From Neoechinorhynchus agilis (taxonomy: Eukaryota; Animalia; Acanthocephala): 64,000 nt of DNA. The notes under the pieces were generated by a model. It worked only from the letters and a program-made list of their open reading frames with translations, was not told where the DNA came from and made no database searches. How positions within the stretch are numbered: the first letter of the stretch is position 1; each line of letters opens with the position of its first letter. This document shows, piece by piece, positions 1 to 64,000 of the stretch. The stretch spans positions 7,572,691-7,636,690 of the forward strand of contig CM121342.1 of the NCBI GenBank assembly GCA_051530055.1, read 5' to 3'. The translations under genes were made by a program, and so were the position numbers.

Positions 1-2
1 AG

Positions 3-995
3 AAATTTTCACTAACGTTTAATCAAATAAAATTCATCGACGAAAATGATTTCGATTACTGGACAAGTCTTACAATACTACATCTTCAAGATAATAAAAT
101 TAAAGGTTTCCACAAAAACGCATTTTCAAAGTTAACCAACTTAAGAGATATATTTCTTGATCATAATCTAATAACAACGATCAACTCGGACAGTTTAAGG
201 AATAATCGTCTACTGGAAATCTTCTCGATTAGTTACAACCAATTAAATTATGTCAATCGCAATCTTTTCCGGAATACAAGAAAACTGGGATATATCGACT
301 TGTCCGAAAATCGAATTCGAGATTTGATTGCAAGAAATTCTCCCATGTATTTCATTCCATCGGTCATTTTACGAGGAAATAACATATCAACAATAACCTT
401 TAATAGGACAAACACTTACTTGGCTCTCGCGTACTTCGGTCTTCGCTCGGAATTCGTCCCGCAGTCAATTTTAACCGCCTTGAAAATCGATGGTCCAAGA
501 GCTACGCGGGGTATCTCGCTAAAAAACCAAAACCTGACAAAGGTGAGAGAAATCAAGGTGTGGCTACCAATCAATACTTTAACTTCTCTGGACTTGAGCA
601 ATAATCAAATAACAATGCTTGCTCCTTCCGATTTTTCAGGTTTATCCAATCTTAAATATTTGAGTCTCCAATCAAATATAATAACCGATATAAAGTCAAA
701 AGCATTTGAAGCTGCTAGCCTTTTGGAGGCTATCGATCTCAGTCAAAACGATCTCAGTACATTTCCTATTAATGCGTTCGACGGATTGGAATATCTTATA
801 TTTTTTAATCTTGCTGATAACAAACTTAGAAGTATACCAGGAAGCCTTTATGATATCAAAATGCCGAATCTTATTTTCTTGAATGTTTCAAACAATCTAG
901 TCCTAGACTTTAATATTGATCGCTTCGCAATGATGAGATCGCTTGGAGAGATAGTAGTCGGAGGAATGAAAATTGAAGCCACTTTTAATTACTGA
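3..995 (+). CDS. Leucine-rich repeat protein (extracellular-type LxxLxLxxNxI repeats), 5' end outside the window
   Basis: The frame of ORF 300..995 is open from base 3. Repeats include LTILHLQDNKI, LRDIFLDHNLI, LTSLDLSNNQI, LKYLSLQSNII, LEAIDLSQNDL. Confidence 0.85.
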   Translation, partial: KFSLTFNQIKFIDENDFDYWTSLTILHLQDNKIKGFHKNAFSKLTNLRDIFLDHNLITTINSDSLRNNRLLEIFSISYNQLNYVNRNLFRNTRKLGYIDLSENRIRDLIARNSPMYFIPSVILRGNNISTITFNRTNTYLALAYFGLRSEFVPQSILTALKIDGPRATRGISLKNQNLTKVREIKVWLPINTLTSLDLSNNQITMLAPSDFSGLSNLKYLSLQSNIITDIKSKAFEAASLLEAIDLSQNDLSTFPINAFDGLEYLIFFNLADNKLRSIPGSLYDIKMPNLIFLNVSNNLVLDFNIDRFAMMRSLGEIVVGGMKIEATFNY

Positions 996-2580
996 ATTTT
1001 AAGATCCTATTAATAAAACGCTTTATCGTTAGAAATAAAAAATTAACAATTTCCTCCACTGACCGTTGTATTCTTTAAAAATATTAAAAGAGCACTTTGT
1101 TGCTTTTTTTCTAGTGAATTGTTCGATCTGATTGACCTGAGCTGAATTTATTGTGACAGTCACAATCTGCAAAATCCTGAAGTCATTAGAACCAGTTATT
1201 TTGTTTCGAAGAGAAACAAATCAATGAAAGTACCTGGACTCATTTACACAGGCTTTAAATTCACAAATATCTGTACTAAAAAATTCAGTTTCTTTTAACC
1301 ACTTATTTCCTTTACTTCTTTTTTAATTTTTCGATTTTGAGCTTTATTACTTTGCCGAGCAACTAAAATTTTTAAGCGAAAAGATATTTAAGTGCAACTA
1401 GTATCATTCATGATTCTTAAAAATGCAAAACTTTATGTTCTCATGACTTGACATTCAGTTTTTTTATTCGCTATTGCTTTCGTCCTTGATATTTTGCCTG
1501 ACCTAAGGAAATCATATTTTTAACATCGTAATTGTCTTTTATAACTTATTATAGTAATACGATTAGACAATCACATTTGTTGAACCTTTTACATTATTTT
1601 GATCGCTAAGTTATACTAAAATAACTTACTTATAATTAATGGTCGATGTGATTATAATGAGTCGACGATAAGGGCGATTTTTAAATTTATTTAAGAAATC
1701 AGACAAAGCATCTTCGATAAAGATTTTAGCACCCTTTTCCTTTTCTTCGACGATGAAATAAATTTTTGTATGGTGATTTATTCGGTACGCTTTTAAAGTA
1801 AACATTGACTAGATGAATTATTGTTAATTTTTGTCGTCTTAGAACACAATACGCTTTAGAAATATATATATGTATATTCTGTGTTTTCGGAACAATATAT
1901 ATTTATTTTTTTAATACATATACGATAAGTTACGAATCGAAAAAAAGCTATTAGGCAATATTTTGTTGAACAGTTTATTCTTGTGTCAATTTATCGATAA
2001 ACTTAATTCTTTAAGAGATAACTGTTTATTTTACTAGCTGAATCTCGACTAAATGTCCTAAAACAGGCATACAGCTTTCTGATAATCACATAAAGATGAT
2101 AATGTCATTAATCAATTAATTTATATGTAATTAGAACTAAACTAGGAGTTAAACTTAAGACTTTTTTCTCTAATTTTGATCGAAGAAAGTTCCACTTTGA
2201 AGTAGTTAGCAAAGGTTAAAAGCATTTAATAAGGTATTCATCAAGAACAATTTACCATTTGCGTGTTATTGAGTATTCAGAATCTCACTAAACATTATAT
2301 TGCTCAAACAAATTTATAAGCGAATATTTTATTAAATCTAAATATTGAATACTTCTTATTACTGATGAATGTTGATCGATGTATTTTGCCGAAGCTACCT
2401 TAAGGAATTATTAGATCTGAATGCATTTTCGCGGAAAATACAATGTTTCTTGCAATGCAGTTTTAATGGAACAGAAAGTTGTTTATGAATTTAGTTAGTC
2501 CTTTGATCCGAAGAGTTATTTTGTATATAATGTAAAAGTGCAGAAAAACAATAGTCTACCAATGCACAGGTTTACCAGTT

Positions 2581-3939
2581 TTAATTGTTCATTTGTTCCA
2601 AAACTGCATGAATATCATTCAGCAGTTTCAAATAATCAAATGTTAGATTCCGTTCCATCGCCAATCTTTTAAAATCACTAACAATTTGTTCGGTCGCAAG
2701 AGCACAAGTCGCAAACAACAAGGTTCGTTCGTTGTAGGACAAATTTTGGTTTATAATATTGAAATCGATATAATCGAGGACCTTCTCTGTGACTCTATCT
2801 CTAGTCGCCTGATCGATTGTTGTTAGATCCATTAAACTAATCACTGTTGAAGTATTTTTTCTCTGATTTGCTTCTGTTTTATTCATAGGATCGAGCTCCA
2901 AATGATACAAATGCTGAATTTTATTGTATTGCGTATTTAAACGGGTTAGGAGATTAGCAAGCATTTCATTGGATTCCGTTTGTTGAATATCCTTAAGTTT
3001 CGTACACAAAGATTTGAGGGTGAATGCTATTAATAAGCTACTTTGTTGTTTTTGAGCAATTTCCAACGACGATTTTTTCAAGTTCCAAAGTTCGTGTAGC
3101 ACTGCGGCAGTGCCGGTAAAAGGTTCAGAGAAAACGGGAGTTTGTATATCAGACGATTCGGTTTCCGAAACGGTATCAGTCGACAAACTTTCTGGATTAG
3201 TGGATTGTGGCAATGTTGCATTTGTCAATGGATAAACAGAACCGTTTTCGTTATCAAAAGATACATTTTGATTCGACTTTGCTGATATGCTGTCCGAAAT
3301 CACGCTTTTTGAATCAATCTCTAAATGTTCTGTGATAGGTTTTCGAACGTCAAAATCGGGAATTCGACGAGATTGTTCAAAAGGATGAAACCTTCGTTCA
3401 AATTCACTCCTTTCATTTGTTTCGATTTCTTGTTCTTGGACTGTCTGTGTGGCTTTATCGCTAAAAATCCTAATGCGCACCGCCTGACTGCTACTTCTCC
3501 ATATAGCATTCGAAATGGATTTAATCAATTGAGAAAACTCATTGAAATTGTCCGGATTGTCTGATAACTTCTCAATACTGTTTAACTTTTCAAAATCTCT
3601 TTCTTGGATCTCGCTGCCCTTAATAACAGTTCGTTCAACCAATTCTTTTTCTTCAATAGCAGGATCTTTTGTCTTATCTAGCTTAAAATTTTCATCCTCT
3701 ATAGCTTTTACGAATTCTGATTCCGCCACGTGAAGATCATTAGGAATTTCTTTTTTGATATCAGAAATTTTTACCGTCTTCAGCCAATTAAATTTTTTCT
3801 TCGCGGATGATACTGTAATTTCATTTTTATTTAACTGGATATCCTTTGGTATTCTACATGAGGATTTGCAAGAGTAGCATCGTCTAACCCGCGGCTTATC
3901 GAAATTAGACTGATTCAAATCGCCGATTCGCTTATCCAT
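2581..3939 (-). CDS. Hypothetical 452-aa protein (charged, low-complexity middle; helical C-terminus)
   Basis: 1.36 kb uninterrupted ATG-initiated ORF in AT-rich DNA; no motif recognised. Confidence 0.65.
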   Translation of the reverse strand: MDKRIGDLNQSNFDKPRVRRCYSCKSSCRIPKDIQLNKNEITVSSAKKKFNWLKTVKISDIKKEIPNDLHVAESEFVKAIEDENFKLDKTKDPAIEEKELVERTVIKGSEIQERDFEKLNSIEKLSDNPDNFNEFSQLIKSISNAIWRSSSQAVRIRIFSDKATQTVQEQEIETNERSEFERRFHPFEQSRRIPDFDVRKPITEHLEIDSKSVISDSISAKSNQNVSFDNENGSVYPLTNATLPQSTNPESLSTDTVSETESSDIQTPVFSEPFTGTAAVLHELWNLKKSSLEIAQKQQSSLLIAFTLKSLCTKLKDIQQTESNEMLANLLTRLNTQYNKIQHLYHLELDPMNKTEANQRKNTSTVISLMDLTTIDQATRDRVTEKVLDYIDFNIINQNLSYNERTLLFATCALATEQIVSDFKRLAMERNLTFDYLKLLNDIHAVLEQMNN

Positions 3940-4332
3940 ATTTGCTGATTTATAAAAAGTAAGTATAAATATCTTTTCGTTTCCAAGGCGACACCTAAAT
4001 TCATGTTTACGCCAGTCTCAACTGGGAAAAGGAAATTAGTTACAAATTTGATAAATTTTAACAAAAGACTTTTAACATGTTCTTTATAACAATGACAGAA
4101 TGCAATTGCACTTTAGTACTCGTCGATATGCCGAAAAATACAACGGAAACTTATTGCATAATCGCGAAGAATTTTTACCGCATTTTATTGATGAAAATGT
4201 GTTCACAAATTAGTAACTGATTTTAAATAAATATTTATGGGTCCAAAAAATTAAACAAAAAGTTCAGTTTGATTCGTAGCACTTTAATGATGTTAAAACA
4301 GAAAAACATGTTTAATATTTTCTAATAGAGAT

Positions 4333-6743
4333 TTTTAGAATTTATTTATGAAAATCATAGTTAGGAATGTAAAAATATATTGCAAATAAATATAATTTAA
4401 GCAATTTATCTATGAGCAATCCTCTATGGATCAGTTGCATCAGATTTATACATACGACAAAAGATGCGATCGCAATGAAGCGTATTTCGTAGTCTTATAG
4501 GAAAGCCTAGTTTTATATTTTTCTCGCCAATTTTCGACTTTATCTTTGTTTACTAGTTGAAACGAATATTACTTAAGTGAATCTGAATTTAGAACTAAAC
4601 AAATTCGATTCGACATTTTTTATTCGCGCGTTTTGTAATGGAAAATTTTTCATTAATTTCTGATCAATTTAAAAAATATTTAATGTTGTGGAAAGCACTT
4701 AGAATAATTTATTTATTTGGGAACGTAAATACTAAACAATATCTTTCAGGCAATATAAAAATAATTATTCCCAAATAATTGTGTATCGAGCGGTCGTACA
4801 AGGAACCAAATATGTTAAATATTTGTATAAATTTATCAATATTTGTACATTTACTCAAACGAATGTGATGGTTGTATTCCTTCTGTTGCTAACCAACTCC
4901 TTAACATACTGCTTCATTTTATTAAAAGGAAAGGTATCCATTGATCTGCAAAACAATTCGTTAATATTTATTAAATAAAATAATTTGGAATATATTAGAA
5001 TGTTAATCGTCAAAAAATCGTCTAGTTATTCTTCACTTGTCCGAAGATAATACCTTCGGTTTATCTGTTGTCCATCTTACGAAAGGAGATTTGGATAGCG
5101 AAGCCTTATCACATTTTGTACATCCAATAGCAACGCTCTAATTGGTATTCGTTGATCTTGCACTTCCAGGTCGTTTGCAATCCTAATAAACTCGTACCCG
5201 ATTCTTTGAACTCTCCAAAGTTTTACAATAATTCGTGTCCATTCGAACGTATCGACATATAAAAGTTGAGCTTCAAATACGTTTCCAAGAACAATTGCTC
5301 GAAAAAGAATTTCATCGAAAATTGAACCCGTTGAGGGCGACATGCCATCTTCTAGACTGCATGGATATGCCATATCCGGCACTAATGCAAATTGCGGTTC
5401 GCAGGTAAATATGAAACATTCTTCTACGATTGCCGTAATACCGAAATCGACCAAATAAACGGTATAAAGACGATATTGTCGAATTAAAATGCGAGCTCGG
5501 TAATATTGCCCTCCATAAGCTACAACGTGAATAGTCATTTCATCTCCTGATCCATGGTCATTGTCATTCTGGTTAGCGGGACTAGAATAATAATCATTCA
5601 TTTCATAGAGAAAATTTGAATTATATTCAGCTTCGTTCAATGGCCAAACGTAAAATTGGTAGGGACCCATTGCACCGATAACACGCACCAAGCTATTCTC
5701 GAAAAACGCAGCAGCTACAGGGATATTTTCGTTCAAATGAGCCAGCGTTTCATTGTCCTCGGGGTGTTCAGGTCTGAGAAAATAAGACGACCCATCTCTG
5801 CTCTCTTGGTCGGATTGCATTAGCTCATCTTCGTTTTGATCGTTATTCATTTTTGGGCAATATAGCTTTTTCGCTTTTGTGACCTTCTCAGAAAGGGTTT
5901 CGCTTTGTGGTATAATTACATTACGTAATCATTATATAATTAAAAAACAATTTCTGGAAAATGCTGATTGATAAATTATTATTTACTAGATAATAATTGC
6001 ATTTCTACCAATAAGAATCCATGAATATGCGACTGGTGTTTTTAAGCTGCATCAAGAATTTCAATGTTTCAAAGTTGGAAAAATTTGTCATACTATTTAT
6101 TTCGAGATCTGAACTGAAAATCAGTGATTTTATTTCAATGTTTTGCTCGATTAATCTTAGCGGCTGATTAATCCACCACGTCATAGGATTATTCTGTTTA
6201 TTGGTTTGCTGAAGTATTGGATACTTTTCTGCTCTATTTTATTCCATCTTTTATCGTTGCATTTCTTTTGAGGCATCATGAAAATCTGAACAGATCTAAA
6301 GCCATTAGTTATAATCGATTTTTTTCAAGTCAATAAACGAGTTGTAAAAACGACTTAATGCTTATCTTATTAACGGGTTTGGCCTATAATGTGTACTTTT
6401 TGTTTCCAACTTGATGAAAACTTTTGATTGCCCGAATTTGTTGCAAGTTAGTTGCTTATTTATGGCGTAAAAATTAAAGGAATTTATTTTTTTAAGAATG
6501 AAATTTTAAGCTCTGCATCAAGAAATTTATTAGATCCGATATTTAGGCAAAATCTCGTGCTTTTATGACGCTTAAAGCATGTTCTGAGTTTTATGTAAAA
6601 TATAGTTTCAAATTATTCAATACATTAAAACAGTAAAGAATGGAAAAGAAGCTATTAAACACCCTTTTATAAAAAGAGTGGTTTTTATTATCATTCATCG
6701 ATAAACAATTTTTTCAAAAACTATTAATATTACCAGCAGAATT
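4333..6743. repeat. Segmental duplication A, copy 1 (about 2.4 kb, contains the Tudor gene)
   Basis: Near-identical to 11576..14012; identical 257-aa ORFs at offset 7243. Confidence 0.95.
5077..5850 (-). CDS. Single extended-Tudor domain protein, copy 1 (intronless)
   Basis: VRVIGAMGPYQFYV ... YGGQYYRARIL ... VYLVDFG ... QFALVPDMAYPCSL matches the extended Tudor pattern. Confidence 0.85.
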   Translation of the reverse strand: MNNDQNEDELMQSDQESRDGSSYFLRPEHPEDNETLAHLNENIPVAAAFFENSLVRVIGAMGPYQFYVWPLNEAEYNSNFLYEMNDYYSSPANQNDNDHGSGDEMTIHVVAYGGQYYRARILIRQYRLYTVYLVDFGITAIVEECFIFTCEPQFALVPDMAYPCSLEDGMSPSTGSIFDEILFRAIVLGNVFEAQLLYVDTFEWTRIIVKLWRVQRIGYEFIRIANDLEVQDQRIPIRALLLDVQNVIRLRYPNLLS

Positions 6744-7805
6744 CTCGATTAAACGAGCTAAAATATGACTACAGCCTCCTGGGAATCAAAAAAGCTGAAA
6801 ACAATGTCATTAATTTATCTGTAATTAGAATTAAATTGGAGGTTAAACTCAAGACTTTCTTCCTATTTCGCTCTTCAATTGTGATCAATTTCTTAGGCTA
6901 ATCGTTGGAAATTTAAATCTTTTTAAATGGTTAGTGAATGTTATGAACAATTGGCCATCATTGTAAACCGAGTTCTTTCAATATCCGTTGGAACTTCTTT
7001 CATCACCTGCATTTTTTTGTTAAAAGGTCACTAGATATTATAAGGATGCTCATCAAAAGTTCATTTTTGATCGTTCAGCAGTCATATAATAAGACTACCA
7101 AAATATACGGCAGTTATATGTCGTTCGTATTATCAAATGTCAAGCCTTACTCGTATATTTGTGATGCGCTGGTTTTCAGATAATTAAGGAGTCAATAATA
7201 TATTGATTGAGTTCAACAAAGAAGATAATCTATTGCTGCATTTATTCCTGAACTTTTAAACAATATGTAACTTTCTAAGCAAAGATTCTAAGCACAAATT
7301 CGCGCATTGTAGAGTTTCAAAAAAAATCACGTAGCGCTGGTTTTTGTGGGTTTTTTTGCGCTCGGAACCGATTTCAATATCAATGAGACCTCCAGAACCT
7401 CCGGATTTCGCTGGCTTTCGTTGACCAAATACTGTGGACTGATACATCGACGAAGAAAAAGTAACGGTTAGTTGTTTGCTCCCGTGTGTGTGATATAAGT
7501 TGTCTTGAGTGATTGTGCCCACATTTTAAAGAAATTTTGTTAACATACAAATTCCTCCTGTACTAATGCTTCATAGCTCCTTAAAAGACTAACAGGAAGG
7601 AGAATTACATTTGTAAAGTACCTGATGGAGCAACCGGGGGTTAAAACCATAACTGCTTTGATAGAAACCTTCTTTTCTAAATTCCTAAAACTTAAAGACA
7701 AAGAATGTTTCAACACAAAGTTTGCAACAATGTTAATTTTTTGTGAACTTAATAACAAACAATTATTTCGATGTGTGGCCTGGCGCACAGCTCACCGACC
7801 TGGTT

Positions 7806-7875
7806 CGGGACGAAATACCGCTGAAGGGAGGAAACTCACTGATGAGTCCCGCCTCCTGGAGGTATCGGAGGATCC
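7806..7875 (+). ncRNA. Candidate hammerhead ribozyme with rearranged (non-circularly permuted) topology
   Basis: CGGGAC-GAAA-TACC (7806-7819), GGAAACTCA-CTGATGA-GTCCCG (7830-7851), GGTA-TC-GGAGGATCC (7861-7875). Stems II and III are perfect; stem I has a closing A.G mismatch. Confidence 0.65.
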
Positions 7876-8399
7876 GGAGGAATGTACATACTCGTACCGG
7901 ATGGTTCAGTGCTTTGAGTAATTGAATTACTACTCTGAACCAAGTACCGGCTGACCAATCTTCATAAAAACAATTATTTGTCCAAATGCTAAATGACTTC
8001 AACATCAAAATTTATTGATATGTCTTTGAAAGTTAATCTAATTATGTCTAACCCTCCAGCGGAGCTCTCTAGGGATTAATTAAACGAAATCCAAGAGGAA
8101 CAAACAATTATTCCCATTAAAAATCTGAGAAGACATCCCAATTCGGAACCATACAAATTATTATGCTCAGCCCAACTCAATTTGGCTGAAGGAATAAGTT
8201 GGTCATGGCGATGCATTAGATCTCATTGGTAACTGTCGGGAAACTAAAGAAGTCAAGTTATTATTCCAATTTAATTATTCGTCAAAAATGCGCCGGACAT
8301 TTTGCTTTGATTTGCATTTACATTGAACGCTTTCTCATGTGTGCCGCTTCCCATTTAAAAAACGTTTGTTCATTATACTAAAATCACCGACGAAAATTG

Positions 8400-11300
8400 T
8401 GCAGGAGTGCACTCAACATTCTCTAAAAAATGATCTTCGAAAACAAAGAAGATCTGGGAACTAATTAGCAGCGCGGGAGATACTCCCAAAATTACCCAAG
8501 ACAAAAAAGTAAATAATTATTTCAGTGAGATAAATAATCCTCACCTAGAACTCCCCCAGAACGATTTCGTCATTTTGATTATAACTGACCATACAAAGCT
8601 CATAACGAGATCGAAATCCCGCGTTGTCCCATGCAAGAGATCGCTATTCCCAAGAAAATACTTAATTGGATCATTGGTCAAATTTCTGATTTGACTACAA
8701 ATTATGCGGATACCTCCCGGATCTCCCAATTAACTGAATACATAGGAGTTCTAAAAAGCATGCTCTATGTTTCCGAAAGGGAGAAGAGAGACCACTCGTC
8801 CAATTCGAGGGACTCTTCACCTAACTCCTTTTATGTTGAAGAAACGAAGTGTATCAAATTAGAAATTTAAAACAATTTTCTTTTTTTACTTACAATGCGT
8901 CGTAATCATATAGATTGCCGACCTACATTTTTAATCGCATATCCGAGAAAACGCCGGAGATCATTTGTTCTCAAGATAAGGATCCCTTACCGTTAATTTT
9001 TTGTCACATCTATAAAAGTCTCTTTATTAATCGCTCCGCTCTACACCCAAATGCTTTCAAAATACCTCACTGCAAATGACTAAATTCACAAGACAATTCT
9101 CAACGTTACTGTCAATTTGGAACTTATACTTTATTATTAGGAATTTTCTATCAGCGTTAAGACCCATTTTCAAAAATCACCAACTTGTTCTACCTCAATT
9201 CATTTCGTAATCTTTCCTGAAGGAGACATTCATTTATTGATGGCGCTGTTATTAAAAACAATGGATTTCACGCCCATATAACAAATTCAGTCTTAATCAT
9301 TTTTTGGTATGATTTTATAATTTTTCCTACATTGGGCCTGACTTTAAACGGCTTATTTATTTTGAGTCATTCAAACCTAGTTAAATTTGATAATTCTATT
9401 CTAGCTGAATTCGGTTCATTCTGGAATATGCCATTAGTTTATTTTAATCATATGATTCCCCGATCAATGAAAACAGACTCTACTTGTATCACAACTTATC
9501 GAGAAACCCCCCAAATGTAACGATGCTAATTTATTTTATAAAAGGGCTATCATCGTTAACTGATGCGTTTATCTTAATACACAAATGAAAAAAATTTTGA
9601 CGACCGAATTTTAATACCAATATAGTAAAGATAGGGATTTTCTTCATAAAAACTTCTAAAAAAATTTTGTTCATTTTTATAAATAGGAAGCCAATAGGTT
9701 GGAAGGCCAAAGCGAAGAGCTGGATTGGATTCCATATTGAGCAAATCCTAAACTTCTACACTTTTAGTGCATGTGATTCGCCTCCTAATCCATTTAAATA
9801 AATCATGTATAATTCTATTAACTAGATCTTATCTTCCGAAAAGATGCTTAATTAATTTCTTAAAATCCTCGTCTTTTAATAAAGGAATGGATATTAAAAG
9901 CATCCTCCCAAGAATAGTATCAAAGGTAAATCCATTTGTCTTCTGCAAGTGGCCGTTGGACGGAGCTAAGGTATCAATTTTCAATATTTTTTTAAGACGA
10001 CGTATTAACGATATGGAATTTCTGGATAAGAGATATTGGTATATTGATTGGAAGAGAGAGAGACGTTCGGAGGATATAAATACGGAACTCGGCGTAAAAC
10101 GTCCATACGTCCTATGGACCAGGTTAAAGCATCATGATCAACTAAGTGAAAAAAGGATACTTCCTGGAAAACGTAAGGTAATAAATTAAGACTCTTCTTG
10201 AGAATAATAAGGTCTAAAAAGTGAATGGACATCCTTAGTTATATTATAATAAGTAGGAGGTGAAGACAGAGACAAATCGTGAAGGGGTTTAAGCACCTTA
10301 ACTATGGCTTTGGTCCATTTTGTTGAAGGGTCATTAAAGTCACAACAATAAAGTCAATGCTGGGTTTAAGAAACCCTTTTATAATCTCCTCAACGTGATG
10401 ACGATGGACAAAATCAGGTCGATAATACAGATTAACCGTGATGGGACTTTAAAAAGTGGGACTAGAAGGTCCTGTAATAAAAGAAACTAAATCGGAAGAG
10501 TTGAAATGGGCTAGTAAGTTGAAAAATTGTGACTTTCAGATTCTTGTAATAAAAAATTGAGATTTCAGGAATAAGATGCGTAATATCGGAAAGATTATTC
10601 GTCCTTCCCCAATTAAACTGTAACAAGCGAAAATTCTCCGCCATTACTTGAGCTTATGCGTGAATTCGAACCTACGATGGTCCTCTTGGAGATTTTCCTG
10701 ATCATCGATTTTGAGCCAAGAGTAAGGAGCACAACTCCAGAGTTGATATGAAAGGATTCATCTTCAATGATATCATTGACAAATTCGGAATCATTCTCTT
10801 TGAGGCCAATGTGAACGCCCTCGCAGGCGGGCTCAACAGGGTTAGAACTCTTCAAAAGGGAGGAATTTGTATCCGTGATAACTGATTTGAGTATATCGTG
10901 GAGATTGTAATGACCTTCGAAATTATTGGGCTTATTCCCTTTTCGAAGGTTTCTATAGCTTCTGTGATGCGAGATTGCATTAATGTAATGATACGGTTAC
11001 AGGTCTTCTCAAAACGATGCTCCAATTGTTCAAGATTAATAAATTGACTGTTTGAATGGTTTGAGATGGGTTTGAATATCTTAGTGACATAGTCTACAGA
11101 TCAAGAGCTCAAAGAGACGAGAGTAGAACCATGAGCTACTATGATGGATAAACAAGGAGAAGTGTTTTTCTTCTTATTGAATCAAGCTCAGTATTTTAAA
11201 ATTCTGGGCATCCTTTGCAAAAGTTTGCATGCTGTCCTTGACATTTCGCACAACGTCCATTTCGGGGGGTTTGGGCAGTTGTCAGAGGCATGATTCGATT

Positions 11301-11570
11301 CCGTATAACGACAAAATTTAGTGGCAGGATAAGAGCATTTGCAGCACCAGTTGCCCGACGTTTGGTAGATATTACAGCGAGGGAAGATGAATTCGTCTTT
11401 TTCGCAGTTTTACTAAGCTCAGTATTTTAAAATCCTGGGCATCCTTTGCAAAAGGTTGCATGCTGTCCATGATATTTCGCACAACGTCCATTTCGGGGGG
11501 TTTGGGCAGTTGTCAGAGGCATGATTCGATTCCGTATAACGACAAAATTTAGTGGCGGGATAAGAGCATC
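8400..11570 (-). mobile_element. Heavily decayed LINE-like element; the CCHC-knuckle region is internally duplicated (about 11180-11335 and 11415-11569)
   Basis: Minus-strand remnants include Cys/His knuckles (KFCRY..SNHASDNCP, CAKCQGQHANFCKGCP) and a PGP-D RT-like remnant near 10.1 kb, with many stops. Boundaries are approximate. Confidence 0.45.
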
Positions 11571-11575
11571 AGCGG

Positions 11576-14012
11576 TTTTAGAATTTATTTATGAAAATCA
11601 TAGTTAGGAATGTAAAAATATATTGCAAATAAATATAATTTAAGCAATTTATCTATGAGCAATCCTCTATGGATCAGTTGCATCAGATTTATACATACGA
11701 CAAAAGATGCGATCGCAATGAAGCGTATTTCGTAGTCTTATAGGAAAGCCTAGTTTTATATTTTTCTCGCCAATTTTCGACTTTATCTTTGTTTACTAGT
11801 TGAAACGAATATTACTTAAGTGAATCTGAATTTAGAACTAAACAAATTCGATTCGACATTTTTTATTCGCGCGTTTTGTAATGGAAAATTTTTTGTTAAT
11901 TTCTGATCAATTTAAAAAATATTTAATGTTGTGGAAAGCACTTAGAATAATTTATTTATTTGGGAACGTAAATACTAAACAATATCTTTCAGGCAATATA
12001 AAAATAATTATTCCCAAATAATTGTGTATCGAGCGGTCGTACAAGGAACCAAATATGTTAAATATTTGTATAAATTTATCAATATTTGTACATTTACTCA
12101 AACGAATGTGATGGTTGTATTAATTCTGTTGCTAACCAACTCCTTAACATACTGCTTCATTTTATTAAAAGGAAAGGTATCCATTGATCTGCAAAACAAT
12201 TCGTTAATATTTATTAAATAAAATAATTTGGAATATATTAGAATGTTAATCGTCAAAAAATCGTCTAGTTATTCTTCACTTGTCCGAAGATAATACCTTC
12301 GGTTTATCTGTTGTCCATCTTACGAAAGGAGATTTGGATAGCGAAGCCTTATCACATTTTGTACATCCAATAGCAACGCTCTAATTGGTATTCGTTGATC
12401 TTGCACTTCCAGGTCGTTTGCAATCCTAATAAACTCGTACCCGATTCTTTGAACTCTCCAAAGTTTTACAATAATTCGTGTCCATTCGAACGTATCGACA
12501 TATAAAAGTTGAGCTTCAAATACGTTTCCAAGAACAATTGCTCGAAAAAGAATTTCATCGAAAATTGAACCCGTTGAGGGCGACATGCCATCTTCTAGAC
12601 TGCATGGATATGCCATATCCGGCACTAATGCAAATTGCGGTTCGCAGGTAAATATGAAACATTCTTCTACGATTGCCGTAATACCGAAATCGACCAAATA
12701 AACGGTATAAAGACGATATTGTCGAATTAAAATGCGAGCTCGGTAATATTGCCCTCCATAAGCTACAACGTGAATAGTCATTTCATCTCCTGATCCATGG
12801 TCATTGTCATTCTGGTTAGCGGGACTAGAATAATAATCATTCATTTCATAGAGAAAATTTGAATTATATTCAGCTTCGTTCAATGGCCAAACGTAAAATT
12901 GGTAGGGACCCATTGCACCGATAACACGCACCAAGCTATTCTCGAAAAACGCAGCAGCTACAGGGATATTTTCGTTCAAATGAGCCAGCGTTTCATTGTC
13001 CTCGGGGTGTTCAGGTCTGAGAAAATAAGACGACCCATCTCTGCTCTCTTGGTCGGATTGCATTAGCTCATCTTCGTTTTGATCGTTATTCATTTTTGGG
13101 CAATATAGCTTTTTCGCTTTTGTGACCTTCTCAGAAAGGGTTTCGTTTTGTGGTATAATTACATTACGTAATCATTATATAATTAAAAAACAATTTCTGG
13201 AAAATGCTGATTGATAAATTATTATTTACTAGATAATAATTGCATTTCTACCAATAAGAATCCATGAATATGCGACTGGTGTTTTTAAGCTGCATCAAGA
13301 ATTTCAATGTTTCAAAGTTGGAAAAATTTGTCATACTATTTATTTCGAGATCTGAACTGAAAATCACTGATATTATTTCAATGTTTTGCTCGATTAATCT
13401 TAGCGGCTGATTAATCCACAACGTCATAGGATTATTCTGTTTATTGGTCTGCTGAAGTATTGGATACTTTTCTGCTCTATTTTATTCCATCTTTTATCGT
13501 TGCATTTCTTTTGAGGCATCATGAAAATCTGAACAGATCTAAAGCCATTAGTTATAATCGATTTTTTCAAGTCAATAAACGAGTTGTAAAAACGACTTAA
13601 TGCTTATCTTATTGACGGGTTTGGCCTATAATCTGTACTTTTTGTTTCCAACTTGATGAAAACTTTTGATTGCCCGAATTTGTTGCAAGTTAGTTGCTTA
13701 TTTATGGCGTAAAAATTAAAGGAATTTAATTTTTTGAAGAATGAAATTTTAATAACGCGTTTGATCATTCACACCACCGCTCTGCATCAAGAAATTTATT
13801 AGATCCGATATTTAGGCAAAATCTCGTGCTTTTATGACGCTTAAAGCATGTTCTGAGTTTTATGTAAAATATAGTTTCAAATTATTCAATACATTAAAAC
13901 AGTAAAGAATGGAAAAGAAGCTATTAAACACCCTTTTATAAAAAGAGTGGTTTTTATTATCATTCATCGATAAACAATTTTTTCAAAAACTATTAATATT
14001 ACCAGCAGAATT
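11576..14012. repeat. Segmental duplication A, copy 2
   Basis: Matches 4333..6743 with scattered SNPs and a small indel near 13750. Confidence 0.95.
12320..13093 (-). CDS. Single extended-Tudor domain protein, copy 2
   Basis: Translation identical to 5077..5850. Confidence 0.85.
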   Translation of the reverse strand: MNNDQNEDELMQSDQESRDGSSYFLRPEHPEDNETLAHLNENIPVAAAFFENSLVRVIGAMGPYQFYVWPLNEAEYNSNFLYEMNDYYSSPANQNDNDHGSGDEMTIHVVAYGGQYYRARILIRQYRLYTVYLVDFGITAIVEECFIFTCEPQFALVPDMAYPCSLEDGMSPSTGSIFDEILFRAIVLGNVFEAQLLYVDTFEWTRIIVKLWRVQRIGYEFIRIANDLEVQDQRIPIRALLLDVQNVIRLRYPNLLS

Positions 14013-14039
14013 GTAAAAATCGATTGCGATGAAATATTT

Positions 14040-14321
14040 AAAAAACATAGATCAGCTGGCGCAATACCCCTAGAATTAATTTCTATGGAAAAGTACATAA
14101 AAACCCAATCAGCTTGAGACCAATCTTTGCAAAGGGCCATTCCCCATAGTAATGGAGTGATTACGTCTGATAACGAATTCATTGAAAGGCTCAATGACCA
14201 CACTCACTTAAGTGGACATAGAATAATATCGACAGATATAGTCAACCTCTTTACGAAAATTCCAGTTGATGAGGCTATTGACTTAGCCATTCCGATTCTC
14301 TTGAGAATTAATCAAGGTTGA
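14040..14321 (+). mobile_element. Penelope-like element reverse transcriptase fragment
   Basis: PRINFYGKVHKNPISLRPI and STDIVNLFTKIPVDEAI are typical PLE RT motifs. Confidence 0.75.
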
Positions 14322-14399
14322 AAAACTACCAGAAATTTGACCGCAGAAGGGTTACCTAGGGTTTTCGCTCACATTTAGTTCTTACCATACAATGAAAGG

Positions 14400-16806
14400 A
14401 TGCGCGGGGTTACCTAGGAGCGCTTGACATGGTTGACCGTAGTAAGAAAGTCTTTACTAGCAGAAATTAAAAAATTATTGATTTCATCCATAGATGCAAT
14501 TTTGTTACTGATAAAAAAGAAATTCAGAGCCGCATTAAAAAGGAAGATATTAAGGGAGCTAAGCTTGAATTTTTTACAGAGTAAAATGTTTTCGTCGAAA
14601 CCCCATATGATGCAGTCATGTCCAATTCTACGAAATAGGGAGTTTTGAGAGGTGGTGAATGGCTTTACGGAACAACTTCGCCGCCAAAGGCATAGATCCA
14701 GGTAATGTCGTGGGAGTCGGTTGCCCTAATTACGGCTTTGAGCCACTTCTGGGATGAGTCATTAAAATCTCCAAAGATAAAATCTATCTCTGAGTTTAAA
14801 ATGTTTTTTAGGCAAGCCTTACTTTCGAGTAGATGAATCTTGCCGGGTCTAATATAGATATTACATAATAATAAAACCTCACCCTTATAATTAAAAGAAA
14901 AATCGCATAGGACATCATCGGGGAAGCGTATTCAGAGATCCTTTTAGGTAAGAAATATGGGCGAAAAATGGATAAAAGGCCCTGAGAGTTGGCAGAGAAT
15001 GGAGGTGTTATAAAAAAAATAAAGTCATTAAGAAGGTGAAACATACTATTTGGAAGACCTGAAATCGAGTAGATCGATTTTGTTTCTTGTAACAGGAGTA
15101 TGTCGCATTCTTTAAATTCGGCCTTTAGCTGTGATAGACCTAGCGACCCCCCCTGCATTCCACTGCACTAACCTGAGGCTCATCGCGCCCTGCCCTTACG
15201 TTTGGAGTAAAGCTTATGAGGCTTCGCAATTATTTTGTGATTCCCGTTCTCAATAATCAGTTTTTGTTCCTCGATAATTTTTGCCTCACAAAATTCTCGT
15301 TATGGAGGACAGAGATATCTTTGTCTACTGAAGTTGTTTTGTCTGGAAGGAGATGAAAACATCCTCCTTTAGCAGGAACATCCAACTGCATCGATGAAGT
15401 TTTAAGAAGACCGGAGAGGCTGTTGTCAATAGAGTTTACAAGTGCTTCAAAATGTGCTGCAAGTCTCTTTTCCAGCCCTTGGATTGCGTAGTTTATCCTT
15501 CTTTAATACCAGACTCATGATGTTCTCTGAAAGCTCTTCTAACTTCGTATCCACTGAATAGGAAGAGGCAATGTGATTGCTCGTTTGAGCAGATAGCGTG
15601 ACTGTAGGTCTCAGATTGAATGAATATGGAGCTGCGCTGGTCTGTTGAGCAGTATGCATTCTGGATGCTATCGCCTTGTTCGAATCCCTAGAGGCCCAGT
15701 TAATATAGTCCTTAAATGTAGGGTATGTTTTAGCAAAGGCACAATGACCAACTGATCCACAATTAGCACATTGTCTCGACGACTTTGGGCAGGCTGAAGA
15801 ATGATGATCTGCAGCACAGAAGGCGCAAACAGTTTTCTTGAAGGGGCATTTTTGTGCCCAGTGTCCCCATTTCTGACACAGGTTACATCTCGGAAATATA
15901 AAATTATCTTGGAGTGAGATTTTGTTCTTTACGAATTTTACTTTCATCAACATGAAGGAACAAGAGGATGTTGTCAATTTCTCTCGAGTGTGAACTGGAG
16001 CTTTTCCCACTGCGCGTGGGATTGGTTTGCCGGTTTTCAATGATTTCAGGAAAAAGACCACTTCACAGCCGAATTTGCATTCGAAAGCTTTCCTGTCCTC
16101 AAGTTCTATATCCGGAGATAGACCCGAGACTATGAAAGTTGACTTATAGCTGGAGTCAGTAATTTTAAGAGAAGGGTCCGCATTGTAACTGTTTAGGAAG
16201 ACTTTATATTGTTTCATAAAGATATCGGAGACGAATTAGATGTTCACGGTGCCTCCATAATATGAGATGGATTTGATGCGATTATAATCATCTTTCAAAG
16301 AACGCAGCCATGGCGTAACATATTTGTTGTGTAGAAGATTTCGAGGTTGGATTAGTTGTGAGCGAGACTGAGAATGGCCATTTTTAATCGGGAGATCCTG
16401 ATATTGTAAATCATTGGGTGAATTTTGTTGGATATTCCCGAAAGGCTGATGACAGGTTTCCGGGAGAGAGTAGAGATTGAGTTATTCGGAGTTTGGTGTA
16501 TGTTCCCGAAGAAATGTTGTGTGCTCCGAAGGAACTGGTGACTGACTTCAGGGTTGGATTTCCTATCTTCGTCTCCATCCGTATCCATTGGTTCCGTGAC
16601 GACATCATCCGGAGGAACGGGTGGGATAACAAAGGCAGGCGAAGGATGATTGGGTGGCCGTATGCCACCCTCCACAGCAACGACAGGTTGCGAAAACATG
16701 TCGTAGATGAACTGCCGTTAAAAAATAACCAACGTGTCCGATGCGCGCTAAGTATCGATCCATGCGATACAAATAAAAGTATGTGTGTCGCATTGAATAT
16801 CATCAT
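14400..16806 (-). mobile_element. Decayed 5' half of a LINE: ORF1 with three CCHC knuckles plus an APE endonuclease remnant
   Basis: CNLCQKWGHWAQKC, CAFCAADHHSSAC, CANCGSVGH in ORF 15447..16217; DILLLQETK in 14808..15158; FIFGDFN near 14.76 kb. Confidence 0.75.
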
Positions 16807-16844
16807 TAAATTTTAGTTTGTCCCTTCTTGTCCGGCTTATTTTT

Positions 16845-17090
16845 TAGGCATAAAGCCTCTAATGCACGGTTAAGAGTTTGTGCATTCCTCCGGATTCTCA
16901 GATACCTCCCGGGGAGGCGGGATTCATCAGTGAGTTTCCAACCTTCAGCGGTATTTCGTCCCCTTTGGTTGTGCGTCATTGGCGATAGTGGGTTCGAACC
17001 ACTTGACCCCTAATCGGGATCGCGGGCATTAGTCCACTTCGCCACCTCGACACAACTACGAAATGTCAAACTCAGCCAGTTTTTCGACTC
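16845..17090 (-). mobile_element. tRNA-derived SINE-like element carrying a rearranged hammerhead (core 16892..16962)
   Basis: Box A-like TGGCGAAGTGG, perfect T-arm AGTGG-TTCGAAC-CCACT, then GGGAC-GAAA-TACC ... GGAAACTCA-CTGATGA-ATCCC ... GGTA-TC-TGAGAATCC. Homologous to the 7.8 kb copy and the 45-47 kb array. Confidence 0.75.
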
Positions 17091-17106
17091 AGGGTGAGCG
17101 CTGTAT

Positions 17107-18210
17107 TCACCGTGTGCTAGTTTGAAGGCAGACTTCGAATAACAAACTAGTTGTTGTTATATGGCTACCACAAATTGCGACGATATGGATTGGGCGTGAG
17201 TAATGGGTATCCAGCAATTCTATTAATTCACGGTAATCATAATCGTTGACATCTTTTCCCCTACTTAGACTTGAGAGTAGTTGGCATGCCGAGGGCCCAA
17301 TCCATGATAGGAACATGTTTCTCATCATTAGTCGATCGGTGACATTTTGAGCAGCAAAGTGAAACCCGAGTTGTTGTTTGTAGCTTCGCTAACTTTCCGT
17401 TTCCTACAGAAAGGGTTGCTCGCACATTATCCTTTCTGGCAGTCGTGTTCTAATTATCCGTCGTTAGCAACTGTTCTAATAATTGTTGCTGTTGTTGGAG
17501 AATTGTTCTTAATATCCCACCCTCAGAATTCATGGTGGTACGAAACGGGAAGTTTAGTCTATTTGGGCGTCCCTGGATAGACGCTTTCGAAATTCCTTGG
17601 CCTGATGTCGTATGCCACAGGCTTGATAGCCAGCAAACAGAATCAGATATCGATTCGGTCGTTACCTCAATCGATTAGCTACTATTGAAGAATAAGTCGA
17701 TTTCCGATGAATCGAATACTCCTGTCAATAATACCGAAATATCACTAGCAATCGCACCCAATGCCTAACCGAGAAGATGGGCAATTCGAAGAATTCCACT
17801 GACATTGAAGAACAAAGTAGAAAACGAGTTGATAAGGCAATTAGAATCAGATGTGCTGGAGAAAGTGGATCTATGTAAAGACTATCGATTTAGCTGCGCT
17901 GATTGTGATTGCAAGGAAACCTAATGGTGATATCAAGATTTTAGAGTAACAATTAATCCACATCTAACAATCGATAACTACGCCATTCCTACATGGGAAG
18001 AGATCGTCAACCAAATAGCGAGAGGTGAGCAGTATTCAAGGCCTACCTGTCAACGTGGACTCTAAAAAATACTTGACAATCTCGACCCATTGACGATTTT
18101 TAGGATACAAACGACTGCCATTTGGAATCAGCTCAATTCCGGCAGTTTTTCAACGTTACATGGATGAACTACTCGAAGCAATTCCTGGCATCGCAATTTA
18201 CTTGAATGGG
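17107..18210. mobile_element. Scrambled Ty3/gypsy LTR-retrotransposon fragments (gag-like on -, RT on +)
   Basis: Plus strand: VENELIRQLESDVLEKVD, KPNGDIKI, TINPHLTIDNYAIP, YKRLPFGISSIPAVFQRYMD. Minus strand: YRELIELLDTHY. Confidence 0.75.
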
Positions 18211-18902
18211 GGTACGAAACGGAAAGTATAGTCTATTTGGGCCTCCCTGGATAGATGCTTTCGAAATTCTTTGGCCTGGCGGGGATTATAGGCTAAAACT
18301 CAGAATAAAGCTACCGTACCTTTGACTTGAAGAAGTCTCTATTTTCTCAATCACCAAACAAAAAACGTAACCGCTATATAACATTTTTTTCTTGCTAAAA
18401 TATGAATTTGTAACTTTGTTGAATTCCCTTGTCAAAATGGAAAAATTCATAGCCTGAGGAGTATCCTAAGAGACTGCGAAAAGCAACTTAGTGAAAGTCT
18501 GAATGATTGCAGGAGTAGCACGTGCGCGAGGAGGAAATCTTCCTCTTTCGAAATGATCGATTTCAACGAATTTTTAATTTGACGTTCATAACTCGCGTTC
18601 GCTATTTGTGCTTTTTATGGCGTAAAAATTATATGAATTTATTAAATCCAAGAAAAAAGTACCCAAAAACAATTAGATTCATATAAAAATTCCTTAAATT
18701 TTTACGCTTAAGGAAAATTAATAAAAATTTTAGCCAATCAGAAAAAATCCATGGGGCCCAGAGACGTGCACTGAGCTTAAAGGAAAATTAATCAAAATTT
18801 TAGCCAATCAGAAAATGTTATAAACAGACTTTTCAATTCCAGGTTTAAACTCATCGTTTCCCATAGATCAATAAAAATGGACGTTTGCATCCTTTCTAAC
18901 CC

Positions 18903-19147
18903 GAAGTCTTAATCTCCAAGTTCTTAAAATAATAAACACACATGAAAATACTCACCATAAAAATGTTGTATTTCCGAAGAATTTCTCTGGCATCAGAGCA
19001 GAGATCATCAGCAATGGCAAACTCTTTTCTTGACAAGAGTTCTCTGTATTTTCGCTTATCTGAAACGTTGAAAAAATTTAGACAGTCGCGATCGCGTTGT
19101 GCATTTTTCCTTGTGAGTTTTGTTGCCTTCATTCGTTGAGTTTGCAA
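18903..19147 (-). pseudogene. 3'-truncated copy of hypothetical gene X (first exon only)
   Basis: Translation identical to 22794..23132 up to KTS, then diverges at the duplication breakpoint. Confidence 0.5.
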
Positions 19148-20906
19148 CGTTTGTTGTTAAGAATTCAGGTAATTATAAACTGTTAATTACATAAAAAGGA
19201 GCTTTTCTGGAACTAAGCTTCGAAAATCGGACACGCCGCTGTTTTCGCAATCGTCGGTTCAATCTTTTTCCTTTTCTCCTATTGGTTTCTTCATCACGAC
19301 TATTCATTATAAAATATCAACTTGATCAAATCGACCGTTTCATCTCAACGATTTCCATAGCAACAAAGTCGAGAGATAATGATTTTGACTACGAGAAATG
19401 AATTACGACATTTCAATGCTAAGTATGAAAAATATTTTCGTCGGTCACATCATCATTTGAATTAAATATGCGAACATTTACGTTAAAAAACTTCACGGCT
19501 CATTAAAATAAAATTATTGAAGTTTAATAATCACAGGAATGAAGAGTTATATAATGAAGTTCTAAGATCAATCTCCTTCGTCGAACATTTGATTCGCATT
19601 ATTCAGCATTTTTTAACATTATTAAGCTAAAAGTATGACGACAATGATTTCTACGGTTTTCAAATATCTTTGATTTGTTCTGTCCATTCTTTGTACTTAT
19701 TATAGAAATTGAAGGGTTATTGATTTCGTATTATAACTTTCGTTTTTATTGTTGTCCTAATATAAAAACAAAGCACTTGATACTAAATAAAAAGGGATTA
19801 CTTAATATTCGATCATCAAGAGGACGATCATCGACGATTTGATTTACGAAACTGTACGATTTTTTTCCAATAACATATAAATTTTTAAGATTATCACAGT
19901 TTTTGGCTTCCCGTTATTTTTTTCGAACATAAAACATTATTTATGCCAATCATAGAGACTAATCCATTTACGTCTATTAAATTTTTATTGGAGATTTTAA
20001 CACGATCAGTAAGCTTTTCGTTTTCATAGGTGTTTTCGAATCATTTAAAGAAAATCGCTGCTTTAAGTCTAGAGACCTTAATTCCAGCGCGAGATGGTCA
20101 AAGAATATACTTGTTTTGTTAAATTCATGCTAAAATCCTTGGGCATTACAACGATGATTTAAGTGAATGATTCACATTGTTTGGTGTTTTGTAAATCAAA
20201 GTAACTTTTCAGACATGGTATAATTGAAGCCTTGCAGGAGTGGCAATAAAATATTTAAGTTTGCGTCCTTAAAATGATGAATACGTTTCTTTTTAATTTT
20301 CCAACAATCTGTTGAAGATGTTATCGATCACTCTCGGTGTCTAATTATCCACATTTTAGTTTTGCGTTCGAATTCAACCTCCAAAAAACGCACAACTAAA
20401 TTATAAAAAATTCATTTACTTTGATTATCGAATAGAAAATTATTATAGTTATGTTTGCTAATGACAACCGAAGATACTAATCCACGATTTCTTTATGCGA
20501 TCTCATAGACCAACAAAAATATCGACCGATTATTTGTTTACTGGCATTTTTATTGACAAATATAGATGGATTTTGTTGACTGTGTTCGTACACAGATTGA
20601 AAAACAGCTCGACGCCAGTTTGCGTATCTCTCAGGGTGGATAAGTTCAGCCACTACGGATAATCTTTGGCAATTTCTCTGTGGTTAAACTTTCGACAGAA
20701 CAATGAACGCTGAATCAAAACTCGAACTGGAGCTCGATCAAATTGAAGTTTCGAGGCCAAAATGGAGTACGTATTATATTGCTTATTAATACCAAATCAA
20801 TAATTCCTTAAGTTTTATTTCTTAACTCATATCGGTTAAGAATAACAGTTCTACTTAGCTTCGCAATATTCTCCTGCTACGCTCAAAGAAACGGACTGAG
20901 TTCAGC
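18903..20906. repeat. Segmental duplication B, copy 1 (about 2.0 kb: 5' end of gene X, shared upstream region, 5' end of SLC17)
   Basis: High identity, with scattered substitutions, to 22888..24893. Confidence 0.95.
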
Positions 20907-22388
20907 AATAACTGGGATGGTGAAGGACGATAAGGTAAATTCGGTTATCTTCTATTATCAATTTTTCGATTTTTGAATAACAGGGAAACGGTTATTATGA
21001 TTGGAAAACCCGAACCGGCATAATTCTGGGATCCTTCTACATTGGATACGCGCTCGTTCAATTCGTTGGCGGCTATGTCGTTGCCAGGACTGATGCCCAT
21101 AGAACACTGTCCATATCTTTGACAATGTCAACAATTTCGACCCTGATTTGTCCCTTTGCCGCCAACAAAGGCGTCGGCACAATGGTGGCATCCCGCATTG
21201 TGGCTGGAATTGGCCAAGCTCTTGCGTGGCCTTCGCTGTACAGTGTAGCAGCCGCTTGGTTTCCACCTAAAGAAAGATCGACCCACATGGGCCTCGTTGG
21301 AGCAAGCCAGGCCATGGGAACAGTCGTATCTCTCTACTTGGGCGGCATTTTCTGCAAAATCAACAACACGATCATATATTACATTAGTGGATGGGCTCTC
21401 TTTTTTTATCTTCTTGGTAAGTAATTCTAGCTAATAATTATGTATAAAAAAGTAATAATCTAGGATTCATTGGACTGGTTTGGCTTCTTTTATGGATGCT
21501 ATATGGTTCGCGGTCACCGCAGAACTGCAGAAGGATAAACAAACATGAACTGAATTATATTGAAAGCAACGTGGTCCATACAACGCCAGCGTCCAATGCA
21601 ATCCCCTGGAAAGCTATCGCTCAATCAAAAGAGGTGTGGGGATTGTGCCTAACGATGATGTTTTACGATTTCGGACTCTACGCCACGTACACGGTCGTTC
21701 CACAATACTTAAAGGATGCTCTCAAGTACAGTTATTCGGAAATGGGCCTATATTCCGCTCTCCCCCATGTTGTTTGTACAATCGGGAGTATCCTTAATGG
21801 ATACATCGCGGACAAATTGATCAATGGCCGCGTCCTTTCCAGAACAAACTGTAGGAAATTCTTTCAATCAGGAAGTGAGTTAAACAACGTTTATTCATTT
21901 GTTTATTGATCTTTTAACAGGTTCTCTACTTGTCGGATTGTCAATGCTGATGATTGCGTTTGTTCCGCCAGAACGGAGAATCGTAGCCGTCGTATTGTTT
22001 CTCTTCTGTGGATTCTTCATGTAAATTTTTGCCATCTTTACTTTAACTTATCGTTCGTTTATTTAGTTCTATGGCATTCGCAGGAGGCTACTTTGTTGCA
22101 GTGTCAGATATTGGAGGCAATTATTCCGCAATAATATACGGAATCGGAAATACAATGTCGGCCATCGCGGGTTTCATTTCACCAACACTTCCCTCGGCAA
22201 TAGTCGGTTCAGAAACACGAAATGTCGCCTCAAAATGGAAGACAGTTTTAATGGTCTATTCTGGATCGCTGTTCTTATCTTCCGCAATCTACGGTATTCT
22301 TGGATCCGGAGAACAGTGCAGTTGGGCAAAAGATCCTGAAAATCATCAAGAGAATGATGCCATAGAACATAGAGAACAGGATCTTTGA
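20703..22388 (+). CDS. MFS anion transporter, SLC17 (sialin/VNUT-like) family, multi-exon
   Basis: YDWKTRTGIILGSFYIGY, RIVAGIGQALAWPSLYSVAAAWFPPKERS, IPWKAI..SKEVWG, YSAIIYGIGNT; GT-AG introns of 43-75 nt. Confidence 0.9.
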
Positions 22389-22793
22389 ATGTCAAGCGGC
22401 TTTAATGGAATAAAAAGATTTACTTTTGGTTGGATTTGAAAATAAAATTCTATCATAAAGTTGAGAGCGCTTTTAGTTTTTCTCCATAAAATTTGTGGTG
22501 CCGTATTCAGAATGTTAATTATTTTTTCATTCAAGATAAGGCTGAAGGATAAATTTTAAGCAAACAAAACGTGTTTTTATGCTTCCCATAAATGCTGCAA
22601 GTGAGATGAGGGGAAATGAGTATTTGACACAAAGTCACTTGCCGCCAAAGATTGTTAACTGGGAATTGTTGTGAGCGCAAAATCACTGCCCGAGTTGTGT
22701 TTCGCTTCTTCAACTTAAAACTCTTCGGAAAAAAGTACGAAACATTATTCTTCGCTTGCCAGCGAATCGACTGAAAAACTACGATTATTCCAA

Positions 22794-23117
22794 CTATTTT
22801 GCATCAAAAATATAATTCAAAGCTCCAGATTCGACCTTCAGGACATCCCTCCACCGTTCACTCAAAAACTTCGCTTCAAGGAAACTTGAAGTCTTAATCT
22901 CCAAGTTCTTAAAATAATAAACACACATGAAAATACTCACCATAAAAATGTTGTATTTCCGAAGAATTTCTCTGGCATCAGAGCAGAGATCATCAGCAAT
23001 GGCAAACTCTTTTCTTGACAAGAGTTCTCTGTATTTTCGCTTATCTGAAACGTTGAAAAAATTTAGACAGTCGCGATCGCGTTGTGCATTTTTCCTTGTG
23101 AGTTTTGTTGCCTTCAT
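22794..23117 (-). CDS. Hypothetical gene X (probably multi-exon; 3' end uncertain)
   Basis: ATG at 23117 (MKATKLTRK...) followed by a GTGAGT donor; coding-like sequence continues beyond the duplication breakpoint only in this copy. Confidence 0.45.
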   Translation of the reverse strand: MKATKLTRKNAQRDRDCLNFFNVSDKRKYRELLSRKEFAIADDLCSDAREILRKYNIFMVSIFMCVYYFKNLEIKTSSFLEAKFLSERWRDVLKVESGALNYIFDAK

Positions 23118-24893
23118 TCGTTGAGTTTGCAACGTTTGTTGTTAAGAATTCAGGTAATTATAAACTGTTAATTACATAAAAAGGAGCTTTTTGGGAACTA
23201 AGCTTCGAAAATCGGACACGCCGCTGTTTTCGCAATCGTCGTTTCAATCTTTTTCCTTTTCTCCCATTAGTTTCTTCACCACGACTATTCATTATAAAAT
23301 ATCAACTTGATCAAATCGACCGCTTCATCTCAACGATTTCCATAGCAACAAAGTCGAGAGATAATGATTTTGACTACGAGAAATGAACTACGACATTTCA
23401 ATGCTAAGTATGAAAAATATTTTCGTCGGTCACATCATCATTTGAATTAAATATGCGAACATTTACGTTAAAAAACTTCACGGATCATTAAAATAAAATT
23501 GTTGAAGTTTAATAATCACAGGAATGAAGAGTTATAAAAGGAAGTTCTAAGATTAATCTCCTTCGTCGAACATTTGATTCGCATTATTCAGCATTTTTCA
23601 ACATTATTAAGCTAAAAGTATGACGACAATGATTTCTACGGTTTTAAAATATCTTTGATTTGTTCTGTCCATTCTTATTGCTTATTATAGAAATTGAAGG
23701 GTTATTGATTTCGTATTATAACTTTCGTTTTTACTGTTGTCCTAACATAAAAACAAAACACTTGATACTAAATAAAAAGTGATTATTTAATATTCGATCA
23801 TCAAGAGGACGATCATCGACGATTTGATTTACGAAACTGTACGATTTTTTCCAATAACATATAAATTTTTAAGATTATCACAGATTTTGGCTTCTCGTAA
23901 TTTTTTTTCGAACATAAAACATTATTTATGCCAATCATAGAGACTAATCCATTTACGTCTATTAAATTTTTATTGGAGATTTTAAAACGATCAATAAGCT
24001 TTTCGTTTTCATAGGTGTTTTCGAATCATTTAAAGAAAATCGCTGCTTTAAGTCTAGAGACCTTAATTCCAGCGGGAGATGGTCAAAGAATAAAATTGTT
24101 TTGTCAAATTCATGCTAAAATCCTTGGACATTACAACGATGATTTAAGTGAATCATTCACATTGTTTGGTATTTTGTAAATCAAAGTAACTTTTCAGACA
24201 TGGTATAATTGAAGCCTTGCAGGAGTGGCAATAAAATATTTAAGTTCGCGTCCTTAAAATGATGAACACGTTTCTTTTTAATTTTCCAACAATCTGTTGA
24301 AGATGTTATCGATAACTCTCGGTGTCTAATTATCCACATTTTAGTTTTGCGTTCGAATTCAACCTCCAAAAAACGCACAACTAAATTATAAAAAATCCAT
24401 TTACTTTGATTATCGAATAGAAAATTGTTATAGTTATGTTTGCTAATGACAACCGAAGATACTAATCCACGATTTCTTTATGCGATCTCATAGACACCAA
24501 CAAAAATATCGGCCGATTATTTGTTTACTGGCATTTTTATTGACAAATATAGATGGATTTTGTTGACTGTGTTCGTACACAGATTGAAAAACAGTTCGAC
24601 GCCAGTTTGCGTATCGCTCAGGGTGGATAAGTTCAGCCACTACGGATAATCTTTGGCAATTTCTCTGTGGTTAAACTTTCGACAGAACAATGAACGCTGA
24701 ATCAAAACTCGAACTGGAGCTCGATCAAATTGAAGTTTCGAGGCCAAAATGGAGTACGTATTTTATTGCTTATTAATACCAAATCAATAATTCCTTAAGT
24801 TTTATTTCTTAACTCATATCGGTTAAGAATAACAGTTCTACTTAGCTTCGCAATATTCTCCTGCTACGCTCAAAGAAACGGACTGAGTTCAGC
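22888..24893. repeat. Segmental duplication B, copy 2
   Basis: Matches 18903..20906. Confidence 0.95.
24690..24893 (+). pseudogene. Truncated SLC17 copy (exon 1, intron 1, part of exon 2)
   Basis: Identical start MNAESKLELELDQIEVSRPKW; homology stops at GAGTTCAGC (24893). Confidence 0.75.
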
Positions 24894-25071
24894 TAAGAGA
24901 AAGCCGAGTCAAAGATGTTCTAACACTTAAAAAATATTGTCAGAAGATGAAATTGTTGACCTCGATTCAAGTTTATGTTGTGATGAATCTTCCGATTGAT
25001 TTGATTTTTAGGAACTGACGAATCTACAAAATATAAATTTGTTTTCGAGGTATAGGACAAACAATATAAGG

Positions 25072-25758
25072 TTACTTCCTTCTTCTTTTATTTTGTTTTG
25101 CTAAATCTGGATTGTACTGCCAACTGTTTCGCCCCATTTCATGGAGCTCACTACTCTCCCTTGAAGGGATCTGATACCCCAAAGCCCTTGCGACCAAATG
25201 TTGCGCTTTTTTCTTCTCTTCAGATTCCCTAAGATGCCGCTCTTTTCGAAGTTCATCGATAGTGCACGGCGATTTCAAGACATGTTGGTCAAATCCACGT
25301 TCTTGTTCATTTAAATTGTAACATTTCATTGTGTAGAGAGGATCGTCGCGTCTTTTCCATTTCAAATCGCGCTCTTCGTCAATTAAAGGATCTTCCTTAA
25401 TTCTCTTACGGGTATACCAGGGTCGAGCAACATTATTATTGTCCCTGACAGATTGACCAAGATAAGTGAGAACACCTAATTTCTTTTCAAAATTGTCAGT
25501 GGCGTCCTTCAACTCTTTTTGAAGTTCTTTGTTTGGTAGAAGACCTGGATCAAACAACTCGACTCGACCTTTTGTTGTGGATTGCGAGGCGTCTTCTGCT
25601 TTCTCAGACAAACATAGATTTCTGGCTTCCTGATCAGCCAAAATCTTCCTTTTTTCCAAGTTCTGCTCAAGAATAGCAGCCTCCCGCTCATCTCGACGAA
25701 CACGTGCGATGTTTGCTTTGGTTCTAACGTGCCATCGCTTCTTCGGTAGAATGTTCAT
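25072..25758 (-). CDS. LENG1: Leukocyte receptor cluster member 1 homologue (Cir_N domain)
   Basis: N-terminus MNILPKKRWHVRTKANIARVRRDE, internal EKKLGVLTYLGQS, C-terminal QYNPDLAKQ. Confidence 0.9.
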   Translation of the reverse strand: MNILPKKRWHVRTKANIARVRRDEREAAILEQNLEKRKILADQEARNLCLSEKAEDASQSTTKGRVELFDPGLLPNKELQKELKDATDNFEKKLGVLTYLGQSVRDNNNVARPWYTRKRIKEDPLIDEERDLKWKRRDDPLYTMKCYNLNEQERGFDQHVLKSPCTIDELRKERHLRESEEKKKAQHLVARALGYQIPSRESSELHEMGRNSWQYNPDLAKQNKRRRK

Positions 25759-25899
25759 TCAATAACCGCGAGATATCTAAAATCAATCGAAATCTCGGTC
25801 GATAGAGTTGGAGATGCGGCTATCATAATCCCTCGGGGAGATATTTCGAAAAAGGAAGCCTTGCCAGACATTGTTTTGCAAGTGCCATAATAAGCTCAC

Positions 25900-28800
25900 T
25901 CGCTGGTTATTAAAAGACGTTCCTAAAACGTCTTGGTGAAGACCTAAATAACACTTTTAATCATATTAACCGTTACCTTCTCAGGTACCAACATTTTCAC
26001 ATCGATTGAAATATTTCGCTTCGTCAGTCTTTTAAAAATATTTTAGTTGTTTTCTATTGCATGGCTCGGGTTTTTAAAAGGCTTTTGAGCGAAATATCTC
26101 AATAAATATATATTTAGAAGTGTTGTTTAGAAATCTTCACCCGGTAAAGAGTTTATTAAAGACGTTCAGTGAACGTCTTCGGGTTCATCATCAGTTCGCT
26201 GGTTATTAAAAGACGTCCCAAAAACGTCTTGGTGAAGACCTAAATAACACTTTTAATCATATTACCCGGTACCTTCTCATGTACCGACATTTTCACATCG
26301 ATTGAGATATTTCGCTTCGTCAGCCTTTTAAAAATATTTTAGTTGTTTTGTATTGCATGGCTCGGTTTTTAAAAGACTTTTGTAGCGAAATATCCAAGTT
26401 CAGTGAACGTCTTCGGGTTCATCATCAGTTCGCTGGTTATTAAAAGACGTCCCAAAAACGTCTTGGCGAAGACCTAAATAACACTTTTAATCATACCGGT
26501 ACCTTCTCAGGTACCGACATTTTCACATCGATTGAAATATTTCGCTTCGTCAGTCTTTTAAAAATATTTTAGTTGTTTTGTATTGCATGGCTCGGGTTTT
26601 TAAAAGACTTTTGTAGCGAAATATCGCAATAAATATATATTTAGAAGTGTTGTTTAGAAATCTTCACCCGGTAAAGAGTTTATTAAAGACGTTCAGTGAA
26701 CGTCTTCGGGTTCATCATCAGTTCGCTGGTTATTAAAAGACGTCCCTAAAACGTCTTGGTGAAGACCTAAATAACACTTTTAATCATATAATCCGGTACC
26801 TTCTCAGGTACCGACATTTTCACATCGATTGAGATATTTCGCTTCGTCAGTCTTTTAAAAATATTTTAGTTGTTTTGTATTGCATGGCTCGGGTTTTTAA
26901 AAGACTTTTGTAGCGAAATATCGCAATAAATATATATTTAGAAGTGTTGTTTAGAAATCTTCACCCGGTAAAGAGTTTATTAAAGACGTTCAGTGAACGT
27001 CTTCGGGTTCATCATCAGTTCGCTGGTTATTAAAAGACGTCCCAAAAACGTCTTGGCGAAGACCTAAATAACACTTTTAATCATATAATCCGGTACCTTC
27101 TCAGGTACCGACATTTTCACATCGATTGAGATATTTCGTTTCGTCAGTCTTTTAAAAATATTTTAGTTGTTTTGTATTGCATGGCTCGGGTTTTTAAAAG
27201 ACTTTTGTAGCGAAATATCTCAATAAATATATATTTAGAAGTGTTGTTTAGAAGTCTTCACCCGGTAAAGAGTTTATTAAAGACGTTCAGTGAACGTCTT
27301 CGGGTTCATCATCAGTTCGCTGGTTATTAAAAGACGTCCCAAAAACGTCTTGGTGAAGACCTAAATAACACTTTTAATCATATAACCCGGTACCTTCTCA
27401 GGTACCGACATTTTCACATCGATTGAGATATTTCGCTTCGTCAGTCTTTTAAAAATATTTTAGTTGTTTTGTATTGCATGGCTCGGGTTTTTAAAAGACT
27501 TTTGTAGCGAAATATCTCAATAAATATATATTTAGAAGTGTTGTTTAGAAATCTTTAACCGGTAAAGAGTTTATTAAAGACGTTCAGTGAACGTCTTCGG
27601 GTTCATCATCAGTTCGCTGGTTATTAAAAGACGTCCCAAAAACGTCTTGGCGAAGACCTAAATAACACTTTTAATCATATAATCCGGTACCTTCTCAGGT
27701 ACCGACATTTTCACATCGATTGAGATATTTCGCTTCGTCAGTCTTTTAAAAATATTTTAGTTGTTTTGTATTGCATGGCTCGGGTTTTTAAAAGACTTTT
27801 GTAGCGAAATATCTCAATAAATATATATTTAGAAGTGTTGTTTAGAAATCTTCACCCGGTAAAGAGTTTATTAAAGACGTTCAGTGAACGTCTTCGGGTT
27901 CATCATCAGTTCGCTGGTTATTAAAAGACGTCCCAAAAACGTCTTGGTGAGACCTAAATAACACTTTTAATCATATTACCCGGTACCTTCTCAGGTACCG
28001 ACATTTTCACATCGATTGAGATATTTCGCTTCGTCAGTCTTTTAAAAATATTTTAGTTGTTTTGTATTGCATGGCTCGGGTTTTTAAAAGACTTTTGTAG
28101 CGAAATATCTCAATAAATATATATTTAGAAGTGTTGTTTAGAAGTCTTCACCCGGTAAAGAGTTTATTAAAGACGTTCAGTGAACGTCTTCGGGTTCATC
28201 ATCAGTTCGCTGGTTATTAAAAGACGTCCCGAAAACGTCTTGGCGAAGACCTAAATAACACTTTTAATCATATAATCCGGTACCTTCTCAGGTACCGACA
28301 TTTTCACATCGATTGAGATATTTCGTTTCGTCAGTCTTTTAAAAATATTTTAGTTGTTTTGTATTGCATGGCTCGGGTTTTTAAAAGACTTTTGTAGCGA
28401 AATATCTCAATAAATATATATTTAGAAGTGTTGTTTAGAAATCTTCACCCGGTAAAGAGTTTATTAAAGACGTTCAGTGAACGTCTTCGGGTTCATCATC
28501 AGTTCCTGGTTTTAAAAGACGTCACGTTCAGTGAACGTCTTCGGGTTCATCATCGTTGTCTGGTTATTAAAAGACGTCCCGAAAACGTCTTGGTGAAGAC
28601 CTAAATAACACTTTTAATCATATTACCCGGTACCTTCTCAGGTACCGACATTTTCACATCGATTGAGATATTTCGCTTCGTCAGTCTTTTAAAAATATTT
28701 TAGTTGTTTTGTATTGCATGGCTCGGGTTTTTAAAAGACTTTTGTAGCGAAATATCTCAATAAATATATATTTAGAAGTGTTGTTTAGAAGTCTTCACCC

Positions 28801-31560
28801 GGTAAAGAGTTTATTAAAGACGTTCAGTGAACGTCTTCGGGTTCATCATCAGTTCGCTGGTTATTAAAAGACGTCAAAAACGTCTTGGCGAAGACCTAAA
28901 TAACACTTTTAATCATATTACCCGGTACCTTCTCAGGTACCGACATTTTCACATCGATTGAGATATTTCGCTTCGTCAGTCTTTTAAAAATATTTTAGTT
29001 GTTTTGTATTGCATGGCTCGGGTTTTTAAAAGACTTTTGTAGCGAAATATCTCAATAAATATATATTTAGAAGTGTTGTTTAGAAATCTTTAACCGGTAA
29101 AGAGTTTATTAAAGACGTTCAGTGAACGTCTTCGGGTTCATCATCAGTTCGCTGGTTATTAAAAGACGTCCCGAAAATGTCTTGGCGAAGACCAAAAATA
29201 ACACTTTTAATCATATAATCCGGTACCTTCTCAGGTACCGACATTTTCACATCGATTGAGATTTTTCGTTTCGTCAGTCTTTTAAAAATATTTTAGTTGT
29301 TTTGTATTGCATGGCTCGGGTTTTTAAAAGGCTTTTGCAGCGAAATATCTCAATAAATATATATTTAGAAGTGTTGTTTAGAAATCTTCACCCGGTAAAG
29401 AGTTTATTAAAGACGTTCAGTGAACGTCTTCGGGTTCATCATCAGTTCGCTGGTTGTTAAAAGACGTCCCAAAAACGTCTTGGTGAAGACCAAAAATAAC
29501 ACTTTTAATCATATAATCCGGTACCTTCTCAGGTACCGACATTTTCACATCGATTGAGATATTTCGTTTCGTCAGTCTTTTAAAAATATTTTAGTTGTTT
29601 TGTATTGCATGGCTCGGGTTTTTAAAAGACTTTTGTAGCGAAATATCGCAATAAATATATATTTAGAAGTGTTGTTTAGAAGTCTTCACCCGGTAAAGAG
29701 TTTATTAAAGACGTTCAGTGAACGTCTTCGGGTTCATCATCTGTTGTCTGGTTATTAAAAGACGTTCCTAAAACGTCTTGGTGAAGACCTAAATAACACT
29801 TTTAATCATATAATCCGGTACCTTCTCAGGTACCGACATTTTCACATCGATTGAGATATTTCGTTTCGTCAGTCTTTTAAAAATATTTTAGTTGTTTTCT
29901 ATTGCATGGCTCGGGTTTTTAAAAGACTTGTAGCGAAATATCTCAATAAATATATATTTAGAAGTGTTGTTTAGAAGTCTTCACCCGGTAAAGAGTTTAT
30001 TAAAGACGTTCAGTGAACGTCTTCGGGTTCATCATCAGTTCGCTGGTTGTTAAAAGACGTCCCAAAAACGTCTTGGTGAAGACCTAAATAACACTTTTAA
30101 TCATATTACCCGGTACCTTCTCACGTACCGACATTTTCACATCGATTGAGATATTTCGCTTCGTCAGCCTTTTAAAAATATTTTAGTTGTTTTGTATTGC
30201 ATGGCTCGGGTTTTTAAAAGACTTTTGTAGCGAAATATCTCAATAAATATATATTTAGAAGTGTTGTTTAGAAGTTCAACGCCGGTAAAGAGTTTTCTTT
30301 TCTTTTCTTTTCTCTCTCTTCTTATTAAAGACGTTCAGTGAACGTCTTCGGGTTCATCATCTGTTGTCTGGTTATTAAAAGACGTTCCTAAAACGTCTTG
30401 GTGAAGACCTAAATAACACTTTTAATCATATAACCCGGTACCTTCTCAGGTACCGACGTTTTCACATCGATTGAGATATTTCGCTTCGTCAGTCTTTTAC
30501 TTTTTAAAATATTTTAGTTGTTTGTATTGCATGGCTCGGGTTTTTAAAAGACTTTTGTAGCGAAACATCGCAATAAATATATATTTAGAAGTGTTGTTTA
30601 GAAGTCTTCACCCGGTAAAGAATTTATTAAAGACGTTCAGTGAACCTCGTCGGGTTCATCATCACTTCGCTGGTTATTAAAAGACGTCCCAAAAACGTCT
30701 TGGTGAAGACCTAAATAACACTTTTAATCATATTACCCGGTACCCTCTCATGTACCGACATTTTCACATCGATTGAGATATTTCGCTTCGTCAGCCTTTT
30801 AAAAATATTTTAGTTGTTTTGTATTACATGGCTCGGGTTTTTAAAAGACTTTTGTAGCGAAATATCTCAATAAATATATATTTAGAAGTGTTGTTTTGAA
30901 GTCTTTAACCGGTAAAGAGTTTATTGAAAACGTTCAGTGAACGTCTTCGGGTTCATCATCAGTTCGCTGGTTGTTAAAAGACGTCCCAAAAACGTCTTGG
31001 CGAAGACCTAAATAACACTTTTAATCATATTACCCGGCACCTTCTCAGGTACCGACATTTTCACATCGATTGAGATATTTCGCTTCGTCAGTCTTTTAAA
31101 AATATTTTAGTTGTTTTGTATTGCATGGCTCGGGTTTTTAAAAGACTTTTGTAGCGAAATATCTCAATAAATATATATTTAGAAGTGTTGTTTAGATGTC
31201 TTCACCCGGTAAAGAGTTTATTAAAGACGTTCAGTGAACGTCTTCGGGTTCATCATCAGTTCGCTGGTTGTTAAAAGACGTCCCAAAAACGTCTTGGCGA
31301 AGACCTAAATAACACTTTTAATCATATTACCCGGCACCTTCTCAGGTACCGACATCGATTGAGATATTTTCGAGCTTCGTCAGTCTTTAAAAAATATTTT
31401 AGTTGTTTTGTATTGCATGGCTCGGGTTTTTAAAAGACTTTTGTAGCGAAATATCTCAATAAATATATATTTAGAAGTGTTGTTTAGAAATCTTTTTAAC
31501 CGGTAAAGTTTATTGAAAACTGATGATGAATGCTAGGAGGTTCACAGAACGTCTTCAAAA
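25900..31560. repeat. Satellite array, 297-bp unit, about 19 copies, rich in palindromes
   Basis: CGCTGGTTATT recurs at 26724, 27021, 27318, 27615, 27912 (period 297); a few units are truncated. Confidence 0.97.
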
Positions 31561-33099
31561 ACTCTACAGCGCGAAGACTTCTAAACAATTAGTCTACATC
31601 CGATTCTTTCGTTTTTTGTTTAATACGCAAATGTTGCCTCTGTTCGTACTTTTAATACGAAACGAGCTTGCGTTTTCTTGATCTGCTCATCGGCGCGAGC
31701 GATAAAATGGTATTTTATCCAATAATCATGGGTAAGTGTACAAGGCGATTGGTACTTGAGGAATGATCGATAGAGAAATCTGATTGGTAGGGCTTTGAAT
31801 GGTTTCTTAACCAATTATTCTCTGTTGTTATCGCCATAGCGGAGTCACTTATTTAAACTGTATTTACCCGAATGATCCGTCTTAGATATCGGATTGACCC
31901 AATCAGACATGAAGAAACGGACCGCTTAGGGGTCATTTTCAAAATTTGACCCTATCGAGTTATCGCCAATCGGGGATGGTTGCACGCGATAAAACCCTGG
32001 ATCTAAGGACTTCGTGTCTATTGTTTTTGAAAGATTGGAATCGTTAACATTGGTTAGAATCGACGAGATCTTTTCTATTTAATCAATTTGGTTCCTCCCC
32101 CCCCGTAATCTTCTTCAACTCGAAGACTGGTTTCGTCTTAGTATCAACCTAGACATTCAACGTTCATTCCCGGAAACTGGTAATCTCAGGTCCATGATAG
32201 TCGTTGCTTTTGGGAGTTTATTAGACTGTTAGTCGCATGATGTCATGATAATAAGATTGGAATCAGCTGTCGATTAAATTTTATTTTGCCGACAGAAACT
32301 CGAGATTTAAGTTTAACCCTCCAACTGTTGTTGAAGTTTCACATTTCCGCCATTCATTAGCTGCTGACGCGTCATCGATTTGTCCTTGTAAACGTCTAAA
32401 GGTTACCCGGATCTGAACAGCGATGATTCCAGTAGTTGTCTTGCGAAGAATGTGGACCTGTTTCGTTCAAATAAAACAGCACAATTATGTATACGATTCC
32501 ACCCTAAAGTTCGTTAAGCTTTAAAGCGTAAAATTTGCTAGAAAATCTTTAATACTGAGAAAGGATAATTGTTTCACCATAAATTATTGCTATAATGTAC
32601 TTTCACTATTCGTTTACCATTAAATTGATAGAGCGCCATGTAGATTTCCAACTCATAAATAGAGCTTTGGGCGATTGCTTTTTTAAATTTAGTAACTGTT
32701 TCTCTGTAGTCACTTTCTGTTTTGATCGTAAGGATGCCAGAATTTGAGCGAAAGGTATTTTTTCCATAGTGACACATTTCAATGAGCGATGCTTGGGTCA
32801 AGTCTCACTTTCAGTCTGAGGACCTTTCGCTTTTTGAGTCTCGATCATAGCTGCGCGTTCAGACGACGCCTTCGTTAAACCACCGCTCTTTTTTTCGATA
32901 TTTCAATTGTCATTTAACCTTTATAATACGTTCATTTTATTGGTCAAAAAGCTATTACTTTCACAGTAAATTAATCCGTTTTTTTTGTATTAGATCATTT
33001 AATCCCGAACGATGTTAGACCTAACAAAGAAAAGTTATAAGTTGCGTATAATATCAAGTAGTGCCAGTAAAGACTTCAAAACTAATAAAAAATTCTTCA

Positions 33100-33230
33100 G
33101 ACATTCTTCAAATAAGAATTGTGGTGAATCCCCACTATCACGGGTGCGTCGACTACGATATTGCCTACGTAGGTGAAACAACGAATCTACTGATGCCACT
33201 CATGAACATCGTGCCATAAGTGCAAACGTG
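33100..33230 (+). mobile_element. Penelope-like GIY-YIG endonuclease fragment
   Basis: DIAYVGETTNL...HEHRA (YVGET at 33166-33180). Confidence 0.55.
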
Positions 33231-33350
33231 TCGAATGTAATTGCATCTTTACTTATAAGACTCGACAAATGCCCTCGCTCAATTCGATTTCATTGATGGG
33301 TTCCCGTTCTATTTTCTATCGATGATTGTTCAAATAATTGCATTTTGAAG

Positions 33351-34163
33351 CTATATTTTCCCAAAGAAGTTCCGTCTCAGTCTAAAAGCTAACCTTGGGT
33401 TGAATTCTTCGTGGTCTACAAAGCCCGTTTGCCTCATCTTGTCGAACTCCTCTTTTACAGTAGCCCAGTCCGCTAGCGGAAGCAAATGCAGCTGACTTCC
33501 TGCCATCAACTCTGCCATCCCTTCTTGCCATGAACAACCAAGGAGGAGCACTAGGTTGGTTACTGCGGTGACTCCCATGCCCGATTGAGCCACCAACACC
33601 TCTGCTAACAACTCTCTTCTTTCAGGAAAAGTTCGAATGAAGCATTTAACCGCGGATGTCAAAGATAGTTTCACTTTTGTGTCGTACCCTTGTGGTGGAT
33701 CGTCAAACTCACTTTTCACCGCCTCCGGCAAATGTTCGAGATCGCGTAAAATGCGCAGCCAGGCCTCCGGCGCTAACCCACAATTATGCTTCCTCCGCTC
33801 CGCTCTCGCTATTGTTGCACGCATCCTGGCTCCCGTCCAGTCAGAATGCCCTTCCTTGCGCTTGTCCCCAAATACAAACAGATCCGGAGATAGCACGCTC
33901 CTTATTGCTTCTCTGCAACACTCGGGTCGTCGACTCAGAATGCCCCTCGCCGCCGTGAACCCTTCTTTGAGGGTCCGATGTTTAGCGTAGACGAACTGGA
34001 GGCTGCATCCGCACCCTCCACAGCTCGCTCTTCGCCCAGACCCGCCATCGCTGCCACCGGTGGTGGACTTGCAGTTGTCTCCCGAGCCCTGGACTCTCTC
34101 GACTTGGCCCGGGTGACGGGGGGAGAGACCCGTCCCGCCAAAGAAGTCCCAGACAGAAAACCC
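33351..34163 (-). pseudogene. EVE ORF2 remnant: N-terminal part of a toti-like RdRp, truncated before the catalytic motifs
   Basis: PPQGYDTKVKLSL..FPERRELLAEVLVAQSGMGVTAVTNLVLLLG..EFDKMRQTG..FRLRR resembles the pre-palm region of toti-like RdRps as I recall it; no GDD motif is present. Confidence 0.6.
34157..34163 (-). promoter_or_regulatory. Putative -1 ribosomal frameshift heptamer G GGU UUU
   Basis: The 0 frame is that of ORF 33935..34141 and the -1 frame is that of ORF 33351..34589; a GC-rich stem-forming sequence starts 6 nt downstream. Confidence 0.6.
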
Positions 34164-37100
34164 TGGTCCTGGGACGTTTCTTGCCCAACACCGCGTCACT
34201 GGCCGTCGCCCTTGATCCTTCATCCAACGGCGGTACTCTGCCACATCTAATACGGGCGTGTGTTTTAAGGCCTCCGCTGCTCCTTCCAATGCCCGAACTG
34301 CCTGTCCCTGTAACAACTTGGTCTGCGAGTTTGGTGCCAACCACTTGATTGATCTTAGACTTCTGGCCATAGCTCTCGTTGCTCGTGCTCGTTGATCCAT
34401 GCCAATGGGTCGTATCGCGTCTAGCCACTTCGCCGTGAACAAGGTGGTCTGTATCGTCCGTTCCGCCAAGCCTCTAGCCTCATCCTCTGTTGCTTCCAAG
34501 CCCCTTGGCAGTGTTGTCATTCGTAAGGCTTGAATCAATTCAGCGGGCGCCTTCCGTGTTTTCGAGCACTTCCAACTGAATTTCCTCAAAAGAGATCGTT
34601 TGCCCTACTCCTTCCTTGTCTTCTAGCGCAGCTGCTCCTTCTAAGTTGGGATTGGGGCCTTCCTGGGGGCGGTCCGCTGTTTGAATCCTCTTCTTCCTCC
34701 TCTGGCAATTCAGGTTTTGGCTGGGGTGGTGCAGCCGTTGTTGCTGCTATCACATGCGTCGGTGATTCTGGTGCCGGTGTCTCATGCCTTTCAATGATTT
34801 GTTTGAGTGAGTCCCCGAGTGGCTGCAGCATATTCTGCTTCTGGCCAGCTGTTCGTTTCTGAGGAGGAGCTGGTGGAACATCCTGGTCGCCCTTACGCCG
34901 GTGCGGCCGATTTGGTCCAAATGCTGGAGGTGGGGCGAAGGTGTCCCAGGGGCCGGGCATTGCGGTTGCGTGCGCGGCACCGTGCATCGCACATACCCAT
35001 TTCTCCGCTCTGCCGAAGCATTTGAAGAGATGGAGCTGCTGTAGCGTGTCGTACAATGTTGGCACGCGCACCAACAAGGTGTCTACATGTCCGCAGCCCA
35101 CGTAACTGGATGGGATATAGGGCACGAACCTTAGCTAGAAGTCGTCCCTATTGGGTTGCGCTTGTGCCAAATACTCCGACCGGCCTGAGTCGGACCAGGT
35201 TCGCCTATATTGCAGAGCCGTGCCTATGGCCTGTAATGCGAGGTTGGCTAGCCTCGCATCGTAGCCGTGGACTGCCTTTACCGTCACCCATTTTCCCGCT
35301 ACGCGCTCTGCATTTTCAACACTAAATCCTTCCAAGACTATCTTCGAGGATGAGATGTGAGGAGTCGCCATTCCCAACATTGCCACCAAATGCTAGGGCA
35401 GATAGCTTGCCCAATCGGTCGTGTCGTCCACTTGGGTTCTCAAGTGGACCCCACCAGAGGTTGGTCCACCCAAAGTGGTAGCAGATCCGCGAATAGATAT
35501 CCCACAGCTCTGCTGCAGGAAGGATCAGCTCCTCTAAGTCGTATTCCGTGTCTAGTAGCCTACTGTAGGCAATCAGAGGATTATTCACGTTGGGCCAGGC
35601 CGTTTTCCCAAGCAGCATGTCCCTGAATGGGAACTCCGGCGACGCAGCAAGGCCCACTGCTGCCAACACCGTCCGAGGGTCTCCAACTTCCGATGGCACA
35701 TAGATAACGTCACTTCGTCCCATCATTGCCTGTATGAGAGGATCACCATGGGCCTGACTGTTATTCACGTTGAGCCACCTCAGGGTTCGTGCCCACCCTA
35801 GACGCCGTTCAATCCTCGCTCCCGCCTCTCACAAAGCTTGGGCACAGTAAACCGCCGCCATGCGCATCACGAATCTCTCTGGTTGGACCTTCCTGCTCAT
35901 TAATGTCTTGATCGCTTTTGCATGCCCAGGCTGGTAGTCCTGCGCCCTTACACCTCCTACGAATTGACTCGTGTTCTTTAACGCCTGTAGCCACGCTCCG
36001 TCACGCACAATGTCTGTTAATCCAGAACACATCTCCAGTAGCGCCAAGGTGGGTATTCGTTCGTGCTCCTTCCTGCGCTCTGATATCTACACTGAATCCC
36101 CTCTCTGACCGTTGAGAACCTCACCTCAATATCCCTGTATCGACTGCAGCCATATATGCAAATCATCCCCTAACTTTCCCATTCCCAACTGGGCTCAACC
36201 ATTGGAAGAAGTTCTCCCCGAGTGTTCACCCTGAGGTTCCCTGTCCCTGTCCAGAACATAGCAATCATCTTCTGGCCCAGCTTCCGGCACCTCATCCATT
36301 TCATCGACATCTATTCCCAGCTCCTGTTTTGCGAATTGCTCCTGGTAATCATCCGGTAGCCCGTCGTCCTCATATACATCATGGGGGCTATGGAGTGCAG
36401 ATTTGGACAATAATGAGTGAGCGACCACTCCAGGTGAAACCTGCCGTGGTCAAGGTGGTATAGTGCCGAGAGCGAATCGCCATTAGGCCTGAATCCATAC
36501 CTATAGCGATCGCCCGTTATCAGAGTCACTACCTGGTGTGGGTAGTCAACCGGTCCAGAGTATGGGTGGAGTGGTACATCCGGTAGGCCGTGCATGCTTG
36601 CGGTGGGCAGCGTCCTCTCCTGGACGAGCAGAGCGTATTCCACTCCGACCACGTGATGTATACTGGCGATTGCATTCAATCTCTTGGTATCTGGCAACTC
36701 CCAGTACATAACCATATTCCCGTCCTTGCAAAGTTCTCGCACAGCCCTCTGGCAAGGTTGGGAACCAACCGAGAAGATCATACGATAAGATTCTAAAGTT
36801 ACGTGCGATTTTAGCTTGTCTAAGGAAAGTGCTTGGCAGGTTCGTTGAAAATGTGGTGGCGAGGTGTTTCCCAACGGCTCCTTTATACCCTAGATCATTC
36901 AGATTTTTATTGATTCGAGGGCGGGTATACAACAGCCCATAATCCTTTAGCGACCACTGGACCATGTCAGCCGAAAAGTCAATGAGAAGGGCTGACATCG
37001 TCGCCTCAATCACTAAATCATGTGCCATGCATGGCCCTACCACTGACACTAGCTGCTCCGCCGTGTCCCGGTACTGCAACAGTGGGCACATCAAGTACCC

Positions 37101-37318
37101 ACGCATTGCAGCCTTCGGCAAAGCGATCGTGAGGTTAGTGGTCCCAAAGACTAGGTGCCCCGGCCTCCCGTATACACCTGCACCGCCTGCAAGAAGATGT
37201 CCTGCCGAGCGAAGCGGTGACACCAGATCATAGCCGTCTCGAATATCATGTTAGCTGACGTTGTCAGCTCACCGATCCTATCTACTTCCGCTGTCGATCT
37301 ACCTCCTCGATCAGCCTA
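34164..37318 (-). pseudogene. EVE ORF1 remnant (capsid-like protein with Pro/Ala-rich C-terminal region), split over several frames
   Basis: Segments SANMIFETAMIWCHRFARQDIFLQAVQVY / LALPKAAMRGYLMCPLLQY-like / AWPNVNNPLIAY..AAELWDIYSRICYHFGW / PAPPQKR..APPQPKPE continue across single frame changes. Confidence 0.55.
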
Positions 37319-37324
37319 CTCAAT

Positions 37325-38273
37325 GTGCTGTCACCACTTCGTTTTAATATTTTCCTAAACAACTTCAAACATCTCTCCTCTCACTTTGAACCCTTCTTAT
37401 ACGGCGACGATGTCACCCTCATCACTCAATCACCACCCACCTCTCTCTTTCTTTAACTTCTAACGAAATCAAACGCATAAAAGATTTCTGCACCAATCAC
37501 AAACTCTACCTTAATTTCTCCAAATGCTTCAAAATGATCATCTCTCTTGCGCATCTTCACATCATCTCATGAGCTTCTAAATGACATCCTACGCGTCACC
37601 TACCTAAGAATTGTGGGTCTCCGATTTCAATCAAATTAGAAATGGGACTCGCGAATCACTCTCTCCCTAAAGCACAACGCCTTTAAAATTGATCTCCTCA
37701 AACGCCTCCAACATTTAGGAATCCCTTCACCCGATCTCTACAAATTTTACTTCTGCTTTATCTTACCATCCCTCACCTACGGTTTTCTCGTATTTTGCAA
37801 CCATTCCAAATCTCAAGTCCGTCGTCTTGAAATGTTTCATAAAATAGCATCTAAAATTTGTACAATTTTTCCCCCTCTCACCGAATGCCTTGATACTATT
37901 TTCAACGCCTCTCAATCCTACCATCACAATTTCGTCAACATATCGCCTCCTTTTCAATCGAGTACAACACTCGTAATCCTAATTCGTTTCACCCTCCCTC
38001 AACCTCGCACCTCCCTATACCTACGCTCCTTTTTCCATACTGCCCAATCTTCTCGGATATCAGAACTTGAAATGAACCTGAGGAAAGACTTACCTTACAA
38101 GCGCTCCTGCAAACAATAAACACCAATTGCCACCAAAATGGAGACCTTCCAAACCAACCGGATATTACCACCCGCCGGCACTCTTAATCCACTCCAAAAT
38201 CAATAGTCATCTCATTTTCCAATCAGAACTCGAGTGTTTATGAGGATCCGACAAATAAAACTTGTTATTATTA
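37325..38273 (+). mobile_element. 5'-truncated LINE (CR1/L2-like): RT C-terminal half plus 3' end
   Basis: VLSPLRFNIFLNN, FLYGDDVTL, KLYLNFSKC, LLKRLQHLG..LYKFYFCFILPSLTYG; ends in AATAAA (38254) and TTATTATTA (38265-38273). Confidence 0.85.
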
Positions 38274-38367
38274 CGTCTAAAGGTATATCTGGCGGCGCGT
38301 CCGCGTGTTGGAGGGCCAATCTTTGAAGGACCGAATTGTCTAAGTGTTTTATCCGCGCCGATAGATC

Positions 38368-38593
38368 AATAAAGACAGCACACAATCGTATGTCTAAATA
38401 TCGAATTTAATAAATAAAGCATCTGAAAACTTTGATAAAGACGACACACAATCGTATGCCGAAATATCGAATTTAATAAAGTATCTGAAAACTTTGATAA
38501 AGACGGCACACAATCGTATGCCGAAATATCGAATTTAATAAATAAAGTATCTGAAAACTTTGATAAAGACGGCACACAATCGTATGCCGAAAT
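38368..38593. repeat. Minisatellite, 62-66 bp unit, about 3.4 copies
   Basis: CACACAATCG at 38379, 38445, 38507, 38573. Confidence 0.9.
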
Positions 38594-38608
38594 AAGTTGT
38601 TCATGAAT

Positions 38609-38742
38609 ATATATTTTTTGTTTGGTGATGAGAGGAATGGAGATTAATATATTGCTTCCCTTCCACAATATTTCATCCGTTTCCTCGGACTTCTAGCAAT
38701 AAATTAATCTCTATTCCTCTCATCACTAAACAAAAAATATAT
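38609..38742. repeat. Foldback with 40-bp arms and 54-nt spacer (MITE-like or hairpin RNA)
   Basis: Arms 38609-38648 and 38703-38742 differ at two positions. Confidence 0.8.
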
Positions 38743-39209
38743 TTCAGTATAACGATTTCTATAGATTTTCCTTAGATGGCAAGCATTCGTGTCGAAACCT
38801 ATGATTGCATCAACATTTCATTGCTTCATAGTCGTTAGCTTCCCCTCTAAAACTGAATAAAACGATAGACCATTGTTGTTGCTTTCGATTTAAAATACGC
38901 CCTTAAAGTTTTTGCGCAACACTTTCTTTCAAAAGCCAATCGTAGTTTATCATGAGAACTTTGAAATGCATTTTTCCAGTTTTTATCCATCAACGAGAAT
39001 GCTAAAATGCGTTCTTGAATTTTATTTTTGCTTAAAGAAGTCCGAATAAATCATTAAACAAAGTGTAGTGGCCTTTACATTTGTCAATTATGAAAAAGGT
39101 ATGTATACTCTTTGCATTGAAATTTCGCCATCAAAGTACGAAGAAGCCTTTTTTAGCGATGTGATTCAATTGTACGTTCTACCCTGAAACAAAGTACATT
39201 GCGCCATTT

Positions 39210-39293
39210 TTCTGGAAAACGTGATTCATTGTCTACCTTTACGTCCAAGAAAGTGTGAGCAATATGAACTTCTAGAAGCATCTAAGATTTCCT
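39210..39293 (+). promoter_or_regulatory. Heat-shock element-like motifs upstream of hsp70
   Basis: TTCtgGAA at 39210 and TTCtaGAAgcATC at 39270, 80-160 bp before the ATG. Confidence 0.6.
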
Positions 39294-39370
39294 TTTTCTC
39301 CATAAAGAAGAGATGAGTGTGCTCAAAAACACAGTACTTTCGCTAGTTCATCGGAGCTTGAATAAATATA

Positions 39371-41272
39371 ATGCCAAAAGGACCTGCGATTGGAATCGAT
39401 CTCGGCACGACATACTCTTGCGTTGCTGTGTTTCAGCACGGCAAGGTTGAAATAATTGCAAACGATCAAGGCAATCGAACCACACCGTCATATGTGGCAT
39501 TTACAGATTCAGAGCGATTGATTGGTGACGCAGCCAAGAATCAAGTAGCTCTTAATCCTACTAACACTGTATTTGATGCGAAACGATTGATTGGTAGGCG
39601 ATTCCAAGATTCCAGCGTACAATCTGATATGAAACATTGGCCATTTAAGGTGCTCAACGATGGCGGAAAACCAAAAGTTCAAGTTGAGTATAAAGGAGAA
39701 TTAAAGGCGTTTTATCCAGAGGAAATATCGTCGATGGTATTGACCAAAATGAAGGAAATTGCAGAATCGTATTTGGGAAGGAAGATTACGGACGCCGTTG
39801 TAACAGTGCCTGCTTATTTCAACGATAGTCAACGCCAGGCGACAAAAGACGCAGGTATGATTGCTGGTCTTAATGTTCTTCGGATTATCAACGAACCAAC
39901 TGCAGCTGCTATTGCTTATGGATTGGACAAAAAAGTGACTGGTGAAAAAAACGTATTGATTTTTGATCTTGGAGGTGGCACATTTGATGTCAGCGTACTT
40001 TTGATTGAAGATGGAATTTTTGAAGTTAAATCGACTGCTGGGGATACTCACTTGGGCGGTGAAGACTTTGACAATCGTATGGTTGAACATTTCGTAAACG
40101 AATTTAAACGGAAAACGAAAAAAGATATAAGTGTTAACAAAAGAAGTCTTCGTCGTCTTAGGACTGCTTGTGAACGAGCAAAACGAACACTTTCTTCATC
40201 GACCCAAGCAAGCATTGAAATAGATTCTCTTTTTGAAGGAGTAGATTTTTACACGAGTATAACCCGTGCTCGGTTTGAAGAACTAAACGCAGATTTGTTT
40301 AGAAGTACACTGGATCCGGTTGAAAAAGCTCTGAGAGATGCGAAGTTAGACAAAGGAAGGATTGATGATATCGTGCTCGTTGGTGGTAGTACTCGGATTC
40401 CAAAGATACAGAAACTATTAAGGGAATTCTTTAACGACAAAGAGTTGAACAAAAGCATTAATCCCGACGAGGCTGTTGCATATGGAGCTGCTGTTCAAGC
40501 TGCAATTTTAACAGGTGATAAAAGTGAAGCGGTTAAAGACCTTCTCTTGTTAGATGTTGCCCCATTGTCATTGGGTATTGAAACGGCCGGTGGAGTTATG
40601 ACCGCTCTTATTAAACGCAACACTACCATTCCAACCAAACAATCACAGACTTTCACAACCTATTCCGATAATCAGCCAGGAGTATTGATTCAGGTTTATG
40701 AAGGGGAAAGAGCTATGACTCGAGATAATAATCTATTAGGCCGCTTTGAACTTACTGGGATTCCACCAGCACCGAGAGGTGTTCCACAAATTGAAGTTAC
40801 TTTTGATATTGACGCAAATGGGATCATGAACGTTTCTGCGGTTGACAAGAGCACAGGAAAGCAAAATCGGATTACGATTACCAATGATAAAGGTCGACTA
40901 AATAAAGACCAAATCGATGCTATGGTAAGGGACGCGGAAAAGTATAAACAAGATGATGAACGAGAAAGGGAACGTATAGACTCTAAAAACAAACTTGAGA
41001 ATTATTGCTATTCAATAAAGCAGACGGTTGAAGATGACAAAGTGAAGAGCAAATTAAGTTCTAGTGATTTGGATACAATTAGATCAAAAGTGACTGAAAG
41101 CTTGAAGTGGCTTGAAGGCAATCAGAGTGCAGAGAAAGATGAGTATGAACATCAGTATCGAGAAATGGAACGAGTTTGCAGTCCACTCATGACCAAAATG
41201 TATCAACAAGGAGGCCATGGCGGCCCCACTGATGGCAGTGGTGGAGGGCCTACCATTGAAGAAGTTGACTAA
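39371..41272 (+). CDS. hsp70: Cytosolic Hsp70, intronless (inducible type)
   Basis: [22 protein letters not shown] and [15 protein letters not shown] signatures; C-terminal GPTIEEVD. Confidence 0.99.
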
Positions 41273-41297
41273 TAATGATAGTAAGGCAAACTAATTC

Positions 41298-42650
41298 AAA
41301 ATAAAACCATCTCCAACTCTTTTCTCGGTCTACAATGAAGCGAAATAAGGAACCGGATCTTTTTTTATGAACGTCGCTTAATGTAGATATTTTTATAGGC
41401 ATACTTTTAAATCTAAACTCGATCGCAGTAAGAGAAATGCATCCAAATCATTGTTTGTAACAAAAGGAGATAAAATAATTTAAAAATAAAACCATCTCCA
41501 ACCCTTTTCTCGCTTTAATATCAAGCGAAATAAGGAAACGGGTCTTCTCAATGAACGTAACTTATTGTAGATATTTTTATAGGCATATTTTTAAATCTAA
41601 ACTCGCTAGCAGTAAGAGAAATGCGTCCGAATCATTGTTTGTAACAAAAGGAGATAAAATAATTTAAAAATAAAACCATCTCCAACTCTTTTCTCGGTCT
41701 AAAATCAAGCAAAATAAGGAAACGGGTCTTTTCAATGAACGTCGTTTAATGTGGATATTTTTTATAGGAATACTTTTAAATCTATACTCGATCGCAGCAA
41801 GAGAAATGCGTCCGAATCATTGTTTGTAACAAAAGGAGATAAAATAATTTAAAAATAAAACCATCTCCAACTCTTTTCTCGGTCTAAAATCAAGCAAAAT
41901 AAGGAAACGGGTCTTTTCAATGAACGTCGTTTAATGTGGATATTTTTTATATGCATACTTTTAAATCTAAACTCGATCGCAGTAAGAGAAATGCGTCCAA
42001 ATCATTGTTTGTAACAAAAGGAGATAAAATAATTTAAAAATAAAACCATCTCCAACTCTTTTCTCGGTCTAAAATCAAGCAAAATAAGGAAACGGATCTT
42101 TTCAATGAACGCCGTTTAATGTGGATAATTTTTTATATGCATACTTTTAAATCTAAACTCGATAGCAGTAAGAGAAATGCGTCCAAATCATTGTTTGTAA
42201 CAAAAGGAGATAAAATAATTTAAAAATAAAACCATCTCCAACTCTTTTCTCGGTCTAGAATCAAGCAAAATAAGGAAACGAATCTTTTCAATGAACGCCG
42301 TTTAATGTGGATAATTTTTTATATGCATACTTTTAAATCTAAACTCGATCGCAGTAAGAGAAATGCGTCCAAATCATTGTTTGTAACAAAAGGAGATAAA
42401 ATAATTTAAAAATAAAACCATCTCCAACTCTTTTCTCGGTCTAGAATCAAGCAAAATAAGGAAACGAATCTGTTCAATGAACGTCGTTTAATGTAGAAAT
42501 TTTTTTATATGCATACTTTTAAATCTAAACTCGATCGCAGTAAGAGAAATGCGTCCAAATCATTGTTTGTAACAAAAGGAGATAAAATAATTTAAAAATA
42601 AAACCATCTCCAACTCTTTTCTCGCTTTAATATGAAGCGAAATAAGGAAA
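41298..42650. repeat. Tandem array, 184-186 bp unit, about 7 copies, starting in the hsp70 3' region
   Basis: AAAATAAAACCATCTCC recurs about every 185 bp from about 41299 to about 42594. Confidence 0.97.
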
Positions 42651-43188
42651 GATTCAATCACTTCCCTGATTCTGAGAGATCGGTTTGGCTGTGTGCCTAA
42701 AAAGGAAAAGAGCCGATTGAGGAACGTTGTCCTACAGAATAATGTACCATCGGCTGGATTCATGAAAAGTCAACAAATCAATGAGGGGAAGTCATTTGGA
42801 AGTCCTCAAAGTCAAAATGCACCTTTCCCTTTACGACAGCATTCTGATTTTGCTAATTTTTCTTCTTAAACTATTACAAATTCTTTGCTGATCAAAATGC
42901 TTTACGATTTCCCGTGATTATTTCTATTCTAAGTAACGGGTATGAGCTGCGCTAAGTGTGCGTGATTGTCTATTTTTAAATACTAATTCGCAGAAGTTGA
43001 AGACGGTACTCCTTTGAATCGTCTAACAATGGGTTTTAGTTTAACAGAGTTTAAGATTAAACATGGACTTCAATCATGGAACTCATGATGTTTCAGAACC
43101 GTTTTCAACTACTCATCTTTCGCACCGTATCTGACTCACCGACTTTGCTGTTTAGTTTATTTAGTCTTGCGCTTCTCCATTAACACTT

Positions 43189-44873
43189 ATGTATGAGTAC
43201 AGTACTAGTTTTAAGAGCGAATCGAGCAATTATCTAAGCTCTATTCGACATCTCCATAAGTCAACGCCGAATTCTGTTGATGGGAGTGCATATCATGTAC
43301 CTCTTTGGCAAGTCAGTCCAGAGCGACTGCCCTTGTTAGCCACGACGTCTGTCGGCAATGATACTGGCAGAAAAAATGAAGGAATCGATGTAGCCGGGAT
43401 TTTCGGAGTAGCTGCTATCGAAGAAAATTCATTTCCAATACTACTTCTTGGGAGTTACTGCCGGTCAGGTATTAAATGCCATACAAGCAAATGGTTGAAG
43501 CAGGGACTCGAATTAAACGAAATCAAGAACAGCGATCATAAAATCGATTCGTCTCAGAAAAAACCTCGAAAAAAAGTTAGGTTTGAATTAATTTTAAGAC
43601 AGTTTGAAAATGTACACTTTGTAAAGCATTTCTCTATAGAAAGTCGAAATGAATTGGGATCTCTTCGGCGTACCAATTTCAATTTTTGAGCATAAATCAG
43701 ATTTAAAGTCTTCATTGACTAAACATCTAAAATCCAAACTTAAACAAAAAAGATCACGTTGAGATTTCGAATGGAACTTTAAAATCATCACCACCTTTTA
43801 AAGTGCGTGGCGACCAGATCACCTTAACAAAAGATACGGGAGGTCTTTGGAGGATTCATGGATATATTGTATCCGGAATATATTCTGTAATTGATCCGAT
43901 GACGGAATCGACTTTATTTTGTATGCATAGAGCCGATGCCAACGGAAAACGGCTATATATGAACTTAAAACCACTTAATATATTCACTTTAGACATTTCA
44001 CCGACTCTTTCAAGGAAAAAGGAGCGCATAATTCGACGGGTTTGGGAAGTCCTGCCCGCAAATTCCGTGTTTAAAATACTCAAATATAAATGGACTGAAG
44101 TTACTCCTTTCGATGGTGAAATAAGAGACGAAGATATTTGTCACGTGAAGACTGGATTTTTTAGAAAGTCCAAGAAGATTATTAGAAACAGAGCTGTGCC
44201 GGCGTTTATCTGCCAATTGCATTCTTCGACTACGGATTCTATTCGACTGTTCCATTATGCATTTCAATCGAGTGTATCCAAGAAATCACATAGATGGCCG
44301 CTCAGTGGTCGTAGGTTATCGCGAATTCGAACCACTGAGATGACACATAAGAGAACGAATTTGTTAGAGGAATCGGAACCTGATCCAGACGATATTTCAC
44401 CTCTTTCCATTTACCCATTGGCACATAGTGGCGATTGTATTTTTCCATTAAAGCATGCGACTTATCTCTGCACGATTCCACTTCTGCTCAACTGGATTGG
44501 ACGAATTTCCGAGACTCAACAATCCCTCACTCATTTCATAGTTGAGCTCTGTAGTGAGAATGTTTGTAATGAGAGGAGACGAAGGAAGGAAACACCGGTA
44601 AGTGTTGGAGAATACTTGATCAGCAGATCAATTGAGTATGGCGATCAATACGTCGTTTGCATGGCCGACGCTGAACTCAAGAAAGTTACACCTCCTTTTG
44701 TGTATAAGAGGAAAGCAGAGGACAATCAGCTAATAAGATTGCTATCGGACTCCCATGTGATTATTGGAAAACACGCATCGTTGCAGGAAGCCGTCATTCA
44801 GTGTCAGTTGCTCAAGCAAAAGATATCCGCTGGATCGAATTCACGCCAGGACAGTAATGAATCTCTATTTTGA
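43189..44873 (+). CDS. Hypothetical protein, probably one multi-exon gene (ORFs 43189..43689 and 43803..44873)
   Basis: Two adjacent same-strand coding-like ORFs; splice junction not resolved and no family recognised. Confidence 0.55.
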
Positions 44874-45189
44874 GCGTTTGACTAAAACAAATTAGTGGTT
44901 TCAGCTTTCAAAAAGGATTGTATGTTTCGATTTCTATCGCAAATGTGTAATATGTGGGGTTCTATATCCATAATCGCCAATGACTCACAGACAAAGCCAA
45001 CGAAATACCTCGATAAAGGGAGTAAAACCCAATGATGAGTGGAATATCAAGTTATTTCATGCGATTCCCTGAACAATATTGGTGGGATGTGTGCCCAAGG
45101 AAAAATAATCTGTTTTGTTTAATAAAACAAGGGACAAAATATATATAGGTTTGTTGGAAATAGTTAATTCAAAAACTGCCAATTTATTT

Positions 45190-47090
45190 TTTAGAATTTT
45201 TATATGTAGCGCCAAAGATTTGGGTCTGGGAAGCGCTGGTATGCGCTCAGTGCTCCAAGACCGTACGGTAAATGAGTTTGTAAGAATCCCTCTGGATTCT
45301 CCGATATCTCCCGAGGAGGTGGGACTCAGTGAGTTTCCTCCCTTCAGCAAGCAATTTCGTTCCTTTTGATGTGCGTCTTTGGTGGTAACGGATTTGAACC
45401 CGTTGACCCTTAGCTGGGACTCGGAGCATTAGTCCACTTGACCACCTCAACACACTACGGAATGTACAAACTTCGCCACTTTAGCCTGGATAAGCCTTCG
45501 GATTTTATTAGAATTTTTAAATGTGGCTCAGCCGGTAGTCTTTTGATTAGATATTTTCTTTCCATACACGGCCGAATGGACACCCGCAGTCCACCGATTC
45601 ATTGGTCTGGGAAGCGCTCGTCTGCGCTCAATGCCCCAAGACCGTACGGTAAATGAGTTTGTAAGAATCCCTCTGGATTCTCGATATCTGAAGCGGGACT
45701 CATCAGTGAGTTTCCTCCTTCAGCAAGCAATTTCGTTCCTTTTGATGTGCGTCTTTGGTGGTAACGGATTGAACCCGTTGACCTACTGGGACTCGGAGCA
45801 TTAGTCCACTTGACCACCTCAACACTACGGAATGTACAAATTCGCCACTTTACTGGATAAGCTTCGATTTTTAGAATTTTTAAATGTGGCTCAGCCGGTA
45901 GTCTTTTGATATTTTCTTTCCATACACGCCGAATGGACACCCGCAGTCCACCATCATTGGTCTGGGAAGCGCTCGTCTGCGCTCAATGCCCAAGACCGTA
46001 CGGTAAATGAGTTTGTAAGAATCCCTCTGGATTCTCCGATATCTCCCGAGGAGGCGGGACTCATCAGTGAGTTTCCTCCCTTCAGCAAGCTATTTCGTTC
46101 CTTTTGATGTGTCTTTGGTGGTAACGGATTAGAACCCGTTGACCCTTAGCTGGGACTTGGAGCATTAGTCCACTTGACCACCTCAACATACTACGGAATG
46201 TACAAACTTCGCCACTTTATCCTGGATAAGCTTTCCGATTTTATTAGAATTTTTAAATGTGGCTCAGCCGGTAGTCTTTTGATTAGGTATTTTCTTTCCA
46301 TACACGGCCGAATGGGCACCCGCAGTCCACCTATCCATTGGTCTGGGAAGCGCTCGTCTGCGCTCAATGCCCCAAGACCGTACGGTAAATGAGTTTGTAA
46401 GAATCCCTCTGGATTCTCCGATATCTCCCGAGAAGCCGGGACTCATCAGTGAGTTTCCTCCATTCAGCAAGCAATTTCGTTCCTTTTGATGTGCGTTTTT
46501 GGTGGTAACGGATTTGAACCCGTTGACCCTTAGCTGGGACTCGGAGCATTAGTCCACTTGATCATCTCAAAACACTACGGAATGTACAAAATTCGCCACT
46601 TTATCCTGGATAAGCTTTCCGATTTTATTAGAATTTTTAAATGTGGCTCAGCCGGTAGTCTTTTGATTAGATATTTTCTTTCCATACACGGCCGAATGGG
46701 CACCCGCAGTCCACCTATCCATTGGTCTGGGAAGCGCTCGTCTGCGCTCAACGCTCCAAGACCGTACGGTAAATGAGTTTGTAAGAATCCCTCTGGATTC
46801 TCCGATATCTCCCGAGGAGGCGGGACTCATCAGTGAGTTTCCTCCATTCAGCAAGCAATTTCGTTCCTTTTGATGTGCTTTTTTGGTGGTAACGGATTTG
46901 AACCCGTTGACCCTTAGCTGGGACTCGGAGCATTAGTCCACTTGACCACCTCAACACACTACGGAATGTACAAACTTCGCCACTTTGGCTTGGATGAGCT
47001 TTCCGATTTTTTTAGAATTTTTATATGTGGCTCAGCCGGTAGTCTTTTGGTTAGATATTTTCTTTCCATACACGGCCGAATGGACACCAG
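45190..47090 (-). repeat. Tandem array, about 384-bp unit, 5 copies, each a tRNA-like head plus hammerhead-like module
   Basis: CCGTACGG at 45261, 45642, 45996, 46378, 46762. Box A TGGTCAAGTGG (45434-45444) and box B GGTTCAAATCC (45390-45400). CTGATGA at 45700, 46061, 46443, 46827; it is deleted in the first unit. Confidence 0.92.
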
Positions 47091-47427
47091 CTTTTTTTTG
47101 CAATTAATGTGTTATTTTTCGTTACATTTTATATCCTTGACTTCAAAGAGTATGTGAATTAGCTTTCTTTTGAGAATAAATTATATTCTTAAATTTATAG
47201 CAATATTAATTTTTGTGTTCTATATTAAGCATCTTACAAAAAATATGTTTAGAATCCACCCTTATGGAAATATTTTCTTATCGCAAATCCATAATCGGAA
47301 GGCCCGACAAAACCCAACAAAAATCATTTAGCATTTGCGGAAAAATCCCAAGAACAGTGGTGGTCTTTGATTTGAATGTGGCAAATGAGCATTCAAGGAA
47401 ATCTTACTTGATTTGAAAGGCACTTCT

Positions 47428-49978
47428 TTACAATACATCCCTTAGAGAAATCTCTCTTTCCCTTTCCTCGTCCTCGATATCGTCCAACGGCCTTTTCATT
47501 GATTTCTTTCGATCAATCGACTCCTGACTATCACCTCCAATGCCAGTAACAATCTTTAACGTCCTATTAAATAACCCTCTGGTTTGACCGAACTTTCCCA
47601 TACCCAACTCCTTTGAGACGTTCTCCAAAGTCTTTCCTTGCAAACCCATTCCAATCAATATACCCGATTGAATATCCGTCAACTTTCCTTTCCCTTTACC
47701 GTGACCCTCAAACGAGGTGAAATATTCAAGTGCGACTCGACGAATCAAATCGGTAATCACTCGCCAATCGACGAGATCTTTCCAATATCTTCTTAGCCGT
47801 TCTGTATCTTCATTGTTGAAGCATTGAACATGTTGAACATTGCGTCTTTCGCTTGAGCCACTTCTTAGAATGGATGTACACAGGTCAATATTTAGTTTCG
47901 AGAATAACGACTGCCCAAGAAGATAAGCGAACTTTGACCGAAATTCCAGGTTTAAATCTTCTAACCATCTATCGCCATCGTTGTCAATGTCATCGTCCAG
48001 TTTAACTTTCTTTAGCATTATGCATGAATGCTCAGCAGTGAGATTGCTTAAAGATTGACGTAGATGTACCATCAGGAATCCAGAACGAGTCCAGAAACGA
48101 AGTAGATTTTTCGTTAGACCAAAAGAGGTACCGATGTATTTATAGTGGAATTCGGGTTTGACGAGAGATCGGTGATCAATTAATAGATCGAATTTTATAA
48201 ATGGATCCTGAGTAGAAGTACGCATTGGTTGGTTCATCGAAGTGAGTAGAAGGATTGAGGAGACAAGGGCGGAACTAGTGATTTTGTGTGAAAAAATCAG
48301 TACTCATTTGTATGTGGACAAAATGATCCGATCTGCTCGCTTCACTTAATGCGTAAAATTCGTTCAATCGCTTCACAAGCTCAGTGCCATATCCGAGTGA
48401 CTGAGCTGTGAAGCTTGTGGCGATTCGGACAATCCTAATGCCTTTTCCAACTTCAATACCAGGATACATGTTCTTCATAACGGAGGGAATGAGATTTCCA
48501 GCTCCGGTACTTTCAGAACCTCCATCCTCATAGGCAACCTGAGCAACTGAAAATATCTCATTCGCGTTGTTTCTTTTCATTAGCAAAAATATATGATGGG
48601 TTTTAAGATCAGCCATAAGTTCAATATCATTGGGACTATGTCGGTAATGTGACTGAATGAATATTTTCATTATCGAAAAAATCAGCCGATCATGGCTTCC
48701 ATTAAAAGCGACCGATTTGTTCAGATACGCAAACTCTGTTTCATTTGGGATTGGATAAGAACTCAAGCGCTCTTCGTGGTCGTTTTGGTCATCTAACGAA
48801 ATCATAGGGCTGCATAGAACAGCTTCACTGAGCCACAACTCAACGGGGTCGTTTTCAGCGTACCGAATCGGTTCGTGGATAACATGACGAATCACCACAC
48901 GACCAGTGGACTCTATTTGACTCAAAAGGCGAAGAGAGAAAGTATTCCCGGTTCCTTCGTACCCATTCGTAGTAGTCGCCATTAGAATTGGACAAGAAAT
49001 TCCTGTAATATTAATGAGAGGTTGCAAATTTGTAACAGGCAACGAGGCAGCTTCATCGATAACGAGAAGGTCGCAACTCATTCGAGTTGGGCGTAAAGGA
49101 TTCAAATATTCAATGAAACTTTGATTCCCATCATTGTCGACTCTAACGCTACTTACCTCGCTATTTATCGTGGTTTCACTTTTGAACGGAATAGATTCAG
49201 ATGTGAGAGTCTTCATCAGAAATTCAAATACAGTTTTCGTGGCTAAAAGTGAAGGTCCACACAATACGATAAATCGATTTTTAGAAGCCTGATTAGCAAT
49301 AAGACGACCGATAGCGATTCCGAGAAGAGCACTTTTTCCACGACCACGACCTGCACCTATAAATTGAATATCTCGATTCTTTTCTTCGATCATCAAATTG
49401 GAAATTATTGCTTTAAGCACTTTAGCTTGTTCTTTAGTAGCACACTCATTGTCGTCTTTAGGTTTCCTGTGCTTACGGACATCCGTAAGACATTCAATTT
49501 TTTGTTCGATCGTATCATCAACAACTACACACGAACCGGATCTAGTGAGTGCGATTTGTTTGAGTCGTTCGGTATAGACGGATTTGGATTGGAATTGGAC
49601 GAGAACAACTCCTCCTCGTTTGACGCATTCAACCGACTGAGCGAGTGTGTTTGCAAACGGATGTGAGTTCAGGTGAGCACCCCGTAAATCAGTCACAAAA
49701 ACAGCGTCAAATGTTTGACCAAGGATTTTCGAAGCGAAATTTAAGGAGCCATACGACCTAAACGTTATTTTGACTTTTGAACACCTCTTTTGATTTTCCG
49801 TTTGTTTTTTAGAACTTCTACGGCTGTGGCACCAAAGAAGAGATGGTGTCGAAGATTCTTGTGAGATTATCGATAAAACGCAATCACTGCAGCCATCAAG
49901 TAGTTCAGAAGAGAAGCAAAGGATGAGCTTGCGAGCAAGTGAATTGTTCGTAAGAAGGTGTCCTATTGCTTGTTCCAT
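47428..49978 (-). CDS. NAT10: RNA cytidine acetyltransferase NAT10/Kre33, divergent; two ORFs with an unresolved junction at about 48240-48300
   Basis: GRGRGKSALLG, LLVIDEAA, TTNGYEGTG, EPIRYAENDPVELWL, HYRHSPND, IVRIAT..QSLGYG, YIGTSFGLT..LRFW..GF, LTAEHSCIMLK. Confidence 0.92.
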
Positions 49979-50029
49979 ATATGTATGAAACAAGAAAAAG
50001 TCGGAATGCTGATATGGTCAAAATCTTTT

Positions 50030-52270
50030 TTATAAAAATCCCAAGTCTCTACGATGAGTTTTAAAAATCATTTCAATGTATGTGTGAAATTCGAACTGAA
50101 AGTTTGCAATGAAAACGTTAAGGTTTTGCTCGCAAACCCGTGAATCTGAGTTTTAAATTTTTGACAAATTTTTCACTTTTTAAAGGGGAGGAGGAAAGCA
50201 ACAATTTATCATTTCTCTGCTATTTTAAAAGATCTTTTTTTGTTGTTTTTTCTCAAGATTTCCTTTAAAAGGATTTTTCAAAGCGAAAATCATAAATTTT
50301 TACGATGAGTGCAAAAGATTATTTCAATGAATTTGTGAAATTCGAGATGCGACCTAAAAGTTTACAATGTGAGTTTTAAATTTTTGACAATTTTTTAATT
50401 TTTTAAAGGGGAGCAGGAAAGCAACAATTTAACAATACTCTACGATTTGAAAAGATTTTTTTTGTTTTCCAAGCGAAAATCATAAATTTCTACGATGAGT
50501 TTTAAAAATCATTTCAATGTATGTGTGAAATTCGAACTGAAAGTTTGCAATGAAAACGTTAAGGTTTTGCTCGCAAACCCGTGAATCTGAGTTTTAAATT
50601 TTTGACAAATTTTTCACTTTTTAAAGGGGAGGAGGAAAGCAACAATTTATCATTTCTCTGCTATTTTAAAAGATCTTTTTTTGTTGTTTTTTCTCAAGAT
50701 TTCCTTTAAAAGGATTTTTCAAAGCGAAAATCATAAATTTCTACGATGAGTGCAAAAGATTATTTCAATGAATTTGTGAAATTCGAGATGCGACCTAAAA
50801 GTTTACAATGTGAGTTTTAAATTTTTGACAATTTTTTAATTTTTTAAAGGGGAGCAGGAAAGCAACAATTTAACAATACTCTACGATTTGAAAAGATTTT
50901 TTTGTTTTCCAAGCGAAAATCATAAATTTCTACGATGAGTTTTAAAAATCATTTCAATGTATGTGTGAAATTCGAACTGAAAGTTTGCAATGAAAACGTT
51001 AAGGTTTTGCTCGCAAACCCGTGAATCTGAGTTTTAAATTTTGACAAATTTTTCACTTTTTAAAGGGGAGGAGGAAAGCAAAAATTTATCATTTCTCTGC
51101 TATTTTAAAAGATCTTTTTTTGTTGTTTTTCTCAAGATTTCCTTTAAAAGGATTTTTCAAAGCGAAAATCATAAATTTTTACGATGAGTGCAAAAGATTA
51201 TTTCAATGAATTTGTGAAATTCGAGATGCGACCTAAAAGTTTACAATGTGAGTTTTAAATTTTTGACAATTTTTTAATTTTTTAAAGGGGAGCAGGAAAG
51301 CAACAATTTAACAATACTCTACGATTTGAAAAGATTTTTTTTCCAAGCGAAAATCATAAATTTCTACGATGAGTTTTAAAAATCATTTCAATGTATGTGT
51401 GAAATTCGAACTGAAAGTTTGCAATGAAAACGTTAAGGTTTTGCTCGCAAACCCGTGAATCTGAGTTTTAAATTTTTGACAAATTTTTCACTTTTTAAAG
51501 GGGAGGAGGAAAGCAAAAATTTATCATTTCTCTGCTATTTTAAAAGATCTTTTTTTGTTGTTTTTTCTCAAGATTTCCTTTAAAAGGATTTTTCAAAGCG
51601 AAAATCATAAATTTCTACGATGAGTGCAAAAGATTATTTCAATGAATTTGTGAAATTCGAGATGCGACCTAAAAGTTTACAATGTGAGTTTTAAATTTTT
51701 GACAATTTTTTAATTTTTTAAAGGGGAGCAGGAAAGCAACAATTTAACAATACTTTACGATTTGAAAAGATTTTTTTCCAAGCGAAAATCATAAATTTCT
51801 ACGATGAGTTTTAAAAATCATTTCAATGTATGTGTGAAATTCGAACTGAAAGTTTGCAATGAAAACGTTAAGGTTTTGCTCGCAAACCCGTGAATCTGAG
51901 TTTTAAATTTTTGACTAATTTTTCACTTTTTAAAGGGGAGGAGGAAAGCAACAATTTATCATTTCTCTGCTATTTTAAAAGATCTTTTTTTTGTTGTTTT
52001 TTCTCAAGATTTCCTTTAAAAGGATTTTTCAAAGCGAAAATCATAAATTTCTACGATGAGTGCAAAAGATTATTTCAATGAATTTGTGAAATTCGAGATG
52101 CGACCTAAAAGTTTACAATGTGAGTTTTAAATTTTTGACAATTTTTTAATTTTTTAAAGGGGAGCAGGAAAGCAACAATTTAACAATACTCTACGATTTG
52201 AAAAGATTTTTTTTCCAAGCGAAAATCATAAATTTCTACGATGAGTTATAAAAATTATTTCAATGAATTT
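50030..52270. repeat. Satellite, 434-441 bp dimeric unit (about 250 + 190 bp related subunits), 5 copies
   Basis: CTACGATGAGTT at 50049, 50490, 50930, 51364, 51799, 52236; the second subunit starts TACGATGAGTGC (about 50300). Confidence 0.95.
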
Positions 52271-53450
52271 GTGAAATTCGAGTAAAACACTTAAACAGTT
52301 CCTGAATTCGACTCAAAAATCCATCAGTATTTCGCATGAATGGAAAAAAGGTCAAAAAGTGAAGAAAAGCTTAACGTTTTCATGAGTTGATTGAATTTAC
52401 CCTCAAAATTTTTAATGTAAAGTAATCATTACGTTTATTTTTCCTTTTACAATAATAAAGTACAAAACGTGCAATCACCACCGTCCGCAAAATTGGAGCT
52501 TTTCTCCTTCTTCGGCTGTCGCTATCACGCTAGCGGCATTGCCTCGTTACGAGCAAAACAATTGGGATGATATATATCCACGAGAAAATGCAGAAAGCAT
52601 AAGACTCTGCTTGTATAAATTCCATTTGTAAATGATAGCGACAGCCGGGGAAGCAGAGAAGCTAAGATTTCGCTGACGGTGGTGATTGCACGTTTCATGC
52701 TTTATTATTGTAAGATTTATTAGATTCCCTAAAAAATAGAGATTATGCAAATTTTATGCGTCACTCGGAAGAATCGCGATTGATGACGTCGAGGAGCATT
52801 GAATATGAATGCGATTGGAAGCGAAGAAATCGTTTTTTCCCACGGTTTTCTTGTCCGTAGTTTCTGCTTGAGAGACATTTTTATTAAAAAGTCTATCTTA
52901 AGATTCGTTATAGGTTTGGTGCGTTATAAACGCTTAAAGCGGTTCCTGATTTTGTATGTGGCGATGAGGAAAAAGTATATCAAAGGAAATTGAAATATTT
53001 CGTCCAATCACACTGGAATTCTTCAGTCAATTATCTGAAAATTAATTTGGCAACCTCAATGTCTTATCCGGAGGTATTCTCAACTTTAGGGAATATCCCT
53101 GAATGAACATGGCCTCGATAATAACACGGTCCGTAGTCAAAGAGTGGGAAACCACAGTGGAACTCGTGTCCTGTTTCTTCTTCCTGATTTTTCCTTAGTG
53201 ACTGAATTTCGATGTTGAACGAATTTGGGCGAGAAAAAATTTCTTTTTGGTGGTCATTTAGGCTATAATCAGCGAAAGAGTGCGTGTTGAAGTGTTCATT
53301 CGCCCAGGGTTGAAAGATACTTTCAATAATTTTGCCACAATTTATTTCAAAAATTTGCAAACAATTGACTGAAGAAAGCCAACGAAAAGGCCGAAAATTT
53401 TCAAGATAAATCTATTTTCTTAATCAAACATCGCTAATTGAAACTGAAAC

Positions 53451-53571
53451 TATATTTCACCTCTCGGAAAATTCCGACATTTCCTCAAGGTTTGTCATTG
53501 TTTATAAAAGTTCTCCGAAAATAATGACAAACCTTGAGGAAATGTCGGAATTTTCCGAGAGGTGAAATATA
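53451..53571. repeat. Perfect 49-bp inverted repeat with 23-nt spacer
   Basis: 53451-53499 is the exact reverse complement of 53523-53571. Confidence 0.97.
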
Positions 53572-53788
53572 TCGGGGAAATATAGATTAGTGAATTTTTG
53601 AATCCGAGAAGCACCAAATCAATGCCAATATCGATGAAAGTTTTTTGCTCGCCATTTCCACCATCGATAAATGCGATTAAAGCCCTTTTATGGCGCAATT
53701 CTATTCATTTTTGCTACAAATCGAAATTCAACAAAATTCGTTTAGGTTTTTTAATCGCGTTATTTTTCGCTTTCAGATCACTAATTGA

Positions 53789-56700
53789 ATGCAGTCTGTG
53801 CCGACTAAAGTTGCTGATCCTGAAAAGTTTGCGATTGGATCTTCTAATCGGCGTTCAATATTCTCACCTTTAACCTACGGCGATTATGCGCTGCTGGAAT
53901 CACGACGGCGCCAATCCATCCTTGAGTACCAACACGATTGGAGCGTTGAAATCGAGAAAAAGGTTGACGAATCTCATCAGCTATTTATTAGCAATTTGGA
54001 TCATTTCTATAGAAAAGGTAAGTCTTTTAAATGTAATCTTTTGGGGTTTTAAGTGTTTTTAGTTAAATCTGAAATTATGGCATATCAGAGTTTACGCGGT
54101 CTGTTTCCTTCTTATCAAGAACCGGAGCCGAATGCATCTCTCGTCCGGGATAATATATTCTGCGCTGCTGCTGTCTGGTCCCTAAGGCAATGTTACATGT
54201 GAGTCAATTTTTATTCTCATCCATAACGTTTGTGATGTACCCTTTAAAAATTGAAATTTTAAACATTTTTTTTAGTTTTTATCATCCTTGGGGGGGGAGC
54301 GCGGAAATGTGGTGGAACCAACATATTTTATTGAACTTTTTTGCTCGCAAACAATGATTAGGCGAGTATTACTAGCGAAATAATATCCTTTAAAGATTTT
54401 AGGCGTTTAATACTTATGCTTGTAACAATTTTAATAGTGATGCTTGGAAACATTCGTTCTTTGAAGGAAGTTTGAGCAGATTTAAAATACTTGCGGCGTT
54501 TATAAAAAAAAGTTACGGGTGAAATTTGATAAAAAAAATCGCAAAATCCTTCGCGATGGTCAATTCTCTTTTCCTTGCCTCATTCGTTTGAGTGCGATCG
54601 CTTCCATATTTTGCTTTCAGCTCGTAAACTAAATTTTTACTTAAGTTAAAACGGATAAAATTGTGATGATAAAAAAGAAGAGTATTTGAAGTGATCATTC
54701 GTACATGGCTGATTATTTTCCTTAGGCATAAATAATCACTTAAAAAATGTAGCAGATAAAATTAAAAAGAAGGTTTGAGAAACAATAAGAAGAGAACGTC
54801 ATATGATGAAAATAAAATCAATTTACAGTAGACTGACGAGCAATATTTGTAAATATTTCTTTTTAACCTTATCTAAGAAAACGTTAATTTTTTAGCGAAT
54901 TATATTAATTGATTTGTTAATTTGATAATTTTCAGCCTACGGGAAGACCGAAAATTATCAGATGAACATCTTTACCAAAACATTTATTTCTAGAGCTAAT
55001 TTTTGATAAAAGACAGGAAATAATCGATTAAGAGACAAGGATATTTTTTTAATAATTGTCTGCAAAAGTAAGACAACTTACCATCTTTTAAACAATTGTT
55101 AGGAAAAACGTCTATTTTCTCATTTTTAGAAATTTAATTTTTTTATAGTCGACAAAAACACATTTGGATCCTTTAAATTTTGCTATAAAAAAACTGTATT
55201 CATTGGAAAAACGAAAATTATTCGTCATTTTCCTTCGTGAAGTTTTTGTTAAAATTTTAGTCACATTGATGATGATGGTGGAAGGACTTATGAGTTGGGA
55301 CAATGTGCAGTCAAGTGCATGAGAGCGATTTTGTTTTGCTGGATGAAACAATCTGAAAAGGTGGAGTTTGATTTAAGTTGACCGTTAATGGTGAATTTCC
55401 TGCAGGTAGAAAAATTTAAATTGGATCAATCACCTGAGTATGCGTTGCACTCGAAATTCTCAATACAGATCAGCTAATCTCAATTTTAGTGATCAAAATC
55501 ATTAAGCTGTTGTTTGTTTTTTAAACAAAAGTTAAAGCATTAAATTCTCCCGGTCGTTAACGCCTTGAAAGTCTTAGCCAAAGTTCTTTTATTTAGAAAA
55601 AATAAACTCATTTTAAATCTTTGTTTCAAAATCGAGATTATCTGCTGTAGATGGAAATGAAATAGTTAGCCACAAGGAATATGGTCATCTCCAAATTTAC
55701 AACATTTCTTTATACCTGATATTCCTGGCTCAAATGATAACATCCGGTCTTCAAATAATCTATTCGGCTGATGAGGTAGCATTCATTCAGCAGTTAGTAT
55801 TTTACGTCGAGCGAGCTTATCGAACGGCTGATTATGGTTTTTGGGGACGAGGATCAAAGTATAACAATTTCCAATGCGAAATGAATTCTAGTTCTATTGG
55901 AGCAGCGAAGGCAGCTCTTGAAATTCTGAACGGATTCTCGCTATACGGTGATGCTCTTTCATCTCCTCGATCGGTTATTTATGTTGACATTGATGCATAC
56001 AATCGAAATCGAAGCACATTCGATACACTTTTACCAAGAGAATCGGCTTCGAAGAATACGGACGCTGCTCTTCTATTTACCATTTCATGGCCAGTTTTTG
56101 CAGTCCATAATGAGGAACTTGTGAACAAGACCATGTACAAATGTAAGAGCGTTGAAACGGGCGGCATTTTTGCCTCTTGTAATGAATTCTAATTTTGTAG
56201 AATCATTTAGTCTGCCATCTGAGATTTATCTAGCCCGTTATTTTTGCCACGTCGGAAACGACCAAAGATTTGTGGGTTTTTATAAGCTGAAGAGTTAGAA
56301 AAAAGTCTAGCTGGTCTAAACCTACATTTTTTGCCTAAATGCGTTGTCGAAATACTTGTGCTTAGAACCGAAGGGCTCCTTAACCATAATCATTTCAGTT
56401 TGTTTATTTGTACTCTTCATCGACAGTACCTTGAAGGTACTTATTTACAGGAAAATAAGAAGTCCTAGGTTAATGAATTGTTCATCAATTTATTATGCAA
56501 TATTAAAAATACGATTGTCGTTGTTGTTGTTTTAAATTTTAGTCTTTCATATTTGCATTAGGTTCCACAGGTCTTACGTTTTTGATTCTGCATTATTGGT
56601 CAAGAGGCACTTTTTTCTTTTGAGAATTCTCTTTACATGCATCCATTTTAATGCAATAAAAGAAAACTGCAAGGTCAATATGGATTTAAGCGGTACTTAC

Positions 56701-59638
56701 GAGATGGACAATATACTGTCCTTGAAGACAAAACACGTCCCTTATACAGAGCGGATGAAGTCAAGAATTTCGATGGAATAGAGTGTCAGTGGCCCTTGTT
56801 TTACGCTCAAATGGTCATTGACGCTTGCTTCCGTGAAAATGAGGAGACTCGTGAAGAGTACATGAGAAAGCTTCAACCACTTTTGCAGTATCAGGAGAAT
56901 GGTGACATGATGCCAATGTATTTCTATGTCGATCGCGATCAAATCGATACTGCTCGAAACGATCCGGATTCCTGTTGTTTTATGTGTTGTAACGAACTTG
57001 AAGAATCGGTCGGTACTGCGCCTCGAGTGTTCCTATTTGGTCAAGCAATATGGATAATCGCTCAACTCTTAGCAGAGAAACTTCTAAGGCCGAACGACCT
57101 CGATCCTGTTATGAGACACGAACGTCCTAGTAATCGACCTGCAAGGTTTTCTCGTTATTCATCCATTCACGGGATGTATCCAGACCTCGTAGTCCAAGTG
57201 ATCGCAATCGCCGAAAGTGCTAGGCTCCAACAGCTTCTTTTAACCTATGGCATTATAACTCAGACTCCTAAACAGATTGAACCGATTCGAATATGGCCAC
57301 CATCGGAGCTAGTTCGAGCTTATGGACATTTAGGTGTAAATGAAAAATTTGAATTTACAGGCAGACCACCTAGACCTATCGGCGTTCTCGGGACCAGTAA
57401 GATATATAGAATCTGCTCTCAAATGGTCATTTGCTACCCGTTAACATTTGAAACCGTGGAATTTTATATATCTCACGATTTGTCTCTTCTGCTTGACAAT
57501 GTTCGGGTAAGTGTGCTTGCCAAGAATGCTAAGTGTCAAGCGATTGAGTTTAGGAAGATTTTGAATTTCTAAAAAGAGGTTGGAAGCTTAAAGGCAGACC
57601 TGTCTATTTGTTGCTTATCAAAGAAGCTCACGTAAAGTAAGTAAATTTTATAAAAATTTGGCCATAAGTTAAATTTTCTAAAAAATTGTTTCTAGAGGTA
57701 TCACGCGTTTAAATGTCGTTTGACCCCCATTTTAGGAGTCAACAAAAGACTGAAATTTTAAGTCTACTCGACGCTGTCAAGACCGGTGAAGTTAATGGAG
57801 TTCGCGTTCGTCTGAGCAGACTTCAAACAGTAGTTTCATCTGCAGTGATTGAACATCTCGATTTTCTAAGCATTCCCGATAGCCATTTCGTCGCCAGTGC
57901 TATCGAAGAGCTAAAACTCGATGAGTGGTACTATAAGAGTCTTACTGAGATTTCGTATAAAGAACCGAATCAGAAATATTCTGGCGCCGATCAGCCTCGC
58001 CTTGAGGATTATTCCACGCTCAACCACGATCAACTAGAGGAAAAACTTTGTTCTCTTCGTTCTAATACGGACGATGACTCCGGGGATATGTTTCAACGGT
58101 GTCAGATTCTCAACGAATTTGCTCGAAGACATGGCTTAGAGCACGTCGTCCAAGGAAGTGACACTACTCGTAAATCGGTTAAAGAATATACTGAACATAT
58201 GCTCGATATGGCAAGTGAAACCCACAATTGGGCCCTTATGAGGTATTGCTCGGCAACTTTACGTTTATTCGTAAACAGCCTTGCTCCGTCGATCACTAAT
58301 ATCATTGCCAGGGGTAAGATCGTGTCGTTTCATAAGAAAGGTTGCGAGAACGACGAAATCGAGATCAGTAAACCTATACAACCTCAAGAAATTTATAATA
58401 TTATTTAAAGAACGAAGCCCGCATTATCAATTGAATCTTGAAAATATTCCTGGGCTAGAATAATGCACCGTCTCGTGACTTGACTCCTACAATCCTTTTT
58501 AAATTATTTAATTTATTTCAGGAAGTTGAGCGTATTTTGTCAGTTCTAAACAAAAATAGTTTATAAACGTCCACACCGACACTATTTTTTACCATTCTTG
58601 GCTTTATTTTAAACTTATTACGTGAATTTCCTTTACATTATCGGCTTGCATTATAATATTCTAGATCAAAAATTTCTGATACTGTTTAATCGTTTCCAGT
58701 AAACTTCCTTTTTTTTGCTTATCTTTTGCGGAAAATTCTTCATGTTCAAAGAACGCTGATTTCTTCAATCTTATAAAAATTTAAAGCAAACTTTATACTG
58801 ATGCGGACTACTTCCATACGACCAATGTTCATCAAGCGATCCATTTTTCGCTGTAATCGTTCAAGAAATGATCTTGTGCATTTCAAACTTTATGTCTACT
58901 GAGCCCCTAATTTTTGAAGGCATACTAAAACTACGATTTGAATGTATTTTCGAAGCAATGAAGTACGAACTCGATCCGTTTTCACGAGATGTCAACGAAC
59001 AAGTGAACATTTATTCTCTATCTCCTAATGAACTTAAACAACTCGTCTACTATGTATTTACTTGCAACAATACTTTCCCGGAAAGAGATTGTGTAACCCG
59101 TCGTCGATTGGACGGTCTTTTGAACAGATCACCTCTTTCGTTCTACGATCACGCCTGGGCTATTCTAGAACGAACCTATGGGGTTCGGATCGCCGGTACT
59201 TTACTTCCCAGCCAACCAACCTTGTCCGATATGACAAATTACGAACTTAATTTCAGTCTTATGGTCGAGAGAATGCTGAGCAATCTAAAGAATCCGGTCT
59301 ACCGACAATTAAACGTTGAACTGGTGCAGCTAATTTACGTGATCCTTTTTCGAAATAACGAAATCAAAGCCGAAAAAGTGATCGATCTCGATGAAATGAT
59401 CGAACTGGCTGTCAGCTTATTTGAAAAGGACACGGGAAAGCCGGGTACTATCGACGAGTTTGTTAAGCGACCACCCACACTTAGACGAGGTGGAACTACG
59501 AATTTCCTTGTTCGAGCAGCCACTGACCATCTTTTAAAACATCAACTAACGAACATTGATAATGAACGGAAACGGAGTAGTGACCTTTGCACTGGATTTA
59601 AAACTGATCTGTCATCTTCTGATTGTGTTATTAGCTGA
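53789..59638 (+). CDS. PHKB: Phosphorylase b kinase regulatory subunit beta, multi-exon
   Basis: [68 protein letters not shown]; C-terminal CAAX CVIS (beta-type). Confidence 0.93.
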
Positions 59639-60169
59639 TCTAGAAACTTAGTCCTTCTCACCTAATTGACGAAGAGCAAGTAAAACTATCTTTAGTATGG
59701 TGAGTTTTTTTTATCTACGACGAACATTGAGTCAATAAAGGTGAGTAGGAAGTTCGGTTTGGGTGTAATTAAACATTAGTTGACATGCGTTTTTATGAAT
59801 GTCGATTTATAACTAAAGTGGATCTGAAATGTAAGAACGTGTTATTATTTGCGAGTTTTCAAACTTTTTTTACTTTGCGGCTTAATTGCTTTATCAAAAA
59901 TTCAGGTGAGTAAAGATAAGAATAATAACAAAAAATCAGCTTTTGATCAAGACGAGGTAATTTTTGTTCTAGGCGAATAAAACCAACTATCAAGACTTAT
60001 TTAGGTTTATTGGATGAAGAACTTGACCAAGAACCATCACCATGGCAACCTCTGTAGTCAAACCGGCTTTTCGATGAAGAATTAAGAATCGATTATTCAC
60101 TCGATTGAGAATGTCGGTCAAAGGTACAACTTTTTTGTTTGATTTCCTTTGGTAAACCGTTTATTTTAG

Positions 60170-61956
60170 AAAACAATCAAAAGGAACAAGTTCGTCGCAG
60201 CCGCATATCTCATTACGATCGATTATTGTCACTCACAATTACGGGTAGATCATCGACGATGAATTTTTACACTGATTTAAAATATCTTCATCCAACGTAA
60301 GATCAAATCGCATTAATGCTTTCGTTTTTTAGTTCAATCGTTTAGAATTCGTCGAACATTCTCAGACATGGAACTCATCCGATCAGTCAGTATTCATTCT
60401 CGCGTCGGGATAGCATGGGTCTCTAGTCTCCGAGCTGTTCAAAGGGTGTTACCGTATGAAGGTCTTGTAAACCATGTAGGCAATGAGTTTCATTTTACCG
60501 ATAAGTTACGATTGGTAGAATTGCTTCGTTACTACGACCGTCGGAATAATGTGACTGATCGGCGACCGGTCGACGACTTGTTTGTGGATCATCCTAAATC
60601 TGTACCACCCACCTATGATATGATATCACCTGTAGCGAGACAACAAATTATCTCTGAGGCAAATGGTACGTTTTCTTTATAACTTTACTAACATTTTCGC
60701 ATTATATTCGTGTAACAAAATACGTTTCACTTTGTTCTTTTATTTGCAAAGAAATATCCGGCAGCTAAATATTGATATTAAACTCATTTATCTTAAGAAA
60801 ATGATATGTGGATAATGAAGCCTCCTGCGTTGAACCGAGGACGCGGGATCAGAATAATCCAAGGACTCAGCGAGCTTAAAGACGTAATTGATAAAAAAGG
60901 AACGGAGATATTTAAAACGCTTCCAAAATCTGCCTCAATGGGCCGATACTTGATTCAGAAATACATCAAAAATCCATTGTTGATCAATTATAAGAAATTT
61001 GATATTCGCAGTTATTTGGCCATTGTTGCCACCAATCCTTTACTGTGCTATCATCAACCTGGTTACATTCGGATATCACTTTATGATTACCGTTCAGATG
61101 ATAAGAGAGCTTTAGTACATTTGACAAATCAGGTATTGTGATCCTCGGGTGAAATTGCAAAAAGATATTAAATTCTTGTAATCGGGAATCACGCTCTATA
61201 ACGCCCCTTTTTACATTAAAAATGGGAAATTTGTTCTCATTTGTTTCAATCAGTGCGTTCAAAGACGCGATGAACGATATGAAATGGAAAAAGAAGATAC
61301 TGTATGGTCAATCAATCAACTCAATGATTACTTGAACACTCATTACGCTGATCATGTAAACTATAAACCAGATTGGGCACTCACTGAACTTCAAGTAATT
61401 TTTAGCTTTTTTTCACTTTCCCATTGACTGTTGTTGTAGGAAATTCAAAGAAGGATTTTAAGAAGAGTTGTAGATAGCGCCCGGTTGCGGTTGGCCCCGG
61501 TTGATGGTCAATTCGGTTTATACGGATGTGATTTTATGATCGACGAAAACCTGAAAGTCTATCTGATTGAAATTAACCTTGGTCCTGCTCTTGATACAAA
61601 CACAAAAGTGCTCTCCGATGTTATTCCTAAAGTACTCCGTGAAACAATCAGTGAGTTGTCGTGTGTTTTTTTGCGAATATTAACCAAAACTATTAAACTT
61701 TAAAGGATTGGCTGCTGAATGTTATGACAAAAAGCGATGTGGAATACGGTACTTACCACTGCTTTTAAAGCATTCAATGAAACTCGTCTACGCGTCACCG
61801 TTCAAACCTAGCATCAATCTGCCCGGTCCGTATACAATTGAGAGACATCTTCGGCGTGTTCAATTAATTGGTAGGTATCCGGTAGATTTAAAGAAGATTG
61901 CGATTGAGAAGTGTCTTGAGAGAAACGGATTAGTTTTCAATGAAAAGAAAAACTGA
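60170..61956 (+). CDS. TTLL10: Tubulin-tyrosine-ligase-like protein, TTLL10-like (further 5' exons lie upstream)
   Basis: WIMKPPALNRGRGI, IQKYIKNPLLINYKKFDIRSYL, HLTNQ, TVWSINQLNDY, FGLYGCDFMIDENLKVYLIEINLGPAL. The subfamily assignment is less sure than the family. Confidence 0.75.
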
Positions 61957-62746
61957 TTTAATTTTTGTCTAATTTGAACGTGATTTAGTCTAAAATGTAA
62001 GGTTCTGTTGAATTGAGGCTTAAAATAATAAGACAATAAAGAATCTTTTAGTTGCAAAAAACAGACATTCAAACACGCCGATGCTCATACCTAATTTTTT
62101 TTTGATTCGCCTCAAATGTTCTATTTAGATTTTTTTAGACTTTTAATATTTTAAATAATATCCAAATAAAGGAAACAAATCCCCATAGTAGGAGGATATT
62201 TCTCTATTTTTTAAATTATCCTCAAGCAAGAAATAAATCGAGAGAAACGTTGCACAAATAAGCGGACTGATTTTGTTAATACCTGTATTTAAAATAGTGC
62301 TCTTTAAAAGAAATCTTTATGTAAATCATAATTACAAGTATACTTTTCAGAATCTTTTTCAAAAAAGAAGAGCTTTCCTGTACTACGTAGTCGAATTCAA
62401 GAAATCCAATATCTACAATAAAGTATTTGTTATTATTGATATCCAGAAAAGTAATTCCTTAAAAAAAATCCCGGATTGTAATTTGTTTTCCAGAAAATAC
62501 TGCATTTTGCTTGTTCGCACTAAAATTTTATTCGCCTTTAAAAAACTTTTGTGTTAAATTCTAAAAATATCATGTAATATTTGTTAATCCTTTCGCTCAA
62601 AGGACCTTTTGCGATTCCTAAATGGTCGATTCAATCCATCCTTACAATCAAGTCTGTGATGATTCGCCTCGACCCTGTGTCCTCTGGCCAAGATAGTCAA
62701 TTATTCGTTTAATGCGTTTTTTTTCAACTCATGTCTACGTGTTCGT

Positions 62747-63652
62747 CTAATAAGTTGACAGTTCTGTGAGTGTACTTTCCAATTCTTCACAGACATTGCG
62801 ATATCTTTTCTTTCTATCCCTTATTTGATCTTCTAGTTCATCAATAACATCCTGAAGCTTCACAATTTCCTCTTCGGCCTTATTGGCTCTTTGCTCGGCC
62901 ACTTTAAATCTTGCATTAAGATCCTTTATTGTGTCATCAGCCACTTTATCGTTCTTCATTCTTTTTCGATTACTCACTTCCAAAGATTTCACATTATTAC
63001 TAACCACAACGAGTTCTTCTTCTAGTTCCACTAACTTCGCTTCTGCTTCATTCGCCGCTCGTTCCGTAGAATCAAGATCAATATCCATCACCGCCAACGT
63101 ACTCGAAACGTTCTCGAATTTGGTTTCACTTTCCTGTGCACTAGCTGTGACTTCAGCTAGTTGACTTTCTAATAAATTGATTCTGTCAATGTCCTGCTGT
63201 TTCCTTTGCTCCAGAGCTTTACAGTTTCGACTACTTTCATCCGCGACTCCGGACGCTTCATCTAATTTAACTGTAACTTGAGTCAATCTTTGATTTGTAG
63301 CTTCAACTTTATTCTCAAGTTCTCTAAGTTCATTTAAAAGTCGGTGCATTTCTGTGTCCGCTTCTTCTCCTTTTTGATCTTCGGTCTCTAAACGAGCTTC
63401 GGTGTCCGCTAACTGAGTTTTGAGCTGTTCAATCTCAGCTTCAGTGCTGGACATCTTTTTCCGAATATCCGTATTTTCCTGCTCAGCAGCAACAACCTTC
63501 TTTTCAATCTCCTTCACTCGTGCTTCAGCTTCGTCTGCAGCATCAATAGCATCCTCCTTTTCTTGGCGAAGAGCCATCATCTTCTTTCTAATGTTGCCCA
63601 TCACACTTATATCATTTCCACTACTAGATCCTGAAATCGAACCGGTCGACAT
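62747..63652 (-). CDS. Tropomyosin, intronless, with a 17-aa Ser/Gly N-terminal extension
   Basis: MGNIRKKMMALRQEKEDAIDAADEAE start, continuous heptads, LDEASGVADES, ELEEELVVVSNNVKSLE; Met18 to the stop gives exactly 284 aa. Confidence 0.9.
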   Translation of the reverse strand: MSTGSISGSSSGNDISVMGNIRKKMMALRQEKEDAIDAADEAEARVKEIEKKVVAAEQENTDIRKKMSSTEAEIEQLKTQLADTEARLETEDQKGEEADTEMHRLLNELRELENKVEATNQRLTQVTVKLDEASGVADESSRNCKALEQRKQQDIDRINLLESQLAEVTASAQESETKFENVSSTLAVMDIDLDSTERAANEAEAKLVELEEELVVVSNNVKSLEVSNRKRMKNDKVADDTIKDLNARFKVAEQRANKAEEEIVKLQDVIDELEDQIRDRKKRYRNVCEELESTLTELSTY

Positions 63653-64000
63653 TTTGACAAGTACACTGGATTCGGTTGGATGTAAGAGTAGAACTAAAAT
63701 GACGAGAGGGAGTGAGGGATAAATACAACCAAAAAAGACGAGACAAAAGGATCAACAGTGGCGATGATGAAAATATACAAGGAAATAGGACAGGGGCACA
63801 ACAAGGAGGTGAACAAGGTGTCACACACACCCAAGAGAGCAAACGCAATGACACTACCAAACATCATGCGCCTCCTCCTCCTCTTCATCGAGAATAATCG
63901 ACCTGGAATGCATGGAGGCAACGATGAAAAATACATATCCATTGACCTTGCTCAATCATGCGTGCTTAGTCTCGAGTTTTCTAAACGAAATATCCACTAT

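Follow-up and report, generated by a model that had tools for sequence, protein, structure and literature searches.

The 64-kb stretch of Neoechinorhynchus agilis DNA analysed here (the window) contains a GC-rich island of about 4 kb that an earlier note, made from the sequence alone, had attributed to the endogenised genome fragment of one toti-like dsRNA virus. The locus raises the question of which viruses the island derives from and by what route they entered the host chromosome. The enzyme responsible for the integration of non-retroviral RNA viruses is usually inferred from nearby retroelements only. Here, viral sequence from what appear to be two sources abuts, base for base, a LINE that is truncated within its reverse transcriptase (RT), which makes a route through LINE template jumps testable. 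The viruses of thorny-headed worms are nearly unknown, and the sole report found describes rhabdo-like endogenous viral elements (EVEs) of Pomphorhynchus laevis (PMC12548735). No toti-like EVE in acanthocephalans is reported in the literature searched, a scope that leaves out most subscription papers; PMC12690905 has viruses in its reference list only and 0 matches in one supplement file, while its spreadsheets, which could bear on novelty, lie outside the search.

Integration in the host chromosome

The description of a GC-rich island in AT-rich DNA stands: GC is 0.539 in 33365-37318 and 0.363 in the rest of the window, with sharp change points near 33422 and 37341, and every other stretch of 3954 nt in the window stays at or below 0.431. 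Host genes flank the viral island. A composition so unlike that of the host would suit an assembly chimera or contamination by RNA-virus sequence, and the assembly may derive from run X1. Against this explanation, which is thereby rendered vanishingly improbable, raw DNA reads from a separate sample and study (X8, X7, X6) cover the island as deeply as its flanks (in X8, 15.8 over 14 bins of the island vs 16.2 over 10 bins of the flanks, a ratio of ~1), contigs of studies P1 and P2 span both host junctions, and stops and frame changes are common to several runs. The individual contigs that bridge the junctions and the internal patch are 32200-34022 and 36167-37355 in X1 and 33203-33421 and 34006-37355 in X3. 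The element is present in runs or samples of studies P1, P2 and P3, the reads of X2 and X3, two of the four runs X2-X5 that may be RNA, cover the intergenic flanks too, and no joint skipping the island was found among the runs examined.

The features by which a non-retroviral EVE is recognised are all in evidence, namely a joint to host DNA, host copy number, occurrence in more than one sample, and decay after integration in the form of frame changes, stops and missing blocks. The island is almost certainly an integrated, decayed, single-copy toti-like (Ghabrivirales) EVE. It is likely to be a fossil record of viruses that infected these parasites, and likely to have no function as a working gene.

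Viral segments and their sources

The left segment (33365-36157, minus strand), here called virus 1, comprises a capsid remnant, the ORF1 C-terminal domain, a slippery heptamer and the N-terminus of its RNA-dependent RNA polymerase (RdRp; Table 1). The capsid / -1 frameshift / RdRp layout of a toti-like dsRNA virus, as read in the earlier note, is upheld by the ORF1 profile, the heptamer and RdRp homology. Profile matches cover the capsid at 36023-35454 (iE 2e-41) and 35440-34781 (iE 5e-10), the window is 32% identical to the ORF1 of the related contigs L004 and L005 (E 1e-32), and ~150 profile positions that relatives possess are gone near 35450-35400. An L-A-fold capsid is recognised in ORF1 through the relative L005, whose ORF1 model (pLDDT 81) has dsRNA-virus capsids as 7 of its 7 PDB matches at E<=0.001, L-BC and L-A leading. 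Pfam returned no capsid or RdRp family for nine window pieces and the ORF1s of eight relatives, the PDB, searched by sequence, yielded no relevant match, and the N. agilis RdRP_4 protein P0001 as a lone query against viral_contigs gave no locus.

Table 1. Features of the island and its right-hand neighbour (window coordinates).
Feature	Position	Strand	Basis
Virus 1 RdRp ORF (ORF2), slippery site to truncation; N-terminal domain only, no palm	33365..34163	-	Homology to P0001, L005
-1 frameshift heptamer GGGTTTT	34157..34163	-	G-F-S next in -1 frame; position homologous to relatives
Virus 1 conserved ORF1 C-terminal domain, now sharing one open frame with ORF2	34185..34541	-	ORF1 profile iE 1e-7
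Virus 1 Pro/Ala/Glu-rich low-complexity stretch, within ORF1	about 34600..34950	-	Translation; overlaps end of profile hit 467-660
Virus 1 capsid remnant; stops, frame change, ~150 profile positions missing	34950..36157	-	ORF1 profile matches
Patch (~38 nt) of high-copy host repeat	36158..36196	+	Loose read ends, depth
Virus 2 capsid C-terminal half and acidic linker; 5' side cut by LINE junction	36197..37309	-	P0019 homology
LINE-like remnant, 5'-truncated, decayed, high-copy; starts inside RT motif	37310..38250	+	Depth, RVT_1

The Pro/Ala-rich stretch taken earlier for the tail of ORF1 is present but internal, at about 34950-34650. The conserved ORF1 domain that still follows it at 34511-34218 matches residues ~660-767 of the L004/L005 ORF1 at 28% and the N. 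agilis models P0015 and P0010 at 68-73%, and because this domain comes after the Pro/Ala/Glu-rich stretch, the first ~140 residues of a 417-aa open frame belong to ORF1 and not to the RdRp. The start of that frame was rejected as the ORF1/ORF2 boundary, there being no heptamer at this point. ORF1 and ORF2 instead overlap at a slippery heptamer of the XXXYYYZ form at 34163, the canonical GGGTTTT, past which the ORF1 frame continues for 229 nt to a stop at 33935. The site is homologous to that of relatives, where, in a redundant set of 58 loci, GGATTTT occurs in 37 and GGGTTTT in two, followed by G-F-[S/W/F/C/Y]. Four further canonical heptamers of the region (36872, 35609, 35297 and 33362) were discarded, as only 34163 fits the position and the following residues of the relatives. 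The codons before the heptamer number 20 here vs 93 in L004/L005, with ~70 or more missing, and folding 3' of it gives z = +0.5 against shuffles (-1.8 to +0.2 in four intact relatives, pseudoknots not being modelled).

Within ORF2, 33941-33372 is 66% identical (126/190) to residues 48-237 of P0001, and the ORF is 30% identical to the L005 ORF2 (E 8e-25). The RdRP_4 domain is placed at 318-603 of P0001 and the window piece stops short of it, in agreement with the truncation before the palm proposed earlier. The N-terminal part groups with RdRP_4 proteins, the RdRp motifs named in the earlier note (RQ.G, RR) do not vary among the aligned relatives, and the ESM Atlas gives Duplornaviricota RdRps at 0.97 as the top matches of P0001.

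The description of one broken minus-strand coding path holds in part. At least five frame changes are demonstrated by homology and in-frame stops occur at 35831 and 35137, but the path is not a single one because the patch is a non-viral repeat and the capsids on either side of it are of different clades. Nor is a single virus genome fragment supported for the 4 kb, since the upstream 1.1 kb behind the host-repeat patch appears to be a second, unrelated capsid (virus 2). This segment matches the N. agilis model P0019 at 55-83%; P0019 extends further upstream and matches the ORF1 profile at iE 1e-19. The virus 2 capsid groups with L113, L114, L120 and L104, apart from virus 1, in trees that consist of unnamed contigs and N. 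agilis models only, without ICTV exemplars, and its placement there is on a long branch (SH-aLRT 82). P0019 scores 63 bits with the profile of clade Y vs 13 with that of clade X; the left capsid piece scores 74 bits with the clade X profile and is not reported by the clade Y profile. Monophyly of the two capsids is rejected by the AU test (p=0.00085), and the capsid and the RdRp of virus 1 are placed in the same clade. No RdRp of virus 2 was found in the window. The ESM Atlas matches of P0019, all under 0.9 and to GxGYxYP clusters, were treated as noise.

It should be considered whether the island instead represents one virus with a long ORF1, in which two tandem capsid-like domains diverged anciently and the patch was inserted later. 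The segments share a strand and a similar GC, their order is plausible (capsid half, acidic linker, capsid, ORF1 tail, heptamer, RdRp), and some relatives do have a long ORF1 (1751 aa in L129, 1392 aa in L120). Yet two matches to the capsid region in one ORF1 occur in 0/58 relatives, the repeat patch sits exactly at the boundary of the segments, and a read-through frame search (proteins of 353-1124 aa) matched P0019 only, covering the second segment alone. As the domains fall with different single-capsid clades, recombination between distant viruses would also be needed, and a single source is improbable. A mosaic of two different source viruses is the well-favoured reading.

Repeat patch, LINE remnant and proposed route of integration

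The right boundary of the island, set at 37318 in the earlier note, lies slightly too far out: viral homology stops at ~37309 and LINE homology begins within 15 nt (37310-37324). The LINE remnant fused directly to the island was missed at that time and is the main clue to the integration route. It stands head-to-head with the viral sense, has a depth about 49-fold over that of the flanks, and matches RVT_1 at E 0.023, below the family cut-off. Other copies run further upstream, with letters reading K-G-V-P-Q-G (loose ends), and continue past 38246. At the virus 2/LINE joint stand short words that belong to the upstream part of the LINE. As in LINE chimeras, foreign sequence is thus fused directly to a 5'-truncated LINE, with the junction (37309-37324) in the RT motif. 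The patch shows 231 and 214 loose read ends on its two sides and a depth of 333 at 36176 vs ~16 (X8); it is C-rich and G-poor, as is the LINE sense strand, and is possibly from the same LINE family. The longest word that the left junction has in common with the LINE end, a candidate target-site duplication (TSD), measures 7 nt, a length reached in 110 of 200 shuffles, and no poly(A) tail was seen at the LINE end. As this tail is absent and other copies run past 38246, the LINE may have lost its 3' end; such a loss, or age, may account for both absences. A 9-nt direct repeat (33353/37347) was rejected as a TSD, as LINE homology reaches inside it, and insertion of the virus into a LINE was rejected on the single-copy left flank.

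Toti-like viruses are not known to have a DNA stage, so a host RT would be needed. That viral RNA was reverse-transcribed in a germ cell by the RT of the neighbouring LINE, which jumped between templates in one LINE-driven event, has a little better than an even chance. A DNA end at the left junction would have primed within the RdRp gene on the plus-strand RNA of virus 1, with cDNA synthesis proceeding toward the capsid and jumping by way of the short repeat patch onto virus 2 RNA, and the viral cDNA would then have been joined to truncated LINE cDNA. An identical layout could result from jumps to the minus strands of the viruses. Double jumps are documented (PMC2104539), and the opposite orientation of virus and LINE would fit twin priming, to which such orientation is ascribed in LINE chimeras (10.1101/2025.02.02.635956). 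After integration, the element lost its frames and large blocks.

Alternatively, the LINE remnant and the cDNAs of the two viruses may have arrived separately and been joined by later deletions, an unlikely course though far from negligible. The separate arrivals would have used break repair with free cDNA or a site tolerant of insertions by the satellite array, routes of the same low probability. The missing TSD and tail speak for this course, large internal deletions in the element imply that flanking DNA may be lost too, rearrangements occur in other EVE copies of the genome (one X1 contig, for instance, joins opposite strands at 34048/35889), and the 297-bp satellite array lies only 1.9 kb from the locus. 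On the other hand, the joints virus 1/patch, patch/virus 2 and virus 2/LINE hold no recognisable unique host DNA between them, the two viral pieces point the same way, and the non-viral neighbours are alike in strand composition. The lack of a TSD and poly(A) tail and an RT assignment below the Pfam cut-off do count against one LINE event, and the abundance of the LINE family (about 49-fold depth) makes its chance adjacency to the viral island possible. The most complete form of the LINE-driven reading, put forward tentatively and with the odds somewhat against it, is one retrotransposition in a germ cell that carried two unrelated dsRNA viruses at once. It would have yielded a chimera of four parts (LINE / virus 2 / LINE patch / virus 1) that preserves a trace of jumps from template to template onto viral RNAs, and this chimera would belong to an archive spread over the genome in which at least three undescribed toti-like lineages of acanthocephalans are represented.

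Relatives and known systems

Several ~80%-identical copies exist elsewhere in the genome. Because they differ mainly at third codon positions, their sequences point to repeated independent integrations. Several N. agilis 'hypothetical proteins' prove, on this analysis, to be fossils of viruses. Together, the locus and its paralogues suggest that the germ line was exposed more than once to several toti-like lineages, and they offer probes for finding living viruses. The suggestion of an undescribed virus lineage is upheld. The RdRp is only 26-36% identical to those of the free viruses over the overlap, and the acanthocephalan copies form their own, separate branch. The Erysiphales associated totivirus 24 group (NCBI: unclassified Totivirus) and the environmental contigs L004, L005, L007, L001 and P0002 resemble virus 1 in capsid fold and sequence, the L005 capsid being 55% identical to the coat protein of the group, and they share with virus 1 a ~5.2-kb two-ORF layout, GG(A/G)TTTT then G-F-S, and the RdRp clade. 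The nearest named virus to virus 1 is unclassified below family-level labels. For virus 2, the best matches, by sequence and also by a low-confidence model (pLDDT 53; E 1.6e-8, 22% identity), are the contigs L113, L114 and L120 and ditolivirus-like capsids (Bremia lactucae associated ditolivirus 1; PMC10868552). The relationship is very distant.

Arthropods and nematodes are already known to carry toti-like EVEs. The planthopper ToEVEs (PMC10636211) are frameshifted toti-like capsid and RdRp fragments of 0.4-10.8 kb, many per genome, and resemble the island as such fragments in an animal genome; the island differs in its phylum, its two-clade mosaic, its direct LINE joint and the lack of any sign of an intact co-opted ORF. 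The Ghabrivirales EVEs of Trichinella (PMC13483474) are likewise dsRNA-virus EVEs in a parasitic worm beside transposon-derived sequence, with repeated gain and loss. On long scaffolds they are single-gene pieces of ~500-640 bp with cognate viruses known, whereas the island is 4 kb and its free virus was not found. The U6/L1, tRNA/L1 and tripartite MGL chimeras share with the island a foreign RNA copy at a truncated LINE 5' end, antisense and with more than one jump, but those described in PMC2104539 and 10.1101/2025.02.02.635956 carry TSDs and cellular RNAs, in contrast to the island's viral cargo and unfound TSD. Finally, the P. laevis elements are also RNA-virus EVEs in an acanthocephalan, which PMC12548735 describes as Mononegavirales-like, negative-strand and rhabdo-like, on unplaced contigs of uncertain origin, whereas the N. 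agilis island is of dsRNA type, lies between host genes and is supported by reads.

Integration and further copies

With a GC content of 0.539 against 0.363 outside it, and likelihood change points near 33422 and 37341, the island bears out the sharply bounded, GC-rich block in AT-rich DNA described in the earlier note; equally long stretches elsewhere in the window stay at or below 0.431. Its long frames are carried by the minus strand, and the window is animal DNA by its genes (Hsp70, tropomyosin, NAT10, tudor and MFS). Between 77 and 92% of sampled words were present in five runs from two studies; a third study contributed three raw-read runs with the same species label. The junctions, for which that note had asked for reads continuous with the host, are crossed by contigs from runs X1 (possibly the source of the assembly) and X3: on the left at 32200–34022 (X1) and 33203–33421 (X3), and on the right by contigs of both reaching 37355. 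The patch between the viral segments is bridged by contigs X2 34034–37302 and X3 34006–37355. Mean depth in the ~12% of raw DNA run X8 that was read is 15.8 for the island (14 bins, patch bin excluded) and 16.2 for the flanks (10 bins).

Features of the window and its viral island
Feature	Position	Strand	Remark
Tudor-domain ORF, two copies	5077–5928; 12320–13171	-	inside ~7.2-kb direct duplication, near 100% identity
Broken frame	~14900–15400		follows zinc-knuckle ORF
Gag-like zinc-knuckle ORF	15447–16235	-	5' part of another non-LTR element
Second duplication, ~4 kb	~18.9–20.8 kb; ~22.9–24.8 kb
Tandem array, 297-bp unit	25754–31500		~19 copies; ends ~1.9 kb left of EVE
Flank segment	33222–33298		~70 nt from left junction; low-copy paralogue elsewhere in genome
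Left viral segment (virus 1)	33365–36157	-
417-aa frame	34604–33354
ORF1 profile match	36023–35454		iE 2e-41
ORF1 profile match	35440–34781		iE 5e-10
ORF1 profile match	34511–34218		iE 1e-7
Heptamer GGGTTTT	34163
Patch	36158–36196
Right viral segment (virus 2)	36197–37309	-
LINE remnant	~37310–38250	+
Tandem repeat, 66 bp	38369–38594		between hsp70 and EVE/LINE junction
hsp70 ORF	39371–41272	+	intron-less; starts ~2 kb from EVE/LINE junction, divergent from viral sense
Intergenic tandem array	41288–42800		period ~185 bp
Intergenic tandem array	45255–47175		~384 bp
Intergenic tandem array	50020–52281		436–441 bp

The two duplications represent either recent duplication or assembly redundancy, and the broken frame resembles the start of a LINE endonuclease, so that it belongs with the zinc-knuckle ORF to the 5' part of the other non-LTR element.

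Four further X1 contigs (depths 82–140) match parts of the island at about 80% likeness (~19–20% differences). At 34982–35085, among the best-supported rows listed (394 more exist), 16 of 20 differences fall at third codon positions (p 2.5e-5), which points to divergence of the copies while they still were viral coding sequences, ahead of independent integration. In one X1 contig, a paralogue of the EVE that matches 35671–35889 and 34048, capsid and frameshift-region sequence are joined on opposite strands. In the N. agilis protein models P0004, P0011 and P0013, toti-like pieces are fused, at two separate loci, to a common, non-viral-looking repeated ORF, which suggests EVEs embedded in another repeat.

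Capsid, frameshift site and polymerase of virus 1

Alignment-based scans yielded 130 loci, 58 of them with 600 aa or more of ORF1 ahead of the RdRp ORF, and a profile built from 34 of these matched the left segment three times (E-values cover six frames only). By the third match, the 417-aa frame begins with ~140 residues of ORF1. Approximately 150 capsid profile positions are missing near 35450–35400. The capsid region is 32% identical (E 1e-32) to that of environmental locus L005, whose model (pLDDT 81) matched only dsRNA-virus capsid entries among PDB hits at E<=0.001 (7/7, L-BC and L-A on top) and, as best BFVD match, the Erysiphales associated totivirus 24 coat protein (55%, TM 0.88). The proposed capsid identity is upheld by the profile and, through L005, by structure.

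The predicted slippery heptamer between ORF1 and the second ORF is likewise in place: GGGTTTT is followed by G-F-S-V-W, with the zero frame open for 229 nt further. Relatives have GGATTTT (37/58) or GGGTTTT (2/58) in this redundant set, then G-F-S/W/F/C/Y, and ORF1 and ORF2 overlap in 55/58; reported totivirus sites include GGAUUUU and GGGUUUU (PMC8973213). From the ORF1 C-terminal match to the heptamer there are 20 codons in the window versus 93 in relatives. No stimulatory RNA structure stands out after the heptamer (z +0.5), and four intact relatives likewise show little.

The 417-aa frame had a single match among 7993 scored candidates of 731–2085 aa, P0001 (E 1e-76), a hypothetical N. agilis protein with RdRP_4; residues 222–411 align to 48–237 with 126/190 identical. 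Since RdRP_4 lies at 318–603 of P0001, the window RdRp ends before the palm, as the earlier note had it. Nine matches, six N. agilis gene models and three unnamed Logan/JGI proteins, came from a HMMER search across 1.84 billion representatives. A FastTree RdRp tree of 56 rows, 8 of them added to 48 non-redundant ORF2s (750 aa or longer) drawn from 121, puts the window with P0001 (0.97), P0009 (0.95) and environmental protein P0002 (1.00), adjoining environmental contigs L004/L007/L008 (0.80) in a clade including L081/L082 (1.00). Passages of PMC12063590 and PMC10459897 do not settle family placement. The N. agilis EVE models comprise at least two RdRp/ORF1 lineages (P0009, P0012 and P0013; P0001, P0010, P0011 and P0015), which in most matches share ~37–43% and 66–73% identity, respectively, with the window; virus 2 is extra. 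By sequence, several source viruses appear to lie behind these models.

The right segment, the LINE and the origin of the mosaic

The right segment matches the middle of the ORF1 profile weakly and collinearly (iE 7e-4 and 5e-4). Its read-through frame retrieved one protein, N. agilis P0019, which is 55–83% identical, extends further upstream and reaches 55.9 bits against the ORF1 profile versus 2.3 for the best of 500 shuffles; the top match of its low-confidence model (pLDDT 53) is a ditolivirus protein. The ORF1s nearest P0019 (L045/L113, L109, L062, L120, L114) differ from those nearest the left segment. Profiles of capsid clades Y, X and Z, unequal in sensitivity with 9, 4 and 14 sequences, give P0019 63, 13 and 1 bits, and the left piece 74 (X) and 26 (Z), Y not being reported. 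An IQ-TREE capsid tree built from 28 out of 47 rows places the left piece in clade X (support 99) and the right in clade Y (82, long branch), and a constraint joining them is rejected (p-AU 0.00085). Two capsid-region matches occur in none of 58 relatives' ORF1s. The earlier reading as a fragment of one virus genome is not supported, and a single virus with tandem capsids is improbable.

The patch is shared with a high-copy repeat, with loose read ends on both sides in four of four runs and an X8 depth of 333 at 36176 versus ~16; a 38-nt match with <=4 mismatches has a chance expectation of 4e-4 in an assumed 50-Mb genome. Its plus strand is C-rich and G-poor, as is the LINE, and it may belong to the same family. 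Depth is up ~49-fold across the LINE, whose plus frame matches RVT_1 weakly (E 0.023, below the cut-off). Other copies extend upstream of the joint with K-G-V-P-Q-G, which we take to be the start of the LINE RT motif; the LINE is thus cut inside the RT exactly where viral homology starts, head-to-head.

Because toti-like viruses have no DNA stage, the viral cDNA was made by a host RT, for which the abutting LINE would be the likely source. In LINE chimeras, opposite orientation is a signature of twin priming and same orientation arises via template switching (10.1101/2025.02.02.635956); double template jumps are also described (PMC2104539). Alternatively, template jumps may have landed on viral minus strands, and minus-strand reads are reported to accumulate for ditoliviruses (PMC10868552). 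Neither a TSD nor a 3' tail was found at the EVE/LINE block, which leaves some room for sequential insertion of the parts, a possible though less likely course.

The host is probably N. agilis (Acanthocephala), to judge by the number of its gene models among the matches and by the closeness of the P0019 paralogue. Our literature search found, for acanthocephalans, only the Mononegavirales-like EVEs of P. laevis (PMC12548735), and neither a toti-like element from Acanthocephala nor a two-virus LINE chimera; the N. agilis transcriptome paper (PMC12690905), in the passages and one supplement file searched, names viruses only among its references. Toti-like EVEs have been described from planthopper genomes (PMC10636211) and Trichinella (PMC13483474). 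The locus is a true toti-like EVE from a host phylum that has seen little sampling, and what is unusual in it is the mosaic structure together with the direct LINE junction.

Follow-up and report, generated by a model that had tools for sequence, protein, structure and literature searches.

The window analysed here, a stretch of 64,000 nucleotides, consists of AT-rich animal DNA (~35% GC) with compact genes and satellites, within which positions 33,400-37,300 stand out with a GC content of 46-58%. This GC-rich block of ~3.9 kb carries toti-like (Ghabrivirales) virus sequence on the minus strand and abuts the remnant of a LINE on the plus strand. Read from left to right, the unit comprises a viral piece (B), a 39-nt piece of a host repeat, a second viral piece (A), the 3' part of the LINE and its tail, with both viral pieces antisense to the LINE and the more 3' viral position on the left in each. 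Tandem arrays occupy 25754-31500, 41288-42800, 45255-47175 and 50020-52300 (units of ~297, 186, 384 and 440 bp, respectively), and the endogenous viral element (EVE) lies ~2 kb to the right of the 297-bp array. Near-identical local duplications are found at 4333-6743/11576-14012 and at 18898-20808/22883-24795, with a Tudor-like ORF of 283 aa, recognised by eye, in duplicated copies at 5077-5928 and 12320-13171; these duplications may be real or a haplotype artefact. Beyond the LINE tail on its right side, 38366-38742 contains a short tandem repeat of 62-66 bp and a MITE-like inverted repeat of 48 bp, some 0.6 kb ahead of an Hsp70 ORF without introns (39362-41272).

The viral piece adjoining the LINE (A; 36197-37309, minus strand) corresponds to the internal part of a capsid gene of the CsTLV2/Hubei toti-like virus 5 type, based on tblastn. 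Identities are 31-34% to Hubei toti-like virus 5 (E 3.7e-29) and 28-29% to the CsTLV2 capsid (E 1.7e-20), and toti-like virus relatives align to 37166-36368 at 24-38%. The gene is interrupted by frame changes near 37170, 36737 and 36380 and by a 26-codon gap near 36915. A single relative was found for the ORF at 36546-37250, namely P0002 (75%), whose tblastn identity in the two LINE-proximal segments is 75-83% and which, like P0030 and P0031 discussed below, is a gene model on another contig annotated as a hypothetical protein of Neoechinorhynchus agilis. In a structural comparison of a low-confidence P0002 model (pLDDT 51), the top five of 48,161 chains were all dsRNA-virus capsids, at Z-scores of only 4.2-5.7, the best being the L-A capsid (Z 5.7, rmsd 5.9, 226 aligned); Foldseek with the same model gave no match at E ≤ 0.001. 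Pfam returned nothing viral in 10 ORFs or in P0002, and PDB sequence searches gave no matches. A GxGYxYP identity for P0002 was considered and rejected, its ESM Atlas leads all being sub-0.9. Since P0002 has ~70 further residues 5' of the joint and a related-copy contig in read set X1 extends ~900 nt beyond 37159, piece A was evidently cut within the capsid gene. Eight relatives carry RdRP_4, and RdRp profile searches found no match to a polymerase core within 33000-38400. The element is thus a fragment without the polymerase core, so that its family assignment is a capsid-based one, and by capsid homology A is identified as an endogenous toti-like (Ghabrivirales) element.

Piece B, also on the minus strand, can be divided into three parts. 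The first is the N-terminal part of a capsid-like gene (35448-36136), cut near 35450 and broken by one stop and one frame change, which was recognised by its identity to P0030 (88%) and P0031 (75-80%), by a score of 18.3 bits on the capsid profile against ≤3.7 in shuffles (1000 made, 513 scored), and by an hhalign comparison of P0030 with the capsid alignment (probability 93.9). A Pro-rich/linker region follows (34586-35450), delimited from its ORFs and interrupted by a stop and by changes of frame; one genomic relative aligns gap-free to 34944-35450 at ~81% and then continues for 270 nt without a counterpart here. The third part is an unbroken frame of 417 codons (33351-34604), the final codons of which likely run into host DNA, and a related copy covers 33705-34022 of it, again at ~81%. 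All three parts of B have genomic relatives at about this identity over some of their length. This frame may represent the region just before the polymerase core, as judged from an hhalign match to the pre-RdRp region that is position-consistent and not significant (E 0.2). No homologs of it turned up in PDB or viral contigs, ESM Atlas offered no usable match, and its single-sequence model is poor (pLDDT 44) and without a counterpart in BFVD. No site with a slippery-heptamer pattern occurs in 34400-34800.

Differences from the related copies fall at third codon positions in 6 of 9 cases in the 417-codon frame and in 11 of 14 in the capsid-like gene, or 17/23 for both together (P 8e-5), the 23 being those that lie in the two B frames among the best-supported 40 of 428 differences. 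This bias indicates that the B frames were under viral coding constraint before integration and, together with the ~81% DNA identity, that the related copies likely integrated separately; several independent integrations of capsid-derived sequence are therefore likely in Neoechinorhynchus agilis. One related copy in X1 joins capsid-B sequence to sequence of the 417-codon ORF on opposite strands (window positions 34048 and 35889), which makes at least one further EVE locus an inverted mosaic too. A contig of 2,776 nt (depth 14) with ~80% similarity to capsid B over 115 nt (35536-35650) was seen in X5 only, not in X1, X3 or X8, and may reflect either an EVE that is polymorphic or a virus that the sample still harbours. 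The A-type and B-type capsid proteins share only ~21% identity over 99 positions, and the idea of B as a displaced N-terminus of A was rejected on this ground. A tree of 23 capsid segments did not resolve the placement of A and B, and none of the relatives was seen to have two capsid domains; A and B may be two viruses or two segments.

Between the two viral pieces, at 36158-36196 on the plus strand, lies a 39-nt piece of a multi-copy host repeat, revealed by a jump in read depth. In X8, raw DNA reads from another study with a single-copy depth of ~17, 231 reads extend past 36158 to the left and 214 past 36196 to the right, agreeing with the window over these 39 nt only. The piece is C-rich on the plus strand, as is the LINE. 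By eye, in the flanks carried by these reads the PIPNW of the window is preceded by an LLxKL-type motif and followed by an LRFI-type one, in one frame and across variants, and the flanks resemble the RT segment LLxKL...IPxxxLxF between motifs 3 and 4 of the RTs in the profile described below. On this reading the 39-nt piece is quite probably LINE RT sequence from ~30-35 codons upstream of the PQG motif; from the window letters alone, its placement on the RT profile is matched in score by 412 of 1000 random pieces. If it is LINE RT, the true 5' end of the LINE lies at ~36158 and virus A replaces ~100 nt of the RT.

The LINE itself (37324-38273, plus strand) is a 5'-truncated, decayed non-LTR retrotransposon that retains RT motifs 4-5, the C-terminal part of ORF2, a 3' UTR and a tail. 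A profile built from 26 non-LTR RTs (83 metagenome loci, of which 32 had an open frame and 26 remained after removal of near-duplicates) matches 37325-37888 with E 3.7e-12, the Pfam RVT_1 model by itself giving a weak E 0.023, and the plus-strand reading from 37325 runs VLSPLRFNIF...LYGDD. Coding in the element is interrupted by a single in-frame stop and by two or more frame changes. We suspect that the element belongs to the CR1/L2 group. Depth in X8, ~19 in the flank, reaches ~330 at the joint and ~2,990 near the LINE 3' end, or about 150x single-copy, describing a family of roughly 150 copies with a 5' truncation gradient. As few as 808 of 21,915 reads are ≥99% like this copy, approximately what the locus alone would give, and the lack of near-identical sister copies among the reads means that the copy is not young. 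No second copy of 37324-38273 was found within the 64-kb window, and no relatives of the LINE protein in metagenomes. Another decayed non-LTR element at ~14000-16235 (minus strand), in which CCHC zinc knuckles precede what looks like the start of an endonuclease (both recognised by eye), shows no similarity to it.

Capsid homology on the minus strand and the RT profile on the plus strand bear out the initial annotation, made from the letters of the window, in its description of a dsRNA-virus EVE lying antisense to a 5'-truncated LINE. It had the RT coding begin at about 37325 within the PQG motif, and 520 reads from other copies diverge exactly at 37324, carrying on, by eye, with the first half of that motif. 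Its limit for minus-strand viral coding, about 37318, was close: tblastn with P0002 reaches 37309, with homology convincing only as far as ~37291, and the frame is open to 37315. The AATAAA/(TTA)n 3' end that it placed at 38273 is located at 38254-38259 (AATAAA) and 38262-38273 (TTG(TTA)3), and X8 depth falls across this tail from ~2,990 to 71. The virus A/LINE joint is thereby confined to 37310-37323, between the end of tblastn homology and the point of read divergence, and no host spacer was seen, as had been claimed, in this gap of ~14 nt (at most ~30); its right part looks, by eye, similar to the PQG codons of the LINE, apart from a small gap. By a rough hand estimate, the chance of such abutment is ~150 copies x 60 nt / ~46 Mb, or ~2e-4 per EVE edge, using the genome size reported for Neoechinorhynchus agilis, the source of the closest proteins (PMC12690905).

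The left edge of the viral block could be located only to ~110 nt. When 33250-33450 was compared with 16 positions around the LINE tail, the longest stretch of perfect identity was GTCTAAA, at 33380-33386, within the GC change-point interval 33359-33470, and at 38275-38281, one base (38274) after the tail. The initial annotation found no convincing target-site duplication (TSD); this 7-bp pair is a candidate, and a suggestive one only, as matches of this length arose by chance in between 13 of 523 windows (three starts, picked after the match was seen) and 42 of 523 (sixteen starts). A TSD belonging to the LINE itself, which would have pointed to independent insertions, was not found: the best match around the LINE alone is 4 nt, and around A plus LINE 5 nt. 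The left flank at 33165-33300 has a second genomic copy (doubled depth, with about half of the reads differing), a possible partial outgroup for the target site.

The likeliest origin of the unit, although one to which we give slightly less than an even chance, is a single LINE insertion in which the second DNA end was extended on viral plus-strand mRNAs. Co-insertion of virus and LINE in one event, as initially proposed, is likely. Consistent with one event are the direct abutment within ~14 nt, the presence of a second multi-copy host piece right at the A/B joint with its C-rich strand in the same sense as the LINE, and a candidate TSD that encloses the whole unit, rather than the LINE alone or A plus LINE. 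Counting against it are the shortness of the TSD (7 bp), the imprecise left edge and the by-eye nature of the LINE reading of the 39-nt piece. In the sequence of steps that we propose, the LINE ORF2p would nick the target and copy LINE RNA from the tail, probably to ~100-140 nt 5' of PQG, while the 3' end of the top strand would be extended on virus B plus-strand mRNA, in the geometry of twin priming and in trans. Synthesis would then hop to the LINE cDNA for ~39 nt and on to virus A mRNA for ~1.1 kb, the virus A strand would be joined to the LINE cDNA at PQG, ligation would leave the 7-bp duplication, and deletions and stops would accumulate afterwards. Top-strand synthesis on a plus-strand mRNA yields an antisense copy whose left end corresponds to the more 3' mRNA position, the arrangement observed here, so the antisense orientation would be explained without a minus-strand template. 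To judge from its layout, the chimera would have arisen in the manner of twin priming, yet is not a canonical 5' inversion, in that the inverted parts are viral capsid sequence.

Two elements of the mechanism first suggested for the locus are not supported in their original form. A single jump followed by continuous copying of ~4 kb is at odds with the composition of the block, in which two different capsid genes have the 39-nt repeat piece between them. A jump to a viral minus strand, which viruses of the totivirus type make inside the capsid, is likewise dispensable, as plus-strand mRNA templates would suffice. In L1 experiments, insertions with parts in opposite orientation are ascribed to the joining of two RT-extended ends, with plus-strand mRNA as template (PMC11702581).

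A possible, if less probable, alternative is that the viral pieces were inserted separately, through capture of cDNA during break repair, into or beside an older LINE, with deletions removing the LINE 5' part and the original boundaries. By hand counts, the LINE part has 4-5 breaks over ~800 nt and the viral part 7-9 over ~3,900 nt (P 0.04-0.17); a LINE that is more broken than the virus would fit an older LINE and count against a single insertion, and the unbroken 417-codon frame points the same way. The viral copy has also lost several stretches relative to the related copies (~20, 78 and at least 270 nt), so that tight joints could have been made later by deletion. Several other copies of both viruses exist in the genome, and EVEs are often found near non-LTR elements in the absence of any proven chimera (PMC10235124, PMC12810003). 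Separate events would nevertheless require one small LINE copy to have received two insertions, both in the same orientation, and would make the 7-bp match beside the tail a coincidence (2.5-8%), with no TSD found around the LINE alone.

We consider it unlikely that one insertion arose by switching of the first strand, from LINE RNA at PQG to the A minus strand, back to LINE RNA and then to the B minus strand. The final order and TSD would be identical, the LINE pieces would lie in the expected order if the 39-nt piece is LINE, and template switching has been proposed for mosquito viral DNA forms (PMC5497376). Nevertheless, in L1 experiments switching gives joins in the same orientation, opposite orientations being ascribed to end joining (PMC11702581). 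The route also needs free minus strands from two dsRNA viruses, and these strands are normally held within capsids.

The locus is present in six runs representing five samples. A contig from X1, a read set from which the assembly itself may derive, covers 36167-37355 with 0 differences and crosses the A/LINE joint by 32 letters, while contigs from X3 and X5 pass 37324 to the end of the compared stretch, likewise with 0 differences. Contigs of X1, X3 and X5 cross the left edge as well, and contigs of X2, X3 and X5 the A/B joint; the depth of the island is close to that of its flanks in both X1 (105-124 versus 112) and X8 (~16 versus ~19). Other samples differ from the locus at only 2-4 sites per 3-4 kb, and no empty-site joint occurs among the joints listed for the six runs; the locus looks fixed. 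Reads of X2, X3 and X5, only guessed to be RNA, cover the flanks too and for this reason were not used as evidence of expression. That the composite is an assembly chimera or contamination is very improbable: X1 is possibly the assembly's source and, among the records listed, none alone spans the whole unit, but the left edge and the joints are bridged as above, depth equals flank depth in raw DNA reads from another study, and the stops and frame breaks exclude a live virus.

With its frames broken, the locus appears most likely to be an inert fossil. Returning to the single-insertion origin, its fullest form, in which a LINE's second-strand synthesis in the germ line hopped between LINE cDNA and mRNAs from a pair of co-infecting or co-packaged dsRNA viruses, is offered as a tentative possibility. 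The suggestion that read-through from the LINE could provide an antisense template for immunity does not fit the layout, in which the LINE 3' piece is promoterless and has the EVE on its upstream side. A LINE so placed cannot drive an antisense transcript through the EVE and could only supply a poly(A) signal; such a transcript would need a plus-strand promoter to the left of 33390. In acanthocephalans PIWI and ping-pong piRNAs are retained and RdRP is absent (PMC12256650), and a putative piRNA role of the EVE is possible.

The entry of RNA viruses into animal genomes has mostly been inferred from their closeness to retroelements. A direct virus-LINE joint within an RT motif, combined with a LINE-like piece between viral genes, would instead be a testable record of the reaction and, if true, a rare fossil. 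Should the hopping reading be correct, a non-LTR RT, and not LTR elements only, can make interleaved virus-retroelement chimeras in animals; such chimeras would always be antisense to the virus, the orientation used by piRNA defence; and thorny-headed worms would have hosted at least two undescribed toti-like lineages, one possibly still present in X5. With several related copies present in a compact host genome, a virus-LINE signature of this kind can be looked for at further loci.

Among known systems, the closest parallel is provided by L1 experiments in which two-transcript insertions of opposite orientation, with TSD and poly(A), were ascribed to the joining of RT-extended ends, one case including a switch inside the twin-primed strand (PMC11702581). 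These two-transcript and twin-primed insertions share with the present locus a sense LINE 3' part with tail, an antisense copy of foreign RNA 5' of it, a switch in the inverted part and a TSD around the unit, here a candidate. They differ in that they involve human cell lines and cellular mRNAs, whereas here an invertebrate non-L1 element and viral mRNAs are concerned, the mechanism is inferred, and the locus occurs in every sample examined (PMC11702581). LCMV-IAP and the L1-made bornavirus elements (EBLN) similarly reflect a retroelement RT copying a non-retroviral RNA virus, with virus-retroelement joints in the former and TSD and tail in the latter (PMC3205384, PMC8554740). Unlike the element here, IAP is an LTR element and the LCMV-IAP event was somatic, and EBLNs are copies of viral mRNA with their own poly(A) that, in the available portions of these reports, are not described as LINE chimeras (PMC3205384, PMC8554740).

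Within the Ghabrivirales, CsTLV2 and Hubei toti-like virus 5 form one group (PMC8973213). Over ~290 residues, capsid A has 28-34% identity to this group, and the low-confidence model of its relative P0002 is closest to L-A-type capsids; unlike the group, the element has no RdRp core, has a second, very distant capsid (B) in the same block and has an acanthocephalan as its likely host. EVEs derived from Totiviridae are known from planthoppers (PMC12810003), LTR-linked, piRNA-making EVEs from Aedes (PMC5497376), and in Pomphorhynchus laevis only Mononegavirales elements are named in the part of the report available to us (PMC12548735). We found no report of a toti-like EVE in acanthocephalans or of an interleaved LINE-dsRNA virus insertion in the literature covered, main texts drawn mostly from outside subscription journals. 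The dinoRNAV and Chilo suppressalis EVEs near non-LTR elements show the same association of an RNA-virus EVE with a retroelement (PMC10235124, PMC12810003). Those cases and the Aedes elements involve proximity (95 bp to kilobases) or LTR elements, in contrast to the direct joint inside an RT motif described here (PMC10235124, PMC12810003, PMC5497376). The mechanism that we propose is likely, though unproven, and whereas viral cDNA made by retroelements is already known, its interleaved LINE-virus form appears to be new.
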